The notes beneath the pieces are model-generated. The model was not told the origin of the DNA. It saw nothing but the letters and a program-made list of their open reading frames with translations, and searched no databases. DNA of 64,000 nucleotides from assembly GCA_965217585.1 (NCBI GenBank), contig OZ244561.1, forward strand, positions 3,584,001-3,648,000, in the 5' to 3' direction. Shown one piece after another: positions 1 to 64,000 of this stretch; the stretch's first letter is position 1; each line of letters opens with the position of its first letter. The translations under genes were made by a program, and so were the position numbers. This DNA comes from Candidatus Latescibacterota bacterium. Lineage in GTDB: Bacteria; Latescibacterota; UBA2968; UBA8231.

Positions 1-441
1 CACGCCTTTGGCAAGATCACCCTCTTCTTCTGCGCCGGGGCCATCGCGGTCGCTCTGCACAAAACTGAGATCAGCGAGATGAAGGGAATTGGCCGGCAAA
101 TGCCGTGGACGATGGGGGCCTTTCTCGTCGGTTCGCTCAGCATTATCGGTTTGCCGCCGCTGGGAGGAGCTTGGAGCAAGTGGTACCTAATCCTCGCCGG
201 GCTAGACGCAGAACAGTACGTGGCCATTGGCGTACTCTTGATAAGCTCGCTGCTCAACATCGCCTATCTGTTGCCGGTGGCAGTCAACGCCTTCTTCTAC
301 GCAGCACCCGATGAAGAAAGCGGCCTACAGGAAGCCCCGCTGGCCTGCGTCCTGCCGCTGATTTGCACGGCGCTGGGTGGACTGGTGCTCTTCTTCTATC
401 CCGACCCCCTCCTCGACCTCTGCCGCCAGATCGGAGGATAA
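1..441 (+). CDS. Mrp-type Na+/H+ antiporter subunit D family protein (proton-pumping membrane subunit), 5'-truncated by window edge
   Basis: Frame is open from base 1 (HAFGKITLFFCAGAI...). Motifs GIGRQMPWT and SIIGLPPLGGAWSKW are typical of MrpD/NuoM-like subunits. Confidence 0.85.
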   Translation, partial: HAFGKITLFFCAGAIAVALHKTEISEMKGIGRQMPWTMGAFLVGSLSIIGLPPLGGAWSKWYLILAGLDAEQYVAIGVLLISSLLNIAYLLPVAVNAFFYAAPDEESGLQEAPLACVLPLICTALGGLVLFFYPDPLLDLCRQIGG

Positions 442-445
442 GGCC

Positions 446-706
446 ATGACTCAAGAGAAAAAACATCTATTCGACCAGCCGCGGAACGTCCACCGCCTGA
501 TATGGATCTTCTTCGCTCTCTGCGCCTTGCTCTTGGGCTTGGACTTGCTCGTCCATCGGCACTTGAACTTTGCCGAGGGTGTCTTTCCGGTTGAGGGATG
601 GTTCGGTTTTTACGCGATATACGGATTTGTCGCTTGCGTGCTCTTGGTTGTGACGGCCACCCAGCTGCGCAAGGTGCTGATGCGCCGCGAGGATTACTAT
701 GACTAG
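446..706 (+). CDS. small two-TM hypothetical protein of Mrp operons
   Basis: ATG at 446 follows GGAGG. Two hydrophobic segments and an RREDYYD end. Overlaps the next start. Confidence 0.75.
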   Translation: MTQEKKHLFDQPRNVHRLIWIFFALCALLLGLDLLVHRHLNFAEGVFPVEGWFGFYAIYGFVACVLLVVTATQLRKVLMRREDYYD

Positions 707-2387
707 CCTGCACCCGGCGGCCTTCCTGCTGTTAGGCGGGCTGTTGTTGCCCGTCTTGCCGCTGGCCGTGCGGCGGGTGGCGTTGCTCCTTTTGCCGTTG
801 GCCGGATTTTACAATCTCCTCGGCTATCAGATAGGCGACGGCCAAGTCGGCTCCCTAGCCGGCTACGAGCTGCACTGGGTGCGCGTTGATCAACTCAGCC
901 TGCTTTTTGGCTATCTCTTTCACGTGGCCGCCTTCCTCGCCGCGCTCTTCTCGCTGCATTTGCAAGATCGGCTGCAGCAGGCGACCGGCTTCCTGTACGC
1001 GGGCGCGGCCGTGGGTGCGGTCTTTGCCGGCGATCTCATCGCGCTCTTCATCTTTTGGGAGCTGTTGGCGATTAGCTCGGTCTTCCAGATCTGGGCCAGC
1101 CAGAGCGAAAGGGCCATTGCCGCTGGCACGCGCTACCTGCTGATCCACATCAGCTCCGGCCTGCTGCTCTTGGTCGGCACGGCGTGGCACTACCAGCAGA
1201 CCGGCTCGCTGGCGCTGGGGCATCTGGGCATTGATAGCTGGGCCACGCGGCTGATCTTCCTCGGCGTCGGCATTAAATGCGCCTTCCCGTTTCTGCACTC
1301 GTGGCTGGTGGATGCCTACCCGGAGTCCACGCCCACTGGCGCGGTTTTTTTGAGTTCCTTCACCACCAAGACCGCGGTCTATGTGTTGGCGCGCAGTTTT
1401 GCCGGCACCGAATGCCTGCTCTACATCGGCGCGGCCATGGCGATGTTCCCCATCTTCTATGCGGTTATTGAAAACGACCTGCGCCGCGTGTTGGGCTACA
1501 GCATGATCAACCAGATCGGCTTTATGGTCGTCGGCGTCGGCTTGGGGCCAGGTATGGGCGTCAATGGCGCGGTTGCCCACGCCTTCAACGACGTGCTCTT
1601 CAAAGGTCTGCTCTTTATGTCGATGGGGGCCGTGCTCTACCGCACCGGCAGGATCAACGGCTCGGATCTCGGGGGGCTGTACAAATCCATGCCTTGGACC
1701 TGCGGCTTCTGCATGGTTGGGGCCGCGTCGATTTCGGCCTTCCCGCTCTTTAGCGGCTTTGTCAGCAAGTCGATGGTCATGCAAGCCGCAGCTAACGAGG
1801 GACATCTCGTCGTTTGGCTGCTGCTGCTGTTTGCCTCGGCCGGCGTCTTCCACCACGCCGGCATCAAAATTCCCTTCTTTGCCTTCTTCGCCCACGACGC
1901 GGGGATCCGCTGCCGCGAAGCACCGCGCAATATGCTCGTGGCGATGGGGATCGGGGCGGCGTTGTGCATTGGTATCGGCTCGTTCCCGCACTATCTGTAC
2001 AGGCTCCTGCCCTATCCGGTTGACTACGAGCCGTACGATGCAACTCACATCGTCTTACAGCTCCAGTTGTTGTTCTTTTCGGCGCTGGCTTTTGTCGCGC
2101 TCAAGCTGACGGGCATCTATCCGCCGGAGCTGCGCTCGGCCAATATCGACGTGGACTGGACCTACCGAAAGCTGCTACCCGGCGCAGCGCGGTTGTGCGT
2201 ACAGGTGGGGGCACCGCTGCGGGATGGACTGATCTCCTGGGGTAAGCGACGGGTCTTCTCGCTAGTGGACCAAGTGCGCCAGTACCACGGTCCGACTGGC
2301 GTCTTTGCGCGCGCATGGCCTGTCAGTAGCAGCGTGCTGTTGGTGACGATTTTCTTGGCGGTGTACTTGTTTGTGTACTTGGGATGA
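699..2387 (+). CDS. mrpD: Na+/H+ antiporter subunit D
   Basis: 562-aa polytopic membrane protein with FIFWE, HSWLVDAYPES, TTKTAVY, AHAFNDVLFKGLLFM and PLFSGFVSK motifs. Confidence 0.88.
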   Translation: MTSLHPAAFLLLGGLLLPVLPLAVRRVALLLLPLAGFYNLLGYQIGDGQVGSLAGYELHWVRVDQLSLLFGYLFHVAAFLAALFSLHLQDRLQQATGFLYAGAAVGAVFAGDLIALFIFWELLAISSVFQIWASQSERAIAAGTRYLLIHISSGLLLLVGTAWHYQQTGSLALGHLGIDSWATRLIFLGVGIKCAFPFLHSWLVDAYPESTPTGAVFLSSFTTKTAVYVLARSFAGTECLLYIGAAMAMFPIFYAVIENDLRRVLGYSMINQIGFMVVGVGLGPGMGVNGAVAHAFNDVLFKGLLFMSMGAVLYRTGRINGSDLGGLYKSMPWTCGFCMVGAASISAFPLFSGFVSKSMVMQAAANEGHLVVWLLLLFASAGVFHHAGIKIPFFAFFAHDAGIRCREAPRNMLVAMGIGAALCIGIGSFPHYLYRLLPYPVDYEPYDATHIVLQLQLLFFSALAFVALKLTGIYPPELRSANIDVDWTYRKLLPGAARLCVQVGAPLRDGLISWGKRRVFSLVDQVRQYHGPTGVFARAWPVSSSVLLVTIFLAVYLFVYLG

Positions 2388-2394
2388 CTCTGCC

Positions 2395-2889
2395 TCAGAG
2401 CTGCAAGGCCGTGCGGATGGCCGTGGCAATGGCTGCGGGCGGAGGGCCGATGTCCACGTTCAGTGCGTCGCGCGGCTCTTCGAGGGTCGCGAACTGGCTG
2501 TCGAGCAGGCTGGCCGGCATGTAGCGGTGCTGCCGCGTCTCGAGCCGCTGGGCGATGAGTGTCTTCGGGCCCTTGAGATGGACGATCTGCACGCCGGGCC
2601 GCCCACTGACCAAGATGTCGCGGTAGCTCTGTTTGAGAGCGGAGCAGCCGAGTATCGCCCCTTGCTCGGCACAAAGCCACTGGTCGATGGCCGCAGAGAG
2701 GGTCTCCAGCCAAGGCCAGCGGTCCTCGTCGGCAAGCGGCGTGCCGTTGGCCATTTTGTGCACGTTGGTTTCTGGGTGGAAATCGTCCGCATCGTAATAA
2801 GCCCATCCGAGCTGTTGGGCGAGCTGTTCGCCCACTGTTGTCTTACCGCTACCCGTTACGCCCATTAGTACGATGACCATGCGCTTCAT
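2395..2889 (-). CDS. gntK: gluconokinase
   Basis: P-loop GVTGSGKTT, DADDFHP, PLADEDRWPWL, CSALKQSYR, LLDSQFATLE. Confidence 0.93.
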   Translation of the reverse strand: MKRMVIVLMGVTGSGKTTVGEQLAQQLGWAYYDADDFHPETNVHKMANGTPLADEDRWPWLETLSAAIDQWLCAEQGAILGCSALKQSYRDILVSGRPGVQIVHLKGPKTLIAQRLETRQHRYMPASLLDSQFATLEEPRDALNVDIGPPPAAIATAIRTALQL

Positions 2890-2946
2890 CTCCCGCGTTG
2901 TGCGCTGCGGGCCTGAACATATAGGAGCGCGTCTGTTGCAACAAGG

Positions 2947-4170
2947 TCAGTTGTCTACTAACGAGGCGTGCGGATTGATGGGCAGTTCCAAGGCTACACA
3001 GGCCCCTTGGGCGCAGTCTTCGACGAATAGGCGGCCGTAGTGTTCGCGAGCAATGCCCGCGCATACGCTCAACCCCAATCCGCTGTTTTGGCTCGACGCC
3101 TTGGTCGTGAAAAACGGCGCAAAAATATCGTTCCGGATTTCCGCGGGAATGCCTGGCCCATTGTCCTCGATCTCCAGCACGATCCAGCCTTGGCGGATCG
3201 CTACCCGCAGCGCGATCCGCCCCGCGCCTCGCGCCTGCTTTATGGCCTCGCGGCTATTTTGGATGAGGTTGAGGACGACCTGTTGGAGCTGGCCGGCATG
3301 AGCCTTGATATAGGGCAGGTTCGGGGCTAGGTCCTCGGCGATTTCGATCTGGTCTTTCAGGAGCGTCCGGCGCATCAGCAGGGCGGTCTCCTGCACGAGG
3401 CGGGTGAAGTTGACCCATTCCTTCCGCGCCTTCTGCTGGCGCGCACACGCCAACAGCCGCTCGCTGGTGCTGCGCGCTTGGAGGCCAGCCTCGTACACGG
3501 CTTGTACGCCGTCGCCGACGGCGGGCGCTAAGTTGTCCTCGAGCAGCAGGCTGGTCTCGCCGATGATCACCTCTAAGTGTTTGTTGATTTCGCCCGCGAA
3601 CTCGGCCGTCAATTGCCCCATCACCCGCAATTTCTGTGCTTGGCGTAGCTGCGCTTCTTTGGCCTGCAACTGCGACAGGTCTTCTTGTCGGTAGTACAGC
3701 CCGCTGAGGACCTCGCCCAAGCCCTTGACCAAGCCGACGTCCGCGTCGCTACAGGCGATGGCTTCTTGGCGATAAACGGCTAGGACGCCTTGATCAAAGG
3801 TCGTTTCGAGTATGGCTTTGACATTGCAACGCATCTGCTGGGCCAGCCAGTCGCATTCTCCGTGGCGGTTCGGCGCTCGATAGCAGGTCGCGGCTGATTT
3901 CCAAGCCCCCAGCACCCACTGCTGTCCTTCCGTTAGCGGGGACCAATACCCGTCGGACGTCAAGGGATGGACGCGCATCTTGCACTCGCCGTTGTCGGCT
4001 TGCACCCGGTACAACCGACAACCGTCGTGAGCGATCCCGGCGTGGTCCAAGGTCTGGCGAATCTGCGATAGGACCATGAATTCGCCCTCCGGTTCTTTGT
4101 GCCGCCAAACCGCGAGCCGCAAGTCTCGCAACAGGTCCTCATTAGCATTGCCGCCGCTGTGTTTGCCCAT
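2947..4170 (-). CDS. sensor histidine kinase-like protein (GAF-like + HisKA + HATPase_c) with an atypical H-box
   Basis: N, G1, F and G2 boxes present (QVVLNLIQNS, DNGPGI, FAPFFTTK, GLGLS). H-box reads FAGEINKHL. ATG 4170 follows AAAAGGA. Confidence 0.85.
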   Translation of the reverse strand: MGKHSGGNANEDLLRDLRLAVWRHKEPEGEFMVLSQIRQTLDHAGIAHDGCRLYRVQADNGECKMRVHPLTSDGYWSPLTEGQQWVLGAWKSAATCYRAPNRHGECDWLAQQMRCNVKAILETTFDQGVLAVYRQEAIACSDADVGLVKGLGEVLSGLYYRQEDLSQLQAKEAQLRQAQKLRVMGQLTAEFAGEINKHLEVIIGETSLLLEDNLAPAVGDGVQAVYEAGLQARSTSERLLACARQQKARKEWVNFTRLVQETALLMRRTLLKDQIEIAEDLAPNLPYIKAHAGQLQQVVLNLIQNSREAIKQARGAGRIALRVAIRQGWIVLEIEDNGPGIPAEIRNDIFAPFFTTKASSQNSGLGLSVCAGIAREHYGRLFVEDCAQGACVALELPINPHASLVDN

Positions 4171-4192
4171 GGTCAGTCCTTTTTCTGCTCTA

Positions 4193-4612
4193 CTAGATAG
4201 AGCTGCGCGGCCAATGCGCACTTTGGATCTCTGAGTACACATCCGACCTATTTTTGTCTAAATGTCTCTTGAGGCTATAGACGAAGCTGTCCAGTAAAAT
4301 GGGTTTCTCGACTAAATCCTGTGCTCCACTCAGCACGACCTCTTGCGCTAGCTGGGGACTAGCCAAATCGCATAGCACGACGATTTTTGTCTGCACGCCA
4401 CGCGCTCGCAGTTTGCGAATGGTGCCGACCGAGAAGTTGGGCAGCGAGGCGTCTATTATGGCTAGGTCGTACTCGTTTGACAGCAGGCTGGCGTACGCAC
4501 AGAAGCCGTCGGTCGTCAGCTCAACGGACTGCCCAATTTGTCTTTTGAGCAAGATCCTATGGATGTAACCACGAGAGAGTGTGTCGCCATCGGCAATTAA
4601 AATTCGGGCCAT
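4193..4612 (-). CDS. single-domain response regulator (receiver), divergent
   Basis: ILIADGD, YDLAIIDASLP and GAQDLVEKP receiver motifs. Confidence 0.8.
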   Translation of the reverse strand: MARILIADGDTLSRGYIHRILLKRQIGQSVELTTDGFCAYASLLSNEYDLAIIDASLPNFSVGTIRKLRARGVQTKIVVLCDLASPQLAQEVVLSGAQDLVEKPILLDSFVYSLKRHLDKNRSDVYSEIQSAHWPRSSI

Positions 4613-5031
4613 GATCAGCACTGTTTCCCCAAGGCGTAGAGATGAATGTGCCCCGCGGACTCACAGCGAGGCCACAGGGCTGAATGGGTAGGTTGTGTTA
4701 TCGGGAATGCGAATAGGCTATGTGTAAAGGCAGAGCAGGCACTAGGAGACGGTCCGTATTTCGATATCAAGCAAACGTTTGTAAAGCAAAGCTGGTACCA
4801 TAGGTTTAATTTCTCAAAAAGTCAATGTTAAACGATGAATTAGAAACACAAGGTTTCACTCCGTTTACCCGCAGTGACGACAAAATTATCGATGCCCCTC
4901 CAAACGACAACTATTTTGTCACAAACAGCTCGTCCGCGCATTGGAGGCGCAAACTCGCCCTTGCGGTATTGACAAAGTGATGCGCTCTGTTTGTGTTTGA
5001 TACGCTGCACAATCAAATCCAAAGAAGCCGA

Positions 5032-6330
5032 ATGGAAACAAATCACACGCTGCACCAAGAACGCGCCATCCTCGTCGGCGTCGCCCTGCCCCAGATGCCC
5101 GCTTGGGAGACCGAGCACTCCCTCGACGAACTCGGCCGCTTAGTCGCCACCGCTGGCCTCGTCGAAGCCGCGCGCCAGATCCAAGCGCGCGACCGCATCG
5201 ACTCGGCCCACTACGTCGGCAAGGGCAAGGCCGCCTCCCTCAAGCAGATCGCGGCCGAGTGCCAAGCCGACGTGATCGTTTTTGACAACGACCTCTCGCC
5301 GGCCCAGATGCGCAACTTGGAGCGCGTCACCAAACGCCGCATTATCGACCGCAGCGCCGTGATCTTGGACATCTTCGCGCACCACGCTCGCACCCGCACG
5401 GCCCAACTCCAAGTCGAGCTAGCCCAGCTCAACTACCTCCTGCCGCGCCTGACTCGCTACTGGACCCACCTGTCGCGCCAAGCTGGCGGCGGGGCCATCC
5501 GCGGCATGGGGGCAGCCGGCGTCCGCGGCCCGGGCGAAACCCAATTGGAAATCGACCGCCGCCTGATTCGCCGTCAGATCAATTCCCTAAAGGCCAAGCT
5601 CGACAAGATTGGCGTGCAGATGGCGACCAACCGCAAAAATCGCTCGGATGTTTTTAAGGTGGCCCTCGTGGGTTATACCAATGCCGGCAAGTCCACTCTG
5701 ATGAGGGCGCTTTCCGGCGCGGATGTCCTAGTCGAGGACCAGCTCTTTGCCACCTTGGACTCGACCACTCGCGCCGTTGACCTCGACCGCAACCACAAGA
5801 TCCTGCTCACTGACACGGTCGGCTTCATAAACCGCCTGCCCCACCACCTGTTCGCCTCTTTCCGCGCCACGCTCGAAGAGGCCGTAGAGGCCGATTTGCT
5901 GCTCCACGTGATCGATTTGAGTTTTCCGTACTACGAGTCGCAGGTCGCCACGGTTGAGCAAGTTCTCCACAGCCTCGGGCTTGCAGACAGCCCCACCCTG
6001 ATGGTGTACAATAAGATTGACCAGGTGGCTTCCGGCGAAGAAGAGCGGATTGTGGCCGCGTACGCGGACCGCGAACACGCCATCGCCGTCTCGGCCAGCC
6101 AAGCCCTCAACCTCGACGCGCTACGCGACAAAATTCTCGCGTACAGCGTCGCTGGAGACGTCACCTTGGAGCTGCAAGTTCCCCAAGCCGAAGGCCGGCT
6201 CTTGGCCCATTTACACCAGCAAGGCCAAGTTCTCGCAGAGACCTATAGGGGCAACGACGTTTGCTTGTGTGTGCGCTTGGAAAAGACTTGGGCTAAGCGC
6301 TGGCGGCTAGATCGTTTCGTCCCCACCTAG
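5032..6330 (+). CDS. hflX: GTPase HflX
   Basis: QLQVELAQLNYLLPRL, GPGETQLEIDRR, GYTNAGKST, LFATLD, DTVGF, NKID. Confidence 0.97.
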   Translation: METNHTLHQERAILVGVALPQMPAWETEHSLDELGRLVATAGLVEAARQIQARDRIDSAHYVGKGKAASLKQIAAECQADVIVFDNDLSPAQMRNLERVTKRRIIDRSAVILDIFAHHARTRTAQLQVELAQLNYLLPRLTRYWTHLSRQAGGGAIRGMGAAGVRGPGETQLEIDRRLIRRQINSLKAKLDKIGVQMATNRKNRSDVFKVALVGYTNAGKSTLMRALSGADVLVEDQLFATLDSTTRAVDLDRNHKILLTDTVGFINRLPHHLFASFRATLEEAVEADLLLHVIDLSFPYYESQVATVEQVLHSLGLADSPTLMVYNKIDQVASGEEERIVAAYADREHAIAVSASQALNLDALRDKILAYSVAGDVTLELQVPQAEGRLLAHLHQQGQVLAETYRGNDVCLCVRLEKTWAKRWRLDRFVPT

Positions 6331-6343
6331 CCGACAGGGCTGG

Positions 6344-6373
6344 TTGACAAGCCCAACTGCTCAGACCTACTAT
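6344..6373 (+). promoter_or_regulatory. sigma70-type promoter
   Basis: TTGACA(6344-6349)-N18-TACTAT(6368-6373), about 40 bp upstream of ATG 6413. Confidence 0.55.
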
Positions 6374-6412
6374 CGACGATTCAGGCTGTTGCACCGGCGG
6401 ATAAAGCGTTGC

Positions 6413-7210
6413 ATGCAAACTAACCGAGAAACGGAACCACAGCTCGCACTTGCCACGACCACGGTGGCCCGACCCCGGCCCGAGGAGTGCGCGGCTGCGC
6501 GCCGCATTGCCGCTGAAATGGGTTGCCCCTACTGGCCTCGGGACGCGCTCGCCGAAACTTGCGCCGACCTCGACGGCCTGCTCGTGGTCGAGCGCGAAAA
6601 CCTGGCCCTGTGGATCGCCGGGCAGCGCTTTTGCTACCATCCCAACATGGCTAAACTGCGGGTGCTCGCTTTGCGGCAACAGAGAAAAGATGCCTTGATA
6701 GAGGCCCTGCAAATCGCACCGGGGGCCAGCGTCCTCGACTGCACCTGCGGACTAGGGGCCGATGCGGTCGTGGCCTCGTACGTAACTGGGCCCGAGGGCC
6801 GCGTGCGCGCCTTGGAAGCCGCGCCGCTGTTGGCGCTCTTGGTCGAGCGCGGCATGGCCGCGTACCCACTCGCCGACGACCCGGATCTCGGCTTGGCCAT
6901 GCGCCGCGTCGAAGTGTGTCGCGCCGACTTTGCGACGTACTTGCGCGAGGAAGCCGACGCAGCGTGGGACGTGGTTTACTTCGACCCTATGTTCGGCGAG
7001 AGCATTGCCCATGCTCGGGGCTTGGACTTGGTCCGTTGCTTGGCGCGGTCGGGCGGCCCCGCACCCGCGGACCTACGCGAGGCCCGCCGCGTCGCCCGCC
7101 GTCGAGTGGTGATGAAGGATCGCCGGCCCGGCTGCGCACTCGCCCGCCTCGGTTTCGCCAAAGTCGAGGAGAGTCGCCGCGTCTGCTACGGCGTGCTGCC
7201 CGCTTGGTAG
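6413..7210 (+). CDS. class I SAM-dependent methyltransferase (RsmJ/YhiQ-like)
   Basis: VLDCTCGLGAD, DVVYFDPMF and RRRVVMK motifs of the RsmJ-like family. Confidence 0.8.
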   Translation: MQTNRETEPQLALATTTVARPRPEECAAARRIAAEMGCPYWPRDALAETCADLDGLLVVERENLALWIAGQRFCYHPNMAKLRVLALRQQRKDALIEALQIAPGASVLDCTCGLGADAVVASYVTGPEGRVRALEAAPLLALLVERGMAAYPLADDPDLGLAMRRVEVCRADFATYLREEADAAWDVVYFDPMFGESIAHARGLDLVRCLARSGGPAPADLREARRVARRRVVMKDRRPGCALARLGFAKVEESRRVCYGVLPAW

Positions 7211-7273
7211 CTTTATCCGCCGGCTGCTTCACCGTGCCCACGGGCACGACATGGTCGGTGCAAGGAACGGATC

Positions 7274-8047
7274 GTGGAACTATCCTGTTGTGCTTGGGCC
7301 TTGACCGGCTCGGAAGAAGACGCCCTCACCGCGCTGGCCGCTATCGGCTTCCGCTCTATTGACGTACAGGCGAAGACCTTTGTCGGCCCGGCGTCGCGAG
7401 CGCGCATCGACGACCTCGGCCTGTCGGTCTCCTGCCTCGCGCTGTGTTTTAACATGGAAGACGGCGCGGCGCTCGACGGCGCAACAGCCGTCGCTCAACA
7501 AGCCGCCCTCGACCACTGTCGGGAGGCCCTGGACCACGCTGCCGCCCTCGGTGCCGGTACCGCGTATGTTGTCCCAGGGACCGATCCAGCCGCGCTACCC
7601 CAGTTTGGTGAGGCCTTGGGGCAGGTGGCGGACTTCGCGGCCGCGCGCGCGATTCGGGTCGGGGTTGAGCACTTCCCCGGCAAGGCGCTGCCGACGGCTG
7701 CCGGGACCTTGGAGTACTTGTCTCGCCTAAACCACCCCAACCTCTACTTGCTCCTCGACACCGGCCACCTACAGATGTCCAAGGAAAACCCGGCCACTGT
7801 CATAGCCGCCGCCGGAGACCGGCTCGGGTACGTGCATCTAGATGACAACGACGGGAAGGCCGACTTGCACTGGCCCCTACTAGAGGGCGTGCTGACCGAG
7901 GAGGCGCTAACCGCGACTTTCGCCGCCCTCGCCCTAAGCCCGTACGCCGGCCCAGCGAGCATTGAGCTCAGCCCCCAACTCCCCGACCCCGTGGCCGCGC
8001 TGGCCCAAAGCCGCGCTTGCGCCCTGCAAGCGGCTAAAAGAGAGTAG
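7274..8047 (+). CDS. sugar phosphate isomerase/epimerase (xylose isomerase-like TIM barrel)
   Basis: VEHFP, LLDTGH, VHLDDNDG..DLHW and SIE metal-binding pattern. Confidence 0.85.
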   Translation: MELSCCAWALTGSEEDALTALAAIGFRSIDVQAKTFVGPASRARIDDLGLSVSCLALCFNMEDGAALDGATAVAQQAALDHCREALDHAAALGAGTAYVVPGTDPAALPQFGEALGQVADFAAARAIRVGVEHFPGKALPTAAGTLEYLSRLNHPNLYLLLDTGHLQMSKENPATVIAAAGDRLGYVHLDDNDGKADLHWPLLEGVLTEEALTATFAALALSPYAGPASIELSPQLPDPVAALAQSRACALQAAKRE

Positions 8048-8050
8048 TCG

Positions 8051-9778
8051 ATGCCTATTTATATTCTGCTTTTAGCTGGCCTATCCTTCATCGCCTGTAG
8101 TGGCGACGAGGGTGCCCTCAAAAAGGTGCCGCGCAACCGGACCTTGATCATGGACTGCGCCGAGGCCAATTCCTGCTCCGGTCAGATCCAGGATTACAAC
8201 TCCTTCAACCCCTTCATTCCGGGCAGTATCTCGCGGATAGGCTACAACTTCCTCTACGAGCCGCTCTACTTCTTCAATGCCTACGAGGAAGATTCCGAGC
8301 TAATACCTTGGATCGCCGAGAGCCACCGTTTCAACGAGGATTACACCGAACTCGTGGTCAAAATCCGTCCGGGCGTCGAGTGGAGCGACGGGCATCCTTG
8401 GTCGGCGCACGACTTTGTCTTTACCATCAACATGCTCGTGGAGCACGCCCCACAGCTCGTGTACTCGACGGATATGGCGACTTGGGTCGAAGAGGCGGTC
8501 GCCCTCGACAGCCTGACGGCGCGCGTCGCGCTCAAGGCGCCCAACCCGCGCTTCCTCTTCAGCTACTTCGTCCACAGTGGCGACCAGGGCGTCCCCATCG
8601 TGCCCAAGCACATCTGGGAGGGCAAAGACCCGCTGACGTTTGCCAACTTCGACCTGCAAAAAGGCTGGCCGGTTCTGACCGGTCCCTATCGCATTGCGCG
8701 CTCGGAACCGGCTCAACGGATCTGGGATCTGCGCGAGGGCTGGTGGGCTGAAAAACTCGGTTTTCAGGAGCTGCCCCAAGTCGAGCGGCTGATCTACCTG
8801 ACCTATATGGAGGAGCACAAGCGCGTGCAAAATCTGATCGCCAACAACATCGACACCTGCTTGGAGCTGCGCCCGGCCAACATGGTTTCCCTATTGGAGC
8901 GCAATCGCAACATCACGACTTGGACCGGCCGCGAGCCGCCGTATAGCTACATCACTTGGTGGCCCATCTCGCTGGGGTTCAATGGGCTGGAGGCCCCTTG
9001 GTCCGACCCGGAGATGCGCCGCGCGGTCAACTACGCCATCGACCGCGAACAGCTCGTGGCTATCGGCTGGCAAAACTCAGGTTCGTGGACGCTGCTGCCC
9101 TTGCCCGACCTCCCGCAGATGCATCGGTATTTTACCCTCGCCGAGGACTTGGTCGCCAAGCACCAAGTCGGCGTCTTTGACTTGGGAAAGAGCGCGGAGA
9201 TACTCGCCCGCAAAGGATACGTACGCAACGGGGTTTTCTGGGAAAAGGACGGGCAGCCCCTAAGCATGGTCATCGACATCTTCTCCCACTTTCAGGACCT
9301 GACGCCGGTGCTCATCGCCCAGCTCAAAAAGGCCGGCATCAACGCCTCCTTCCGCATGACCTCGGACTTCTCCACGCGCCTGCGCCAGGGCACGGCCCGG
9401 GCGTACCTGATCGGCAACTTCAGCTCCATGCGCGACCCCTATTTTGTGCTGCGCCAGTACCACAGCCGCTTTGTCCAGCCCACCGGAGAGCCGGCCGACA
9501 TGCCGTGGCGCTGGCAAAACCTGGCCTACGATGCGCTGATTGACCAGATGGGTCAGACCCCGACCGACGCCCCGGAGATGGACGAACTCTACCGAGAGGC
9601 CATGGACCTCTGGCTGGCTGAGTTGCCCTCCATTCCCATCGTCCAATGGCCGCACCGCATCCCGCACAACGAGACCTATTGGACCAACTGGCCCAGCGCA
9701 GAAAACCCCTATATCAACAGCGCTTACTGGAGCCGCACCTGGCTTTTGGTGCTGCTGAACTTGCGGCCGCAGATGTGA
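8051..9778 (+). CDS. ABC transporter substrate-binding lipoprotein, family 5 (peptide/oligosaccharide)
   Basis: Lipobox FIAC, LYEPL, IRPGVEWSDG, TGPY, RRAVNYAIDR. Confidence 0.9.
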   Translation: MPIYILLLAGLSFIACSGDEGALKKVPRNRTLIMDCAEANSCSGQIQDYNSFNPFIPGSISRIGYNFLYEPLYFFNAYEEDSELIPWIAESHRFNEDYTELVVKIRPGVEWSDGHPWSAHDFVFTINMLVEHAPQLVYSTDMATWVEEAVALDSLTARVALKAPNPRFLFSYFVHSGDQGVPIVPKHIWEGKDPLTFANFDLQKGWPVLTGPYRIARSEPAQRIWDLREGWWAEKLGFQELPQVERLIYLTYMEEHKRVQNLIANNIDTCLELRPANMVSLLERNRNITTWTGREPPYSYITWWPISLGFNGLEAPWSDPEMRRAVNYAIDREQLVAIGWQNSGSWTLLPLPDLPQMHRYFTLAEDLVAKHQVGVFDLGKSAEILARKGYVRNGVFWEKDGQPLSMVIDIFSHFQDLTPVLIAQLKKAGINASFRMTSDFSTRLRQGTARAYLIGNFSSMRDPYFVLRQYHSRFVQPTGEPADMPWRWQNLAYDALIDQMGQTPTDAPEMDELYREAMDLWLAELPSIPIVQWPHRIPHNETYWTNWPSAENPYINSAYWSRTWLLVLLNLRPQM

Positions 9779-9791
9779 GGGAGCCGGCGCA

Positions 9792-10127
9792 ATGGATCGC
9801 CATGCTAGGGAGACCCTTACTGCGGCGTGGTTGGTGGCTTCAGCTATGCTGCTTTTCATATTGATCACGCCCTATCTTGTGCCGGAGAAAACGCTTTTTT
9901 CTGCAAGCGAGGCTTTTAAGGTGCCGCATCGCAGTGGGGAAACGTGCGCTTTGTGCGGCATGACGCGCGCATTCGCGGCTATTGCACGTGGCGACTTTGC
10001 CACGGCCCTTATGTACAATCGAGGATCGGTCGCCTTTTATGCAGCTTTACTCGCCAATCAGCTAGTGGGCGCCTTTTTCTTGCTGCGTCGAATGCACAAA
10101 AGGAGATACCATCATGCAGGTGCTTAG
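9792..10127 (+). CDS. DUF2752-like membrane protein
   Basis: CALCGMTRAF...GDFATALMYN motif between hydrophobic segments. Confidence 0.7.
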   Translation: MDRHARETLTAAWLVASAMLLFILITPYLVPEKTLFSASEAFKVPHRSGETCALCGMTRAFAAIARGDFATALMYNRGSVAFYAALLANQLVGAFFLLRRMHKRRYHHAGA

Positions 10128-10362
10128 TTTGCTTTGGGGAATTCTGGCTATCGTTGGAATGGTCGTGGGGTTTTTCCCGTGTCTCGGCTCGCTAAACTGG
10201 CTCAATATACCTTTTGCAGGCATCGGCATCATCGTCAGCGGCCTCGCGCTGGTCTCGGCGGGCAACAACTCCAAAAGCAGCGGTATCGCTGGCTTAGTAT
10301 GCTGCATTGTGGCCCTGTTTTTTGGCATCATACGCCTCGCGCTAGGCGGAGGCGTTTTCTAA
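10114..10362 (+). CDS. small membrane protein (about 3 TM)
   Basis: Strong RBS (AGGAG). Hydrophobic 82-aa ORF overlapping the upstream gene. Confidence 0.7.
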   Translation: MQVLSLLWGILAIVGMVVGFFPCLGSLNWLNIPFAGIGIIVSGLALVSAGNNSKSSGIAGLVCCIVALFFGIIRLALGGGVF

Positions 10363-10377
10363 CGCAGAATCGCAGCA

Positions 10378-11607
10378 TTAACCCGACGCACGGCGTGGAT
10401 CGGGTCCCGTGTACTTAGCGCGTGGGCGTATCAGGCGTCCGGTCTGATACTGCTCAATGGCGTGGGCGATCCAGCCGATGGTTCGGCCGAGACAGAACAG
10501 CAACTGGGCTGCTCCTTTCTCCAATCCTAGGGCACGGCGCAGAGCCACCAGACCCAGATCCACATTGTGGGAAAGACCCGTCCGCTTGCCGACTTCCTCG
10601 ATCAACGCCTTTGCCATCGCCAATTCCAAAGCATTGGGGGCCGCTTCCTCCAGCAGTTCCATGAGGATTTTCGCACGGGGGTCAACGCCGCGATAGACCA
10701 CGTGTCCGAAGCCTTCGATTGTATCTCCCCTCTTGAGCCTGCTGGCAATGGTATCTCCCACGTCGTTCGCTGATTCAGCTTCGTCCCACAAGGCCTCCAG
10801 CCGACCGGTCGCCCCCCCGTGACGGGGACCTTGCAGGGCGCTGAGGCCGGCGGTTACCACCGCATACAGACTGGCCCCGCTTGAAGCCACGGTGCGGCAA
10901 GTAAACGTCGAGACGTTGAGCTCGTGATCGGCACACAGAATCAGGGCCGCTTCGATCAATCGGGCTGTTTCCGGTCGTCCGGGTAGCCAAGCGCTCTGCA
11001 GCGTCTGGGCGATGCCGCTGCTGGTTTTGTCTTGGACAGCGGCAATCAGCGTCATGAACCGGAGGATGCGAGCGCCGCACTGATAGATGTGCGGCGGCGC
11101 AGTGGCGAAAGCCGCGGGGTCTTGGGCTCCAATCACGGGAAGCAGCGCCTGCATCCGCTCGACTTTCGACAGCGGTGCAAGCTCTGAGATGAGCGCTGGG
11201 CTGAGGCCGTTCAGCCGGGAGTCGCCAGCGAATTCCTCGATTTGCAGAGATCTATCTCCCGTCCACAGCAATGCGGCGACCTCCTCCACCGTGTTCTCAC
11301 GCGCCAATTCGCCGACGCTGATCCCCCGATAGTAGAGGTCGTCATCGTCGATCCGGCTCAGAGCCGACTCCAGTACCGGGTCTCCTGCTCTCAGGGCCTG
11401 CTCGGCAGCTACTTCGGGATGCGCCCGAAGCTCCTTGTGGCGGCGGAGACGCTCGATGTCTTCGCGATAGTACTGGCGAGTGCGATGCCGCTGATCCCCT
11501 GTTTCGGAACGGATCAGGCCGCGACTTACATAGGAATAGAGGGTCTGCGGCCGGATTCCCAGCTCGGCACAGGCCTCTTTAGCGGATAAATAGCGCGAAG
11601 GAGCCAT
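10378..11607 (-). CDS. HTH-citrate synthase family fusion (probable regulator)
   Basis: N-terminal MerR/HTH_17-like domain (YLSAKEACAELGIRPQTLYSYVSRGLI). Citrate synthase domain with DHELNVST, GPRHGG, GFGH, NVD. Confidence 0.88.
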   Translation of the reverse strand: MAPSRYLSAKEACAELGIRPQTLYSYVSRGLIRSETGDQRHRTRQYYREDIERLRRHKELRAHPEVAAEQALRAGDPVLESALSRIDDDDLYYRGISVGELARENTVEEVAALLWTGDRSLQIEEFAGDSRLNGLSPALISELAPLSKVERMQALLPVIGAQDPAAFATAPPHIYQCGARILRFMTLIAAVQDKTSSGIAQTLQSAWLPGRPETARLIEAALILCADHELNVSTFTCRTVASSGASLYAVVTAGLSALQGPRHGGATGRLEALWDEAESANDVGDTIASRLKRGDTIEGFGHVVYRGVDPRAKILMELLEEAAPNALELAMAKALIEEVGKRTGLSHNVDLGLVALRRALGLEKGAAQLLFCLGRTIGWIAHAIEQYQTGRLIRPRAKYTGPDPRRASG

Positions 11608-11615
11608 CGTTATAG

Positions 11616-11668
11616 ATTGATTTATGAATCAATATTGACAATATAAGTGATCGCGTTATAATCGTCAA
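11616..11668. promoter_or_regulatory. overlapping divergent sigma70 promoters plus palindromic operator
   Basis: Plus strand TTGACA(11635-40)-N16-TATAAT(11657-62). Minus strand TTGACG(11668-63)-N17-TATATT(11645-40). Inverted repeat ATTGATT-N4-AATCAAT at 11616-11633. Confidence 0.8.
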
Positions 11669-11694
11669 TTAACCAATCCAACGGAGCTTGGGAC

Positions 11695-12807
11695 ATGACC
11701 AATGAGATCAAAGAAGGACTGGAGGGTGTAGTCGCTGCCCGCACGCGGTTGAGCGGGATCGACGGAGAGAAGGGCAGACTGTGGTTGGCGGGCTTCTCTC
11801 TTGAGGAACTTGCCCCCAACGCGCACTTCGAGGAAACGGCCTACCTGTTGTGGCATGGCCAGCTTCCGGATTGCAAGCAGCTTGAGACATTCTGCGCTCG
11901 ACTGTCGAGTTGGTCCCTGCCCGAGTACACCCAATCTCTGATTGAGGCCGCCGTCATAACTGAACAGAGGCCAATCGACGTACTGCGGCTGACCCTTGAT
12001 TCGCTTCGCCTCGAGGGCGCGGAGTCGGATATCGCGCTTGTGGGTGCCACTCCTGTTATCGTCGCTGCCACATGGCGATTGATGGCTCAAAAACCCGTAA
12101 TTCAGCCGGATCCAGGACTTCGTCTGGCGGAGAACTTCCTCTACATGCTGTCAGGCCGTAGGCCGACCGCGGCCATGGCTCGCGCGTTGGACACCTACTT
12201 CAACGCGATGGTTGATCACGGCATGAACGCGTCAACCTTCACCGCTCGCGTTATCACTTCGACGCGCTCTGATCGGAAGTCAGCCGTCGTCGGCGCTCTC
12301 GGTGCCTTAAAAGGTCCACTGCACGGCGGCGCACCGGAGCCGGCCTTGGCCATGCTACAGCAAATTGGCGTTCCCGACCGAGCAGAATCCTTCATTAGAA
12401 ACGTTCTTGAACGCGGTGAACGCTTAATGGGCTTTGGGCACCGCGAGTACAAAGTACGGGATCCCCGAGCGGCCATCCTCGCACAAGCCGCTGAGAAGCT
12501 GTGCGTGGCAAAAGGAGATACGGGCCTGCTCGACTTGGCCAGACTCGTAGAATCAGAGGCGGTTCGACTATTGGAGGAATACAAGCCGGGCCGGCGTTTG
12601 TTTACCAACGCCGAGTTCTATACGGCGGTTCTGCTACGCGAACTTGGCGTCCCGTCGGAGCTGTTTAGTTGCACCTTCGCCGTAACTCGCATGGCAGGCT
12701 GGATCGCGCACTGCCGGGAACAGGAAGCAGTGGAGCGAATTTTTCGGCCGCAGTCGGAGTACGTCGGGTGCGAGGGGAGAGAGTGGGTGCCTCTAGGAGA
12801 CCGCTGA
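11695..12807 (+). CDS. citrate/2-methylcitrate synthase
   Basis: GLEGVVA, DHGMNASTF, GPLHGGA, GFGHREYKVRDPR, NAEFY. Confidence 0.9.
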   Translation: MTNEIKEGLEGVVAARTRLSGIDGEKGRLWLAGFSLEELAPNAHFEETAYLLWHGQLPDCKQLETFCARLSSWSLPEYTQSLIEAAVITEQRPIDVLRLTLDSLRLEGAESDIALVGATPVIVAATWRLMAQKPVIQPDPGLRLAENFLYMLSGRRPTAAMARALDTYFNAMVDHGMNASTFTARVITSTRSDRKSAVVGALGALKGPLHGGAPEPALAMLQQIGVPDRAESFIRNVLERGERLMGFGHREYKVRDPRAAILAQAAEKLCVAKGDTGLLDLARLVESEAVRLLEEYKPGRRLFTNAEFYTAVLLRELGVPSELFSCTFAVTRMAGWIAHCREQEAVERIFRPQSEYVGCEGREWVPLGDR

Positions 12808-12845
12808 CACTGCCCGCCTCAAGCACTTGGACTTGCTCCACAAGG

Positions 12846-12889
12846 GTCCCATAGCGACTTTTCCGCCGTCCTTCGCCTATACTAACGCA
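12846..12889 (-). repeat. dispersed copy of the ECF-sigma 5' leader (second copy at 21555-21599)
   Basis: GTCCCATAGC and a 23-bp identical core CGTCCTTCGCCTATACTAACGCA at 12867-12889 and 21577-21599. Confidence 0.85.
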
Positions 12890-12908
12890 AGTGAGGTGCG
12901 TCGTAAAA

Positions 12909-13952
12909 ATGAGAACGTTCAAGCTGTGGGTGGGCGGGGATGCGCACGTGGGCACGGATCTGGCGCGTGCCAATCGCCGTAGTCTTGAGGATGCGATCCT
13001 GCAGGCCGAACAGGGCGGTGCCGGTGGCGGTCCACCGTTCGAGTGGGATATTATGCTGGACGTCGGGGACCTGTCCGGGTCGCAGACACCGCCGGATGAC
13101 GAGGAAGGGGAAGAGGTGGTGCGGCAGTACAGCGCGTCGACCAAACATCCCCGGGAAGATTTCTACAATATTGTGGGCAACCACGACGCCAGCGGCCCTG
13201 ACGAGCCGTGCCAGTGGTGGTTCCGGAAGTGGGTGGATCCCACCGGGGAGAATTCCGAGTATTCCGGCGTTCACGCCGACCGGAGGCCTTATCCGGTCGA
13301 GGGGACCTGGGAGCGGTATTCGTTTCAGGTGGGGAATGTCCTGTTTCTGGCGATGGGTGACCGCAATGACGGCGGGCCTCCGGTTGGGCGGGGCGAGAGA
13401 GGCGGATATCCCGCAGGCGCGGTGACGCGGGAGACGTTCGAGTGGTGGAAAGAGAAGGTCGAAGAAAACCACGACAGGATCATTGTAACGGCCCACCACC
13501 ATATGTTGAGGGACACGACAGTGGCGTCCGGCCCCTGGGAGGGGGTTGACGGAGGCTACCATGGCCGCTTTGAAGACGGGGCGCCCATCGGGGCATCGTA
13601 TCTCTATTTCGTGGGGGGAGAACCGGATGCAGGGGCATTCGAGTCTTATTTGGAGGCGAATCCGGGCGCGGTCGATCTCTGGCTGGGGGGGCATACCCAT
13701 ACGAATCCGGATGATACACACGGCGGGCGGTCTCATGTAGAGCGGAAGTGGGGGGTGACCTTCGTCAATGTGGCGGCAATTTCGAGATATCACGGCAGCA
13801 GGAATATTTCGCTGAGCCGGTTGTTGACGTTTTCGGAAGGGGCGGCGGAGGTCAATATCAGGTGCTACCTCCATATGAGCGACTATGCACCTCAGGGGTG
13901 GTACGACAGGGCGGAAAGGACGACGCCGCTGCGGATGTCGTTCTCATATTGA
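12909..13952 (+). CDS. calcineurin-like metallophosphoesterase
   Basis: DAH, GD, GNHD, HH and GHTH motifs in canonical order. Confidence 0.88.
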   Translation: MRTFKLWVGGDAHVGTDLARANRRSLEDAILQAEQGGAGGGPPFEWDIMLDVGDLSGSQTPPDDEEGEEVVRQYSASTKHPREDFYNIVGNHDASGPDEPCQWWFRKWVDPTGENSEYSGVHADRRPYPVEGTWERYSFQVGNVLFLAMGDRNDGGPPVGRGERGGYPAGAVTRETFEWWKEKVEENHDRIIVTAHHHMLRDTTVASGPWEGVDGGYHGRFEDGAPIGASYLYFVGGEPDAGAFESYLEANPGAVDLWLGGHTHTNPDDTHGGRSHVERKWGVTFVNVAAISRYHGSRNISLSRLLTFSEGAAEVNIRCYLHMSDYAPQGWYDRAERTTPLRMSFSY

Positions 13953-14001
13953 TCGGCGACGGGCGCTCGTATCGCGGTCCGCAGCCGCCGGTTCCTCAAG
14001 C

Positions 14002-14058
14002 GATGTGGAACCGTATTCGGTGATTGGAGGCGCACCGGCTCGGTTGATCGGGAAGTGA
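14002..14058 (+). pseudogene. 3'-terminal remnant of a hexapeptide-repeat (LbH) acyltransferase
   Basis: Translates DVEPYSVIGGAPARLIGK*, matching the family C-terminal DVPPYxxVGGxPAxxI motif. The rest of the gene is absent. Confidence 0.6.
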
Positions 14059-14084
14059 GACGAGAGAGGCGAAAGGATCCCGCG

Positions 14085-15233
14085 ATGACAGGACGCGAAT
14101 ATTTGGAATCGATTATGCCAACGCGCGAGATGGTGGATCATTTTGTGACACCTGCTAAGGCCGATGTGCCGGTAGAGTTGGCGAGGATTATGTGTAATAA
14201 TGCACAGTCGGCGTTTGATCCCGAGATCGGATGGGTGGTTTGCGATGGGTTTCGCGGTGGTGGTGTGGATGATTCGCGCGGGTTTTACGCGTACGAGAAA
14301 GACGGTGCGCGGCGGGTGGTCAATTACGCGGATCGCCCGTGTCGTATCCATACGTATGGGAATAGCTTTACGCATTGCGATCAGGTCAGCAATGGGGAGA
14401 CATGGCAGGAGTATTTGGCCGCGCATCTGCTGGAACCCGTTCGCAATTACGGCATTGGCGGGCACAGTGTGTATCAGGCGTATCGGCGAATGTTAATTGT
14501 GGAGAGGGAATATCCCGCCGAATACGTGATTTTGAATGTGTGGGACGACGATCACTTTCGAAATTTGGATGCGTGGCGGTCCATTCGCATGGGACGACAG
14601 GGGAGGTTTACGCTGCCGCATTTGTGCGTGAATCTGGAAAGCGGAACCGTGGAAGAGCGCGAGAATTTGTGTAAGACTCCCGAACAACTCTATCACTTAT
14701 GCGATGCGGATTGGGTGTGGGAGACTTTTGGCGACGATCCGATTTTGCACGCGGTTATGGCGCGCAAAGGCAGTGTGGAAGATGCGTCGGCAATGGCGCA
14801 AAGTATGGGGGGAGAGTTCGAGAATGCGGGATCAGATGCCGAGGTTTACAGCTTGCATACCGAAGCTGCTCTGTTTGCGACGCGGTTTGTGGTTGAAAAG
14901 GCCGAAGCGTTTACAAAGGCCAATGGAAAAAAGCTGCTGGTGATTTTGTCATTTGGTTCGCACAATGTAGCGAATGCCCTGAAGGGCGAGCCGCTTTTTG
15001 ACCAGACGTTTTTGGATTGGTTGGCGACAAAGGACGTACCGATGATCGATTTGCGCGATGCTTTGCGGGAAGAATACGCGACATATCGAGGGGATGTACA
15101 GACGTTTTTGGCACCGTATTATATCGGGCATCACACGCCGCGCGGGAATTTCTTTTTTGCCTGGGCGATAAAAGATCGAATTGTAGAATGGCTCGATCCA
15201 AAACCATTGCCCTATCAAATAGCGTCGGATTGA
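14085..15233 (+). CDS. SGNH/GDSL hydrolase-like hypothetical protein
   Basis: GNSFT block I, NYGIGGHS block II and a late GHHT. RBS AAAGGA. Confidence 0.6.
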   Translation: MTGREYLESIMPTREMVDHFVTPAKADVPVELARIMCNNAQSAFDPEIGWVVCDGFRGGGVDDSRGFYAYEKDGARRVVNYADRPCRIHTYGNSFTHCDQVSNGETWQEYLAAHLLEPVRNYGIGGHSVYQAYRRMLIVEREYPAEYVILNVWDDDHFRNLDAWRSIRMGRQGRFTLPHLCVNLESGTVEERENLCKTPEQLYHLCDADWVWETFGDDPILHAVMARKGSVEDASAMAQSMGGEFENAGSDAEVYSLHTEAALFATRFVVEKAEAFTKANGKKLLVILSFGSHNVANALKGEPLFDQTFLDWLATKDVPMIDLRDALREEYATYRGDVQTFLAPYYIGHHTPRGNFFFAWAIKDRIVEWLDPKPLPYQIASD

Positions 15234-15332
15234 GGCCGGATCGGTCCGGGCGGCGATGATCCTCCCGTTTCAGGAAATGCACATCCACACTCTTCCAAAG
15301 AAAAGTGAACAAACACCCGCAAAGTGAAAGCC

Positions 15333-16571
15333 ATGAACCCCTACCAAACTAATGTCTTTATTAATGCGCAAGCCCACCCTCCACCGGCCTACGGTCCAAC
15401 ACAGCAGGCGTTACTAAATCGAGATGCCTTCGCTGATGTGGAAGTAGAGGTGACACGCTTGCCCGGTTATCAACTGACGCCGCTGATTGCATTGAACGGT
15501 CTTGCGGCGGCGAGCGGTGTTGAAGGCCTGTGGTGCAAGCATGAAGGGTATCGATTCGAGGTGGGGAGTTTTAAACCGACGGGACCCGTTTACGCAATGC
15601 TGTCCGTGTTGAAGGGTGAAATCAAAAAAGCCACCGGTGTGGAAACAGTCACAACACAGGACCTGATAAATCGGCAGTATGAATCGGTGACGAGAGAGGT
15701 TGTCGTCTCGGCGGCAACATCGGGCAATCACGGGCGAGCGTTGGCGTGGGGTGCCCGTATGTTCGGTTGTCGATGCGTGATTTACATGAACGATGGCGTC
15801 AGCGCCGGTAGAGAGGAAGCGATTGCTGCCTATGGCGCAGAGGTGGTGCGGGTAGCGGGAAACTACGATCGAGTGGTGCAACGCTCCTACGCGGACGCTG
15901 AGATGTTCGGCTATTTTGCCATATCGGATGAAAAATCTGCAGATTATCCCCACATCTCCCGTGAGATTATGCAGGGTTACGCAATGGTCGCGGACGAAAT
16001 CGTTCGACAGTTCAGCGACCTCCAGCCGCCCACTCATGTCTTTGTCCCCGGCGGTGGCGGTCGATTGGCCGCGGCGACCTGCGGGCATTTGTGGGAGCGA
16101 TATGAGAGCAACCATCCGCGGGTAGTTGTTGTTGAACCCACCACATCTGCCTGCCTATACCGAAGCGCGCTTGAAAACAGCGCAGCAACCGTCAGCGCAG
16201 ATGGTCGGTCCGTTATGGACGGACTGGTCGTTGAATCCGCTTCGCCCCAAGCGTGGGATATTCTAAGGGCTGGTGCTTTCGCCTTTCTTACTATCCCTGA
16301 CGAAGCGGCTGTTGATGCCATGCGACAAGCGGCGACAGGTGTCGGTGGAGATCCCCCAATCGCGATTGGTGAAACGGGGATTGCAGCGTGGGCAGGATTG
16401 CTGGCAACGACCCGTGACGAAAATCTGCGGCAGCAGCTTGGACTCGATTGCGACAGCCGTATCGTCATCATTGCAACCGAGGGGGCGACCGATCCGGAGG
16501 TTTATTGCAACCTTGTTGGCACGACTCCGGAAGCGGTTTTGGCGGGAACCGAACCTCAACCAACGGAATAG
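15333..16571 (+). CDS. dpaL: diaminopropionate ammonia-lyase family PLP enzyme
   Basis: GYQLTPL, KHEGYRFEVGSFK, ATSGNHGR, IMQGY, PTHVFVPGGGG, TEGATDP. Confidence 0.8.
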   Translation: MNPYQTNVFINAQAHPPPAYGPTQQALLNRDAFADVEVEVTRLPGYQLTPLIALNGLAAASGVEGLWCKHEGYRFEVGSFKPTGPVYAMLSVLKGEIKKATGVETVTTQDLINRQYESVTREVVVSAATSGNHGRALAWGARMFGCRCVIYMNDGVSAGREEAIAAYGAEVVRVAGNYDRVVQRSYADAEMFGYFAISDEKSADYPHISREIMQGYAMVADEIVRQFSDLQPPTHVFVPGGGGRLAAATCGHLWERYESNHPRVVVVEPTTSACLYRSALENSAATVSADGRSVMDGLVVESASPQAWDILRAGAFAFLTIPDEAAVDAMRQAATGVGGDPPIAIGETGIAAWAGLLATTRDENLRQQLGLDCDSRIVIIATEGATDPEVYCNLVGTTPEAVLAGTEPQPTE

Positions 16572-16589
16572 GGAGACGTTCCAACTGCA

Positions 16590-18194
16590 TCAGGCCGGCG
16601 ATTTCCAGTCGTTGCCCCAGAAGCCCCAGTCCAGAACCTCGCCCTCTGAATACACTAGGTAGTCCGGCAGCAATTGCATGTTTAGGTGACTGCCCCAGCA
16701 AATGGCGTCCGGCGCAGTGCCGCCGTGGACGGCGACGTAGCGCTGCGGGTTGCGGGGGTGGGGGAAAACGGCGCAGACAGCGATGCGCTCGCCGCGGTAG
16801 AGGTTGTCGGCCAAGCGGATGGCGTCGCCCTCGAAGGCCAGCGGTAGCTGACCTTCGAACTGCCCCAGCACGGTGTTGGTGGATGGGGTGCCGTAGAGCA
16901 ACAGGTTGTTGCCGTCGCGGTCGTCGTCCCTCAGATCCACATCTCTGACGACCGGCAGATCCACGGTATTCTCGCCCATGATGCCGCCGCGGTGAACGCC
17001 GCCGTTGCGACTGCTGAAGTACCCAGTAGCATGGCCGGCCACCCAGTCGTTGTAGAAACGTTCCTCCTCCGAGCCGGATGTCCCAGGCACCAGCAGCAGG
17101 CCGTCGTAGAACAGATCGCCGATGGGGCCGGAGGACTGGTGCCGTTTCTCGGCTCTGAGGGCGAAAGTGCCCGTTTCCCAGGTGCCGCTCTGGTGGCGAC
17201 GAAAGGATTGGCGGCGGCCCAGGTCGAGACGGCTCAGGGCCTGGCCGTCGAGGATTACTTCTAGGGCGGCATCCTCTTCGATAGGGCCCAGGGAAAGAGT
17301 GTGGACGCCCTTTGTCCGCACGGTCAGGCGTTCTCCTTCCCGGCGGGCATCCACCTCGCCGGACGCTCCGTAGTGTGCGAGTTGGTCTATTTCCACCCAG
17401 TACGAGCGATTGTGGCGCAAGCCCCAGGTGACCAGAGATACATGGGAGGGGGAATCCTGTTTGCGCTGGTCCAGCAGCCAGGGAATCACTTGCTTCCAGA
17501 TATCCGGCGTGCGGCAGCCGTGGCCGGTGCGGGGCACTTCGGTGTAGGTATGGGCAACGCCTTTTTCCGCCAGCAGGCCGGCCATCTGACGCGAGTGCGC
17601 CACGGGCACGCCGCCGCCCACGGCCCGGTCCCATTCTCCGTGGACGATCCACAGGGGCGTGTGCCGCAGGTTCTCCACCAGGAAGGCGGCCGAGCGCGAT
17701 TGCCAGGAGGGTTCCTCCCAGGGGTGCATGTGGAAGGTCAGACCGCCGGGCTTCTCCCACAGGCGATAGTCGCAATAGCCGCAGAAGGGCGCGGCGGCGG
17801 CGAAGAGGTCGGGGTAATGGGAAGTCAGGTACCAGACGGCGGCACCGCCCATGGACGAGCCAGTTATACTGATGCGCGCCCGGTCAATGGCATAGTGAGC
17901 GGCCACGTGCTCGATGGCCTCTAGGACATCGACCTCGCCGTAGTTCTGGTACACGGAGCCGGGGCCCCGCCCGGTGGGTCGCAGGACCACACAGGAGCGG
18001 CCCTCGGCCGCGGCAATGGCGGCCATTTCCTCGGTCAGAGCAACGGTGCCCGGCAGGTGGTGCAGGGCACCGGGACTGACCTCGATGATCAGGGGTTTGG
18101 GGTCGGGACTAGTATCGGTGGCGCAGACGGCGCAGGGGTGGAGCTGGCCGTCGACGGACGAGCGAAAGTATTGGAGTTGGCCGACGGACTTCAT
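16590..18194 (-). CDS. alpha/beta hydrolase (prolyl oligopeptidase/esterase family) with C-terminal extension
   Basis: Nucleophile elbow GSSMGG, HGEWD, GH. YGEVDVLEAIE motif. Confidence 0.8.
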   Translation of the reverse strand: MKSVGQLQYFRSSVDGQLHPCAVCATDTSPDPKPLIIEVSPGALHHLPGTVALTEEMAAIAAAEGRSCVVLRPTGRGPGSVYQNYGEVDVLEAIEHVAAHYAIDRARISITGSSMGGAAVWYLTSHYPDLFAAAAPFCGYCDYRLWEKPGGLTFHMHPWEEPSWQSRSAAFLVENLRHTPLWIVHGEWDRAVGGGVPVAHSRQMAGLLAEKGVAHTYTEVPRTGHGCRTPDIWKQVIPWLLDQRKQDSPSHVSLVTWGLRHNRSYWVEIDQLAHYGASGEVDARREGERLTVRTKGVHTLSLGPIEEDAALEVILDGQALSRLDLGRRQSFRRHQSGTWETGTFALRAEKRHQSSGPIGDLFYDGLLLVPGTSGSEEERFYNDWVAGHATGYFSSRNGGVHRGGIMGENTVDLPVVRDVDLRDDDRDGNNLLLYGTPSTNTVLGQFEGQLPLAFEGDAIRLADNLYRGERIAVCAVFPHPRNPQRYVAVHGGTAPDAICWGSHLNMQLLPDYLVYSEGEVLDWGFWGNDWKSPA

Positions 18195-18326
18195 TACTCC
18201 TCAGGGCAAATAGAGCAGGGCGCAAGATAAGGTGGGCGGGCCGGGCCGGCAAGCGCTGCAAGGCAGACGGCCTGGACCACCCCGACGCCAAAGGCGAGGA
18301 GCTTTGCTCGCCAATGTAAACATATT

Positions 18327-19952
18327 TCAAAACGCCCGGCTGAAGCGCAGGGACAGATCGAGGTCGCGCGTCTGGTTGGAGACAGGGCGGGCAATGTAGA
18401 GGCGGAAATCATCCTTGTGCAGCCCTAGGCCGCCGCTAACTTGCAGATCGAAATCGGCCTCGTCCGCTAGCCAAGCCGAACCAGCATCGGCGAAAAAGCC
18501 CACATTTACCCGACCTCCTTGCAGCCAGTGCTCGGCGTTGAACAGCGCCATTCTATCGCCGCTGAACTCCTTGAAACCATAGCCGCGCAAAGAAGAAAAA
18601 CCGCCCAAGTCAAAGAGGTACTGCCGCGGTACTGATCCGGTGGCCCGTCCTAGACGCAGACGCAGATCGAGGCGGCTTCCTTGGCTCGTGGGCTGGTAGC
18701 GTCGTACATCGAGGATATAGCGCGCAAAGTCTCGGTCCCCGCCCCAAGCTCCTCCAGCCCGTTCGCCGAAGCCATTGACAAACCAGCCGCGCCGGGGGCT
18801 GTGACGGCTATTGCGGCTGTCCCAGCGCAGTTCGGCCCGCAGGCTTTTGTAGCGCTCCTCATCGATAGCTGGATTGGGGCGGAAGCGGTCCCGGCCTAAG
18901 CGACCCAATAAGGCCCACTGGACACCGTTTTCTAGGGAAGAGAAATCGTCTTGAGTATAGCGGACGGTCAAGCTCAGGTCGGTGCCTAGGCCCTGCACCG
19001 CATATACGCTGAAACCCGTGCGGCGATAGTAATCGCGGAAATCGCGTCGAAACAGCACGGCATCCAGCGAATTTTCCTCGGCCGATAATAGCCAGTGATC
19101 TTGGGTATCGGTCAGATCGTGTAACTCAGCACCTAAACGCGCGACGTACGGTCCCCAGTTCCGTCCCACCGCCAGCCATTCAGCTCCCAACTGGTAATGC
19201 CAGTAGTCGCTGCCCAAGCCCCGACCCAACTCGCCGTATTGCACCAAGCGGGAAAAGTCGTTGAAAGGAATCCGGGGACGCCAGCCTAGATAGAGGCCGT
19301 CAACTTTGTTGTACTGGGCGACCAAGCCCTCTGGCTGCCATTCCAGCAATTCCCTGTGGCCTCGGTCCCACTGGCCCTGCCAGCCGGCGAAATGGCTGGT
19401 CTCTAAGTCGCGGGGGCCCTGCCAGCCGGCGAAACGGCTAGTCCCTAAGTCGCGGGGATATTGCAGAGCCCGGGCGAGCAAGCGCTCCAAGCGACCTTCG
19501 AGGCGCACCAGGATTAGGTCTGTGTCGCTGAGGACGACGAGGTGCATTTGATCGATTGTCTGACCGCGGATGTGGTAGAGCAGCCAGAACACTTCTCGGC
19601 CTTCGCGTACTTTGAGGGCCACTTCCCAATTTTTGCGCGTCAACAATTCTTGGATCCGGGGTGGCATCCCCAAATCCTGCCGGAAAGGAGTGCGGCGGGC
19701 CGTGTACACGCCCACTTTGACCGCGTGGATTTCGCTCAGCATACCGCGTACTCTCCAGCTAGGGGGCACAAAAAAGGTGACCAAACGAGCGAAGCCCACG
19801 CTCATAGGGCCAAAGCTCATTTCAATTTGCCGCTCGTATTGGATCTCCGGTAGTTCCCGCTCTATTTCCCGGCGTAGCTGTCCCAAGTCCGCAGCGCGGA
19901 AACAACCAGTCAGACTCAGCGCAATGATCGCACATAAGGTCAATTTGGTCAT
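18327..19952 (-). CDS. lipoprotein DUF4252-like domain fused to an Omp85/BamA-like beta-barrel
   Basis: Lipobox LTGC. N-terminal WEVALKVRE...ILVRLEG domain. C-terminal FDLGGFSSLRGY, FFADAG and terminal RFSRAF. Confidence 0.7.
   Translation of the reverse strand: MTKLTLCAIIALSLTGCFRAADLGQLRREIERELPEIQYERQIEMSFGPMSVGFARLVTFFVPPSWRVRGMLSEIHAVKVGVYTARRTPFRQDLGMPPRIQELLTRKNWEVALKVREGREVFWLLYHIRGQTIDQMHLVVLSDTDLILVRLEGRLERLLARALQYPRDLGTSRFAGWQGPRDLETSHFAGWQGQWDRGHRELLEWQPEGLVAQYNKVDGLYLGWRPRIPFNDFSRLVQYGELGRGLGSDYWHYQLGAEWLAVGRNWGPYVARLGAELHDLTDTQDHWLLSAEENSLDAVLFRRDFRDYYRRTGFSVYAVQGLGTDLSLTVRYTQDDFSSLENGVQWALLGRLGRDRFRPNPAIDEERYKSLRAELRWDSRNSRHSPRRGWFVNGFGERAGGAWGGDRDFARYILDVRRYQPTSQGSRLDLRLRLGRATGSVPRQYLFDLGGFSSLRGYGFKEFSGDRMALFNAEHWLQGGRVNVGFFADAGSAWLADEADFDLQVSGGLGLHKDDFRLYIARPVSNQTRDLDLSLRFSRAF
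19373..19456. repeat. 42-bp tandem duplication (2 copies) inside the CDS
   Basis: Units 19373-19414 and 19415-19456 encode PRDLGTSRFAGWQG / PRDLETSHFAGWQG. Confidence 0.9.
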
Positions 19953-19954
19953 AG

Positions 19955-20542
19955 CTAGTCTTTCCGCGGCGCTTTAGGGCTAGCCGCCCCAAAGTCAATG
20001 CTGTCCAAAGGCGCTATGTCGAACTTGCGGCCAATGCGCCCCACTTGGGCTAGGTCGAGGAGGCCGACGATATTGATGAAGACAAATTCGCGAGGACTGC
20101 CAACCAATACCAAAAGCCCGACGATGGCCTCATCCGCGGAGCGCACGTAGAACTGCATCCGTTCGTCGCGCTCACGCACCTGCACCACCCGCTCCCAGCC
20201 GGGCAAGGTGAGGGCTTTGAGCCGTTCGGCGATGCGCTCGTAATCGTACGATGTGTCTAGGTCTTGACCCTCCGCCTTTTGATAAGCTTGGACGCGGATG
20301 AGGTACAGGGCCTCCAGCATATCGGCTAGTTCTGCGTCTTCAAAGCGGGTAGCCGCAGCCACCAAGTCGAGGAGCGGGTCTTTCAGGTAGATCTCGATCG
20401 CGGCTTCCGGCTCGGGGTCATCGAATAAGCCCAAAGAGGAGAACTCGATGTACCCGGGTTGCTTTTCCAGCGGTGGGGAGGCCCAGGCGTTGGTGGGGCC
20501 GACAGCGGCGGCAAAGAGAAGCAGGGCTAGAAAAAAGAGCAT
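19955..20542 (-). CDS. DUF4252 domain secreted protein
   Basis: Signal peptide, PGYIEFS, WERVVQVRE, EFVFINIVG.LDL. ATG 20542 follows GAGGAG. Confidence 0.8.
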   Translation of the reverse strand: MLFFLALLLFAAAVGPTNAWASPPLEKQPGYIEFSSLGLFDDPEPEAAIEIYLKDPLLDLVAAATRFEDAELADMLEALYLIRVQAYQKAEGQDLDTSYDYERIAERLKALTLPGWERVVQVRERDERMQFYVRSADEAIVGLLVLVGSPREFVFINIVGLLDLAQVGRIGRKFDIAPLDSIDFGAASPKAPRKD

Positions 20543-20553
20543 GGCAAAACTCC

Positions 20554-21075
20554 TCACATGGTTTGGACGGGTAGGATAGTGTCTAGGTTGAGGCGCAGCG
20601 GCTGGACTAAGCGCGACTGGATCACGTCGTCGCGCACTGTGGTGCCCATGCGGCTGTTTAGGTCGCCCAAATAGGCTAGGGTCCACTCTACTTGGCGGCG
20701 AGCCTGGGCAATTTCTTTAGGACTAAAGGCCGGCGGCACAGGCTCTGGGTCGAATAGGAGACGGCCGGCGATCAAAGCCAGAACGGCTGCGGCTGCAAGG
20801 GGTTTGTACCACCTCTTGGCGGCGGTGCGCCAGCGGTTTTGTCGCGTCCGGTGGATGCGGTCTTGAAGAGCTTGGGAGAGTGCGTCGGGGCAGGTGAGCG
20901 AGGGCAGGGCGCGCAGCGCGCCGACCAGCCGACGGGCGTCTTCCAGCTCGGCGGCGCAGGCCGCGCAAGTCGCTGCGTGGGCCTCGAGGCGGCCCTGTTC
21001 AACAGGCGTCAACTCGCCGTCGATATAGGCTTCGATCCGCTCTTGGGTCCAGGAGCAAGGGGAAGTTGAAGGCAT
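20554..21075 (-). CDS. zinc-binding anti-sigma factor (zf-HC2) with one TM helix
   Basis: YIDGEL...HAATCAAC motif followed by a TM segment. Confidence 0.88.
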   Translation of the reverse strand: MPSTSPCSWTQERIEAYIDGELTPVEQGRLEAHAATCAACAAELEDARRLVGALRALPSLTCPDALSQALQDRIHRTRQNRWRTAAKRWYKPLAAAAVLALIAGRLLFDPEPVPPAFSPKEIAQARRQVEWTLAYLGDLNSRMGTTVRDDVIQSRLVQPLRLNLDTILPVQTM

Positions 21076-21078
21076 GGT

Positions 21079-21561
21079 CTATTCCTGTAAAAGGGCGCGG
21101 AGGCGTCTCCGTCCGCGGTGGAGATATACTTTGATTGTATTGAGGGGCAACTCCAAGCTCTGGCTGATCTCGTGGTAGGAGAGACCCTCGATTTCCCGCA
21201 GGATGACGATTTCCCGCAGAGGGTTTTCCAGCCGGGTAAGGGCCGCCTCCAACTGCCTACGCAGGTCCACATCGACTGCCTCGACTGCCGGAGTGCGCTG
21301 TAGGACCGGCTCGGGGTCTTGGGCGCTGACCACCGAGCGATAGCGATGCCGCTGGCGCAAGGCGTCCAAACAGGCATTGCGCGCCACCCGGGTCAACCAA
21401 GCCGCCACCCCTTCGTCGTTAATGCGAAGGCCGTGGTGCCACAGACGGAATAGAACCTCTTGGGTAACATCCTCGGCGTCCTCGCGGTTGCCTGTATAGT
21501 AGAAGGCGAATGTGTAGATGCGGTCCCGGTGCTCTCGGCAGAGCCGGCGAAAACGTCCCAT
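21079..21561 (-). CDS. ECF RNA polymerase sigma factor
   Basis: DAEDVTQEVLFRLW, WLTRVARNACLD, GLSYHEIS, TIKVYLHRGRRRL. Confidence 0.93.
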   Translation of the reverse strand: MGRFRRLCREHRDRIYTFAFYYTGNREDAEDVTQEVLFRLWHHGLRINDEGVAAWLTRVARNACLDALRQRHRYRSVVSAQDPEPVLQRTPAVEAVDVDLRRQLEAALTRLENPLREIVILREIEGLSYHEISQSLELPLNTIKVYLHRGRRRLRALLQE

Positions 21562-21592
21562 AGCAGCCTTTCCCCTCGTCCTTCGCCTATAC

Positions 21593-21620
21593 TAACGCAT
21601 GGCGACGGGGAAAAGTTACA
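21593..21620 (-). promoter_or_regulatory. putative ECF autoregulatory promoter
   Basis: TGTAAC-N17-CGTTA about 30 bp upstream of the sigma ATG, fitting the AAC/CGT ECF consensus. Confidence 0.5.
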
Positions 21621-22911
21621 AGAGCCGTCCCTCTTTTTGGAGGATATCCCCGGCAATCGCGTAGGTCGTCCCGTGCATGGCAATGACGACTAGGCCGAGC
21701 CCGGCCGCGAGATAGCCGCCGATGTACAAGTTGGGGATGTCAATCGACTCGTAGTTGTGGGCGTGGGTCTGTACTTGATCGATTTGGAATCGGTAGTTGT
21801 CGCGCATGGGCGTCAGGGTCAGCGGCGCAAAGCCCTGTAAGATCGAATAGTCGGCCGTGCCGCCGATTTCCTTAACCACGTGATCGACCTCGACCACTTG
21901 GTTTCCTTCGGGCATTTGCAGCTCGACCCGTCCGTCCTCTGCGATCTGCGTCACGTGGGTGTGGTACAAGGTTTGGAGCCGGGGCGAGCGGCTTTCGAGG
22001 ATTGCGGCGATGCGATGGTAATAGGGTAGCCCGTGGCGGCTGTCGTTGATGAGCTGCCAATGGACCGCTGGCCCTTGGCGCATGGCGTAGTACACTTGCT
22101 TGCCGGCGTCGTGCAATTCGGTCGCTGCCCAATCGCCCGAGCGCCCGCCGCCGACGACCAGCACCCGCTCGCCGGGGAAGTCTGCGGGCTTGTCGTAGTG
22201 GGCGGTGACAAAAGGCCAGTCCTCGCCCTCCACGCCGAGGGAGCGCAGGCGACCGCGCTGGCCGGTTGCGAGGACCAAGTACTTACAGGTGTAGCGCTGT
22301 TCAACGCCCGTTTGCACGTGCCGACTGGTGAGTTGAAAGCCCCTTGCGTGCGGCTCAATCCGCTCGACCTCCTCAAAGGTGCGAATGCGCTCTGCCACCC
22401 CAAAGCGCTCGGGCACGCGGTGATAGTACTCGATCAGATCGGTCTTGAGGATCAGGGCGTTGACGTCTAAGGCGCACCCGATTTCTGCGGCGTGCTGCGC
22501 CAGTGGATAAAAGGCAAACTCCATCCACTGACCCGGCGACAAGGTCAGCAGGTTTTGCGGCGCGCGGTTCCACAATCCGCCGACCGGCTCGCGGCTGATG
22601 AGCAGCGCGTCCAGCGGCTCGCCGCGCCGAAAGTCCATGGCGACTTGGTCCAGTTCCTCAAAGAGCTGGCGCGGGTGGTGCAAGGTGCGGAACAAATCGA
22701 CGGGCTTGATGCCGCTCTGTACGAGATGCTGCATATCCAGCCCTAACAGCGTGCGGTCGAACTGCTGCAAGTACCTGGCGAGGGGTGCGTAGCGCGTGGC
22801 AAACATGCGGCTGTTGCGGAAGAAAGGATGCCAGCCGCCCAAGACCACAGCCAACGGCAGGCCCGCCGGCCCACCGCCGACGATGATGACGGTATGGTGT
22901 TCTGGGTTCAT
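21616..22911 (-). CDS. FAD/NAD(P)-dependent oxidoreductase, OSGIN-like
   Basis: Two Rossmann motifs (GGGPAG, GGGRSG), LVLATG, PNLYIGG. Confidence 0.8.
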   Translation of the reverse strand: MNPEHHTVIIVGGGPAGLPLAVVLGGWHPFFRNSRMFATRYAPLARYLQQFDRTLLGLDMQHLVQSGIKPVDLFRTLHHPRQLFEELDQVAMDFRRGEPLDALLISREPVGGLWNRAPQNLLTLSPGQWMEFAFYPLAQHAAEIGCALDVNALILKTDLIEYYHRVPERFGVAERIRTFEEVERIEPHARGFQLTSRHVQTGVEQRYTCKYLVLATGQRGRLRSLGVEGEDWPFVTAHYDKPADFPGERVLVVGGGRSGDWAATELHDAGKQVYYAMRQGPAVHWQLINDSRHGLPYYHRIAAILESRSPRLQTLYHTHVTQIAEDGRVELQMPEGNQVVEVDHVVKEIGGTADYSILQGFAPLTLTPMRDNYRFQIDQVQTHAHNYESIDIPNLYIGGYLAAGLGLVVIAMHGTTYAIAGDILQKEGRLL

Positions 22912-23120
22912 TCGTTCTATATCTTGTGGATTAAATTGAAGGTGAAGGCGAAAAAACCCAGCCCTGTTGAAACTAGCGCTTCCGTAGCGAGACCGCCACC
23001 ATAGGAATTGGACGGATTCTACGAGGCCATACGTTCCCGCGCCGACTTGAGCGATTCGTGCGAATTCGCTAGCATACATAATATGCGTTGGCCGAACTAC
23101 AAAGCAGAGGAGACAAGATC

Positions 23121-24020
23121 ATGACACCGGAACAAATTCAGGAACACCCGCCCAAGATCCTCACCCCGGAGCAGCGGCAATCCTATTTCGACAAGGGCTT
23201 CCTCTTGGTTGAAAACCTCATCGGGCCGGAGTGGATTGAGCGCTTGCTGCTCGTCACTGACGAAATGGTCGAGCGCAGTCGCGGCCTGACTGAATCGGAC
23301 GAGGTCTTCGATCTGGAGCCCGATCACACGGCCGACAACCCCCGCCTGCGACGCCTTACCAGCCCGGTGGACCAGCACCCGGTCTATTGGGAGTTCGCCT
23401 CTCAGTCGATTCTGGCTGACGTGGCTGCCGATTTGATCGGCCCAAACGTCAAGTATCACCACTCGAAATTGAATTTCAAGTGGTCCGAAGGCGGCGAAGA
23501 AGTCAAGTGGCATCAGGACATCACGTACTGGCCACATACCAATTACAGCCCCTTGACCATTGGCACGTACCTCTACGACGTCGATGACGACCAAGGGCCT
23601 TTGGCCGGGGTCGCCGGCAGCCACAACGGGCCTTTGTTCGATCAGTACAACGCCTCTGGACAATGGGTCGGCTGTATCGCCGATCAGGATATACCCCAAG
23701 TTGATCTCGACCGCGTCGAGTATATGCAGGGGCCGGCTGGGTCTATCACCATCCACAATTGCCGCACCGTGCATGGGTCTAAGAAGAATTTATCGCCCAA
23801 GGGACGGCCCTTGTTGCTCAACATCTATTCGGCGGCCGACGCCTTTCCTTATACGGCCAACCCCTTGAACAGCCCACAGTATTCGGGGTCTATTGTGCGG
23901 GGCAAAGCGGCGCGCTGGGCCTATCACGATCCGCGGTCTTGTCTCATTCCGCCGGATTGGTCGGGGGGATATACGTCTTTGTACGCGCTACAGCAGGAGG
24001 AGGATCGGGAGACGCGATAA
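23121..24020 (+). CDS. phytanoyl-CoA dioxygenase (PhyH) family Fe(II)/2OG oxygenase
   Basis: WHQD...VHGS..N.S..GR facial triad pattern. RBS GAGGAG. Confidence 0.9.
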   Translation: MTPEQIQEHPPKILTPEQRQSYFDKGFLLVENLIGPEWIERLLLVTDEMVERSRGLTESDEVFDLEPDHTADNPRLRRLTSPVDQHPVYWEFASQSILADVAADLIGPNVKYHHSKLNFKWSEGGEEVKWHQDITYWPHTNYSPLTIGTYLYDVDDDQGPLAGVAGSHNGPLFDQYNASGQWVGCIADQDIPQVDLDRVEYMQGPAGSITIHNCRTVHGSKKNLSPKGRPLLLNIYSAADAFPYTANPLNSPQYSGSIVRGKAARWAYHDPRSCLIPPDWSGGYTSLYALQQEEDRETR

Positions 24021-24217
24021 TAAGCGGAGAACGCAGGCCGGCCTTTATAACCGCCCCGCCGCCTGCATTTCCTCGCTACTAGCCGCCTGCTTTCAACAGA
24101 ACAGCCGGCAGCCGCTTCAGTTCTTCGTTGCACAGATCAACCTCGAAGCCGCCGGAGTCCAATTCTTATGTTATATCTTCTCATCCTATGAGTTAAACTT
24201 CACAGGAGGCGTAGAAC

Positions 24218-24421
24218 ATGAGTTCTCTCGATGTCACGGGTCTTTCGGCAGACAAAATCGACTACTTGAAAACCCTGATTCGCAACTGGCAAAACAACGC
24301 GGCGAGTAGTATGGAAAGTAGCCAGACGGAAATCGCCCTCCGAATGCGCCGGGCGCGAGACGCAATGCCTCCCTTAGATGTCAATATAAAAAGCCTGATT
24401 GAACACGGCCGTGAGCACTAA
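24218..24421 (+). CDS. small antitoxin-like hypothetical protein
   Basis: RBS AGGAGG. 67 aa ending IKSLIEHGR, reminiscent of VapB/Phd-type tails. Confidence 0.5.
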   Translation: MSSLDVTGLSADKIDYLKTLIRNWQNNAASSMESSQTEIALRMRRARDAMPPLDVNIKSLIEHGREH

Positions 24422-24572
24422 ACGCATTATTGAAAAACACCATCTCGAATTCCTCAGCGATCCAGACCGCGCCCAGGCGTATCTCGAAGTTGCCTTGGAA
24501 GAATACGCCAGAGACCAGAATACATCCGCCTTGCTGCTTGCGCTCAAGGACATCGCCGCTGCGCATTCCTAA
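24411..24572 (+). pseudogene. truncated addiction-module antidote protein (C-terminal HTH missing)
   Basis: GTG 24411 gives ...FLSDPDRAQAYLEVALEEYARDQNTSALLLALKDIAAAHS*, which stops where the HTH normally starts. Confidence 0.6.
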
Positions 24573-24590
24573 CCCGGATAGCAGAAAAAT

Positions 24591-25688
24591 ATGGCCCCAT
24601 ACAAAGTAGCTATCGTCGGCACAGGCATGGTCGCCAACGTCGGTCATCTCCCCGCTTGGTTGGAGTTGGCTCCGGCGGTAGAAGTGGTCGGCGTGTTCAA
24701 TCACACCTTGACCAAGGCCCAACAGACCGCCGACCGCCACGGCATCCCCCACGCGTACGACGACTGTGGGCGCATGCTGGACGAGCTGCGCCCCGATATT
24801 GTCTCCGTCTGCACCCCCAATGTCTCGCATCGCGCCTACACCGAAGCTGTCCTCCAAGCCGGTGCCCACGTCTTTTGCGAAAAACCCGTAGCTGCTAGTT
24901 ATGCCGATGCAGTGGCCATGTACACGGCGGCTGAGGCTGCCGAACGCCATCTATTTGTCACCCAGACAGGCCGTTTCTCCGGCACCAATACTGCTGCCAA
25001 GCAACTGGCCGCCAGCGGGCACTTGGGCGAGATGTACTACGCCGAGACCTCGGCCTTCCGCCGCCGTGGCGTGCCCACTTGGGGCCGCTTCCACATGAAA
25101 GAAGCCTCGGGCGGCGGCCCCCTCTACGACATTGGCGTCCACGCGCTCGACGCCCTGCTGTGGATCATGGGCAACCCCAAAGTGGTGGCCGCCTCGGGCG
25201 CGACGTATACCAAACTGGCCGACCAGCGCGAAGACGTGGTCACGTCGCTGGCCGACAGCGGCGCTCCCGAGGGCGTGTTCGCACCCCGGGACTACGACCT
25301 CAGCGAATACGATGTCGAGGATATGGCCGCTGGCTTTTTGCGCTTGGAAAACGACGCCACCATCAGCATTCGGGCCAGTTGGGCGGCCAATCTGCCCGAT
25401 GGCACCGGCGGCACCCTCATCATGGGCACCAAGGGCGGCCTCACGTTTAATCCGCTCACTTTTATCGGCACCTTGGGCCGCTATCAGGCCGACACCCGGC
25501 TCAATGTGCCGCCCGATCCCTCGGTGCCCTTCTCAGGGCACTGGAAAGCCGCGGCCCACTTTGTCGAGGTAATTGAGGGTCGGGCCGAATTATTGGTCAA
25601 AAAAGAGGAAGTACTCAACGTCATGGCCGCCCTCGACGGCCTGTACCGCTCGGCTACCGAAGGCCGGGAAGTTAGGATAGGCTTATGA
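24591..25688 (+). CDS. Gfo/Idh/MocA family oxidoreductase
   Basis: VGTG, VCTPN..H, HVFCEKP, GGGPLYDIGVH, DVED. Confidence 0.93.
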   Translation: MAPYKVAIVGTGMVANVGHLPAWLELAPAVEVVGVFNHTLTKAQQTADRHGIPHAYDDCGRMLDELRPDIVSVCTPNVSHRAYTEAVLQAGAHVFCEKPVAASYADAVAMYTAAEAAERHLFVTQTGRFSGTNTAAKQLAASGHLGEMYYAETSAFRRRGVPTWGRFHMKEASGGGPLYDIGVHALDALLWIMGNPKVVAASGATYTKLADQREDVVTSLADSGAPEGVFAPRDYDLSEYDVEDMAAGFLRLENDATISIRASWAANLPDGTGGTLIMGTKGGLTFNPLTFIGTLGRYQADTRLNVPPDPSVPFSGHWKAAAHFVEVIEGRAELLVKKEEVLNVMAALDGLYRSATEGREVRIGL

Positions 25689-26998
25689 ACCGTCTAAGCG
25701 ATGCAGCCCTGCAGGATTTCATCATCCGGGGATACCGCGTGGTGCAACCGACCGCGACCGCGGACCTACACGGCGAATTGCACCGCCAAGTCGAACGCGT
25801 GCTGGCCACGGGCAATCCGGGCAACGGCCTGATAGATCGCATTCCCCTGTTGCACCAGTTGTTCGCCGACCCGGCAATAGATGCGGCCTTGAGCGGTATT
25901 TTGGGGCCTGGGTATGCCCTCTGCCGCCACTGCCACTGCCACGATCTCGCGCCGGGCAACCAAGCCCAGAATTGGCACAAAGATTATCCCTTCGGCGGCA
26001 ATGTGCGCTACCACCGCCCGCGCTATGCCCTGCTGCTGTACTATCCGCACGAGGTAACGCCGGATATGGGGCCTACGGCGCTGGTGCCTGGGACGCAGTA
26101 CTATATGGATGGACCCGGCGATGAGGTCGAAGGATTGGCCCTGACTTGTGCGGCGGGCACTGCGGTGGTCACTCACTACGAATTGTGGCACCGGGCCACG
26201 GCCAATCGCTCGACCCGGACGCGCTATATGCTGAAGTTCCTCTTCGCCCGCACCGAGGAGAGCCTGCCAGAACAGCGCAGTAAGTGGATGCCGACAGGAC
26301 GTCACGCGGCTCTGTACCGGACGCTGTGGCGCTGGTACGGGGGGCAGGCTCCCGCCTTGAGGCCGCACCGATCGGTGGAAGCCTTGCAGGCGGCTTTGCA
26401 GGATCCCGATGAACGGGTGCGGCTGGATGCCTATTACGACTTGGGGGCGCTAGGAGCCGAAGGGGAGCCAGCATTGATGGCGGCGCTAAAAGACGAGTCC
26501 GCCCGGCGTTGGCAAGCCAATCTCGAGCGCGGCGATTTTACCAATCCCAGTCAGTTGGAAAGCCCCTACGGGCTGGCCGCGGCTGGCGCTGTGGCCGTGC
26601 CCGCGCTCATCGAGGCGTTGCAGGATCGGGATTGGTGGCTGCGCGCCGGGGCGGCCACGGCCTTGGGCTGCATGGGTGCCGAAGCTCAGGGGGCGGCCAC
26701 GGCTTTAGCTGCGGCGTTGCAGGACGACAGCGAATGGGTCTGCCGCAATGCCGCCGACTCCTTGGGCAATATGGGCCGAGTGCCGGCGGCAGTACCGGCC
26801 TTGGCACAGGCGTTGGACGATAGCCGCGCTATGACGCCTTGGTCTCTGTCCGATGCACCGCTGCGCGAAAACGCGGCCATGACGCTGGCCAAATGGCGCG
26901 CACCGGATGCGGCGGTAGTCGCCTTGCAACGGGTGCGTCAGCAGGGCAACGAATACGTGCGGTCCTGGGCCGAATGGGCGTTGGATCGCCGCTTTTAG
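25685..26998 (+). CDS. PhyH dioxygenase + HEAT (PBS lyase-like) repeat protein
   Basis: WHKD, MGPT, LWHRATANRS..RYMLKF, followed by AVPALIEALQD.DWWLR-type repeats. Confidence 0.85.
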   Translation: MNRLSDAALQDFIIRGYRVVQPTATADLHGELHRQVERVLATGNPGNGLIDRIPLLHQLFADPAIDAALSGILGPGYALCRHCHCHDLAPGNQAQNWHKDYPFGGNVRYHRPRYALLLYYPHEVTPDMGPTALVPGTQYYMDGPGDEVEGLALTCAAGTAVVTHYELWHRATANRSTRTRYMLKFLFARTEESLPEQRSKWMPTGRHAALYRTLWRWYGGQAPALRPHRSVEALQAALQDPDERVRLDAYYDLGALGAEGEPALMAALKDESARRWQANLERGDFTNPSQLESPYGLAAAGAVAVPALIEALQDRDWWLRAGAATALGCMGAEAQGAATALAAALQDDSEWVCRNAADSLGNMGRVPAAVPALAQALDDSRAMTPWSLSDAPLRENAAMTLAKWRAPDAAVVALQRVRQQGNEYVRSWAEWALDRRF

Positions 26999-27010
26999 GA
27001 GGAGAGGGTC

Positions 27011-28426
27011 ATGCAAGCCGAACAATATCTGCTCAGCGACGCCGAGATGCAGCAGTTCATCGCCCGGGGCTATGTTCAGGTGCAGGCGGATTTCCCGGGC
27101 GATTTTCACGCCGCAGTGTGCCGCCAGATCGACGCTGTCTTGGCGGCCGAGGGCAACCCTGGCAACAATATCGCGCCGCGCATACCCGCCATCGCCGAGG
27201 TCTTTGCCCACCCTGCGGTGCGCGGTGCCCTGACCAGTATTCTGGGGGCGGGTTATCTGATGCACCCGCACCGCTACTGCCACCTCAATTCCCCCGGCAG
27301 CGACGGCCAGAGCTGGCACAAGGACGACTATATCTTCGACCAGAATATCCGCTATCACCGCTGCCGTTGGGTCATGGCCTTTTACTATCCACAGGACGTT
27401 ACCCCGGACATGGGCCCCACTGGCGTGATGCCGGGGCGGCAGTGGTACAACGGCATTTCCAATGCCGATCCAGCGCAAGCCACCGAGACAGAATTGGGCT
27501 TGTGCGGCCCGGCCGGCACGGTGTCCATCGTCAACTTCGATAGCTGGCACCGGGCCACGGCCAATCGCTCGGACAAAAGGCGCTACATGCTCAAATACCA
27601 GTTCACCCGCATGACAGAGCCAGAGGCGCCGACGTGGAATAATAAGGTGCCCTACTGGCAGCCGCTCGACGGCGATCCACACCCAGAGTTATCGCGGCAC
27701 GTGTGGGACTGGTTGTGTGGCCGGCCGGCAGCGAGCAGCGGCAGTGCGCGCTGGGAGGATTTGGGTGCCGATTCGGAAACGGCCCGCCTGCAAGCGGCCT
27801 ACAACTTGGGAGGAGACCAAGTAGAGGGGTTGATCGAGGACATGCGGAGCCAAGCCCAAGCTCAAGCCGAGACCAATCTGGCCCATTCGCCGACCAATCC
27901 CCAAGGAGGCAATCCGGGCGAATTGGGCCCGGTACACGCTTTGGCCGCCTTGGGCGCGGAGGCTTTGGATGGACTGTTGGCTGCGGCCCAGCAGGGGCCT
28001 TGGCCCGGTCGGGCCGCGGCGCTAGGTGCCCTGGCGACTATGGGCAAGGAGGCGGCTGCGGCAATGCCGGTATTGCAAGCAGCCTTGAGCGATGACGCTA
28101 TGTGGGTGCGGCGCAATGCCGCCGAGGCTCTGGGGACGATTGGCCCGGCAGCGGTATCGGCGGCTCCGGCCCTCGCTCGCGCTTTGGGCGACGAGGTGGA
28201 GTTGGTCCGCCGCAACGCCGTCTTTGCCCTGAGCAAGATGGCCCCCCCCGACGACGAGTTAGTACCGGCGGTGGCTCGTGCTCTGATCGATCCAAATCGC
28301 TATACGCGCTATTACGCCAGTACCGCTTTGCGCAAGATCGGGACCGCCCACGCCCGCCGCGCCTTGGTCGAAGCGCTGGAGTCGGCCCGCTGGTGCGCCG
28401 TTACTTCGTCGTCCACGCCTTATTGA
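27011..28426 (+). CDS. PhyH dioxygenase + HEAT repeat protein (paralog)
   Basis: WHKD, MGPT, WHRATANRS..RYMLK, and VRRNAAEALG repeats. Confidence 0.85.
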   Translation: MQAEQYLLSDAEMQQFIARGYVQVQADFPGDFHAAVCRQIDAVLAAEGNPGNNIAPRIPAIAEVFAHPAVRGALTSILGAGYLMHPHRYCHLNSPGSDGQSWHKDDYIFDQNIRYHRCRWVMAFYYPQDVTPDMGPTGVMPGRQWYNGISNADPAQATETELGLCGPAGTVSIVNFDSWHRATANRSDKRRYMLKYQFTRMTEPEAPTWNNKVPYWQPLDGDPHPELSRHVWDWLCGRPAASSGSARWEDLGADSETARLQAAYNLGGDQVEGLIEDMRSQAQAQAETNLAHSPTNPQGGNPGELGPVHALAALGAEALDGLLAAAQQGPWPGRAAALGALATMGKEAAAAMPVLQAALSDDAMWVRRNAAEALGTIGPAAVSAAPALARALGDEVELVRRNAVFALSKMAPPDDELVPAVARALIDPNRYTRYYASTALRKIGTAHARRALVEALESARWCAVTSSSTPY

Positions 28427-28435
28427 GGAGCTGTT

Positions 28436-31126
28436 ATGAACGCGGTTTTTCCCTTTAGCGAAGTAGCCCGACTGCCCATGCCCGGGGACAATGTGGCCAT
28501 TGCCACCCGGTGCTTGGAAGCGGGCACGGGCATCGACTGCAATGGCCAGCCGTTCGCGTTGTCCCACACAGTGATGGAAGGCCATCGCTTTGCCGTCGAG
28601 CCGATTGACCCCGGCCAGTTCCTGCTGTCGTGGCAACTGCCCTTTGGCGTGGCCGAGCGCGCCCTGAAGCCGGGCGACTACGCCTGCAACCAGAGTATGC
28701 TCGACGCATTGGGCATCCGGCAGTTGGACTTCGACCTGCCCGAGCAGGCCAATTTCGTCGATCGCATTGAGCCGTATCAACTAGATCCAGCGAATTTTCA
28801 GCCTGGGGTTGCGCTCGATCCGCATGAGGAGCGGCGGACCTTTCTCGGCTATGGTCGCTCTGGAGGACGGGGCGTGGGCACGCGCAATTATATCGTCGTC
28901 TTGGGCACGTCCTCGCGCACGGCCAGTTATGCCCGGCTGTTGGCCGAGCGCTGGAGCGGACGGTCGGCCGGCGATGGCGTGGTGCCGATTGCCCACACCG
29001 AGGGCGGCGGCTGGTCCGCGCCCAATAACCGCGAACTCTTATTGCGCACGCTGGCCGGCTTTGTCGTCCATCCCAACGTCGGCGCTGTGCTGGCGGTGGA
29101 CTACGGCAGCGAAGCCGTGACTAACAAAATGCTGTGGGAGTACATGGTGGCGCACGGCTACGCCCTCGACCACGTCCGGCACCGCTTTATGAGCTTGGAC
29201 GGCTCCTTTGAGGTGCGTTTGGCAGAGGGCGAGCGGCAAGTGGCCGCTTGGGCCGAGGAAATGGCGGGCGAGGAGCGGGGCGAGCACGACCTAAGCCATC
29301 TCAAGATTGCCTTGCAGTGCGGCGGCTCGGACGCTTTTTCGGGCATTTCGGGGAATCCGCTGGCCGCCTGGGTGGCGCGCGAGTTGATCCGCTACGGCGG
29401 CGCAGCCAACCTCGCCGAGACCGACGAGCTGATCGGTGCAGAACCGTACGTGCTGCAAAACGTCAAGGATGTGGAGACCGCGCGCACTTTTTTGCATATG
29501 GTCGAGCGCTTTAAGGAGCGGGTGTCGTGGCACGGTGCCTCCGCCGAGGGCAATCCCTCCGGAGGCAACAAATTTCGCGGACTCTACAATATCGTGCTCA
29601 AGTCCATTGGCGCGGCGCGCAAGCGCGATCCAGATGTGCGCTTGGACTACGCCATTGAGTACGGCGAGCCGCTCAAAGAGACTGGGTTCTACTTTATGGA
29701 CAGTCCGGGCAACGACTTGGAAAGCATTGCCGGGCAGGTGGCCAGCGGCTGCAACGCCATCTTCTTTGTCACGGGCAACGGTTCTATCACCAATTTCCCC
29801 TTTGTGCCGACGATCAAAATCGTCACCACCTCGGAGCGCTACCAGTTGCTGGCCGCGGATCTCGATGTCAATGCCGGGGCCTACTTGGATGGCACGCCGA
29901 TGGACGAGTTGGGTCAGGCGTTGTTCGAGCGCACTCTGCGGGTGGCCTCGGGCGAGCGCTCGCTGGGTGAGCGGGCCGGACACGCCCAAGTGTCCATCTG
30001 GCGCAACTGGCAACAGACCGATACTAGCCGACTGGAGGAACTGTTGGTCGCTCCCGCGCTCGAGGGCCAACCCGCGCCGGTGCGGCCCGAGGTCGGGCCA
30101 GTAGTGGCGTTCCCCATGCTGGACGGGGAGCGCGGGTCAGCTATCGATCAGGTGGGGTTGGTATTGCCCACTAGCCTGTGCGCTGGCCAGATCGCCCGCA
30201 TGTGCGCCGAGCGGCTCAATGCCCGGCAAGTGGGCCGCGAGCAGGGCCTGTCGCGCTTTGTCGCCTTGGTCCATACCGAGGGCTGTGGGTTGTCGTCGAG
30301 TGGTGCTACCGAGCAAATGCACTTGCGCACCATGATGGGGTACGCAGCACATCCACTGGCGGGGCGCGTTTTGCTGCTGGAGCACGGCTGCGAAAAGACG
30401 CACAACGACTACATGCGCAACGGCCTTGAGGAATGGGGTTTGGACCCGGCTGTTTTCGGCTGGGCTTCGGTGCAGTTGGACGGCGGCATTGTCAAGGCCA
30501 TGGACAAAGTCGAGGCGTGGTTCCGCCAAGCGCTGGCCGAGACGGAAGCGCCCGTCGCCGTGGAAGGTGGCTTGGGTGCCTTGCGCTTGGGGATGCAGGC
30601 AACTGGTGAGCTGGAGGAGGACGCGGCGCAATCTTTTGCCCAATTGACGCGCTGGGTGGTGACCGCGGGCGGCACCGTGGTCGTACCGCACAACGCGGCC
30701 CTGCTGCAGGAACCGGCGTATTTGGACTCCGTGTTAGTCGAGCCGTCGGACGCGGCGACGTTGCCCTATGGACAGGCGACCGTGGAGCCGGGTTTTTACA
30801 TCATGGAGACGCCCACCGACCACTGGGTGGAGACGGCTACTGGGCTGGGTGCCACGGGCGTGGACCTGATCCTGGCCCATAGCGGCGAGCATCCTTTACA
30901 GGGGCATCCCCTGATGCCGGTGGTGCAGGTGAGCGCGAATCCGACGGTAGCGGTGCTCTACGGCGATGATATTGATTTGGCGCTGACGGGTGCGGCGGAC
31001 GATTGGGCCGAGCAACTACTTGCTTTGTTAGCCGAGGTGGTGCGAGGCGAGCACGTTCCCGGTGCCTTGCAGCAGCGCAACGTCGATTTTCAACTAACGC
31101 GGGGTTTGTTGGGGGTTTCGACCTGA
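28436..31126 (+). CDS. uxaA: UxaA/GarD family dehydratase with a tandem second copy of the catalytic region
   Basis: SAF domain (DNVAIA, GHRFA), GTRNY, HPNVGAVL, LQCGGSDAFSG, MDSPGND. Second copy has HTEGCG and HGCEK. Confidence 0.8.
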   Translation: MNAVFPFSEVARLPMPGDNVAIATRCLEAGTGIDCNGQPFALSHTVMEGHRFAVEPIDPGQFLLSWQLPFGVAERALKPGDYACNQSMLDALGIRQLDFDLPEQANFVDRIEPYQLDPANFQPGVALDPHEERRTFLGYGRSGGRGVGTRNYIVVLGTSSRTASYARLLAERWSGRSAGDGVVPIAHTEGGGWSAPNNRELLLRTLAGFVVHPNVGAVLAVDYGSEAVTNKMLWEYMVAHGYALDHVRHRFMSLDGSFEVRLAEGERQVAAWAEEMAGEERGEHDLSHLKIALQCGGSDAFSGISGNPLAAWVARELIRYGGAANLAETDELIGAEPYVLQNVKDVETARTFLHMVERFKERVSWHGASAEGNPSGGNKFRGLYNIVLKSIGAARKRDPDVRLDYAIEYGEPLKETGFYFMDSPGNDLESIAGQVASGCNAIFFVTGNGSITNFPFVPTIKIVTTSERYQLLAADLDVNAGAYLDGTPMDELGQALFERTLRVASGERSLGERAGHAQVSIWRNWQQTDTSRLEELLVAPALEGQPAPVRPEVGPVVAFPMLDGERGSAIDQVGLVLPTSLCAGQIARMCAERLNARQVGREQGLSRFVALVHTEGCGLSSSGATEQMHLRTMMGYAAHPLAGRVLLLEHGCEKTHNDYMRNGLEEWGLDPAVFGWASVQLDGGIVKAMDKVEAWFRQALAETEAPVAVEGGLGALRLGMQATGELEEDAAQSFAQLTRWVVTAGGTVVVPHNAALLQEPAYLDSVLVEPSDAATLPYGQATVEPGFYIMETPTDHWVETATGLGATGVDLILAHSGEHPLQGHPLMPVVQVSANPTVAVLYGDDIDLALTGAADDWAEQLLALLAEVVRGEHVPGALQQRNVDFQLTRGLLGVST

Positions 31127-31276
31127 GTGGGGAGAGTGAGCGCTGATATCTTGGCGATTCAGTCACCCTGACCATCTACGATTAATCGAAGGCGGTTTGG
31201 TCAGGACTGCGATGATCTTTATATGACTGCCATAGGCCGCGCATTTGGTAATGTCGGTTCATGTAAGCCGTCGCGG

Positions 31277-32335
31277 TTATTGGATCCCAGAGAGGCCCCC
31301 GTGGAGATGCGAAAGAATCTTGTTTGTCTTGCTAGCAATTACACTGAGCGTCTCGTTGCAAAAGTCGAATTCCCACTTATAGGCTGTCACCGACTTGCCA
31401 GTTCTGTTAGGCGTCTTGCAGCCAGCAATAGGACATGATTCACACAACTCGACGAGGCAGGTACGGATCTCTTGCCAACGATCCCAACGCGCTGCGGTTT
31501 GTTCCTTAATGTCGGCTTTAAGGCGGAAGGTGTCCCCGTTGAATTCCCAGTAGAGTTCGATGGCATCGCTCCCAGAGTCCACTGGAATCCATCCCTTCTC
31601 CCAGTTCATAACAGGATTGTTATGGCCGCTATAGATAGCCCATCCTTGAAAGAGTCCATTTTCAAGATGTACTCGTAACTTGTCGTAGAACATGTAGAAG
31701 ACTGAGAAGCCGCGGGGGCGATAGCCAGTCTTGAGAAGGCGGGTATCCCCTGGACAGTCTAGCCCTGCAAGAGCCTCGTCTATCTGGATAGTGCGAGTGT
31801 GTTCCCCTTGTAGGGAAGCAATCCAATCATCATATACACGGCTCTTGCCCGCTATCGACAGACCCGAAAAAATTTCCAGCGCGCGAAGGAGATCTATCGC
31901 GTGAAATTTCTTTTTCTGAATGTCTTGTAACTGGTGCGTGAGGGTAAACTGACCTGCGCCAACTGCGAGGACGATGACCGAAAAGGGATCGTCCGGCTTC
32001 TGTTCAGAGAATGCCTCCGCACTCCTTGTGAGTTGGTCAACGCTCACATCTGAATCAGTCTTGCACTCAATCAAAAGATAAGTCTTTGTCCGATCTTCTC
32101 GGTTCAGCTCCAAGACAAGGTCTATGCGAAGTCGCCGACCAAATGAGTATTCCCGTATAGACTTCACCTCCGTGACGTTCATCTCCGGTAGAAAATCAGG
32201 TGCAAGCTTTGCAATGACCTCGGTTTGCTCAGCGAGTGGCAAAGGAGAACGCTCACTATCGAGTAACCATGCGATCATCCCAGTGTGGATCTTCTCAAGC
32301 TGGTAACCAACAATATCGACGAAGTTCTCTGCCAT
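31277..32335 (-). CDS. PD-(D/E)XK nuclease family protein
   Basis: EKIHTGMIAWLLD, REY, RIDLVL and LIECK motifs (PDDEXK_4-like). Visibly lower GC than the flanks. Confidence 0.7.
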   Translation of the reverse strand: MAENFVDIVGYQLEKIHTGMIAWLLDSERSPLPLAEQTEVIAKLAPDFLPEMNVTEVKSIREYSFGRRLRIDLVLELNREDRTKTYLLIECKTDSDVSVDQLTRSAEAFSEQKPDDPFSVIVLAVGAGQFTLTHQLQDIQKKKFHAIDLLRALEIFSGLSIAGKSRVYDDWIASLQGEHTRTIQIDEALAGLDCPGDTRLLKTGYRPRGFSVFYMFYDKLRVHLENGLFQGWAIYSGHNNPVMNWEKGWIPVDSGSDAIELYWEFNGDTFRLKADIKEQTAARWDRWQEIRTCLVELCESCPIAGCKTPNRTGKSVTAYKWEFDFCNETLSVIASKTNKILSHLHGGLSGIQ

Positions 32336-32429
32336 CTGACCCTTTTCCTGTTCGATGCCGCCTAGCTGTGGATGCCTTTTCTTTTTTTGCTCTTTGGTGT
32401 AGATATAATAAGGCTCGTGCTAGGTATAA

Positions 32430-32810
32430 TCAATCAGATGCCGCTTTGGCTTGCAGGTTAGCGGCCGGTACTATTTCGTTCGCAGAGACGGTGATATGAG
32501 CCACCTCCTCTACTTTGGGTCGGATCACAATATCAACATCCCGATCTAGTGCATTTAGGAAGGCCAAGAGCTTTTCAACGGAGAATTTATCGAACTGCCC
32601 TCTTTTCAGGTCGGAGACCCGTCCTTGGGCAATGCCGAGTAGGGTACCGGCGTCTTTTTGGGTTAGGCCGCTCTCCGCGATGATACCTAAAATTTTTGTG
32701 GCAATGCTTGCTTTTAATGACCACTCCTCTGGATTGTCATATCCTAAGTCAGCGTAAACGTTCGTCGATCCCTCATAGTACTCAGCATCGCCTACTTTTC
32801 TCCTCTTCAT
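32430..32810 (-). CDS. higA: XRE-family HTH antitoxin (HigA-like)
   Basis: STNVYADLG, LTQKDAGTLLGIAQGRVSDLKRG..FSVEKL. Coupled to the upstream toxin (ATGA overlap). Confidence 0.85.
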   Translation of the reverse strand: MKRRKVGDAEYYEGSTNVYADLGYDNPEEWSLKASIATKILGIIAESGLTQKDAGTLLGIAQGRVSDLKRGQFDKFSVEKLLAFLNALDRDVDIVIRPKVEEVAHITVSANEIVPAANLQAKAASD

Positions 32811-33166
32811 AGCGTTCTCCCCTCGGCTATTATTCTTGCTTGTTGAAGCCGCCGTGCAATGGTGGCTAATTCCTTTTTTGGAGTGGCAATGCCACGGGTG
32901 GATTTCTTCTGAAAGGTATGAAGTACATAGAGATGATCGTCTAAATTCACTACATAAACGGCTCGATAAGTGTCCGTTTGATAGCGGCTAACTATCTCCA
33001 TGACGCCTGCAAAACCCCTCAGAGGCTTTGCTTGGTCGTGCTTTCCTCCGGTTTGGGCAATCCATAGGGCATAGCCTATATCATTTTGAACCTCGCGGGG
33101 GAGGGCTATAAGATCATCATAGGAGGATCCCACCCAGACAATAGGCTTGATTAGCACATCGTTCAT
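32807..33166 (-). CDS. higB: RelE/ParE-superfamily toxin (HigB/phage Gp49-like)
   Basis: GYAL..AQ.G, KPLRG, TYRAVY, LHTFQKKST.GIATPK. Confidence 0.88.
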   Translation of the reverse strand: MNDVLIKPIVWVGSSYDDLIALPREVQNDIGYALWIAQTGGKHDQAKPLRGFAGVMEIVSRYQTDTYRAVYVVNLDDHLYVLHTFQKKSTRGIATPKKELATIARRLQQARIIAEGRTL

Positions 33167-33172
33167 AAAGAA

Positions 33173-33202
33173 ATTATATCAAATTTGATATGGACACGTC
33201 AA
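33173..33202 (-). promoter_or_regulatory. TA promoter with perfect palindromic operator, probably leaderless
   Basis: TTGACG-N18-TATAAT. ATATCAAATTTGATAT palindrome at 33176-33191. ATG lies 7 nt after the -10 box. Confidence 0.8.
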
Positions 33203-33307
33203 GCGGGTGGATTATCATCGAAAGGTTAGAGCTTGCCCTCGTTGACGCGGTCAGAGTGGCGTCCTTTAACAAGGGCCAATAAACGCTTGGGGCGTGCTGA
33301 GCTACTG

Positions 33308-34021
33308 CTAGGAATCCGCCTCTAAGCAGAGGGTGGCCCAGTTCTGGAAAAAGGTTCGTCCGTTGGCGTGGAGGGCGGGCAAGTGCTGGGCCGCGTCGGC
33401 CTTGATCTGCTCGCCGTCTAGCCCCTCCTCGCGTACCTCGTCGGCAAAAGCCCGGACCATATCGGCGATAATTTGCGTGGTAACTTCCATGTGGAAGAGG
33501 ACGCCATACGCCGCCCGGCCATAAGAAAACGCTTGGTAGGCGGTGCGGGCAGAAGAGGCCAGCGCAGTAGCTCCCTTGGGTAGATCGAAGATGTCGCCGT
33601 GCCAGTGATAGCCCATAAAGGATGGTTGCAGCCCGCCCATTAGCTGATCTTCGCTGGCAGCGGGCTTCCGCTGAATAGGATACCAGCCGATTTCTTTCTG
33701 CGGACCGCGGGCGACCCGAGCACCAAGAGCCGTGGCCAAAAGCTGGCTGCCTAGGCAAATGCCGAGTACGGGCTTGTCTTCTTTTAGGGCTTGGTCGATA
33801 AGGCGCATAGCCGCGTCCAGAAACGGGTAGCGATCGTGTTCGTACACGCCCATCGGACCCCCCAAGACCACTAGGCCGACAGCCTCGTCCATATAACGGG
33901 GGACCTCTTCGCTGGCAAAGGTATGGATGTAGGCGGGCGCGAGACCGCAGCCTTGGAACACTTGACCGGCGATCCCCAAGTTTTCCGGCTGCGCGTTTTG
34001 CAGGACCCATATTTTGTTCAT
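33308..34021 (-). CDS. class I glutamine amidotransferase
   Basis: LGGPMG, GICLGSQL, WHGD, FHME triad motifs. Confidence 0.9.
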   Translation of the reverse strand: MNKIWVLQNAQPENLGIAGQVFQGCGLAPAYIHTFASEEVPRYMDEAVGLVVLGGPMGVYEHDRYPFLDAAMRLIDQALKEDKPVLGICLGSQLLATALGARVARGPQKEIGWYPIQRKPAASEDQLMGGLQPSFMGYHWHGDIFDLPKGATALASSARTAYQAFSYGRAAYGVLFHMEVTTQIIADMVRAFADEVREEGLDGEQIKADAAQHLPALHANGRTFFQNWATLCLEADS

Positions 34022-34266
34022 TGTCGAGTCTCCTCCGCTATTTGGTCTACACTGCCCTGGAATACGGAGACCTCGAATCGGCCTAGTGCCGAGATGAATT
34101 CGCTGCGGGATAAACCCGAAATTTCGGCCGCTCGGCTTTGGGACACTAGCCCCATCTCGTACCATTTCACAGCGGCAGCCAAACGCAACTCTTGGGTGAA
34201 CCGCTCGGGATCTTTCCGTACCGACGAAAGTACATCCTCTGGCAGCTCAAAAGTAACCGTTACCAT
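34018..34266 (-). CDS. UPF0175 family protein
   Basis: ELRLAAAVKWYEMGLVSQSRAAEISGLSRSEF. Confidence 0.88.
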   Translation of the reverse strand: MVTVTFELPEDVLSSVRKDPERFTQELRLAAAVKWYEMGLVSQSRAAEISGLSRSEFISALGRFEVSVFQGSVDQIAEETRQ

Positions 34267-34331
34267 AGCATTTTCTCCTGATTGAGCCAGATACAGACTT
34301 GTGGAGCGCGATTTTCCGAAAAGCAAATCGT

Positions 34332-34502
34332 TCAGTCGTCTCTCGTCTGCTTATCTAAAATATATGCCTTAATCTGTTCCCAAGAACTGGATTCCCCAAC
34401 GGCAATTTTCCCACTAGTGCCGCAGTCGCCGAGCGGATCGTCAATCCAGCGGATGATCTTCCACAAGCCTTCTCCGCCAATAAAACGAATGAGACACTCC
34501 GT
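34332..34502 (-). pseudogene. 3' remnant of a secreted protein with a SWxQIK tail
   Basis: Start-less frame TECLIRFIGGEGLWKIIRWIDD...AVGESSSWEQIKAYILDKQTRDD*. Confidence 0.45.
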
Positions 34503-34505
34503 CTA

Positions 34506-35168
34506 TTACCGCTTCCGCGCCAGCGTCAACCCATCGCCAATCGACAGCAGGGACGCGGTCACCCGCTCGTCGGCGCGGATTTTGGCGTTGAGCGCGCGGA
34601 TCGCCACAGTGCTTTCGTCCTGCTCGTTGGCATCGGCGGGCCGCCCGCCCCACAGCACGTTGTCGATCAGGATCAATCCGCCCCGGCGCAAGAGTTGTAG
34701 GCAGCGCTCGTAATAGGCGTCGTAATTTTCCTTGTCCGCGTCGATAAAGGCCATGTCGAAGCAACCAGCTTCCCCGGCCGCGAGCATGCCGTCGAGGGTT
34801 GCTACCGCTGGCCCCAACCGCAATTCGATCTTGTCGGCCACGCCGGCTTCCTGCCAATAGCGCTGGGCAATGCGGGTAAATTCGTCGCTCACGTCGCAGG
34901 CGATTAGACGCCCGTCCGCTGGCAGGGCCAGCGCCATCGCGATGCTGCTGTAGCCAGTAAAGGTCCCCACCTCGACGATCCGCTTGGCGTCGATCAGCTC
35001 GACGAGCAGCCCCATGAACTGCCCCTGATCGGGCGAGATCTGCATTCCGCCCATAGGCATGGCTCTGGTCTCCTGCCGCAACCGCTTGAGCTCGTCTCGG
35101 TCGCGCAGCGAGTTGGCGAGGATGTAGTCGTAAATATGCGTTTCGATAAAACCGTTGCGAGAACTCAT
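34506..35168 (-). CDS. O-methyltransferase (caffeoyl-CoA/catechol OMT family)
   Basis: MQISPDQGQF, EVGTFTGYS, FIDADK, DNVLWGG, GDGLT. Confidence 0.92.
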   Translation of the reverse strand: MSSRNGFIETHIYDYILANSLRDRDELKRLRQETRAMPMGGMQISPDQGQFMGLLVELIDAKRIVEVGTFTGYSSIAMALALPADGRLIACDVSDEFTRIAQRYWQEAGVADKIELRLGPAVATLDGMLAAGEAGCFDMAFIDADKENYDAYYERCLQLLRRGGLILIDNVLWGGRPADANEQDESTVAIRALNAKIRADERVTASLLSIGDGLTLARKR

Positions 35169-35216
35169 GGGCCGACCTTTCGCAAAAGAGGATACAGGAA
35201 GTTGCGCCTAAGTAAG

Positions 35217-35564
35217 TCAAGATTGGAGTTTGGGATTTTCCGCGTGACGTTTGCGGTCGCGTCGGGTCTTCTTGGCCAGCGCACGCTGGAAGGATTCCTC
35301 CAAGTCGATCCCGGTCTGATTGGCGAGGCATATGAGGACGAAGAGCACGTCGGCCATCTCCATGCCGAGGTCGGCTTCCTCGCCCTCCTTAAAGCTCTGC
35401 TCGCCAAAGGTGCGGGCCATGATCCGCGCCAGCTCGCCGACTTCCTCCATCAGCACGGCCGTATTGGTCAGCTCTGAGAAGTAGCGCACGCCGACATCGG
35501 CGATCCACTCGTCCACCGCTCGCTGGCAGGCGCGGAGGGTGTGCTCAGGCGTGGGTTGGCTCAT
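35217..35564 (-). CDS. MazG-like nucleotide pyrophosphohydrolase (YpjD type)
   Basis: YFSELTN..LMEEVGELAR, EMADVLFVLICLANQTGIDL. Confidence 0.92.
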   Translation of the reverse strand: MSQPTPEHTLRACQRAVDEWIADVGVRYFSELTNTAVLMEEVGELARIMARTFGEQSFKEGEEADLGMEMADVLFVLICLANQTGIDLEESFQRALAKKTRRDRKRHAENPKLQS

Positions 35565-36672
35565 AGGGAACAGGTGCCAGACCGTCCTGCTGCCGTTGGG
35601 CATTGACATCGTCCAAGCGCCAGGGCACGGCCGATCCGTCGGTGCGAAAGCGCTTGTAGTAGCCGCCTTGGTTGAGGCGGGCGATGGGCATCAGCGGCGC
35701 GGTCGGTCGCAGCTCGGCTAGGCCTGTGCCATGGAGCGCCGTGCCGCTCGCGAGATCGACGACCTCGATTTCCCCAGGGTCAATGGTCCCCAGGCCGCGA
35801 GCGTGGGCGAATTGCAGGTAGGGGGTGGTCTGCGGATCGAGGCCCATCAGGTAGGTGGCGACTGCATCTACGTGAACCTCGTTGACGCCGGCCAAGGCCC
35901 AGCCGAGGGGGTAATTGGCTCCTTCGTTGAACGCCGTGCCGTCGCGGCCGACAAGGCCATCTACCACTGAAAGCCGCGGCATCCCCAGGCCGCGCAGCGC
36001 GACCAATAGATCGCAGAGCTTGTGATAGAAGCGGTCTTCAAAGAGGCTGAGGCCGCTCTCGGTCAGCCGCCACAGCTCCTCGGCGCAAGGCTCGTCCACC
36101 GCTTGGATCGCGCACAGATGCCGCTCGGGCTTGGCTATGATGCCCATCAGGTTTTTAATCGACAAGGTCGTGCAGCCCAAGTTGTGGCACTTGGCGAGGG
36201 GGACGTTAAAAAAGAAGGCGCAGTCGGTCACTTCTCGGTACAGGGGATAGCGCTCGTACACCACGCCGTCGGCGACCTCGACGACGCGGGAATCCTCGTC
36301 GGTGTTCATTTCTGCGAGCCGCACGCCCCGCTCCTCGGTCATGGCGCGATAGCCGCATAGTGCCCAAGTGTGCCCGGCCGCGGCATTTTCCCCGGACTGG
36401 CCATCGGCAACCACCATGCGCTCGGAGGGTACGCCGCGGTCGCGCAGGGCGTCGAGTAGGCCGCCGACAAATCCGGGGTGAGTGATGACGCGCTTTTCCG
36501 GTGGATAGAGTACGGTGGCGTTGGGCTTGAGCAAGATGGTGCCGGCGGCAGGTAGCGGCACCTCGAGGGCGGCGAGGGTGCGATAGGCCAACGCCCGATA
36601 GGTCGCAAAAGGAGCGTCGGCGCGGTCGATGGGCGAGCGCTCTAGATACACTGCGTCGGGGTGTGCGAGCAT
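35545..36672 (-). CDS. DUF362 domain protein
   Basis: ILLKPN, THP, NVPLAKCH...TLSIKNLMG, VVDG, VDAVAT.LMG. Confidence 0.88.
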   Translation of the reverse strand: MLAHPDAVYLERSPIDRADAPFATYRALAYRTLAALEVPLPAAGTILLKPNATVLYPPEKRVITHPGFVGGLLDALRDRGVPSERMVVADGQSGENAAAGHTWALCGYRAMTEERGVRLAEMNTDEDSRVVEVADGVVYERYPLYREVTDCAFFFNVPLAKCHNLGCTTLSIKNLMGIIAKPERHLCAIQAVDEPCAEELWRLTESGLSLFEDRFYHKLCDLLVALRGLGMPRLSVVDGLVGRDGTAFNEGANYPLGWALAGVNEVHVDAVATYLMGLDPQTTPYLQFAHARGLGTIDPGEIEVVDLASGTALHGTGLAELRPTAPLMPIARLNQGGYYKRFRTDGSAVPWRLDDVNAQRQQDGLAPVPYEPTHA

Positions 36673-36701
36673 GGTACTCTCCTATAGAGTGATAGACAAG
36701 C

Positions 36702-36736
36702 AAAAGCGGCCGAGAGCCACAAGCTCCCGACCGCTT
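36702..36736 (-). terminator. putative intrinsic terminator after murA
   Basis: Minus-strand hairpin AAGCGGTCGGGAGC-TTGTG-GCTCTCGGCCGCTT with a short T tail. Confidence 0.5.
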
Positions 36737-36762
36737 ACTTAGCGTTGGGTGCGCAATGCGCC

Positions 36763-38034
36763 TCAGTGTCTTTCGATGTCGGCGCCCAAGGCCCGCAGGC
36801 GGCGCTCGAGGTGGACGTGCCCTCGGTCGAGCTGGTAGAGGTTGCTAATCTCGGTGTAGCCCTCGGCCGCTAGGCCGGCGAGCACGCAGGCGGCCCCGGC
36901 GCGAATGTCCATGGCTTTGACCGTGGCTCCTTTGAGTTGGGCTGGCCCGTGTACCAACACTAGGCGGTCCTTTTCCGGCGCGATGCGCGCGCCGAAGGAG
37001 CGCAAAGCCTTGACGTGGCCGAGGCGATCTTCGAATACGGTCTCGCGGATGTAGCTGTCGCCTTTGGCCATGCACGCCAAGGCCGTCATCCCGGGCTGCA
37101 AGTCCGTTGGGAAGCCGGGGTAAAAGGTGGTCACTACGTTGATCGGCGACAAGGTTTCCGGCCCGCGCACCCGCATCCAAGCCCCTTCCTCTGTCATCTC
37201 GACACCCATCTGCTGTAGCTTGGCCTCAAAGACGTATAGGTGATCGCGCACTACGCCCTTGAGGGCGATATCGCCGCCGGTAATCGCGCCTGCCATCATC
37301 AAGAGGCCGGCGTCGAGGCGGTCGTACATGATCGTGTGCTCGGTGCCTACCAACTCATGGACCCCCTTGATATGCACCCGCCGCGTACCAGCCCCTTCGA
37401 CTTGGGCGCCCATCTTTTGCAGGAGCGCCGCGAAATCGACGATCTCCGGGTCGGAGGCCGCGTTTTCGATCACGGACTCGCCCTCTGCTAGGCAGGAAGC
37501 CATGACGAGGTTTTCCACCCCAGTATGACTGGGCAAATCGCAGTACATAAAGGCCCCGGAGAGCCGCTTGGCCACCACGTCGATACCGCCGCCGGACACG
37601 CCTTGGACCTCGGCTCCGAGCCGGGCAAAGCCGCGATAGTGATAGTCGGTCGGCCGCGAGCCAATCGTGCAGCCGCCGACCTCTTGGATCCAAGCGCGGC
37701 CAAAACGGGCCAATAGCGGCCCGACGAAAAGCAGCGAGGCGCGAAAGCGGTTGGTCAAATCCGCGGGCAGCCGGTGCTCTTTGACATCTCGGGTGTCTAG
37801 GACGGCCACTTCCTCGGTTGCATCGTAATCGACGCGCGCGCCGAGCCGACGCAACAGCTCTAGGGCGACCAACACGTCTTTGACCGGGGGTACCCGGTGC
37901 AAAACGGTCTGCCCTTCGGTGGCCAACAGTGAAGCGGCCAACATGGGCAAAGCGGCGTTTTTGGACCCTTGGACCTCGACCTCCCCTTGGAGAGGGCGTC
38001 CGCCACGCACAAAAAGAACTTCTGAAGAACTCAT
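36763..38034 (-). CDS. murA: UDP-N-acetylglucosamine 1-carboxyvinyltransferase
   Basis: GSKNAALP, RAS, GGCTIGSRP (catalytic Cys), YPGFPTDLQ, ETVFEDR, DIRAGA. Confidence 0.92.
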   Translation of the reverse strand: MSSSEVLFVRGGRPLQGEVEVQGSKNAALPMLAASLLATEGQTVLHRVPPVKDVLVALELLRRLGARVDYDATEEVAVLDTRDVKEHRLPADLTNRFRASLLFVGPLLARFGRAWIQEVGGCTIGSRPTDYHYRGFARLGAEVQGVSGGGIDVVAKRLSGAFMYCDLPSHTGVENLVMASCLAEGESVIENAASDPEIVDFAALLQKMGAQVEGAGTRRVHIKGVHELVGTEHTIMYDRLDAGLLMMAGAITGGDIALKGVVRDHLYVFEAKLQQMGVEMTEEGAWMRVRGPETLSPINVVTTFYPGFPTDLQPGMTALACMAKGDSYIRETVFEDRLGHVKALRSFGARIAPEKDRLVLVHGPAQLKGATVKAMDIRAGAACVLAGLAAEGYTEISNLYQLDRGHVHLERRLRALGADIERH

Positions 38035-38136
38035 TGCTAATCCTGAAGTTAAGAGGGCGAGCAAACACACCAAGGGGAGGGGGATAAGCCAAATGTAACA
38101 TTGGGTATTCGGTTCGTCAATTGCCTAATGCACTGC

Positions 38137-38164
38137 TTGACATAGAGGGGCGTGGCTCTATATT
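38137..38164 (+). promoter_or_regulatory. sigma70-type promoter of glutaredoxin
   Basis: TTGACA-N16-TATATT. Confidence 0.55.
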
Positions 38165-38212
38165 CCATCGAGGACAAAATTGTCTCTATCACGCCAGAAA
38201 GGAATTCCAATC

Positions 38213-38482
38213 ATGGCCGAATCCCCTCACATTGTCGCCTATCTGAAGCCGGTTTGCGGCTGGAGCAATAGCGTGCGCACCACCTTCGCCAAGTACGGCT
38301 TGGCGTACGAAGACAAAGACATTATCAACAATCCGGCTATTTACGCTGAGATGGTGCAGAAAAGCGGCCAGCCCCTCTCGCCCTGCGTCGAGATCAACGG
38401 CCAGATGCTGGCTGACGTAGATGGCGGCGAGGTCGAGGCTTGGATGCTTGAAAACAGAGTTGTTGAGCCGGTCTCGGCCTAA
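38213..38482 (+). CDS. glutaredoxin (monothiol CGWS)
   Basis: KPVCGWS, SGQPLSPCVEING..LADV. RBS AAAGGA. Confidence 0.85.
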   Translation: MAESPHIVAYLKPVCGWSNSVRTTFAKYGLAYEDKDIINNPAIYAEMVQKSGQPLSPCVEINGQMLADVDGGEVEAWMLENRVVEPVSA

Positions 38483-39000
38483 TTGCGCATGCGGCTCAAC
38501 ACGCGCCGCATGCCCTCGCATAGGTTGGGCTGCTCGTGGTTGAGCGGCCCGCTCGCCGCTCGGCGAATCAGCGTCAACGCGCCCCATAGCTGGCCGTCGT
38601 TGGTCTTGAGCGGCAACACATAGCTAAAGCCTATAGACCCGCCTTCAGCCCCCTCCAGGAGGAAGCGCACCACCCCTGCTGGCAGGGGGCTTTCTTCGTC
38701 GGCGCTGGCCTGTCCCACCAGCAACAACGAGGAGTTACCGACCCCCTCCTGCTCGGTGAAGGAGCGCGCGCCGTCCTGCTCTAGCACCCGCTGCAAGACT
38801 TCAGCCCCTGCGCCGGCCGTGTGGACCACCCCTTGGCCGACGCGCTCATACACTATGGTGTCTGCCGCCTCGATGCCCAGCAGCAAATCCATGCCTTGGA
38901 CTACGGCTTCGTCCGGCGACATGGCCTCGAGCGATGCGACGATGTGCGGTGGAATTGCAGCGGGTTCGGGCATGTTGAACGGGATGATTGAGATGGGCAT
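38479..39000 (-). CDS. hypothetical protein, GAF-like
   Basis: SYVLPLKTNDGQLWGALTL ending typical of GAF folds. Start uncertain. Confidence 0.5.
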   Translation of the reverse strand: MPISIIPFNMPEPAAIPPHIVASLEAMSPDEAVVQGMDLLLGIEAADTIVYERVGQGVVHTAGAGAEVLQRVLEQDGARSFTEQEGVGNSSLLLVGQASADEESPLPAGVVRFLLEGAEGGSIGFSYVLPLKTNDGQLWGALTLIRRAASGPLNHEQPNLCEGMRRVLSRMRN

Positions 39001-39009
39001 GGCGCATCC

Positions 39010-39039
39010 TTGACAAGGCAAATGAGGGGGCTTTAATTT
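39010..39039 (+). promoter_or_regulatory. tRNA promoter
   Basis: TTGACA at 39010-15 and an AT-rich -10 (TTTAATTT) 16-18 bp downstream. Confidence 0.55.
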
Positions 39040-39054
39040 TATTCTTCTTCTGGT

Positions 39055-39130
39055 GGCTCTTTAGCTCAGTTGGTAGAGCAGGAGACTGAAAATCTCTGTG
39101 TCCGCGGTTCGATTCCGCGAGGAGCCACCA
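39055..39130 (+). tRNA. tRNA-Phe(GAA)
   Basis: 76 nt. GGCTCTT/GGAGCC acceptor stem, AGCTCAGTTGGTAGAGC D-arm, CTGAAAA anticodon loop, GGTTCGATTCC T-arm, encoded CCA. Confidence 0.97.
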
Positions 39131-39143
39131 TATTATAAACAAT

Positions 39144-39181
39144 AAACAGCCCCTTAGCTTGCACAAGCTGAGGGGCTGTTT
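39144..39181. terminator. bidirectional intrinsic terminator
   Basis: AAACAGCCCCTTAGCTTG-CA-CAAGCTGAGGGGCTGTTT between the convergent tRNA and CDS. Confidence 0.8.
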
Positions 39182-39195
39182 GCATTGGTGCGGGT

Positions 39196-40113
39196 TCATC
39201 GCGCATCGCCCTCTTCTGTCATGTGCTTGATCTGTCCCCAACTTGCGGATTGCACCGCCGTGGCGGGGAGGTCGCTCGCTGCGCAGCGAAATCCGATGAT
39301 GAGATAAGTCGCCGAAGGCGGCAGCCCACTGCGGTCGGTGGTGCGCAGGCGATACGGATCGCTGCTCATCGACCCGCCCCGAAGCACTCGGCTGATCCCG
39401 GCGTCTGGCCCTTGCGGATCGCGCTTGGGGCTTTGTGCGTAGTAATCCTCGCCGTACCAATCCACCACCCACTCCCAGACATTGCCCCCCATATCGTGGG
39501 CCCCATAGGGAGAAACCCCGCGCTGATAAGAGCCTACCGGGGCCGAGGCGAAAAAGCCGTCGCTGTCGTCGCCGCGGCAGCAGCCCTCCTTACCGTAGTT
39601 GGCCCGGCTGCGGTCGATGTGATTACCCCAGGGATAGATGCGGCCGTCAGTGCCGCGGGCGGCCTTTTCCCACATGGCCTCGGTCGGCAACTGCATGCCG
39701 GCCCAAGTGCAATACGCACGAGCACCGTACCACGAGACCTCGGCGACCGGCCGCTGTTCGGTGCCGGGAATCGGCGCGTATCCCTCGTCGCCGTAGCGGA
39801 TCTGCGCGTCGGCATCGCGCACATCGAGCAGCAGGTGTCCTTCCCCATCCGCGTTGTGGTCGCTGTCGTTTAAAAAGGCAGCGTACTGGTCGTTGTTGAC
39901 TTCAAAACGGTCGATGTAGAATTCGTCGAGATGGACCTGGTGGACTGGCTGTTCGTCCGCCCGTCCCGCGGCCGATCCCATCGCAAAATAACCGGCGGAG
40001 ACGCGGGCCAACTCGTGCATGGTGCCGGCCGGCGTCTGCACTTGGACTATCTCCTGGGCTAAAACACCCGGTGCCCATACCCAAAAGCACCAGAATACGC
40101 TGCTGCGCGTCAT
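39196..40113 (-). CDS. formylglycine-generating enzyme (FGE-sulfatase) domain secreted protein
   Basis: FAMGS, P.HQV, LPTEAMWEKAARG, DMGGNVWEW, RGGS, IGFRCA. C-terminal AVQSASWGQIK. Confidence 0.9.
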   Translation of the reverse strand: MTRSSVFWCFWVWAPGVLAQEIVQVQTPAGTMHELARVSAGYFAMGSAAGRADEQPVHQVHLDEFYIDRFEVNNDQYAAFLNDSDHNADGEGHLLLDVRDADAQIRYGDEGYAPIPGTEQRPVAEVSWYGARAYCTWAGMQLPTEAMWEKAARGTDGRIYPWGNHIDRSRANYGKEGCCRGDDSDGFFASAPVGSYQRGVSPYGAHDMGGNVWEWVVDWYGEDYYAQSPKRDPQGPDAGISRVLRGGSMSSDPYRLRTTDRSGLPPSATYLIIGFRCAASDLPATAVQSASWGQIKHMTEEGDAR

Positions 40114-40204
40114 ACCGCCTCCGCTACATGGCCTTTTTCGTCGCGAGCTGTTGATTTACTTTCCTACATACATAATTACCATCCCCCGTTCCAGCAAAAA
40201 GAAA

Positions 40205-41470
40205 TTGGTCTCCACTCACCGCGAGGCGCTTGCGCTTTTCAACCGCGACGTGCGCCTAGTGCTCTTTAGCCAAGCTCTGATCGGCTTTACGATCTTCGGC
40301 GGCGTCTATACCGTTCTACTCAATCTCTACCTCTTGCGCCTAGGCTACGGCCCCCAATTGATCGGCCAAGTCAACGCCGTTGGTGCGCTGTCGTTTGCCC
40401 TCTTGAGTATGCCCGCGGGCCTGTTGGCCAACCGCTGGGGGGCGCGCCGGAGCATGATCGCCGGCATGGTGATCGCCGCTCTGGGTTTTGGCTTGTTGCC
40501 CTTGGGCGAATTTGCCCCCATCTCCGCGCAGTTGGCTTGGGTCATGGGAGCGTATGCCCTCGGCGTCCTCGGCAATACGCTCTTCATCGTCTGCTCGATA
40601 CCCTTTCTGACCCTGATCTGTCCGCCGCGTCTGCGCAATCACGTGTTCTCGACTCAGGTGGCGCTGTGGCCGCTGGCGGGCTTTGCCGGCAGCTTGTGCG
40701 GTGGCCTGCTGCCCGGTCTGTTCTCCGCGCTGCTCGGCCTGCCCGAAGACCACCCGGCTCCTTATCGCTACCCACTGCTGCTGGCCGCTGGCGTGCTATT
40801 CATCAGCGCCGGCGCTATCGCTGCAACCCGCTCCCGTCCGCACAAGCCGCCCGCTAGGGAACGCGGCGAAGCGACGCCCTTTCCTCTGGCCATCGTCCTC
40901 GCCTTGAGTTTGGTCACCTTCCTGCAGATGGCTGCGGAAAACAGTCTCCGCATCTTCTTCAATGTATACATGGACGACGGCCTCGGGGTCTCCACGGCGC
41001 TGATCGGCAGTCTGACTGCCGGGGGCCAGCTCTTGGCCGCCTGTACCGCGCTAGCTGCCCCTGCGCTCAGCCGACGTTTCGGTCGGGTGCCGGTGATTAC
41101 CGGGGGGGCCGGGGCTATGGTGCTGTGTCTCATACCGCTGGCCTTGGTCGCCCATTGGGCGGTGGCCGGAGCCGCTTGTATGGCCCTAGTTGCTCTCAGT
41201 TCGATCCGCCGCTCGGTCTATATCGTCTTTCAGCAGGAGCTGGTCCCCGAGCGTTGGCGGGTGACCATGAGTTCGGCGCTGACCATGGCTTACGGCATCA
41301 GCATCGCCGGCGTTTCGCTCGGCGGCGGCTGGATGATCGACGCGCTGGGGTATCGGGCGTTGTTTTGGAGCAGTGCCGTGATTACGGCTGCGGGTGTACT
41401 CTGCTTTCAGGGCTACTTCCGCATCCCTCGCGGCGAGTACGCCAAACGCCTGACAGATGAGCGGGCGTGA
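40205..41470 (+). CDS. MFS transporter
   Basis: About 12 TM, motif GLLANRWGARR. TTG start at 40205 is tentative. Confidence 0.85.
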   Translation: MVSTHREALALFNRDVRLVLFSQALIGFTIFGGVYTVLLNLYLLRLGYGPQLIGQVNAVGALSFALLSMPAGLLANRWGARRSMIAGMVIAALGFGLLPLGEFAPISAQLAWVMGAYALGVLGNTLFIVCSIPFLTLICPPRLRNHVFSTQVALWPLAGFAGSLCGGLLPGLFSALLGLPEDHPAPYRYPLLLAAGVLFISAGAIAATRSRPHKPPARERGEATPFPLAIVLALSLVTFLQMAAENSLRIFFNVYMDDGLGVSTALIGSLTAGGQLLAACTALAAPALSRRFGRVPVITGGAGAMVLCLIPLALVAHWAVAGAACMALVALSSIRRSVYIVFQQELVPERWRVTMSSALTMAYGISIAGVSLGGGWMIDALGYRALFWSSAVITAAGVLCFQGYFRIPRGEYAKRLTDERA

Positions 41471-41477
41471 ACGGGTA

Positions 41478-42836
41478 CTAAGCGCATTCAACGCACATTG
41501 CGTCGCACTGTCGTCTCAGCCGTGCGAGCTGATCGGAGAACTTGGGATCTTCTGCGAGATTGCAGGATTCGTGAGGATCTTTGCGCAGGTCGTACAGTTC
41601 CTCATAGACGGGCTGTTGCTCGTAGTAGCGAATGTATTTCCAGCGTTGCGTGCGCACGCCTTCGCTCTTGGGGATGTCGGCGCGGTCGAACCGATGCTCG
41701 CAGAAGAAGGCCTTGCGCCATTCGACTTCTTTTCTGCCTAACAGTGGGACCAGGGATTTTCCCTGCATTCCGTCCGCAGCACGCAGACCGGCCAATTCGA
41801 GGATGGTTGGCGAGACATCTATGTTAAGGGCCATTTCTTCGCGTACGACCTTGCCCTCGTCAACTCGCGGATCGAAGACGATCAGGGGAATGCGGATTGA
41901 CTGTTCGTTCAACTGCCAGCAGTCGCTAAGCCCGCGATCTCCGTAGTACATTCCATGATCCGATGCGAAGATCACGACCGTGTTGGCGGCTAACGATAGC
42001 TGATCCAACGCCGCGAGGATCCTGCCGATGTTGCGATCGACGCCGCTGACCATCCGGTACAGTCCGAGCATGTTCCGCTGATAGTCCCCAGGCGTCGCAT
42101 AGCGGGCCTGCCATCGCACGCGACTTTCCGTCTCGCGTAGGAATTTCGGCAGTCGCCTGAAGAAGTCGGGATGGGCGTTGAACGGCTCCGGTATCTTCGC
42201 ATCCGCGTAGAGCGGATCTTCAGCGGCAGGCCAGATGTAGTGGCGCGGATCGTTGTCCTGGGCGTGCGGCGCGTTGAAACTGACGGAGAGACAAAATGGC
42301 TGGCTGGGAGGGGTGCGTAGAAAGTCGATTGTTTTGTCGCCGGTAATGTCGGTCAGGTGGCGCACGCGGCCGTCCGGCTGGCTGATTTCATACCCGTCTG
42401 CGGTCCAATGTTCGTAGTTGTCGAACACGTCAAACATCTTGTCCAACGCGCCTTCGTCTGCGAGAGAAGGGTCGATTCCTTTTGCGGCAATGCCGAACTT
42501 GCCGATCAGCCCCGTGTGGTACCCGGACCTTTTGAGAACTGATGGGTAGGAGCTGTCGGTGAAGGCGCGTTGGAGGGGTGGTGTGAGGAAGGTGAAGCGG
42601 TGGCGGCTTTCATAGACGCCGGTGAGATAGCTCGCCCGGCTGGCGGCGCAGATTGGACTGGTGCAGAATGCGTTTGCGAAGCGGACGCCGCTTGCGGCAA
42701 GCCGGTCGATGTTCGGGGTTTGGATGATTGGATTGCCAGCGCAGCCGAGCAGGTCGTTGCGCTGGTTGTCGGTCAGGAGGAAGAGGATGTTGGGGACAGA
42801 GGCCATGATGGTTGCTCTGTCGAGAATTAAGGACAT
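41478..42836 (-). CDS. sulfatase (arylsulfatase/N-acetylglucosamine-6-sulfatase-like)
   Basis: PNILFLLTDN, TPNIDRLA, CAASRASYLTG, GK, APH, SDHG, ELYDLRKDPHE. Confidence 0.93.
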   Translation of the reverse strand: MSLILDRATIMASVPNILFLLTDNQRNDLLGCAGNPIIQTPNIDRLAASGVRFANAFCTSPICAASRASYLTGVYESRHRFTFLTPPLQRAFTDSSYPSVLKRSGYHTGLIGKFGIAAKGIDPSLADEGALDKMFDVFDNYEHWTADGYEISQPDGRVRHLTDITGDKTIDFLRTPPSQPFCLSVSFNAPHAQDNDPRHYIWPAAEDPLYADAKIPEPFNAHPDFFRRLPKFLRETESRVRWQARYATPGDYQRNMLGLYRMVSGVDRNIGRILAALDQLSLAANTVVIFASDHGMYYGDRGLSDCWQLNEQSIRIPLIVFDPRVDEGKVVREEMALNIDVSPTILELAGLRAADGMQGKSLVPLLGRKEVEWRKAFFCEHRFDRADIPKSEGVRTQRWKYIRYYEQQPVYEELYDLRKDPHESCNLAEDPKFSDQLARLRRQCDAMCVECA

Positions 42837-42879
42837 CCCACTCGCATACGCGACCCTAAAGGACCGTATGCGAGTGGGA
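42836..42879. repeat. 15-bp perfect inverted repeat (hairpin)
   Basis: TCCCACTCGCATACG-N14-CGTATGCGAGTGGGA. Confidence 0.8.
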
Positions 42880-42905
42880 CGCCTGCGATGGCGTCGGTTG
42901 AACGC

Positions 42906-44651
42906 TTACGTTGGGCGTTTGCGAAGCGGGCGCAGCATCAACACCTCGTAGGAGATCGACTCGGATACGCGCTCCATTTCCACTCCGAAGTGCGCGCGCA
43001 AGTAGTTGAGGGCCACGTCCCAGCCGTCGGAGAAGTCGATGTCGATATCTACCTGACGATCAAAGGGATTATCTGCTGCTGCGCCGTCCCATTGCATCTC
43101 AATTTCGTCGAGGTCTTCGTTATAGCCTTCGACTAGGTCGTTGAGCGCGGCGTTTTCGAGCATCCCTGGGATCGCAAACCCGAGGGGTTGCCCCGTAGAG
43201 TGGTAGCTTCTGCCAGTGGTCCGAAGATACCCTCTCTGCGGGTTAGTTGGAAATTCGGAACCGTCTTGGGTAAAAATCCAGCGCGTCCTAGTGTCTTGAC
43301 GCTTTTCCACCTCAGCGACAAAACCAAAGTGGTCGCCGAGGCGCTGGACGCGCTCGGTGGGGGTTAGGCGATGGCTATAAGCAATCCGCACGGAGTAGCG
43401 CTGATTAGCTAGTTTCTGCTCTGGGGTTTCTGCCGGCTTTTTTCCAAGAATTCGCATGATCTCCGATTTTAGGCTCGGGGCCGTCTGCACAATGCGAGGT
43501 TCCACCGGCATTTTCCCAATGACCCGCACAATCTCGGCCAGCGGGGTGCGGTGAAATTCGTGGCGCGTGATCCTGCCTGCTGTGGACGAAGCATGACCTT
43601 CGATGCCCTTGCTCGGGTCATCCGAAGGAGGATGAACGATGATATCCATGCCGTCCAGTGGCATATAAAACGGCCTGTTCCAAGGCACGAAGGGATCTGG
43701 GATTTGCGCGAACGGCAAGGCGGACCGTACCGAGTCGGTGAAGGACTGAACCGCATCGTCGGCGACCATGAAAAGCTCGTCTGCCAGCGGGGTGTCGTAG
43801 TCCAGATAATTCAATTCACTGACCAACTCCCAATCTTCTTGGCCCACATCGAGATAAACGCGGGAGTTGCTCGGCAACCGCGTCTGGGCATCTACCTCGA
43901 CTTCATATCGGATATCCGACGGGGTCTTAGTGCCTAGCGAGGAGCGCTGCCAAATCGAAAAAAGCACCGTCGCCCCTCGATCCTCGCGCTCAATCTGATA
44001 GCTCCAAGGCCTTAGTTGCTCGCGCTCAGGCAGAGCTAGTTGCTCGGCAACCTTATCTATGGACCACGCGCTTTTCGCGCCCCGGTCTTCCCCATACCAG
44101 ACGCCGTCCATGTAAACCCGCATTTTGGCATCGTTCACCACGGCCTCGCGCCGCGCCGCGCCGGTGCCGACTGCAGAGCGGAAAAGGTGCGGTGCCTTGA
44201 TCCACTGCTGCACTGGCACCTGCTCACCTTTTTCTCCTCGGAACCAGCCCTCTACGCGCACGGAGTTAAGCTTACGCACCTCAGCGACCACCTCTGCCCA
44301 CGCCGAAGTACTTCCCTGCCAGAGTACCCCGAATACCACCCCGGCCAGCACGGCGGCCAGTCCCGACAGGTACATCGGCCGCTGCAGCCGCTGCCAGAAT
44401 CCCGTGCGCTGACGCTTGTCCGCTGCTTGGATCGCCTTTAATGCGTTGGTACGAGCTGCCGCAAAAAGCGCGTCCGGTGGCTCGGCGGTGCCGATGTCAG
44501 CACTCAGCTCCAGCACGGTACGCACCGCCTCCAAGTCGTCAGCCGCTTCAGGGTGCTCGGTCAGATAGGTCTCGATCTGTCGCACTTCTGCAGCCGATAG
44601 CTCGCCTCGCACGTAGTCGCTCAGTTTGCTCTCAAATTCGGCCCTGTTCAT
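42906..44651 (-). CDS. large anti-sigma factor: Cys-free N-terminal ASD, one TM, LolA-like and TIGR03435-like periplasmic regions
   Basis: LSDYVRGELS N-terminus, TM, AWAEVV..V, YDTPLADELF, two L..HFG..E repeats. Directly downstream of an ECF sigma. Confidence 0.65.
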   Translation of the reverse strand: MNRAEFESKLSDYVRGELSAAEVRQIETYLTEHPEAADDLEAVRTVLELSADIGTAEPPDALFAAARTNALKAIQAADKRQRTGFWQRLQRPMYLSGLAAVLAGVVFGVLWQGSTSAWAEVVAEVRKLNSVRVEGWFRGEKGEQVPVQQWIKAPHLFRSAVGTGAARREAVVNDAKMRVYMDGVWYGEDRGAKSAWSIDKVAEQLALPEREQLRPWSYQIEREDRGATVLFSIWQRSSLGTKTPSDIRYEVEVDAQTRLPSNSRVYLDVGQEDWELVSELNYLDYDTPLADELFMVADDAVQSFTDSVRSALPFAQIPDPFVPWNRPFYMPLDGMDIIVHPPSDDPSKGIEGHASSTAGRITRHEFHRTPLAEIVRVIGKMPVEPRIVQTAPSLKSEIMRILGKKPAETPEQKLANQRYSVRIAYSHRLTPTERVQRLGDHFGFVAEVEKRQDTRTRWIFTQDGSEFPTNPQRGYLRTTGRSYHSTGQPLGFAIPGMLENAALNDLVEGYNEDLDEIEMQWDGAAADNPFDRQVDIDIDFSDGWDVALNYLRAHFGVEMERVSESISYEVLMLRPLRKRPT

Positions 44652-44656
44652 GGCGT

Positions 44657-45157
44657 TTAGTCCTTGCAGCTAGCACCCAAGTGGGCGCGGATTTTTTTAA
44701 GTGCTTTGTACTCGCTAGCTCTGGCCGACTCCTCGCTGCATCCCAATCGTGCGGCGATCTCGGCAAAGGGCCAGCCTTCGAAGTTGCGCAGGGCGAAGAC
44801 GGTGCGCTGGCGCTCGGGCAATTCAGCGGCCAAGTCGCGCACTCGGTTCATGAGCAAGCGGTGCTCAGCGTCTTTGTCGGCATCGGCTTCCACCGCGGTG
44901 TTTTCCTCTTCGTAGAGCAGTGCCCGATGTTGATAGCGCCGGATTTTGAAGGCCGCGTTGGTTGCCACCCGGCAAAGCCATGCCTTGGGGTAGGCAATGA
45001 TCTCACCGCGCATACAGGCCGTGTGGAAGCGCAGGAAGGTTTCCTGAAAGACCTCCTGCGCTTCGTCGGCATTGGCGACGATCGTATAGGCCACCTTGAG
45101 CACTAGGCGTCCGTAGTGCTCCACGGCTTCGGCGCTTATGTCGGCTGATCGGCGCAA
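44657..45157 (-). CDS. ECF RNA polymerase sigma factor
   Basis: EAQEVFQETFLR, AWLCRVATN, LPERQRTVFALR, FAEIA. TTG start tentative. Confidence 0.88.
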   Translation of the reverse strand: MRRSADISAEAVEHYGRLVLKVAYTIVANADEAQEVFQETFLRFHTACMRGEIIAYPKAWLCRVATNAAFKIRRYQHRALLYEEENTAVEADADKDAEHRLLMNRVRDLAAELPERQRTVFALRNFEGWPFAEIAARLGCSEESARASEYKALKKIRAHLGASCKD

Positions 45158-45159
45158 AA

Positions 45160-46278
45160 TTAGTTGGCGGCTAAGAGGGCTTCGATCTGCTCTGCACTCG
45201 GCACGCTGCCCAAAAGACCTGTCTCGGCGAGTCGGCCATCGCGGCCGATCAGCACGTATTGGGGAATGCCTTCGACGCCAAAGCGGCGATACGTCTCGCC
45301 CGTATCTAGCACAATCGGCATGGTGTAGCCGTGTTCGGCGACGAAATCGTCCATGTCTTGGGATTGGTGCGCCGAGTGAAGCGCAACGACTATAAATCCT
45401 TGCTCGGCGTACTGATCGTACAGAGCCTGCACGGTGGGCATCTCGGCTACGCAGGGCGTACACCACGTCGCCCAGAAGTCAATGAGAATCACCGGGGTTT
45501 GATTTAGAGCTTTTAGCTGCTCAGTAGGCATCGGATTGACCCAGCGTTCCGCATCTAAATTGGGGGGCATGGAGCCTTGTTCGAGCTTGCTGCGGTTGAG
45601 CACTCTTTCGGCCTCCTCCATGCCGACGTAGCGCGCCTGGAGAAATTCCCCGTCGTCGCTTAGTTCTGCCTTGTCGTAGGAGTAGTCGATCATGCCCATC
45701 CCTGCGGTGCCTACGGTGCGCAATCGCGCGTGCTCTCCCTCCTGTAGTGTGGGAGTCATGCGCAACACGGCGTTGGGGGCGATCTCAAGGTGCCTCTCTT
45801 CCCCCTCCCTGACTACACGCGCTGGCCCCAATAACACCCACTGGTGGTCATCCAGATTCTTAACGGCAATGCCCAGATCATTTCCCGTGCCCCAGCCGCT
45901 ACTTTGTGCGTCGGCCAAGAAGGTCGTGTCGATTCCGGCAAACTCGCCCACCGCCAGCTTCTGGCGGACGCAATTGAGTCGCTGGTTGGCGATGTCGCGC
46001 ACGAAGTAGCGGCCATTGGGATGGCGCACTTCGGCGGTTGAGCCGCCTTGTATGGTGGGCACTGCTCCCTTCTCCACTTGGCCCAGCACTACGTGCCAGA
46101 CCAGATCGTCGGTGCCGTCCACTCGCCGGGCGTGCAGCCAACCATCTTCAATCCACGCTTCAATGCGCCCGTGGTCAAGGTCGCGCTGCTCGCTCCAAGA
46201 AGTCTCGGTGGCGGCGCTCGCCCGCAGGCTGAGCAGCAGGGCCACTGCTGCCGTGGCAATAATCGTTCGATTCAACAT
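45160..46278 (-). CDS. secreted TlpA/redoxin-family protein with an unknown N-terminal domain
   Basis: Signal peptide, DFWATWCTPC and GIP cis-Pro loop at the C-terminus. Confidence 0.85.
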   Translation of the reverse strand: MLNRTIIATAAVALLLSLRASAATETSWSEQRDLDHGRIEAWIEDGWLHARRVDGTDDLVWHVVLGQVEKGAVPTIQGGSTAEVRHPNGRYFVRDIANQRLNCVRQKLAVGEFAGIDTTFLADAQSSGWGTGNDLGIAVKNLDDHQWVLLGPARVVREGEERHLEIAPNAVLRMTPTLQEGEHARLRTVGTAGMGMIDYSYDKAELSDDGEFLQARYVGMEEAERVLNRSKLEQGSMPPNLDAERWVNPMPTEQLKALNQTPVILIDFWATWCTPCVAEMPTVQALYDQYAEQGFIVVALHSAHQSQDMDDFVAEHGYTMPIVLDTGETYRRFGVEGIPQYVLIGRDGRLAETGLLGSVPSAEQIEALLAAN

Positions 46279-46383
46279 GATCCACGCTCCTATTTAGCAT
46301 GTAGGTCGTATGCGTCTGCGCTTGGCCGGTAGCGCGTTTGCCCTATATGACCCACAAAGCGCGACTATGTGAACCGCAAAAAT

Positions 46384-46411
46384 AAAAAAACCGCCTAGTC
46401 GCCCAGGCGGT
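46384..46411 (-). terminator. intrinsic terminator closing the secreted-protein block
   Basis: Minus strand ACCGCCTGG-GCGA-CTAGGCGGT followed by a T run. Confidence 0.8.
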
Positions 46412-46440
46412 AGCGCAAATAACCTTTACGGCATGTCCCC

Positions 46441-49089
46441 CTACCGCTCGACCCCCGCGTAAATCGTGATAAAGCTCCGCGTCGTCAATTCGCTCCGCCG
46501 ACCCTCGAAGCTGGTTCGCGTCAGCTCGAAGCCGAGGGTCGTAGTCAACAGGTACCCTATGTAGTCCGAGGTATTGGTCAGTTGTGCCGTGGTAGTCAGC
46601 CCGCGGAAGCTATCCTCCGCGCCCGGTGGCGTGGGATTTTGCAACTGCGAGAAGATCTCGTATTCCACGCCGGCCTCGACGGTGCTCCTGCGCATCAGCG
46701 GGAAGCGGAGTATCAGCATCAGCAGTTCGTCGAGCTCTAGGCGCGTCGGCATCCCGGCAAGCACTGGCCGGCGGCGCGAGAATTCGCTCTTCCAACGCGG
46801 CATCAAGGTCCACCCTCCTGCGCTCAAGCGGTATTCCGCCTTGTTGATCACGCCCAAAAACGAGGCTGTCTGGCGCAAACCCCTCAACTCCAAGTCGATC
46901 CGGCCATCCAATTGGCGGTGGAACTGCCACTTGGCCTTGTGCTCCAGACGCAATCCCGCAAAAGGCCGCTGCTCCCAGCCGAACCACGACGTGCCGAGGA
47001 CGGTATTGCGCGCTGCGAGGGGATCCTCCACCCCGTATAGCGCCCCCCGCGTATTGGGCTGCTGCCTCCACTGGAGGAGGGGGTCGGCGATATTGTCCCG
47101 CACTTTGCGCAGATCCTCGAAGAGCCGCACCCGACCCCAGCGGTTGAAGTCGCGGTCGAACGTCAACACCCCGTAGAGGGCTTGGTTGTGCTCCGCAGCC
47201 GCCAGTCGGCGCATATCCATCCTCCCCAGCATCAGCCGCACGCCCGGCAACAGATGGGCACCGCCGAAGGCGTTGTAGCCCTCCCGGTCGCGGCGATAGG
47301 GCAGGTCGGCCTCCTCGTCGTTTTCAAAGCGATCAATGGTGCCGTTGTGGTTCATGTCCATCCCGTAGAGGAATTCGGGCCGGTCTGAGTAGTAGCGCAG
47401 GAAGGGCTCCTCGTAGTCGGGGATCAGGTTTGGGCTGTCCTCGTTGTCATTTTGGTTGAAATCGGAAATAAAGTCGTTGTTCTCGTCCCACCCGGGAAAG
47501 ATCTCGCGGTCGCCCGGTGCCCATCCCTTGCGCCGCCAGTCGGGACGGCGGTCCTGATCGTCGTTGTCTGCGACGAACTCGTAGCGCTCGAAGTGGTTGC
47601 CGTAGTCGAGCCTGCCCTCCTTGCCGGCGGTCACCATCGAGGTCTGGTAGGTCGGGTCAATGCTGAACGCCTCGAGCAAAAAGAAGTACGGGTAGGGCGT
47701 GCTGGAAAGGTTGGCGAACCAGGCTAGGGCCTCGTCGCCGGTGGTGTGGTGCCGTTTGCGGTTGGGGTTGGGGAATTGCCGGTAGCGGTTGTTGACGGCA
47801 ATCTCCGCATATCCGGCGAACCCGGCTAGGTCGGTCAACTCGAAGGTAAACCCGGCGATCTGGTTGGCCGTCGGCAGCCCGTAGTTGAAGAACAACACGC
47901 GCTGGTTGGAGCCGTCTTGGACGTTGCCCCGGGCCTGGGCCACCGGCAGGAAGACGATCGCGTCGTCGGCGTTGACTTGGTTGTCGGAGGCGACCTCAAT
48001 CAGATAGTCGTTGGCCACCACCAGTTCCACCGCGATGCGGGTGATCTCGGTCGGGTCAACGCCGATATAGCCGGCATCGGCTAGGTCGTAGCGCACCAAG
48101 ATCTCCTCCAACCCGTCCGCCGCCAAAAAACCTTGGCGCTGGAGGCCGCCCTCGATGAGTGGCCGGAAGCCGATCTCGCTGGCGCGCGTCTCGTTCCCCT
48201 CTAAATCGTACACCAGCAGGTCGCTGGCGAAAAGCGCTCCCCCTCCTTTGCCGTCCTCGGGGGAATCGTCGCGGATGCGGATCTCGATCATCGTCACGGG
48301 CGTGAAATTCAGCGCCTCGGTTAGCTGCCCTTTGAAGATATCGCCGTTGACTGCCTGCCGCTGGGTCTGCGAGTGATGCGCGTTGACCAGCGTGCCCCCG
48401 ACCTTGACGAAGTCTCCTACTTGGATCTCTAGTCTGCCGCCAAACAAGTTGGTATTGTTGGTGCGCTGCGAGGCCTGCGTGCCTCGGGCGGTGAAGATCG
48501 AGTTGGGTTCCGAAATCCGCGACATCAACAGCGTCGCCTGATACTTGTCGGCGGCGTAGTCGATCTGCAGGCCGTTGAAGACCGGATTGGAGAAGGTCAT
48601 GGGCGTCAGGGTGGTGCGGATGTAGTTGCCGACGGTGATGGCGTAGTGGTGCTCCCCTTTGTGGTCGGAGGCGATCACTAGGTTGCTGAACCAATTGCGG
48701 AACTGCTGGGTCTTGTGCACCGCGCTGCCGAAGGGTTGGGGATTTTCCTGCCGCCAGTCGTAGATCAACCACCCCCGGGTCAGGAAATTTCCATAGACGT
48801 CGTAGAAGTAATCGCCCTCCAGCGCGGTGAAGACGTAGCGCTGGTAGTTTTCGCGTGCGTAGTTGGAGTATTCCCACTGTTTCCAACGGTATTCGGCGTA
48901 GAGTTCCTGCGGCACGTACCACTTGCGGATGGCGGGATCGAGCGCGTCGAAAATCACGCCGGGGCCTCGGGGCTCGTAGGTGACTCGGCCGCCGCGCTGG
49001 ATGGTGCCCAAGCGGGCGCCGTAGTCCTGGGCTTGGGCGGCGTCAACCAGAAGCGCGGCAAGCAGGGACATCAGTGCGCTGTATTTCAT
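46441..49089 (-). CDS. large secreted hypothetical protein, putative outer-membrane barrel with Dx[DN]xD loops (paralog A)
   Basis: Signal peptide, acidic DENND/DMNHNG loops, alternating beta-strand C-terminus (SFITIYAG). Paralog of 51038-53707. Confidence 0.7.
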   Translation of the reverse strand: MKYSALMSLLAALLVDAAQAQDYGARLGTIQRGGRVTYEPRGPGVIFDALDPAIRKWYVPQELYAEYRWKQWEYSNYARENYQRYVFTALEGDYFYDVYGNFLTRGWLIYDWRQENPQPFGSAVHKTQQFRNWFSNLVIASDHKGEHHYAITVGNYIRTTLTPMTFSNPVFNGLQIDYAADKYQATLLMSRISEPNSIFTARGTQASQRTNNTNLFGGRLEIQVGDFVKVGGTLVNAHHSQTQRQAVNGDIFKGQLTEALNFTPVTMIEIRIRDDSPEDGKGGGALFASDLLVYDLEGNETRASEIGFRPLIEGGLQRQGFLAADGLEEILVRYDLADAGYIGVDPTEITRIAVELVVANDYLIEVASDNQVNADDAIVFLPVAQARGNVQDGSNQRVLFFNYGLPTANQIAGFTFELTDLAGFAGYAEIAVNNRYRQFPNPNRKRHHTTGDEALAWFANLSSTPYPYFFLLEAFSIDPTYQTSMVTAGKEGRLDYGNHFERYEFVADNDDQDRRPDWRRKGWAPGDREIFPGWDENNDFISDFNQNDNEDSPNLIPDYEEPFLRYYSDRPEFLYGMDMNHNGTIDRFENDEEADLPYRRDREGYNAFGGAHLLPGVRLMLGRMDMRRLAAAEHNQALYGVLTFDRDFNRWGRVRLFEDLRKVRDNIADPLLQWRQQPNTRGALYGVEDPLAARNTVLGTSWFGWEQRPFAGLRLEHKAKWQFHRQLDGRIDLELRGLRQTASFLGVINKAEYRLSAGGWTLMPRWKSEFSRRRPVLAGMPTRLELDELLMLILRFPLMRRSTVEAGVEYEIFSQLQNPTPPGAEDSFRGLTTTAQLTNTSDYIGYLLTTTLGFELTRTSFEGRRSELTTRSFITIYAGVER

Positions 49090-49130
49090 CAATTGCACTG
49101 TCACTTTCGTTTTTAATGGTAGAACGAGCA

Positions 49131-51041
49131 TTAATACGCCACCCCCAGCGTCCCCAGATGTCGCTCCTCAAACGCGTCTGCCTGCACCCGCAATACCCAC
49201 ACATAGGTTCCCGGTGCCAGCAACTTCCCATCCGCGGTCCTTCCGTCCCAACCGTAACGCGTCGGCCCGATCCCCCGCTTCCCCACAAACGCCCTGTGCA
49301 TCCGCCGCCCTGCCAAGTCGAACACGTCCAGCGCCACCGGTGCCGGCTCGACGATCTGCAACAGGTTGAAAAACATCTCAAACTGGTCGTTGACCCCGTC
49401 CCCATTGGGCGTGAACACCCGCGCGTTGGTCGCGATCTCGCCGACTAGTTTGCCGATCTGCGGTTTGGGGATTTCTACTGCCAGCCCCGCAAGCTCGTCC
49501 TGGTCCGCTGGCCCGAAATCCACGACCTGCCCCGGCGCGACGATCTGCGGTACCGTCGGAAATCGGCTGTTGTAAGCGCGACTGGAGAACGTGGTGCCGA
49601 AGCGGAAGATCGGCAGGTCATAGGTGAATTCCAGCACGGCCCCGTCTCTGCGCACCAATGCAAAACTCAGCCGAAAGCCCTCTTGGTGCGCGTATTCTAC
49701 TGCGAAATCCACCGCCTGCCCGTCTATGCGCACATTGCGGATATTCTCCACCGGCGCGTTGGAGTCCACGGCCAATGCGTCGTAGCCGCGCACCGCCCCG
49801 TTAGCCCTCAGCAACACTGCGTAATGGAACGTCGCCGGCTTTTCCGCTTCGGCCAGCCGCGGAAAGACCTCGGCCCGGAGGGTGTCGGCGATCGGCGGGT
49901 GGAGGTAGTCGAATTCGAGCCGGTCGACGAGGCGCGTATCAAAGAGCCGGCCTGCAAAGGCAAACTGCAACTGGATAAAGCGCCGCGGCCCCGGTGCTGT
50001 TACTAGGCCGCCGTTCAACACGCGCTGCCACGGGCTCCAGTTTTCTTCGTCCTCCTGCGGCGGCAAGCGCTTGGGGCGGTCCAGCGACCAGTATTCGGCG
50101 GCGCTCACCTCGACGTCTGTCAGCAGTGAGAACGGATCTTCAGCCTCGACTCGCTGCCGATAGATGATCGGCGTATCGTCTAGCCCGGTGCGCACTCGCG
50201 CCGTCAGACGGGAAAAGGGCGCTTCGCCAACTACCTCCTCCACCCAGCGCACCTCGCCGACGGTGGCGGGAGTCCCTAGGTCGAGCAGGTCCGTCTGGTA
50301 GGTCGCCCGGTTCATGTAGCCCGTGCCATAGACCTCGATCTCGTCGATCTCGAAGGGCACCTCCGACAGCGAACGCAACTTTACCAGCCGCACGTACTGG
50401 GGCTTGACCGCCACATCGATCACTGGGTCCTCGTTTTCCAACTCGCGGATCACCAAAATGTCCGGCGAACCGCTGACGCGGTTGGTCTGTCGCGGGTTGA
50501 CCCACAGTTCGTAGGCGCGCAGGAAGTCGTCTTGGTAGGGCTGGCGCGGCGTGGCTGCCACGGTGTTGCGCGGATAGAAGCGCACCCGCTGCACGCCCAC
50601 CTGTGGGACAAAGTCGAGGATGATCCAGATCCCGTAGGCCGGAACCAGTGGGTTGAAGGGGGTGGGTTTGCGCTCGAAGGCGATGGCGTGGTCGCCGTTG
50701 ACGATGCCGCGGAGCTGGGCCTTCCGCAAATCGGTGTACTTAGTTATTGCATTGGGTGCCCTAACCGAGCCTTGGCCTTCGAGCACTAGGGAGGCGATAT
50801 TCTCCTCGCCGTCGAAAAAGCGCGGGCTGATCGACTCCGGCCAATGAACGAAATCGACCGCGCCCACCAGCACGTTGCTCGTATCCACTTGCGGCCGGTA
50901 CCGAGGGCCGAACAAGAATTCGGGATCGATGCCGTCGCCGCCGCCTTCCCAGTCGTGCTCAACCCCGCCGAGCACGAAGGTGCGCACTTGGCCGTCGGCA
51001 TTTATTGCCAGCAATAATAGCGCCGCGAAAGCCCAGTTCAT
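49131..51041 (-). CDS. secreted discoidin-like + FlgD-Ig protein with FTPNGDGxND tail
   Basis: Signal peptide, EIDEIEVYG, FTPNGDGVND, WDGRT, ends LGVAY. Confidence 0.78.
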   Translation of the reverse strand: MNWAFAALLLLAINADGQVRTFVLGGVEHDWEGGGDGIDPEFLFGPRYRPQVDTSNVLVGAVDFVHWPESISPRFFDGEENIASLVLEGQGSVRAPNAITKYTDLRKAQLRGIVNGDHAIAFERKPTPFNPLVPAYGIWIILDFVPQVGVQRVRFYPRNTVAATPRQPYQDDFLRAYELWVNPRQTNRVSGSPDILVIRELENEDPVIDVAVKPQYVRLVKLRSLSEVPFEIDEIEVYGTGYMNRATYQTDLLDLGTPATVGEVRWVEEVVGEAPFSRLTARVRTGLDDTPIIYRQRVEAEDPFSLLTDVEVSAAEYWSLDRPKRLPPQEDEENWSPWQRVLNGGLVTAPGPRRFIQLQFAFAGRLFDTRLVDRLEFDYLHPPIADTLRAEVFPRLAEAEKPATFHYAVLLRANGAVRGYDALAVDSNAPVENIRNVRIDGQAVDFAVEYAHQEGFRLSFALVRRDGAVLEFTYDLPIFRFGTTFSSRAYNSRFPTVPQIVAPGQVVDFGPADQDELAGLAVEIPKPQIGKLVGEIATNARVFTPNGDGVNDQFEMFFNLLQIVEPAPVALDVFDLAGRRMHRAFVGKRGIGPTRYGWDGRTADGKLLAPGTYVWVLRVQADAFEERHLGTLGVAY

Positions 51042-53707
51042 AGCTTCAACCCCGCGTTGATAGTCATAAAAAGCATGCTGGAGCGCTGGTCTTCGCTGTG
51101 GTCAAAATCGCGCCACAGCCACTGCGCTCCTACTCGGGTCACCAATTGGTAGCCGGCATAGCCCACCCTGTTCGTTAGCTGGATCACCAGCGTCCGGCCC
51201 ATAAAGTCCTCCGCCACCTCCGGGTGCCTACCCTCCAGCATCCAGAACCGACTCCACTCCAACCCGCACTGTAGCTGGGTGTCGAATATCTGGCGGCCGT
51301 GCCGAGCATAATAGCTGATCGAGACCTGCTCGGCTAGGATCGGCTGCACCCATAGCAGGAACAAGGTCTGTTCCAAGCTCTCCGCCACGGGCGCACGGCT
51401 GTGGAAGGGCCGGACGCGGCGGTACTCGCTCTTCCAGCGCGGTTCCACCCGGCCCAGCCCCAAAGGCACCGTCCACTCGGCCTTGTTGATCACGCCGAGA
51501 AAACCCGAGCTGGCGCGTCCTTCGCGACTGCGGAGCACCGCTCCATTCCCGCGCTGCCACCAACCCTCCCACTTGAAGCGGTGCATGTGGCGCAGACCCC
51601 AGCCAAAAGCCTGTTCCCAGTCGGCGTACAACGCGTTGCGCCAAGCGTTGTCCCCCGGCAGTCGGTCCACAAGAGTCTGCATCCGCCCCACCGCGCCCAC
51701 CGGCTGTACCCATTGCTCCAAGTCGTCCGGGATGTCGTCCCTGACGAGCGCCGCGAAATCGAAAAACCGCAGTTGCCCGCCTCTAAGACTCCAGCGCGCC
51801 GCTGCCAGCGCGTACACCGCATGGGTCTGACCATCCCCGGAAATCAGCCGCACTCGCTGGTGGCCCAGCGCCAAACTCGCATCCGGCCCTAGATGCCCGC
51901 GTGCGTACATATTGAAACCGCGATGGTCGCGCTTGTAGGGGTAGTCGGGCAAGAGGTCGTTCTCGAATCGGTCGATCGCGCCGTTGTGGTTGAGGTCGAG
52001 GCCGAAGAGGTACTCTGGTCGGTCCGAACGAAACCGCAGGAAAGGTTCCTCGTAATCGGGTATGCGATTGCGGTTCTGGTTGTGGTCGTAGATGAAATCG
52101 CCGTTCTCGTCGTAGCCGGGAAAGGCCTCCCGCGAAAAATGCTGGAAGGGCCGTTCCCACTCCGGGGTGCCGTCGTGGTCGTCGTCGTCATCGACGAATT
52201 CGTAGAGGTCGGGAACCGGCGCTTGATAGCGAATATCGCCGTTGCCCTGCACGAGCCAGTAGTTGGTCGAATAGCCGTCGGCCAGCGAGAACAACTCCCC
52301 GGCCATATTCCAGGGATAGCGCTCGTAGGCCACCTCGGCGTACGCGGCGTGGGCGCTGTTGACGAAGTGGTGCAGGTGCTTGGTGTCTCGGCTGGGGTAC
52401 ATGCCGTGCTGCCGGTTGACCACGGCCTCGCCCCGGAATGAGACGCCGTGCCACTCGACCAAGTCCCAGTTGATCCCAAGCAGTTCGTTGGCGGTGGGCA
52501 ACCCGTAGTCTAGGCGCAGCACTTGGCTGTTGCTGTTGTCTTGGACATTGCCCGGCGATCGCACGACAGGGAAAAACACGATCTGCGGGTCGCGCCGCTC
52601 GCCGTCGGTCTGCAAGTTCGAGGCCATCTCGACCCGGTAGTCGTCGGCGACCACCAGTTCGACTGCCGCCCGGCGCAAGGTAGCCGAGCGCAACCCTTCG
52701 TAGTCGAGGGCGGCGAAATCGTATTCGAGCAGGACCGTCTCCGAACCGTCGGCTACCAGCGCCCCAGCCCGCGTCCGCCCTCCCTCAATGCGCGGCAAAA
52801 AGCCGATTTCTCGCCCGCGCACCTTGTGTCCACTGGTATCGACCAGCACGATGTCGTACCTGAACAGCGACGTGCCACTCACCCCGTCGGCTGGCGAATC
52901 ATCCCTGAGCCGCACCCACAGTTTGTCCAGCGGCTTGTTCTGGCCGGTGGTCAGCGTTCCGTACAGGGGATTGCCATATGTAATCCGCACCTGGCTTTGC
53001 GCGTTGTGGGCGTTGATATACGTAACGCCAAGGAGCACCGCGTCGCCGGCTTTGAACTCGGCGTGGCCTCCCAACAGGTGCGTGATATTGGTGCGGTCAG
53101 CCCTGTTCGGCTGGCTCGGCCGCGACAGCAGCAGGCTCCCCACGTGGCGCTCGTTGGCCCAGTCGAGGCGCAGCCCGTTGAAGTTGGTCTTGTTGAAGGT
53201 CAAAGGCGTGAAGACGGTGAAGATCCCGTCGCCGATCATCAACCGCGCGCTGGTTCCCCTGCTCTCGTCCGAGGCGATCACCAGATTCTGGAAGAATCCC
53301 CCGTAAGGCCATCCTTTGCGGATCAAACTGCCATCGCGTTTGGCTTGCTCCTGTTCCCAGGTATAGACCATCCAGCCGCGTCCTATGCGGTGGCCGAAGG
53401 TGTCGTACCACGCCTCGCCCTCTAGGCCAGCGTTCACGAGGGTCCGGTAGCGTTCTCGCGCGTAGGAGGTACGGTCGCCGCCGTACCAGGGCTGCATGTA
53501 GCTTTCGGCCAGATGTCGGGGCGCGTACCAGCGGTGCATTCGCGGCGTGACGTATTCTATCTCGAAGTGCGGCACTTCCCATGCGGTCACTGGCGGGCCC
53601 TGCAGCCCCCACCGGCTCGCGTCCTCATTTTGCGCCTCGACCGCTAGCGCGCGCAACGTGCAGCAGGCCAAGACGCCTGCCAACCAAGCTCTTCTCCGTT
53701 CGGTCAA
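51038..53707 (-). CDS. large secreted hypothetical protein, putative outer-membrane barrel (paralog B)
   Basis: TTG start overlaps the upstream TGA. Shares NLVIASD, YGLPTAN, PDYEEPFLR, DRFEND, GVINKAE, PRWKSE with 46441-49089. Confidence 0.7.
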   Translation of the reverse strand: MTERRRAWLAGVLACCTLRALAVEAQNEDASRWGLQGPPVTAWEVPHFEIEYVTPRMHRWYAPRHLAESYMQPWYGGDRTSYARERYRTLVNAGLEGEAWYDTFGHRIGRGWMVYTWEQEQAKRDGSLIRKGWPYGGFFQNLVIASDESRGTSARLMIGDGIFTVFTPLTFNKTNFNGLRLDWANERHVGSLLLSRPSQPNRADRTNITHLLGGHAEFKAGDAVLLGVTYINAHNAQSQVRITYGNPLYGTLTTGQNKPLDKLWVRLRDDSPADGVSGTSLFRYDIVLVDTSGHKVRGREIGFLPRIEGGRTRAGALVADGSETVLLEYDFAALDYEGLRSATLRRAAVELVVADDYRVEMASNLQTDGERRDPQIVFFPVVRSPGNVQDNSNSQVLRLDYGLPTANELLGINWDLVEWHGVSFRGEAVVNRQHGMYPSRDTKHLHHFVNSAHAAYAEVAYERYPWNMAGELFSLADGYSTNYWLVQGNGDIRYQAPVPDLYEFVDDDDDHDGTPEWERPFQHFSREAFPGYDENGDFIYDHNQNRNRIPDYEEPFLRFRSDRPEYLFGLDLNHNGAIDRFENDLLPDYPYKRDHRGFNMYARGHLGPDASLALGHQRVRLISGDGQTHAVYALAAARWSLRGGQLRFFDFAALVRDDIPDDLEQWVQPVGAVGRMQTLVDRLPGDNAWRNALYADWEQAFGWGLRHMHRFKWEGWWQRGNGAVLRSREGRASSGFLGVINKAEWTVPLGLGRVEPRWKSEYRRVRPFHSRAPVAESLEQTLFLLWVQPILAEQVSISYYARHGRQIFDTQLQCGLEWSRFWMLEGRHPEVAEDFMGRTLVIQLTNRVGYAGYQLVTRVGAQWLWRDFDHSEDQRSSMLFMTINAGLKL

Positions 53708-56238
53708 TAGACCACCCCCACCAAGCTCGCGGCCTCGGTTTTTCCCGCACCCACATCGGCGGTGAAACCGACGCGCACCAAATAGGTCCCCGGCGGCACC
53801 AGTACCCCTGCGTCGTCGCGACCATCCCAAGCCACCAAGTGGTCGCCGCTGGGGTTTTCCCGGCGCAGCGAAAGCTCGCGCACCTTGCGGCCGGACAGGT
53901 CGTAGATCCCGACCTCAATCCGCCTTCCCCGGATGAGGCGGTAGATGGTAAAGCGGATCTCGGCTTGGTCGTTTATGCCGTCGCCGTTGGGGGTGAAGAC
54001 TTGGGGCAGCGAATGCACCCGGTCCAACAGCGGGAAGTTTTCCACGTCGGCCACTACCACCAGCGACTGGCTCGCAGCCAGCGACCCAGCGTCGCCCTCG
54101 CTTATCGCCTGGACGATCCCGGGTCGGGTCGCGCGTTTCAATTCGGCACCAAAAGCGGTACCGCTCAAAAACACCCGCGTGCGGAAACGCGCCTCGTACA
54201 ACGACTGCCCACCGGTGACCGGCGCGGGAAAAGCCAATTCCACGGACCCGTCCTCCAGCCGCTCTAGACCCAGTGGTCCCGGCCATAGCTCCCGCCCGGT
54301 GCCGGCGCGCAACTGTGCCTCGTTGCCCTCGCGGAAGGAGATTAGCTCAATCGGGACCGAGGACGACGAGTGCAGCCGGATTCGGTCGAAGCCGGAGTTT
54401 CCGGGACCAAAAACCGAGCGGATATACATGGAGAAGAGCTGATCTGCCCCTGGCTCCACCCCATCGATAGGCCACACCTCGGCGAAGGTCTGGTCCACCA
54501 ACGGCGGTGCCAACTTAAGCCGCAAGCTCCTCATCTGCGCCGTACGCAGCGGTTCTTGGGTCAAAAGCCGTAGCTGCGCTTGGACGAAGCGCCGGGGGCT
54601 GGGCGACTTGAATGGCTCCCCCGACGTTAGATAAGCTGCGCTCCAGTTGCTCCATCCTGGCCCCGGTATTTCCCGAACTAGCACCTCGCCGCGGTTTTTC
54701 TCGTAGCGGATGGCCTCCCACTCCTCCTCGCTGATTTCTTGTCCCACCGCGTCGAAGTAACGCCGCTCCTCAATCACTTCGTCACCGCTGCGGGTGCGGA
54801 TCTCTAGCTGGGTGCTCGGGGGCTGGTCTCCGTCCCATTCCACTGCGGAGAAGATCCGCGAGCGGCCTAGGTGGATAACGGGCGATTCGAGCGCGACCTT
54901 GGACACGTAGCCTTCGCCATAAGCTTGGAACTCGCTCAAGTTGCCCGTCTCGGTACGCTCCCCCACTAACACTAGCTCCAAACGTCTCAGTTCCAAATAG
55001 CGCACCTCTCGCAGGGGGAACTGCTCCTCTAGCTGTAGAAAGGACTCCCGATTCTGCCGCTCCTCCAAAGCCTCCCACAACAGCGAGCCATCGGGGTCTA
55101 AACTGCCATCCGAGATCCGGAGCTGATAGGCGCTTAAAGGCCCCTCGGCGCTGACTAGGCGCACCCGGTCCAGCCAGAACTGAGCCCCTAGGTCAACTAT
55201 GAGCTGGTTGCGGTCGCGCACCGAGTCGTAAATCCGCAACGGGTAGAAGGAGCGGAAGAGGCCATCGGTCGCCAGCGCGAGCAGGAGATTGTCGAAGATG
55301 GTCACGTTGCGATTGCGGATCCGCTGGGTCAGATTGACGACATTGTCCCCTAGGGTATAGACCTCAAGCTCGGCCAAGCGCGGCCGCTCGCGGCGAAAAT
55401 AGCGCACTAGGCCCTGCTCCTCCTCGGGCAAATCCCGATGCGTCTGCTCGTCGATTAGGATTTGGCGGCCGATGACCGTCTGGCGGAAGTACTCGACCGT
55501 CCCTTGGTCTGCGGGCAATAGCGCCTCGTAGGTGGCCCTATCTACTTCCTCGCCTCGCGTACTGTCCGCAGCCAACGCCTGAAAGCGCACGATCTGCGCC
55601 ACTTCTCCCTCGACTCCAGCGGGCAAGGGGCGCTGGGGACGGACCTCGAAGCTGAACTCCCGCTCTGTCTTGTTGGGGTACGTCACCTGCCCGACGCGGA
55701 AGAACTTTAGCTGCCGCCGCCGATCCGATACTGGATATTCTCGCCCGTCCGAGAGCAGCACCCTGAACTTGAGGAAGGGATCGCCTGACTGGGCGAAGCG
55801 CACAACCACCCTTTTGGCGATCACCGTTCGCCCTAGTTCCACATCGACAAACCAGTCTTTCAGTGGGTCGGCCGGATCGGGCTCCCAGTAGGTGTCTTGG
55901 TCCCCGTCTATTATGAACGGTGCCTGCTCTGCGCTGCTGCCCGCCATGCGGATCCCCCCCACCAACGTGTCTCCGCTGACCTCCGCGGTCTCGAACTCCA
56001 CCGCGTTGAGCGCGGCGTTGATGTCGCGGCGCAGGAAGCGGGGCAATACCGCACCTTCCGCCGCAACTACGTGCGTCCCTACAGGTGCCTCCCATTCGGC
56101 CCAGTGCGCCGCTTGGTCGATGACAACCTCGTCTCGCGTCAGCCGGTAGCCGGTCTGAGCGACGAGGACGAGTGGATGCGTCAATAATAGACAAAGTAGC
56201 GCCGGCCAGGCCCGACCAATGGATGCCCTTGGGTTCAT
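53704..56238 (-). CDS. secreted protein with two discoidin-like modules + FlgD-Ig FTPNGDGxND tail
   Basis: Signal peptide, LAELEVY and LSEFQAYG, FTPNGDGIND, WDGRD, ends VGVVY. Alternative start at 56295. Confidence 0.78.
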   Translation of the reverse strand: MNPRASIGRAWPALLCLLLTHPLVLVAQTGYRLTRDEVVIDQAAHWAEWEAPVGTHVVAAEGAVLPRFLRRDINAALNAVEFETAEVSGDTLVGGIRMAGSSAEQAPFIIDGDQDTYWEPDPADPLKDWFVDVELGRTVIAKRVVVRFAQSGDPFLKFRVLLSDGREYPVSDRRRQLKFFRVGQVTYPNKTEREFSFEVRPQRPLPAGVEGEVAQIVRFQALAADSTRGEEVDRATYEALLPADQGTVEYFRQTVIGRQILIDEQTHRDLPEEEQGLVRYFRRERPRLAELEVYTLGDNVVNLTQRIRNRNVTIFDNLLLALATDGLFRSFYPLRIYDSVRDRNQLIVDLGAQFWLDRVRLVSAEGPLSAYQLRISDGSLDPDGSLLWEALEERQNRESFLQLEEQFPLREVRYLELRRLELVLVGERTETGNLSEFQAYGEGYVSKVALESPVIHLGRSRIFSAVEWDGDQPPSTQLEIRTRSGDEVIEERRYFDAVGQEISEEEWEAIRYEKNRGEVLVREIPGPGWSNWSAAYLTSGEPFKSPSPRRFVQAQLRLLTQEPLRTAQMRSLRLKLAPPLVDQTFAEVWPIDGVEPGADQLFSMYIRSVFGPGNSGFDRIRLHSSSSVPIELISFREGNEAQLRAGTGRELWPGPLGLERLEDGSVELAFPAPVTGGQSLYEARFRTRVFLSGTAFGAELKRATRPGIVQAISEGDAGSLAASQSLVVVADVENFPLLDRVHSLPQVFTPNGDGINDQAEIRFTIYRLIRGRRIEVGIYDLSGRKVRELSLRRENPSGDHLVAWDGRDDAGVLVPPGTYLVRVGFTADVGAGKTEAASLVGVVY

Positions 56239-56245
56239 GCCGTCG

Positions 56246-56273
56246 GTGGGGGCGACCGGCCGGTCGCCCCTAC
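56246..56273 (-). repeat. REP-like palindrome
   Basis: GTAG-GGGCGACCGGCCGGTCGCCC: a GTAG tetranucleotide followed by a perfect palindrome. Confidence 0.7.
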
Positions 56274-56296
56274 ATGCGTAACGTCCGTTGTTCATA

Positions 56297-58099
56297 TCAG
56301 TACGCCACTCCCACCGAGCCCCAGCGGCGCTCCAACTCCTCGTCGGCTTCTACCCGCAACTCGTACAGATACAGCCCCGGCGGCACTAATAAACTCCGGT
56401 CGTCCGTCCCGTCCCACTCCAGCGCATACGACCCGTTGCCGTCCGTCCCCTCATAGGCCCGCCGCACTCGGCGACCGGCCAAGTCGTACATCTCTAGAGT
56501 CACCGTGGCCTCAGTAGTGAGCTTCAACAGTGCATAACTCAGCGCGAAGGCATCGTTGGCCCCATCGCCGTTGGGCGTGAACAGCCGAGGTCCCTCCAAC
56601 TGCGCCACCAGCGGCACGTTGCCGTCCGCGAAGCGCACGACCAGATTGGTCCCTTCCAGCGAGGGGTCCACATCGCGCTCGTCGGCCACTTGATAGGCCT
56701 CTTCGAGTTGACCGTCTTCGCCCCTGCGGTCTAATGCCCGCACCTCAAAGCGCGTGTAGTCGCGGAACACAGCGCCGCGAAAGACGATCTGCACGAAGGT
56801 CCCCGTCTGCTCGATGTGCCGCCACAAGTTGACGTCGAAGCCTTCGCCCGGCTTGTTGGTGGAGGTAAAGGAAATTTCCTTGTCATCGATAAGTATCTGC
56901 TCGATTTCCGTTACCTGCGCGGCCGTGCGCACCTGCAGAAAGCGGAAGCCCGTAGCTTGCAGATTTCGGCCCCTGGCGTCGCGCAGGTGCACTTCCATAG
57001 AGAGGGTAAAGCGCGTCTCGACGCCCGGCTGCACGACGCCGGGGCTGATTTCGGCCAGCAGGCTGCCGACCACCGGCGGCCGCGCAAATTCGAAGACCAG
57101 CCGCCTGAGCACGGCCCCCGGTGAGGTCATGCGCACCTTGAATTGCAAGAAGCGGCGCAGCCCCGGCGAGCGCATCAGACCGCCACTGACCGTCTGCCAG
57201 CTACTCCACAGTGGATTGGGTTTGACCGCCCCCTTTTCCGCATCGGGCAATGCTTGGTAATCCTCTCTGCTCACCCGTTGCAGGCCGTCCTCCGCCTCGG
57301 GGTCTAGGCGGAAGTGGTGCTCGGGGTCGCGGTCGGGGCCGGTGCGCGTCTGCACGGTGGCCGGGGCGTTTTCTATGGAGCCTCCCTCGTAGCGCACTTT
57401 GCCCCAGACGATGTTGGTATAGCGCGCCCGGACCGGCCTAGAGACATAGGTGCCCACGGGCGCGTCACCAGCGCCGTAGATTTCCACTTCTGCCAATTCC
57501 CACTCGCGCTCCGTGCCAGGCTCTATGTGCACGTAGCGCACGTCGCGGCTAGCAAAGGGCTGTTCCACCACCGGCTCGACGTTGGGGGTGGCGGCGAGAA
57601 AGCTGATGGCAGGGGTGTACTCTGCTTGGCGCTCGGCTTGGGTGTAGAGGCGAAAGACCTGTAGGAAGCGGCGTCTGTTCTGGCGGTCAAGGCGCGGGAA
57701 GAGGCGGACGCGATTGACGCGGAAGACGGCGCCGAGGTCGATCTCTACGGGCGTACTGCGGCTGAAAGCGGCAAACCGATCTGGATCGAAGGCCGTAGCG
57801 GAATTGCCGTCGTAGAGCAGAGTGCCTATGGGCACGCGGAGGATTCCATTGGGATTTGCCACCAGCCCCACCGCCATGCCCCCGCGCTCGGCCAAGCGCA
57901 GTGACAGGTTTTCGCCGGGCTCTGCCGGCCACATCCAGATGGAATCGCGCGCTACCCCTAAGAACCGAACCTCCTCGACAATGCTGTCCCAGCGGCCTAG
58001 GCGGCCGTCTTGGCCCACGTCGAGAGTATCGACGGCCAACGCGGAAGTGGCGCTACAGAGGAGGCCGATTAACAGGGTGTGGTGTATGGCTTTATTCAA
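56297..58099 (-). CDS. secreted discoidin-like + FlgD-Ig protein with FTPNGDGxND tail
   Basis: TTG start and signal peptide, IDLG..VNRVRLFPR, ELAEVEIYG, FTPNGDGAND, ends VGVAY. Confidence 0.78.
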   Translation of the reverse strand: MNKAIHHTLLIGLLCSATSALAVDTLDVGQDGRLGRWDSIVEEVRFLGVARDSIWMWPAEPGENLSLRLAERGGMAVGLVANPNGILRVPIGTLLYDGNSATAFDPDRFAAFSRSTPVEIDLGAVFRVNRVRLFPRLDRQNRRRFLQVFRLYTQAERQAEYTPAISFLAATPNVEPVVEQPFASRDVRYVHIEPGTEREWELAEVEIYGAGDAPVGTYVSRPVRARYTNIVWGKVRYEGGSIENAPATVQTRTGPDRDPEHHFRLDPEAEDGLQRVSREDYQALPDAEKGAVKPNPLWSSWQTVSGGLMRSPGLRRFLQFKVRMTSPGAVLRRLVFEFARPPVVGSLLAEISPGVVQPGVETRFTLSMEVHLRDARGRNLQATGFRFLQVRTAAQVTEIEQILIDDKEISFTSTNKPGEGFDVNLWRHIEQTGTFVQIVFRGAVFRDYTRFEVRALDRRGEDGQLEEAYQVADERDVDPSLEGTNLVVRFADGNVPLVAQLEGPRLFTPNGDGANDAFALSYALLKLTTEATVTLEMYDLAGRRVRRAYEGTDGNGSYALEWDGTDDRSLLVPPGLYLYELRVEADEELERRWGSVGVAY

Positions 58100-58113
58100 T
58101 TTGCTCGTCTCGT

Positions 58114-60210
58114 CTATTCGAGTTTGACCATTTTGCGGGCGTGCGTCTGGTCGTCCACCTGCAACCGATATACATAGACTCCGGTGGCGACGGGTTGCCC
58201 CTGCGCGTCGCGGCCATCCCAAGTTAGCTCGTGCTCGCCAGCGGGCAGCGGACCCGTCCACACTCGGCGCATCGGCTGTCCTAGGATGTTGTAGATGGTC
58301 AAGTCCACGTTCTTGGCTCCGGCGGGCACGGTCAAGGGGATCGTCGTGGCCGGATTGAACGGGTTGGGATAGTTGACACCGAGGGCAAAGGAAGCTGGAG
58401 TTGCCGCCTCAGCCGCTACGGCGGTGGCCCGGGTGCCTTGGTTGATAAAGACGAGGACGCCGCCGTGGTCGCTTGTCGGACTCGTTCCCAGCACGACTAG
58501 ATCGGGGTCGCCATCGCCGTTGACATCGCCGGTGAGTGCTTGATTGCCTTCGCCGGGCAGGGGATAGTAGCCTTCGAGGACGGGTGCGCCGTTGGGCTGG
58601 CCGAGCCACACCACGAGTGCCGGACCGACGGTCGAGTTACTCGCGACTATGACCACATCGAGGACGCCATCGCCGTTGAGGTCGCTGGTCGTGGCGTCTG
58701 ACGGGAGCACCTTCCAGTCGAGCAAGGAATCGCGTGTCCACTCGCCGGAGGCGTCCAGACGCCACAGGGCCAAGCCATGATAGAACCAATCTATGCGCTC
58801 GGGGGAGCCGAGTAGGTCCATCGTCCCATTGTCATCGAGATCGGCGATCAGGTGCAGGTTCAGGTTGCAGGGATCGACCGGGGCCTCGACAACGAGCGGC
58901 GGGTCCTCAATGGCAGCCCACGGCCGGGTTAGTTGCCAAGAGTCAGATTCTTGGGGCTGATGGCAGGATGGGCGCCACAACAGGCTGGCGGCTTCGCCGA
59001 GGGGTTGCCCGGCGGGTAGGTAGGGCCAGCGCGCCTCCTCGCTGTCGAGGACGAAGGTGTTGCTATCGACAAAGTCGTAGCCGTCGTTGATCCACAGGCT
59101 TACTTGGGATTGGGCCAAGTGATCGGAGTCGTCGAACTCCTGAATCAATAGGTCCATGTCGCCGTCGCCGTCGCCATCGGCCAAGCCAAGGAGCCAGACA
59201 TCGAACAGTTGCAGGGCGGGATCAAAGCCGCCACCCCAGTTGTACCACAGCTCGACGATCTCGCCTTCGGTAACGACCAGATCGAGGAGTCCATCGCCAT
59301 CGAAGTCGCTTCCCCACAGGTCCATGATTGGAACGTTGTCCCAAGATGCGGTTGAGAGGAGGAACTCTTGGGTAGGTTCAAAGCGGCCTAGCCCATCGTT
59401 GGACGCCACCGTCCAGCCCATTTGGCTTTCGCGGTCCACGCGGCGGTTCCAGAGCACCACGAGATCGGCATCGCCATCGCCGTCCACGTCGCCCACCGCG
59501 CCGTGCGAGGCATATAGATAACTTGAGCCGATGCCCTCGCCGAGCGGGAAAAAGTCGGGATCGGCGAACAAGGTGCCGGGCGGCCCCAACTCCACACCGA
59601 GATCCCTAGGCGACAATTCCCCCTGCGCCAACTCTTCGGCCCCGGTGAGCTGAATCCAGTCTAGTTCTAAAAACTTTGGATGATTGTCCACATCCTGCGA
59701 GTCCCGATATAACAGCATGTCTATCTGAAAATTGAAAAGGGTATCCTGCCAGGTGATCGCCCTGTTTGGGTCTGTTGTCAAGGCGCGTAGATCGATGGTA
59801 ATTTCTTCCCATTCGATGGGATAGGATTGAGTATGGCCCAACCCGTTTCTGCCAGAATCAGGGAGGCGGCTCACGGCGTTGGACCAGCGCATCGAGAATT
59901 GTTGTCCCTCAGTGGGGCTGTGGTGTATGATACGCAGCCGTAAGGTGAGGCGGTCGAACAGGGCGGAGTCTTTGCCGATCAACGGCGAGCGCAACTGAAC
60001 GGCGGGTCTGATACCAAGCCCAGACACGGGAGCAATGCGCCAGACGCCATCGACGATTTCGCTCTTCAATGGCTCTTTATTACCTCTTCTGCTATAATCA
60101 CCTTCCCAGGCGGTCCAGCCCCAAGTGGAGCCGTCGGCGAAATCCCACGTCAGGGCAAAGGCTCCGTGTGGAGCCGCCAACAATAGAATTGCAAAGAGCA
60201 TGTAGCGCAT
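58114..60210 (-). CDS. FG-GAP/VCBS repeat protein with T9SS type-A-like (NYPNPFN)/FlgD-Ig C-terminal domain
   Basis: Signal peptide, multiple GDVDGDGD.DL repeats, NYPNPFNPATTI, WDGRD, RKMVKLE. Confidence 0.88.
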   Translation of the reverse strand: MRYMLFAILLLAAPHGAFALTWDFADGSTWGWTAWEGDYSRRGNKEPLKSEIVDGVWRIAPVSGLGIRPAVQLRSPLIGKDSALFDRLTLRLRIIHHSPTEGQQFSMRWSNAVSRLPDSGRNGLGHTQSYPIEWEEITIDLRALTTDPNRAITWQDTLFNFQIDMLLYRDSQDVDNHPKFLELDWIQLTGAEELAQGELSPRDLGVELGPPGTLFADPDFFPLGEGIGSSYLYASHGAVGDVDGDGDADLVVLWNRRVDRESQMGWTVASNDGLGRFEPTQEFLLSTASWDNVPIMDLWGSDFDGDGLLDLVVTEGEIVELWYNWGGGFDPALQLFDVWLLGLADGDGDGDMDLLIQEFDDSDHLAQSQVSLWINDGYDFVDSNTFVLDSEEARWPYLPAGQPLGEAASLLWRPSCHQPQESDSWQLTRPWAAIEDPPLVVEAPVDPCNLNLHLIADLDDNGTMDLLGSPERIDWFYHGLALWRLDASGEWTRDSLLDWKVLPSDATTSDLNGDGVLDVVIVASNSTVGPALVVWLGQPNGAPVLEGYYPLPGEGNQALTGDVNGDGDPDLVVLGTSPTSDHGGVLVFINQGTRATAVAAEAATPASFALGVNYPNPFNPATTIPLTVPAGAKNVDLTIYNILGQPMRRVWTGPLPAGEHELTWDGRDAQGQPVATGVYVYRLQVDDQTHARKMVKLE

Positions 60211-60232
60211 TGTTTGCCTCCAGAGTTTGTGG

Positions 60233-60258
60233 GTTTGACCATTTTGCGGGTGCGCGTC
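60233..60258 (-). pseudogene. 3' remnant of an FG-GAP/FlgD paralog
   Basis: GTTTGACCATTTTGCGGG is identical to the ends of the 58114 and 62531 genes (RKMVK). Confidence 0.7.
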
Positions 60259-60295
60259 GTGCTTAATTAAACCGTGTTGATCTTAAAATGGCTTC

Positions 60296-62470
60296 TCACA
60301 AGCTCTCCTCGATTATCGCTACCAGCGCGTCTGCATTCCCCCTGAAGCCCTCATGCTCCACGATCAGCCCTTGTAAATCAACCAAGTAATACGAAGGTAT
60401 GCCCATCACTTGGTAGGTTTTGGTTACCTCCGAGCCAGAGCCGGCCCGCACGTGGACACCTTCGATTTTGTGTTTATCAATCGCCTCTCGCCAATCGTCC
60501 TCATCCGCGTCCAGCGATATGTTGAGGAAGACGACCGGCCAGTCGGCCGTTTTTTCTTTGACTTTGCGGAGATAGGGCAGGTCGTTGATACACGGCCCGC
60601 ACCAACTCGCCCAGAAGTCGAGCAGAACCACTTGGCCCTTGAATTGGCTCAGCGATACGGACTGGCCGTCGAGGTCGTCGAGGGTAAAGTCGGGTGCGGG
60701 TTGGCCGGGTTGCAGCTTCAGGGCGGCAGCCAGAGCCACTAGGACGGCCTCATTGTATTCTGGATACGGGTTGATCTGTTGGAACTCTTCCCACTTGCGC
60801 TGGGCCCACTCAGCAAAGGCTTCACTGCGATCGTGCTTGAACCTATTGATCATCTCTCCGGCTAAAAACCAGTAGAGCACTCTCCCTTCGAGTTTTTCTT
60901 TGGCCAGATTGTAGCTAGACCCAAACCGGGGTCCTCTGTCGGCATAGATCGAGTCGAGTTGGGCTTGGACGGCTTCCGACAGCTCCAAGCCCGATAGATC
61001 GATCTTCGCCGACAGGCCGAGCGGTTGACGATGTTCGTACATCGAGTCGAGCTGAGCCTGAGCGGCTGCCGACAGTTCCAAGCTCGATAGATCGATCTTC
61101 GCCGACAGCTTGGGCGGCTCTTTGGATAGGGAATCCAACCGTACTCCAGAAGGTATGTGGAGTACCAACTCTCCGCCCGTCGTATCCGCCCTAGGCTTTT
61201 CTTCCTCACTGAACCAGTAGAAGTTGAGGGACCTATCGGACTTTTCGTACAGGGAGTCGAGTTGCGCTTGGGCGCTTTCCGCAACGCCAAACGCCGACAA
61301 ATCGTACCGCTCGGATAGCTTGAGCCATCGTCCCTCCTTTTCGTACAGGGAGTCGAGTTGCGCTTGAGCACTCGCCGAAACACCAAACGCCGACAAATCG
61401 ACCATTTTCGACAGCACGGACTGTCGTCCCTCCTTTTCGTACAGAGAGTCGAGTTGCGCTTGGGTCGCCTCCGACAATTCCAAACCCGACAAATCGTACC
61501 GCTCGGATAGCGTGGGAGATCTTTCTACGAAACCCTTCTGGTATTCCCAGCCTAGGGTGCGTTCCAGAAACCGGCGATAATGAGCTATGCCTATGGCCTT
61601 TTCGTCCACTAGGGGAAATTCCTGCAGGAAGTCGTAGTACTCCGGGGGGATGTCTCTGTTCTGGCGTCCGTTGGCAAACTGGTAACTCGTCGGGTAATTA
61701 ACCATCCTAACGGCCCACTCGTAGTTGACGTAGTCCGTCACATAGTCGATGCACCCTAAAGACAGCGCGTATTGCTCGCGTCCCTCGGCCAAGAACTCGA
61801 ACTGATCCCGCCGCCACTGTTCCATTAGGCGCTTGAAATCCTCGACCTCCAGACCCTTGTATGCGTCGCGGTCGAGGCGTAGGGAGTAGAATAGCGGGAT
61901 CCACTTGGAAGTGAAGCGGCTGTTGTCTGCGTTGGAGCCGCTGAACGAATAGGAACGGACGAAAAAGCCTTCCTCCATGGCCACGTGCAGACTGTCGCCG
62001 GGTTCGACGAAGAGAGTTAGGAATCTGTGCTCGAAAAAGAACGATCCTAACCACCTGTGCTCGAAAAGGAACGATCCTAACCACTGTACCCATTGCCATC
62101 TCGGTTCCCCGCCTTCGAAATACCCCCAGACGAGGGTCCCTCGGACGACGGGCAGCTCAAGGGCGAAGCGATCCAAGCTGTCGAGCGTGACGCGCTGCTC
62201 AGAGCTTTCCAGCGCCGACGGCGATTCGTATCTAAATGTGATTTTCCGCGAGCGAGGATCTTGGACTTCGCCGGTGATGATCACAACCGATGGCTGGCTC
62301 TGAGTACTGTCTGCGTCCAAACGAGGACTCGCTACCATGCTTTCGCTGCTCACCATGGTAGGCGTTGCGGGACTCTCCTGGGCCGCCCAGCCCTCGGCGA
62401 AATCCCACGTTAAGTCAGAGACTCCGTGTGGAGCGGCCACCAACAACATTGCAAAGAGAACGCGGCGCAT
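60296..62470 (-). CDS. TlpA/redoxin-family protein with five internal QAQLDSxY repeats and an FG-GAP-derived N-terminus
   Basis: APDFTL, DFWASWCGPC, GIPSY. 96-bp and 93-bp internal repeats. Confidence 0.85.
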   Translation of the reverse strand: MRRVLFAMLLVAAPHGVSDLTWDFAEGWAAQESPATPTMVSSESMVASPRLDADSTQSQPSVVIITGEVQDPRSRKITFRYESPSALESSEQRVTLDSLDRFALELPVVRGTLVWGYFEGGEPRWQWVQWLGSFLFEHRWLGSFFFEHRFLTLFVEPGDSLHVAMEEGFFVRSYSFSGSNADNSRFTSKWIPLFYSLRLDRDAYKGLEVEDFKRLMEQWRRDQFEFLAEGREQYALSLGCIDYVTDYVNYEWAVRMVNYPTSYQFANGRQNRDIPPEYYDFLQEFPLVDEKAIGIAHYRRFLERTLGWEYQKGFVERSPTLSERYDLSGLELSEATQAQLDSLYEKEGRQSVLSKMVDLSAFGVSASAQAQLDSLYEKEGRWLKLSERYDLSAFGVAESAQAQLDSLYEKSDRSLNFYWFSEEEKPRADTTGGELVLHIPSGVRLDSLSKEPPKLSAKIDLSSLELSAAAQAQLDSMYEHRQPLGLSAKIDLSGLELSEAVQAQLDSIYADRGPRFGSSYNLAKEKLEGRVLYWFLAGEMINRFKHDRSEAFAEWAQRKWEEFQQINPYPEYNEAVLVALAAALKLQPGQPAPDFTLDDLDGQSVSLSQFKGQVVLLDFWASWCGPCINDLPYLRKVKEKTADWPVVFLNISLDADEDDWREAIDKHKIEGVHVRAGSGSEVTKTYQVMGIPSYYLVDLQGLIVEHEGFRGNADALVAIIEESL

Positions 62471-62530
62471 TGTTTACCTCCAGAGTTTGTGGTCGTGCGG
62501 TTTAGCTTCCTCATCTCCAAGCCCTATCGC

Positions 62531-64000
62531 CTATTCGAGTTTGACCATTTTGCGGGAGTGCGTCTGCTCGTCCACCTGCAAGCGATACACATAGACTCCG
62601 GCGGCGACGGGGCGACCCTGCGCGTCTCGGCCATCCCAAGTTAGCTGGTGCTCGCCAGCGGGCAGCGGACCCGTCCACACTCGGCGCATCGGCTGCCCTA
62701 GGACGTTGTAGATGGTTAAGTCCACGTTCTTAGCGCCGGCGGGTACGGCCAAGGGGATGGTTGTGGCGGGATTGAACGGGTTGGGATAGTTGGCACCGAG
62801 GGCAAAGGTCGTTGGCGTGGCTGCCGTCTCGCTGGCTACGGCTGTGGCCGGAGTGCCTTGGTTGATAAAGACGAAGACGCCGCCGTGGTCGCTTGTCGGA
62901 CTTGTTCCCAGCACGACCAGATCGGTGTCGCCATCGCCGTTGACATCGCTGGCGAGCACCTGATTGCCCTCGCTTGGCAGGGGGTAGTAGCCTTCGAGGA
63001 CGGGTGCGCCGTTGCGCTGGCCGAGCAGCACCACCAGCGCCGGACCGACGGTCGAGTTGCCAGCGATCATGGCCACATCCAGTACGCCATCGCCGTTGAC
63101 ATCGCTGGCGGTGGCCTCTGACGGGAGCACCTTCCAGTCGAGCAAGGAATGGCGTGCCAATCCGCCGGAGGCATCCAGACGCCACAGAGCCAAGCCGTAG
63201 TAGTCGAATTCGAATTCGCGGAACGGATCTATGCTCTCGGAGGAGCCGAGTAGATCCACCATTCCATCGCCATCAAAGTCGGCCAGTAGATGAAGGCCAC
63301 AAGGATTGATCGGGGCCGCAAAAGAGAGCGGCGGTTCCTCGATGGCGGCCCACGGCTGGGTCAGTTGCCAAAAGTCTTGATCTTGAGGCTCAAAGCAGCT
63401 CCCATTCCACAATAGGCTCGCAGCTTCGCCGAGGGGTTGTACGGTGGGCAGCCAGGAAAAGATGAGCCCCTCCTCGCTGCCGAGGACGAAGGTATCGCTA
63501 TTGACAAAGTCGTAGCCGTCGTTGATCCACATAATCACTTCTTGGTAAAGAATATCGCCGACCAACAAGTCCACATCGCCGTCGCCGTCGCCATCGGCCA
63601 AGCGAAGGAGCCAGACATCGAACAGTTGCAAAATGGGATCAAAGCCGCCGCCCCAGTTGTACCACACTTCGACGGTCCCCCCCCATCGGTCTTCAACGAC
63701 CAAATCGAGGAGTCCATCGCCGTCGAAGTCGCTTCCCTGGAGGTTCATGCTTGGAGGGTCTTCAGCGGGTTCGGTTGAGAGGAGGAACTCTTGGGTGGGT
63801 TCAAAGCCGCCTAGTCCGTCGTTGGACGCCACAATCCAGCCCAGTTGTCTTTCGCGGTCCACGAGGCGGTGCCAGGCCGCCACGAGATCCGCGTCGCCAT
63901 CGCCATCTACATCGCCCACCGCTCCGAACGATTCTTCCCGGTGGCCTTGCACAATGCTTGGGATGCCGATGCCCTCGCCGAGCGGAAAAAAGTCGGGTTC
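62531..64000 (-). CDS. FG-GAP/VCBS repeat protein with NYPNPFN/FlgD-Ig tail (paralog of 58114-60210), 5' end beyond window
   Basis: Frame open to 64000 (EPDFFPLGEGIG). Near-identical C-terminal domain to 58114-60210. Confidence 0.88.
   Translation of the reverse strand, partial: EPDFFPLGEGIGIPSIVQGHREESFGAVGDVDGDGDADLVAAWHRLVDRERQLGWIVASNDGLGGFEPTQEFLLSTEPAEDPPSMNLQGSDFDGDGLLDLVVEDRWGGTVEVWYNWGGGFDPILQLFDVWLLRLADGDGDGDVDLLVGDILYQEVIMWINDGYDFVNSDTFVLGSEEGLIFSWLPTVQPLGEAASLLWNGSCFEPQDQDFWQLTQPWAAIEEPPLSFAAPINPCGLHLLADFDGDGMVDLLGSSESIDPFREFEFDYYGLALWRLDASGGLARHSLLDWKVLPSEATASDVNGDGVLDVAMIAGNSTVGPALVVLLGQRNGAPVLEGYYPLPSEGNQVLASDVNGDGDTDLVVLGTSPTSDHGGVFVFINQGTPATAVASETAATPTTFALGANYPNPFNPATTIPLAVPAGAKNVDLTIYNVLGQPMRRVWTGPLPAGEHQLTWDGRDAQGRPVAAGVYVYRLQVDEQTHSRKMVKLE

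Follow-up and report, generated by a model that had tools for sequence, protein, structure and literature searches.

Five genes on the minus strand of Candidatus Latescibacterota bacterium contig OZ244561.1 (positions 46441-58099 of the 64,000-nt stretch analysed, here called the window) may form one copy, doubled, of a Latescibacterota surface-display cassette, in which a giant novel barrel would do the job of PorP/SprF and hold type-B-like T9SS cargos at the surface. We assign a probability of roughly 45% to this reading as a whole. The barrel and cargo families are exclusively paired in the genome, and literature searches found no published description of the cassette, which fits the label "undescribed" given to it in an initial annotation.

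Organization of the locus

The gene order is cargo1, cargo2, barrel1, cargo3, barrel2, and the successive stops and starts touch or overlap (Table 1). The respective minus-strand open reading frames (ORFs) span 56297-58261, 53704-56295, 51038-53830, 49131-51041, and 46441-49131. The likely start of cargo1 is a TTG at 58099, 14 nt past the stop of the upstream FG-GAP gene, yielding 600 aa with a signal peptide; that of barrel1 is a TTG at 53708, which has one base in common with the cargo2 stop and yields 889 aa. Overlaps also occur at the next two junctions: 4 nt between the barrel1 stop and the ATG of cargo3 (51041), and 1 nt between the cargo3 stop and the ATG of barrel2 (49131). Just past barrel2, the string of genes ends at a hairpin of 9 pairs (6 GC) followed by a T run. 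The region contains 7 terminator-like sites, compared with 12.2 expected from shuffles, and this hairpin is the only one directly behind a gene end. ORFs, junctions, and hairpin bear out the initial description of five tightly packed genes in this order with one terminator.

The product of the upstream gene matches FG-GAP_3 (77.3 bits) and TIGR04183 (35.2 bits, cut-off 23). As only 14 nt separate this gene from cargo1, the two are probably co-transcribed, and the start of the transcription unit may lie upstream of the cassette. Sulfatase and FGE-type maturase genes follow just downstream of the cassette in the window, together with genes for an MFS transporter and an ECF sigma factor.

Table 1. 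Positions of the cassette genes and flanking features in the window
Feature	Position	Strand	Description
cargo1	56297..58099	-	600-aa secreted protein; signal peptide, weak F5/8-type-C match, type-B-like T9SS C-terminal domain (about 56300-56590)
cargo2	53704..56295	-	863-aa secreted protein (844 aa if second ATG used); extra N-terminal discoidin-like module; type-B-like C-terminal domain (about 53707-54009)
barrel1	51038..53708	-	889-aa paralog of the predicted novel outer-membrane barrel family
cargo3	49131..51041	-	636-aa secreted protein, four parts: signal peptide; CBM32/discoidin-fold; two beta-sandwiches; type-B-like C-terminal domain
barrel2	46441..49131	-	896-aa predicted novel outer-membrane barrel (882 aa if Met 15 codon is the start); two long inserts
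Intrinsic-terminator-like hairpin and T run	46390..46411	-	Ends the gene string
Upstream FG-GAP repeat protein	58114..60210	-	698 aa; type-A-like T9SS tail (NPFNP...KMVKLE)

Domains and predicted structures of cargos and barrels

The cargos have a signal peptide and a C-terminal domain, together with Ig-like sandwiches and a CBM32/discoidin-fold domain. Relative to cargo3, the other two show identities of 27% and 32%, and the motifs noted initially reappear as invariant columns of the three-cargo alignment: E234/Y238/G239 (E.E.YG), R284/G286, W335 S336 W338, P350 R353 R354 F355 Q357, A390 E391 P394, F543-D552 (FTPNGDGxND), W598 D599 G600, and the terminal G633 V634 Y636. In the AlphaFold model of cargo3 (pLDDT 89.6), residues of about 77-243 (50313-50813) superpose on CBM32 modules with Z values of 15.2-13 and rmsd values of 2.1-3.0 over 123-142 residues (best superposition: Z 15.2, rmsd 2.1, 123 residues). 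By sequence, PF00754 matches are below the cut-off or absent (F5_F8_type_C, 17.9 bits in cargo1 and 23.2 bits in cargo2). The fold is common to galactose-, GalNAc-, and fucose-binding modules, suggesting that the cargos are lectin-like and may bind sugars; as a difference from CBM32/discoidin modules, the cargo modules are not joined to an enzyme.

The tails had been proposed to be T9SS type-B domains, and this was borne out in part. All three exceed the Pfam CHU_C cut-off of 27 (33.9, 31.7, and 31.8 bits for cargo1, cargo2, and cargo3, respectively), and the modelled C-terminal domain of cargo3 (about 49134-49421) superposes on that of PorU (Z 12.3, rmsd 2.4, 99 residues). However, TIGR04131 scores of 19.0-23.2 bits (cargo1 23.2, cargo2 19.0) stay below the cut-off of 35, and one of the best-scoring cargo paralogs reaches 33.0 bits. 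By profile, the tails also match FlgD Ig domains (FlgD_ig, 29.0 bits in cargo1 and 34.1 bits in cargo2).

The two barrels share 331 of 861 aligned residues (38%, 536 bits), and the alignment displays all five motifs that had been reported as common to them, i.e. NLVIASD, YGLPTAN, IPDYEEPFLR, FLGVINKAE, and PRWKSE. Profile searches at E <= 0.01 matched neither protein to a Pfam or NCBIfam family, and no profile match to solved chains was obtained (the lowest E value, 0.038, was for an unrelated enzyme). The barrel2 AlphaFold model (pLDDT 83.3, pTM 0.82) is all-beta and matches outer-membrane beta-barrels only, with SlpA, MtrB, LptD, and SprA as top Foldseek matches and VIA-align Z values of 14.0 to 10 for FhaC, TamA, SlpA, LptD, and FimD. 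These results agree with the initial proposal of barrels dissimilar to PorP/SprF or any known family, and they predict a very large outer-membrane barrel, estimated from the model to have about 22-24 strands. The best structural matches (SlpA, MtrB, LptD, and FimD/PapC) also have the longest alignments (316-377 residues at Z 10.0-12.5), but TM-scores are <= 0.25, identities are 6-11%, and the inserts of the barrel have no counterpart.

The first of these long inserts in barrel2 (residues of about 256-410) is beta-sandwich-like, and the second (492-615; 47287-47658) is acidic with an EF-hand-like DxNxNGxIDxxE motif. The D/N/E columns at 522-615 are near-invariant, and this insert looks calcium-binding. 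The turn-length alternation in the DSSP string of the model suggests that both inserts are extracellular.

Because the Deinococcus SlpA barrel is the best Foldseek match (E 8.2e-8; VIA-align Z 12.5 over 377 residues), the barrels could be envisaged as surface-layer tethers or scaffolds resembling SlpA, with the cargos as lattice subunits. We regard this as very improbable: Foldseek TM-scores are 0.14-0.20, Pfam profiles detected neither an SLH domain nor a coiled-coil stalk, and a single uniform lattice is at odds with 80 barrel paralogs that diverge from each other and have diversified lectin partners.

Recurrence of the cassette and its genomic surroundings

The 7.3-Mb genome contains 80 barrel and 176 cargo ORFs, a cargo-to-barrel ratio of 2.2 to 1. 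Forty-seven mixed clusters hold 71 of the 80 barrel and 131 of the 176 cargo ORFs, and 45 cargos lie away from any barrel. The clusters total about 0.66 Mb (summed by hand), i.e. roughly 9% of the genome. At loci from other genomes, a cargo ORF adjoins the barrel in 78 of 80 cases, the two misses being contigs of 5.6 and 3.4 kb. The loose tail motif [FYLIVM][TS]P[ND][GNAS]D[GS].N[DE], sought in the last 130 aa of genome ORFs, occurs in 121 ORFs, all of which belong to the cargo family, and at least 106 other ORFs carry a type-A-like tail. Recurrent adjacency had been anticipated initially; soluble partners, a lack of such adjacency, or a match to a characterised family, which had been named as outcomes that would speak against the proposal, were not found.

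Around other copies, genes for a SurA-like PPIase (beside a barrel in 32 of the 47 mixed clusters), lipoproteins, and OPT-like inner-membrane proteins recur, which hints at a role beyond simple anchoring. The genome encodes 78 DUF6785+DUF6784 inner-membrane proteins with a weak OPT match, none of them within the window. Of the 78 genes, 47 lie <=10 kb from a cluster (hand count); the clusters with 10 kb added on either side account for no more than 31% of the genome. DUF6785 is expanded to the same degree in two barrel-less families (30/30 and 19/19 genomes) and was not found in a family with distant barrel matches (0/13 genomes); therefore, it is not an obligate partner.

This setting resembles the SusC/SusD polysaccharide utilization loci (PULs) of Bacteroidota, which likewise are massively paralogous cassettes of a large barrel and surface carbohydrate-binding-type proteins. 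In a PUL-like uptake system, the barrel would serve primarily as a gated pore for import, the CBM32-type proteins would be the surface substrate binders, and an inner-membrane transporter would complete the path. Barrel and binders would thus operate as SusC does with SusD and the surface glycan-binding proteins, although their parts are unrelated. The cargo fold, the expansion to 9% of the genome, the clustering of DUF6785+DUF6784 genes, and the downstream sulfatase, FGE-type maturase, transporter, and sigma factor genes are compatible with uptake, as is the higher conservation of the paralogous barrels (38%) than of the cargos (27-32%), expected for a constant channel with variable binders. 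However, Pfam profiles found no Plug, TonB-receptor, or carboxypeptidase-regulatory domain in the barrel, the genome has TonB-dependent receptors of its own (20 matches), no glycoside hydrolase is embedded in any cluster examined, and DUF6785 is no obligate partner and is absent from the window. The cassette also lacks a SusD-like helical protein, and its binders are T9SS-tailed and not lipoproteins. The SusC/D-like pair that had been offered as an alternative thus fails as family membership, but may describe how the cassette works. We consider uptake rather unlikely as the primary explanation; it is compatible with an anchoring role of the barrel.

Secretion machinery and the putative role of the barrel

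Of the T9SS genes named initially (sprA, porV, porU, gldKLMN), the genome contains SprA (SprA_N, 80.3 bits; frame of 2153 aa), PorU (627.5 bits, cut-off 420), and an adjoining PorV-like gene (153.8 bits). GldL and GldM were not found, and the controls of those searches likewise found nothing. SprA is present in 143 of 151 genomes of the phylum, so that its presence does not discriminate, and it occurs in all 93 barrel-bearing genomes except a few incomplete ones.

The latter finding and the homology of the cargo tails to T9SS signals argue against an SprA-independent function of the barrel as an export or assembly pore for the adjacent beta-sandwich proteins, similar to ushers or two-partner secretion. 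Such a function would be in line with the structural matches to FhaC, CdiB, and TamA (Z 14.0-12.7) and to the ushers FimD/PapC (Z 10.0-9.4, 316-343 residues aligned), with the frequent SurA-like PPIase, and with the tight coupling of gene order. Yet the similarity is that of generic barrels (rmsd 6.5-12 A), POTRA domains, an usher plug, and chaperone genes were not found by profiles or in the clusters, and we consider this explanation improbable.

PorP/SprF was not found in the genome by profile search. The same was true for all 63 genomes of its family, each of which contains the barrel, whereas PorP/SprF matches were obtained by the same search in 25 of 30 genomes of the sister family, which has no barrel (0/30). 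CHU_C is present in 63/63 genomes of the barrel-bearing family, mostly with 9-32 matches each and best E values mostly of 1e-8 to 1e-14, compared with 0-5 matches and E values no better than about 1e-6 in two barrel-less families. The complementarity of barrel and PorP/SprF is a weak argument and concerns about two clades, because the sister-family matches are marginal (20-28 bits; frames of 265-485 aa) and few CHU_C tails occur there.

According to three reports, type-B cargos bind and need cognate, adjacently encoded PorP/SprF-like barrels (PMC9143113; PMC12618676; PMC12635249). The cassette resembles the pairs SprB-SprF, PG1035-PorP, and Fjoh_3952-Fjoh_3951 in several respects: an Ig-like domain of the CHU_C type, bearing an FTPNGDGxND-type motif, forms the end of the cargo, cargo and outer-membrane barrel (predicted here) are adjacent, many pairs exist per genome, and the SprA translocon is present. 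Orphan cargos occur in both the cassette genome and F. johnsoniae, for which 12 type-B substrates are reported (PMC12618676), against 80 barrels and 176 cargos here. In contrast to the type-B systems of Bacteroidota, the host phylum lies outside Bacteroidota, and the barrel has about 890 aa and two large inserts, compared with roughly 300-400 aa for PorP/SprF.

Several points speak against the barrel as an anchor: it has no sequence kinship to PorP/SprF (neither PF11751 nor TIGR03519 was matched at E <= 0.01), exceeds PorP/SprF two- to threefold in length, and lacks the C-terminal CxC motif (PMC12635249), which serves track attachment and not carriage, barrel2 being devoid of any cysteine; the tails score below the TIGR04131 cut-off, GldL/GldM were not found in searches whose controls were also blank, 2.2 cargos exist per barrel, and 45/176 cargos are distant from barrels.

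We nevertheless favour the anchoring scheme, in which the three lectin-like cargos would be exported by Sec and routed by their type-B-like C-terminal domain through the SprA-type translocon. They would bypass PorV/PorU, and the co-encoded barrel may receive them and hold them non-covalently at the cell surface as a carrier or anchor, as the PorP/SprF barrels do in Bacteroidota, probably through its two large inserts. The product would be one among about 50-80 alternative lectin-barrel modules on the cell surface, and the cassette probably represents a major system for capture at the cell surface, hitherto undescribed.

The five-gene cassette and its surroundings

The cassette consists of five long open reading frames (ORFs) on the minus strand, in the order cargo1, cargo2, barrel1, cargo3, and barrel2, as given in the initial annotation of the sequence. 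The cargos are predicted secreted lectin-like proteins with a FTPNGDGxND-type motif in their C-terminal domains ("tails"), and barrel1 (889 aa) and barrel2 (896 aa) are giant predicted outer-membrane barrels. The genome has a size of 7.32 Mb in a single contig and, according to marker genes, is 94.6% complete with 6.9% contamination; its proteins have close relatives labelled as Latescibacterota. The features are compiled in the table.

Features of the cassette, the window, and the genome. Positions without prefix refer to the window, those with the prefix G000 or G000:C1 to the whole genome.
Feature	Position	Strand	Remarks
Five-gene cassette	46441-58099	-	
Start of cargo1	58099	-	TTG, most likely start; 14 nt past the stop of the upstream FG-GAP gene
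Start of barrel1	53708	-	TTG; one base in common with the stop of cargo2
Starts of cargo3 and barrel2		-	ATGs; overlap the stops of the preceding genes
Terminator-like hairpin and T run	46411-46390	-	Strong; after barrel2
Codons of barrel2 residues about 57-100	48832-48961	-	Aromatic-rich
FG-GAP repeat proteins of about 700 aa, in tandem	58114-60210; 62531-64000; on to about G000:3659797		Type-A-like tails (NPFNP...KMVKLE/KIE)
724-aa protein	60296-62470		Breaks the FG-GAP array; TlpA/ResA-like thioredoxin domain at the C-terminus
Six genes past the terminator	39196-46278		372-aa TlpA/ResA-like thiol-disulfide oxidoreductase, ECF sigma factor, 581-aa protein, sulfatase, MFS transporter, FGE-type sulfatase maturase
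896-aa ORF	28436-31126		Two sets of galactarate/altronate dehydratase domains (two matches each to GD_AH_second and GD_AH_C); resembles a tandem fusion
SprA	G000:C1:3680827-3682278		2153-aa frame; about 33 kb past the window end
PorU and adjacent PorV-like gene	G000:C1:577760-583936		At 0.58 Mb
Cargo-only cluster, four tandem paralogs	G000:C1:444069-453113		About 630-720 aa each
Cargo-only cluster, three tandem paralogs	G000:C1:5352782-5358747		About 630-720 aa each
Nearest DUF6785+DUF6784 gene	G000:3746550-3748043		

The single end that had been proposed for the gene string agrees with the strong terminator-like hairpin after barrel2. A consensus scan of the cassette's strand revealed no sigma-70-like promoter. 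The upstream FG-GAP gene is near enough for co-transcription, so that the transcription unit may be longer than the five cassette genes and include this gene. Contigs of two RNA libraries from one study match pieces of all five genes with 92-96% identity, a weak hint of expression, as such libraries can hold DNA, no silent stretch served as a control, and uncovered bins are uninformative. Of the six genes past the terminator, the 581-aa protein belongs to no family and is possibly the anti-sigma factor of the ECF sigma factor.

The barrel family

The two barrels align as paralogs with 331/861 identities and 536 bits, and at E <= 0.01 no model of Pfam or NCBIfam matches either of them. This includes the PorP/SprF models (PF11751, TIGR03519) as well as the Plug and TonB-dependent receptor barrel domains of SusC-like transporters; all 20 matches to PF00593 in the genome are proteins other than the two barrels. 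The initial annotation had offered a SusC/D-like pair as an alternative to surface display. The SusC-type domains required for this version were found in neither barrel, and a PUL-like uptake role of the barrel is still the main rival explanation.

The structure of barrel2 was predicted from an alignment of 58 sequences, yielding a model with about 23 long antiparallel strands (pLDDT 83.3, pTM 0.82). A Foldseek search with this model retrieved outer-membrane barrels only, with SlpA in first place (E 8.2e-8), followed by MtrB, LptD, SprA, and FimD, all with TM-scores <= 0.25. An independent search with VIA-align gave Z values of 14.0-10 to FhaC, CymA, TamA, Sam50, and BamA; its longest alignments were to SlpA (377 residues), LptD (342 residues), and ushers (316-343 residues). 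A signal peptide, long antiparallel strands, and an alternation of short and long turns, all general characteristics of outer-membrane barrels, are present in barrel2, whose model was read without coordinates. Because all top structural matches are outer-membrane barrels, barrel2 is, by its model, an outer-membrane barrel outside every known family, in line with the earlier suggestion that the partners are barrels of no recognisable family.

In the DSSP string of the model, short turns (2-5 residues) and longer loops follow each other in alternation; numbering them from the C-terminal end would place both long inserts of barrel2 (about residues 256-410 and 492-615) on the extracellular side. 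Most of the near-invariant acidic columns of the family fall in the insert at 492-615, which also contains a sequence that fits the loop pattern of EF-hands. Neither this acidic insert alone nor the first 100 residues of barrel2 gave a Pfam match at E up to 10, and for lack of a match to the insert the EF-hand-like or dockerin-like appearance of DMNHNGTIDRFE cannot be filed under a family. In close members of the family, residues of about 57-100 hardly vary (…RKWYVPQELY…W.YSNYAR…), yet they have pLDDT values of 29-36; folding of this stretch may require a partner or the interior of the barrel.

A profile of the barrel family had a single chance match among all PDB sequences (E 0.038). The nearest clusters in the ESM Atlas are unnamed, and the nearest named one, DUF6029, has a value of 0.89, under the level that the tool regards as more than a lead. 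The family was without annotation in every database resource consulted (Pfam, NCBIfam, ESM Atlas neighbours, and relatives).

Cargo tails and T9SS components

The cargos are more divergent than the barrels, with 27% and 32% identity of the other two to cargo3; all motifs listed for them in the initial annotation were recovered as invariant columns of the alignment to cargo3. The model of cargo3 (pLDDT 89.6) consists of successive beta-sandwich domains. The stretch of about residues 77-243 can be superposed on CBM32 modules with a Z value of 15.2 and an rmsd of 2.1 (123/126 residues). The scores for F5/8 type C were 23.2 bits for cargo2 and 17.9 bits for cargo1, compared with a cut-off of 28.2, and cargo3 had no match. 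No enzymatic domain was detected in cargo3.

The last 80-100 residues of the cargo3 model form an Ig-like beta-sandwich, as in T9SS C-terminal domains, and residues 529-636 match the C-terminal domain of PorU (6za2) with a Z value of 12.3 and an rmsd of 2.4 over 99 residues. All three cargos exceed the CHU_C (PF13585) cut-off of 27 bits (cargo1 33.9, cargo2 31.7, cargo3 31.8), with match ends no farther than about 12-20 residues from the C-terminus, and also match FlgD_ig in Pfam. Among the cargo paralogs of the genome, the CHU_C scores reach 55 bits. The TIGR04131 scores of 23.2, 19.0, and 22.4 bits for cargo1, cargo2, and cargo3, respectively, are below the cut-off of 35; the one paralog tested from the family of 176, which has one of the strongest CHU_C scores, reached 33.0 bits. 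Of the two type-B models, CHU_C supports the proposed type-B nature of the tails and the NCBIfam model does not; the Ig-like fold fits a T9SS C-terminal domain of any type.

PorP/SprF proteins have been shown to receive type-B tails, i.e. those of SprB and PG1035 (PMC9143113; PMC12618676; PMC12635249), and the periplasmic C-tail of close SprF homologs bears a Cys-Xaa-Cys motif (PMC12635249). The role proposed for the giant barrel would work alike, but the barrel is not a member of this family, because the family models failed, the tails stay under the NCBIfam cut-off, the size is far larger (about 890 aa versus 265-485 aa for frames with PorP-like matches), and the Cys-Xaa-Cys motif is missing: in the translations, barrel2 contains no cysteine at all and barrel1 none near the C-terminus. 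A complex prediction with barrel2 residues 55-896 and cargo3 residues 500-636 yielded a score of 0.00 in both runs, which were made without controls, and speaks neither for nor against binding.

The components of the T9SS that had been suggested as a check were found in part, namely SprA, PorU, and a PorV-like gene. The searches for GldL and GldM gave no match in the genome, and neither did the PorP/SprF models; as the control searches for GldL, GldM, and TIGR03519 were equally blank, the results for these three do not show absence. SprA is present in 62 of 63 genomes of the same family and in 143 of 151 genomes of the phylum sample; the cargos co-occur with the SprA/Sov translocon on which their export would depend. 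PorP/SprF was found in none of the 63 genomes of the family. The PF11751 search retrieved members in 29 of the 151 phylum genomes, including, with marginal scores, 25 of the 30 genomes of one barrel-less family. The barrel itself was found in 93 of the 151 genomes (63/63 in its own family, 0/30 and 0/19 in two further families from its class). Strong multi-copy CHU_C tracks it, being present in 63/63 genomes of the own family, compared with 0-5 weak matches each in two barrel-less families. As the members of one clade share ancestry, these phyletic patterns amount to few independent contrasts.

Recurrence of the cassette and its proposed role

A census of the 10,067 ORFs of at least 150 aa (phmmer, E < 1e-10) identified 80 ORFs of the barrel family and 176 of the cargo family, which fall into 80 clusters; of these clusters, 47 are mixed, i.e. 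hold both types of ORF, 6 barrel-only, and 27 cargo-only. The mixed clusters contain 71 of the 80 barrels and 131 of the 176 cargos. Only 7 of the 176 cargo ORFs, including short and probably spurious ones, are without a tail match. A second copy of the five-gene cassette, 52-60% identical, is located at 5.68 Mb, with cargo1 at the opposite end. The FTPNGDGxND-type motif occurs in 121 ORFs of the genome, all of the cargo family, and at least 106 ORFs outside this family have the type-A-like NPFNP tail.

The barrel family has at least 789 representatives in a 50%-identity library (E <= 1e-3). Loci of other genomes were fetched with a 20-row barrel alignment, because the 58-row alignment lacked any stretch conserved enough. 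Cargo ORFs lie beside the barrel in 78 of these 80 loci, and the closest loci repeat the cargo-cargo-barrel-cargo-barrel order. The recurrent adjacency of the two families, named as a check in the initial annotation, was borne out here and elsewhere, and being encoded beside type-B-like cargo is a feature that the barrel shares with PorP/SprF.

The cargo-only clusters of four and three paralogs listed in the table have no adjoining barrel, and a DUF6785 gene is 2-4 kb off. The cluster of four paralogs has CHU_C scores of 50-53 bits, among the strongest of the genome.

Several protein types recur near the 47 mixed clusters. A total of 62 FG-GAP lipoprotein-like proteins accompany 36 clusters, and 35 copies of a 313-aa protein, with a faint match to CBM9, accompany 33. 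A SurA-like PPIase has 33 members at 32 clusters, the DUF6785+DUF6784 inner-membrane proteins, which match OPT faintly, have 27 at 22, and a 273-aa lipoprotein has 18 at 17. From this set, the copy in the window is accompanied only by a sulfatase and by the FG-GAP type, here with a type-A-like tail. Three kinds of neighbour in the window, namely the ECF sigma factor, the 581-aa protein, and the thioredoxin-like genes, were rejected as recurrent (1/4, 1/1, and 5/23 homologs, respectively, <= 5 kb from a cluster).

DUF6785+DUF6784 has 78 matches in the genome, none of them in the window. By hand count, 47 of the 78 are no more than 10 kb from a cluster, in zones that cover at most 31% of the genome, and this proximity is a hint of an association. 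An obligate inner-membrane partnership was rejected by the phyletic pattern: the pair is present in 137 of 151 phylum genomes, is equally expanded in barrel-less lineages, and was found in 0/13 genomes of one lineage with distant barrel matches.

In the best-supported reading, the lectin-like cargos would leave the cell through the T9SS, and the co-encoded giant barrel would receive their type-B-like tails. The PUL-like uptake role may hold alongside tail reception. Weaker alternatives are that the barrel is an export pore, or that barrel and cargos form a structural layer. A far-reaching extension, which we regard as unlikely, is that Latescibacterota possess a modular nutrient-capture organelle of their own, in which a new family of calcium-binding giant barrels would receive the type-B-like tails of lectins exported by the T9SS and also act as gated entry pores for the material that the lectins capture. 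It would be a functional counterpart of the SusCD utilisome made entirely of unrelated components, offering about 50-80 specificities per cell and occupying roughly 9% of the genome.

We found no published account of this barrel-cargo cassette, with the Latescibacterota outer-membrane literature represented by titles and the first lines of abstracts. New are the whole-genome census of both families, the restriction of the tail type to the cargo family, the co-occurrence of the barrel and strong CHU_C tails across the phylum, the failure to find PorP/SprF where the barrel is found, and the non-obligate nature of DUF6785.

If the barrel is the carrier of the tails, T9SS sorting outside the Bacteroidota would rely on a receptor that differs from PorP/SprF and is far larger, which would bear on type-B signal recognition and on the evolution of the T9SS. 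The confidently modelled barrel family represents a new outer-membrane architecture. Within a phylum that is widespread in sediments and waters, the cassette ranks as the largest set of paralogous genes, and the targets of the 176 lectin-like proteins would tell what Latescibacterota eat or stick to.
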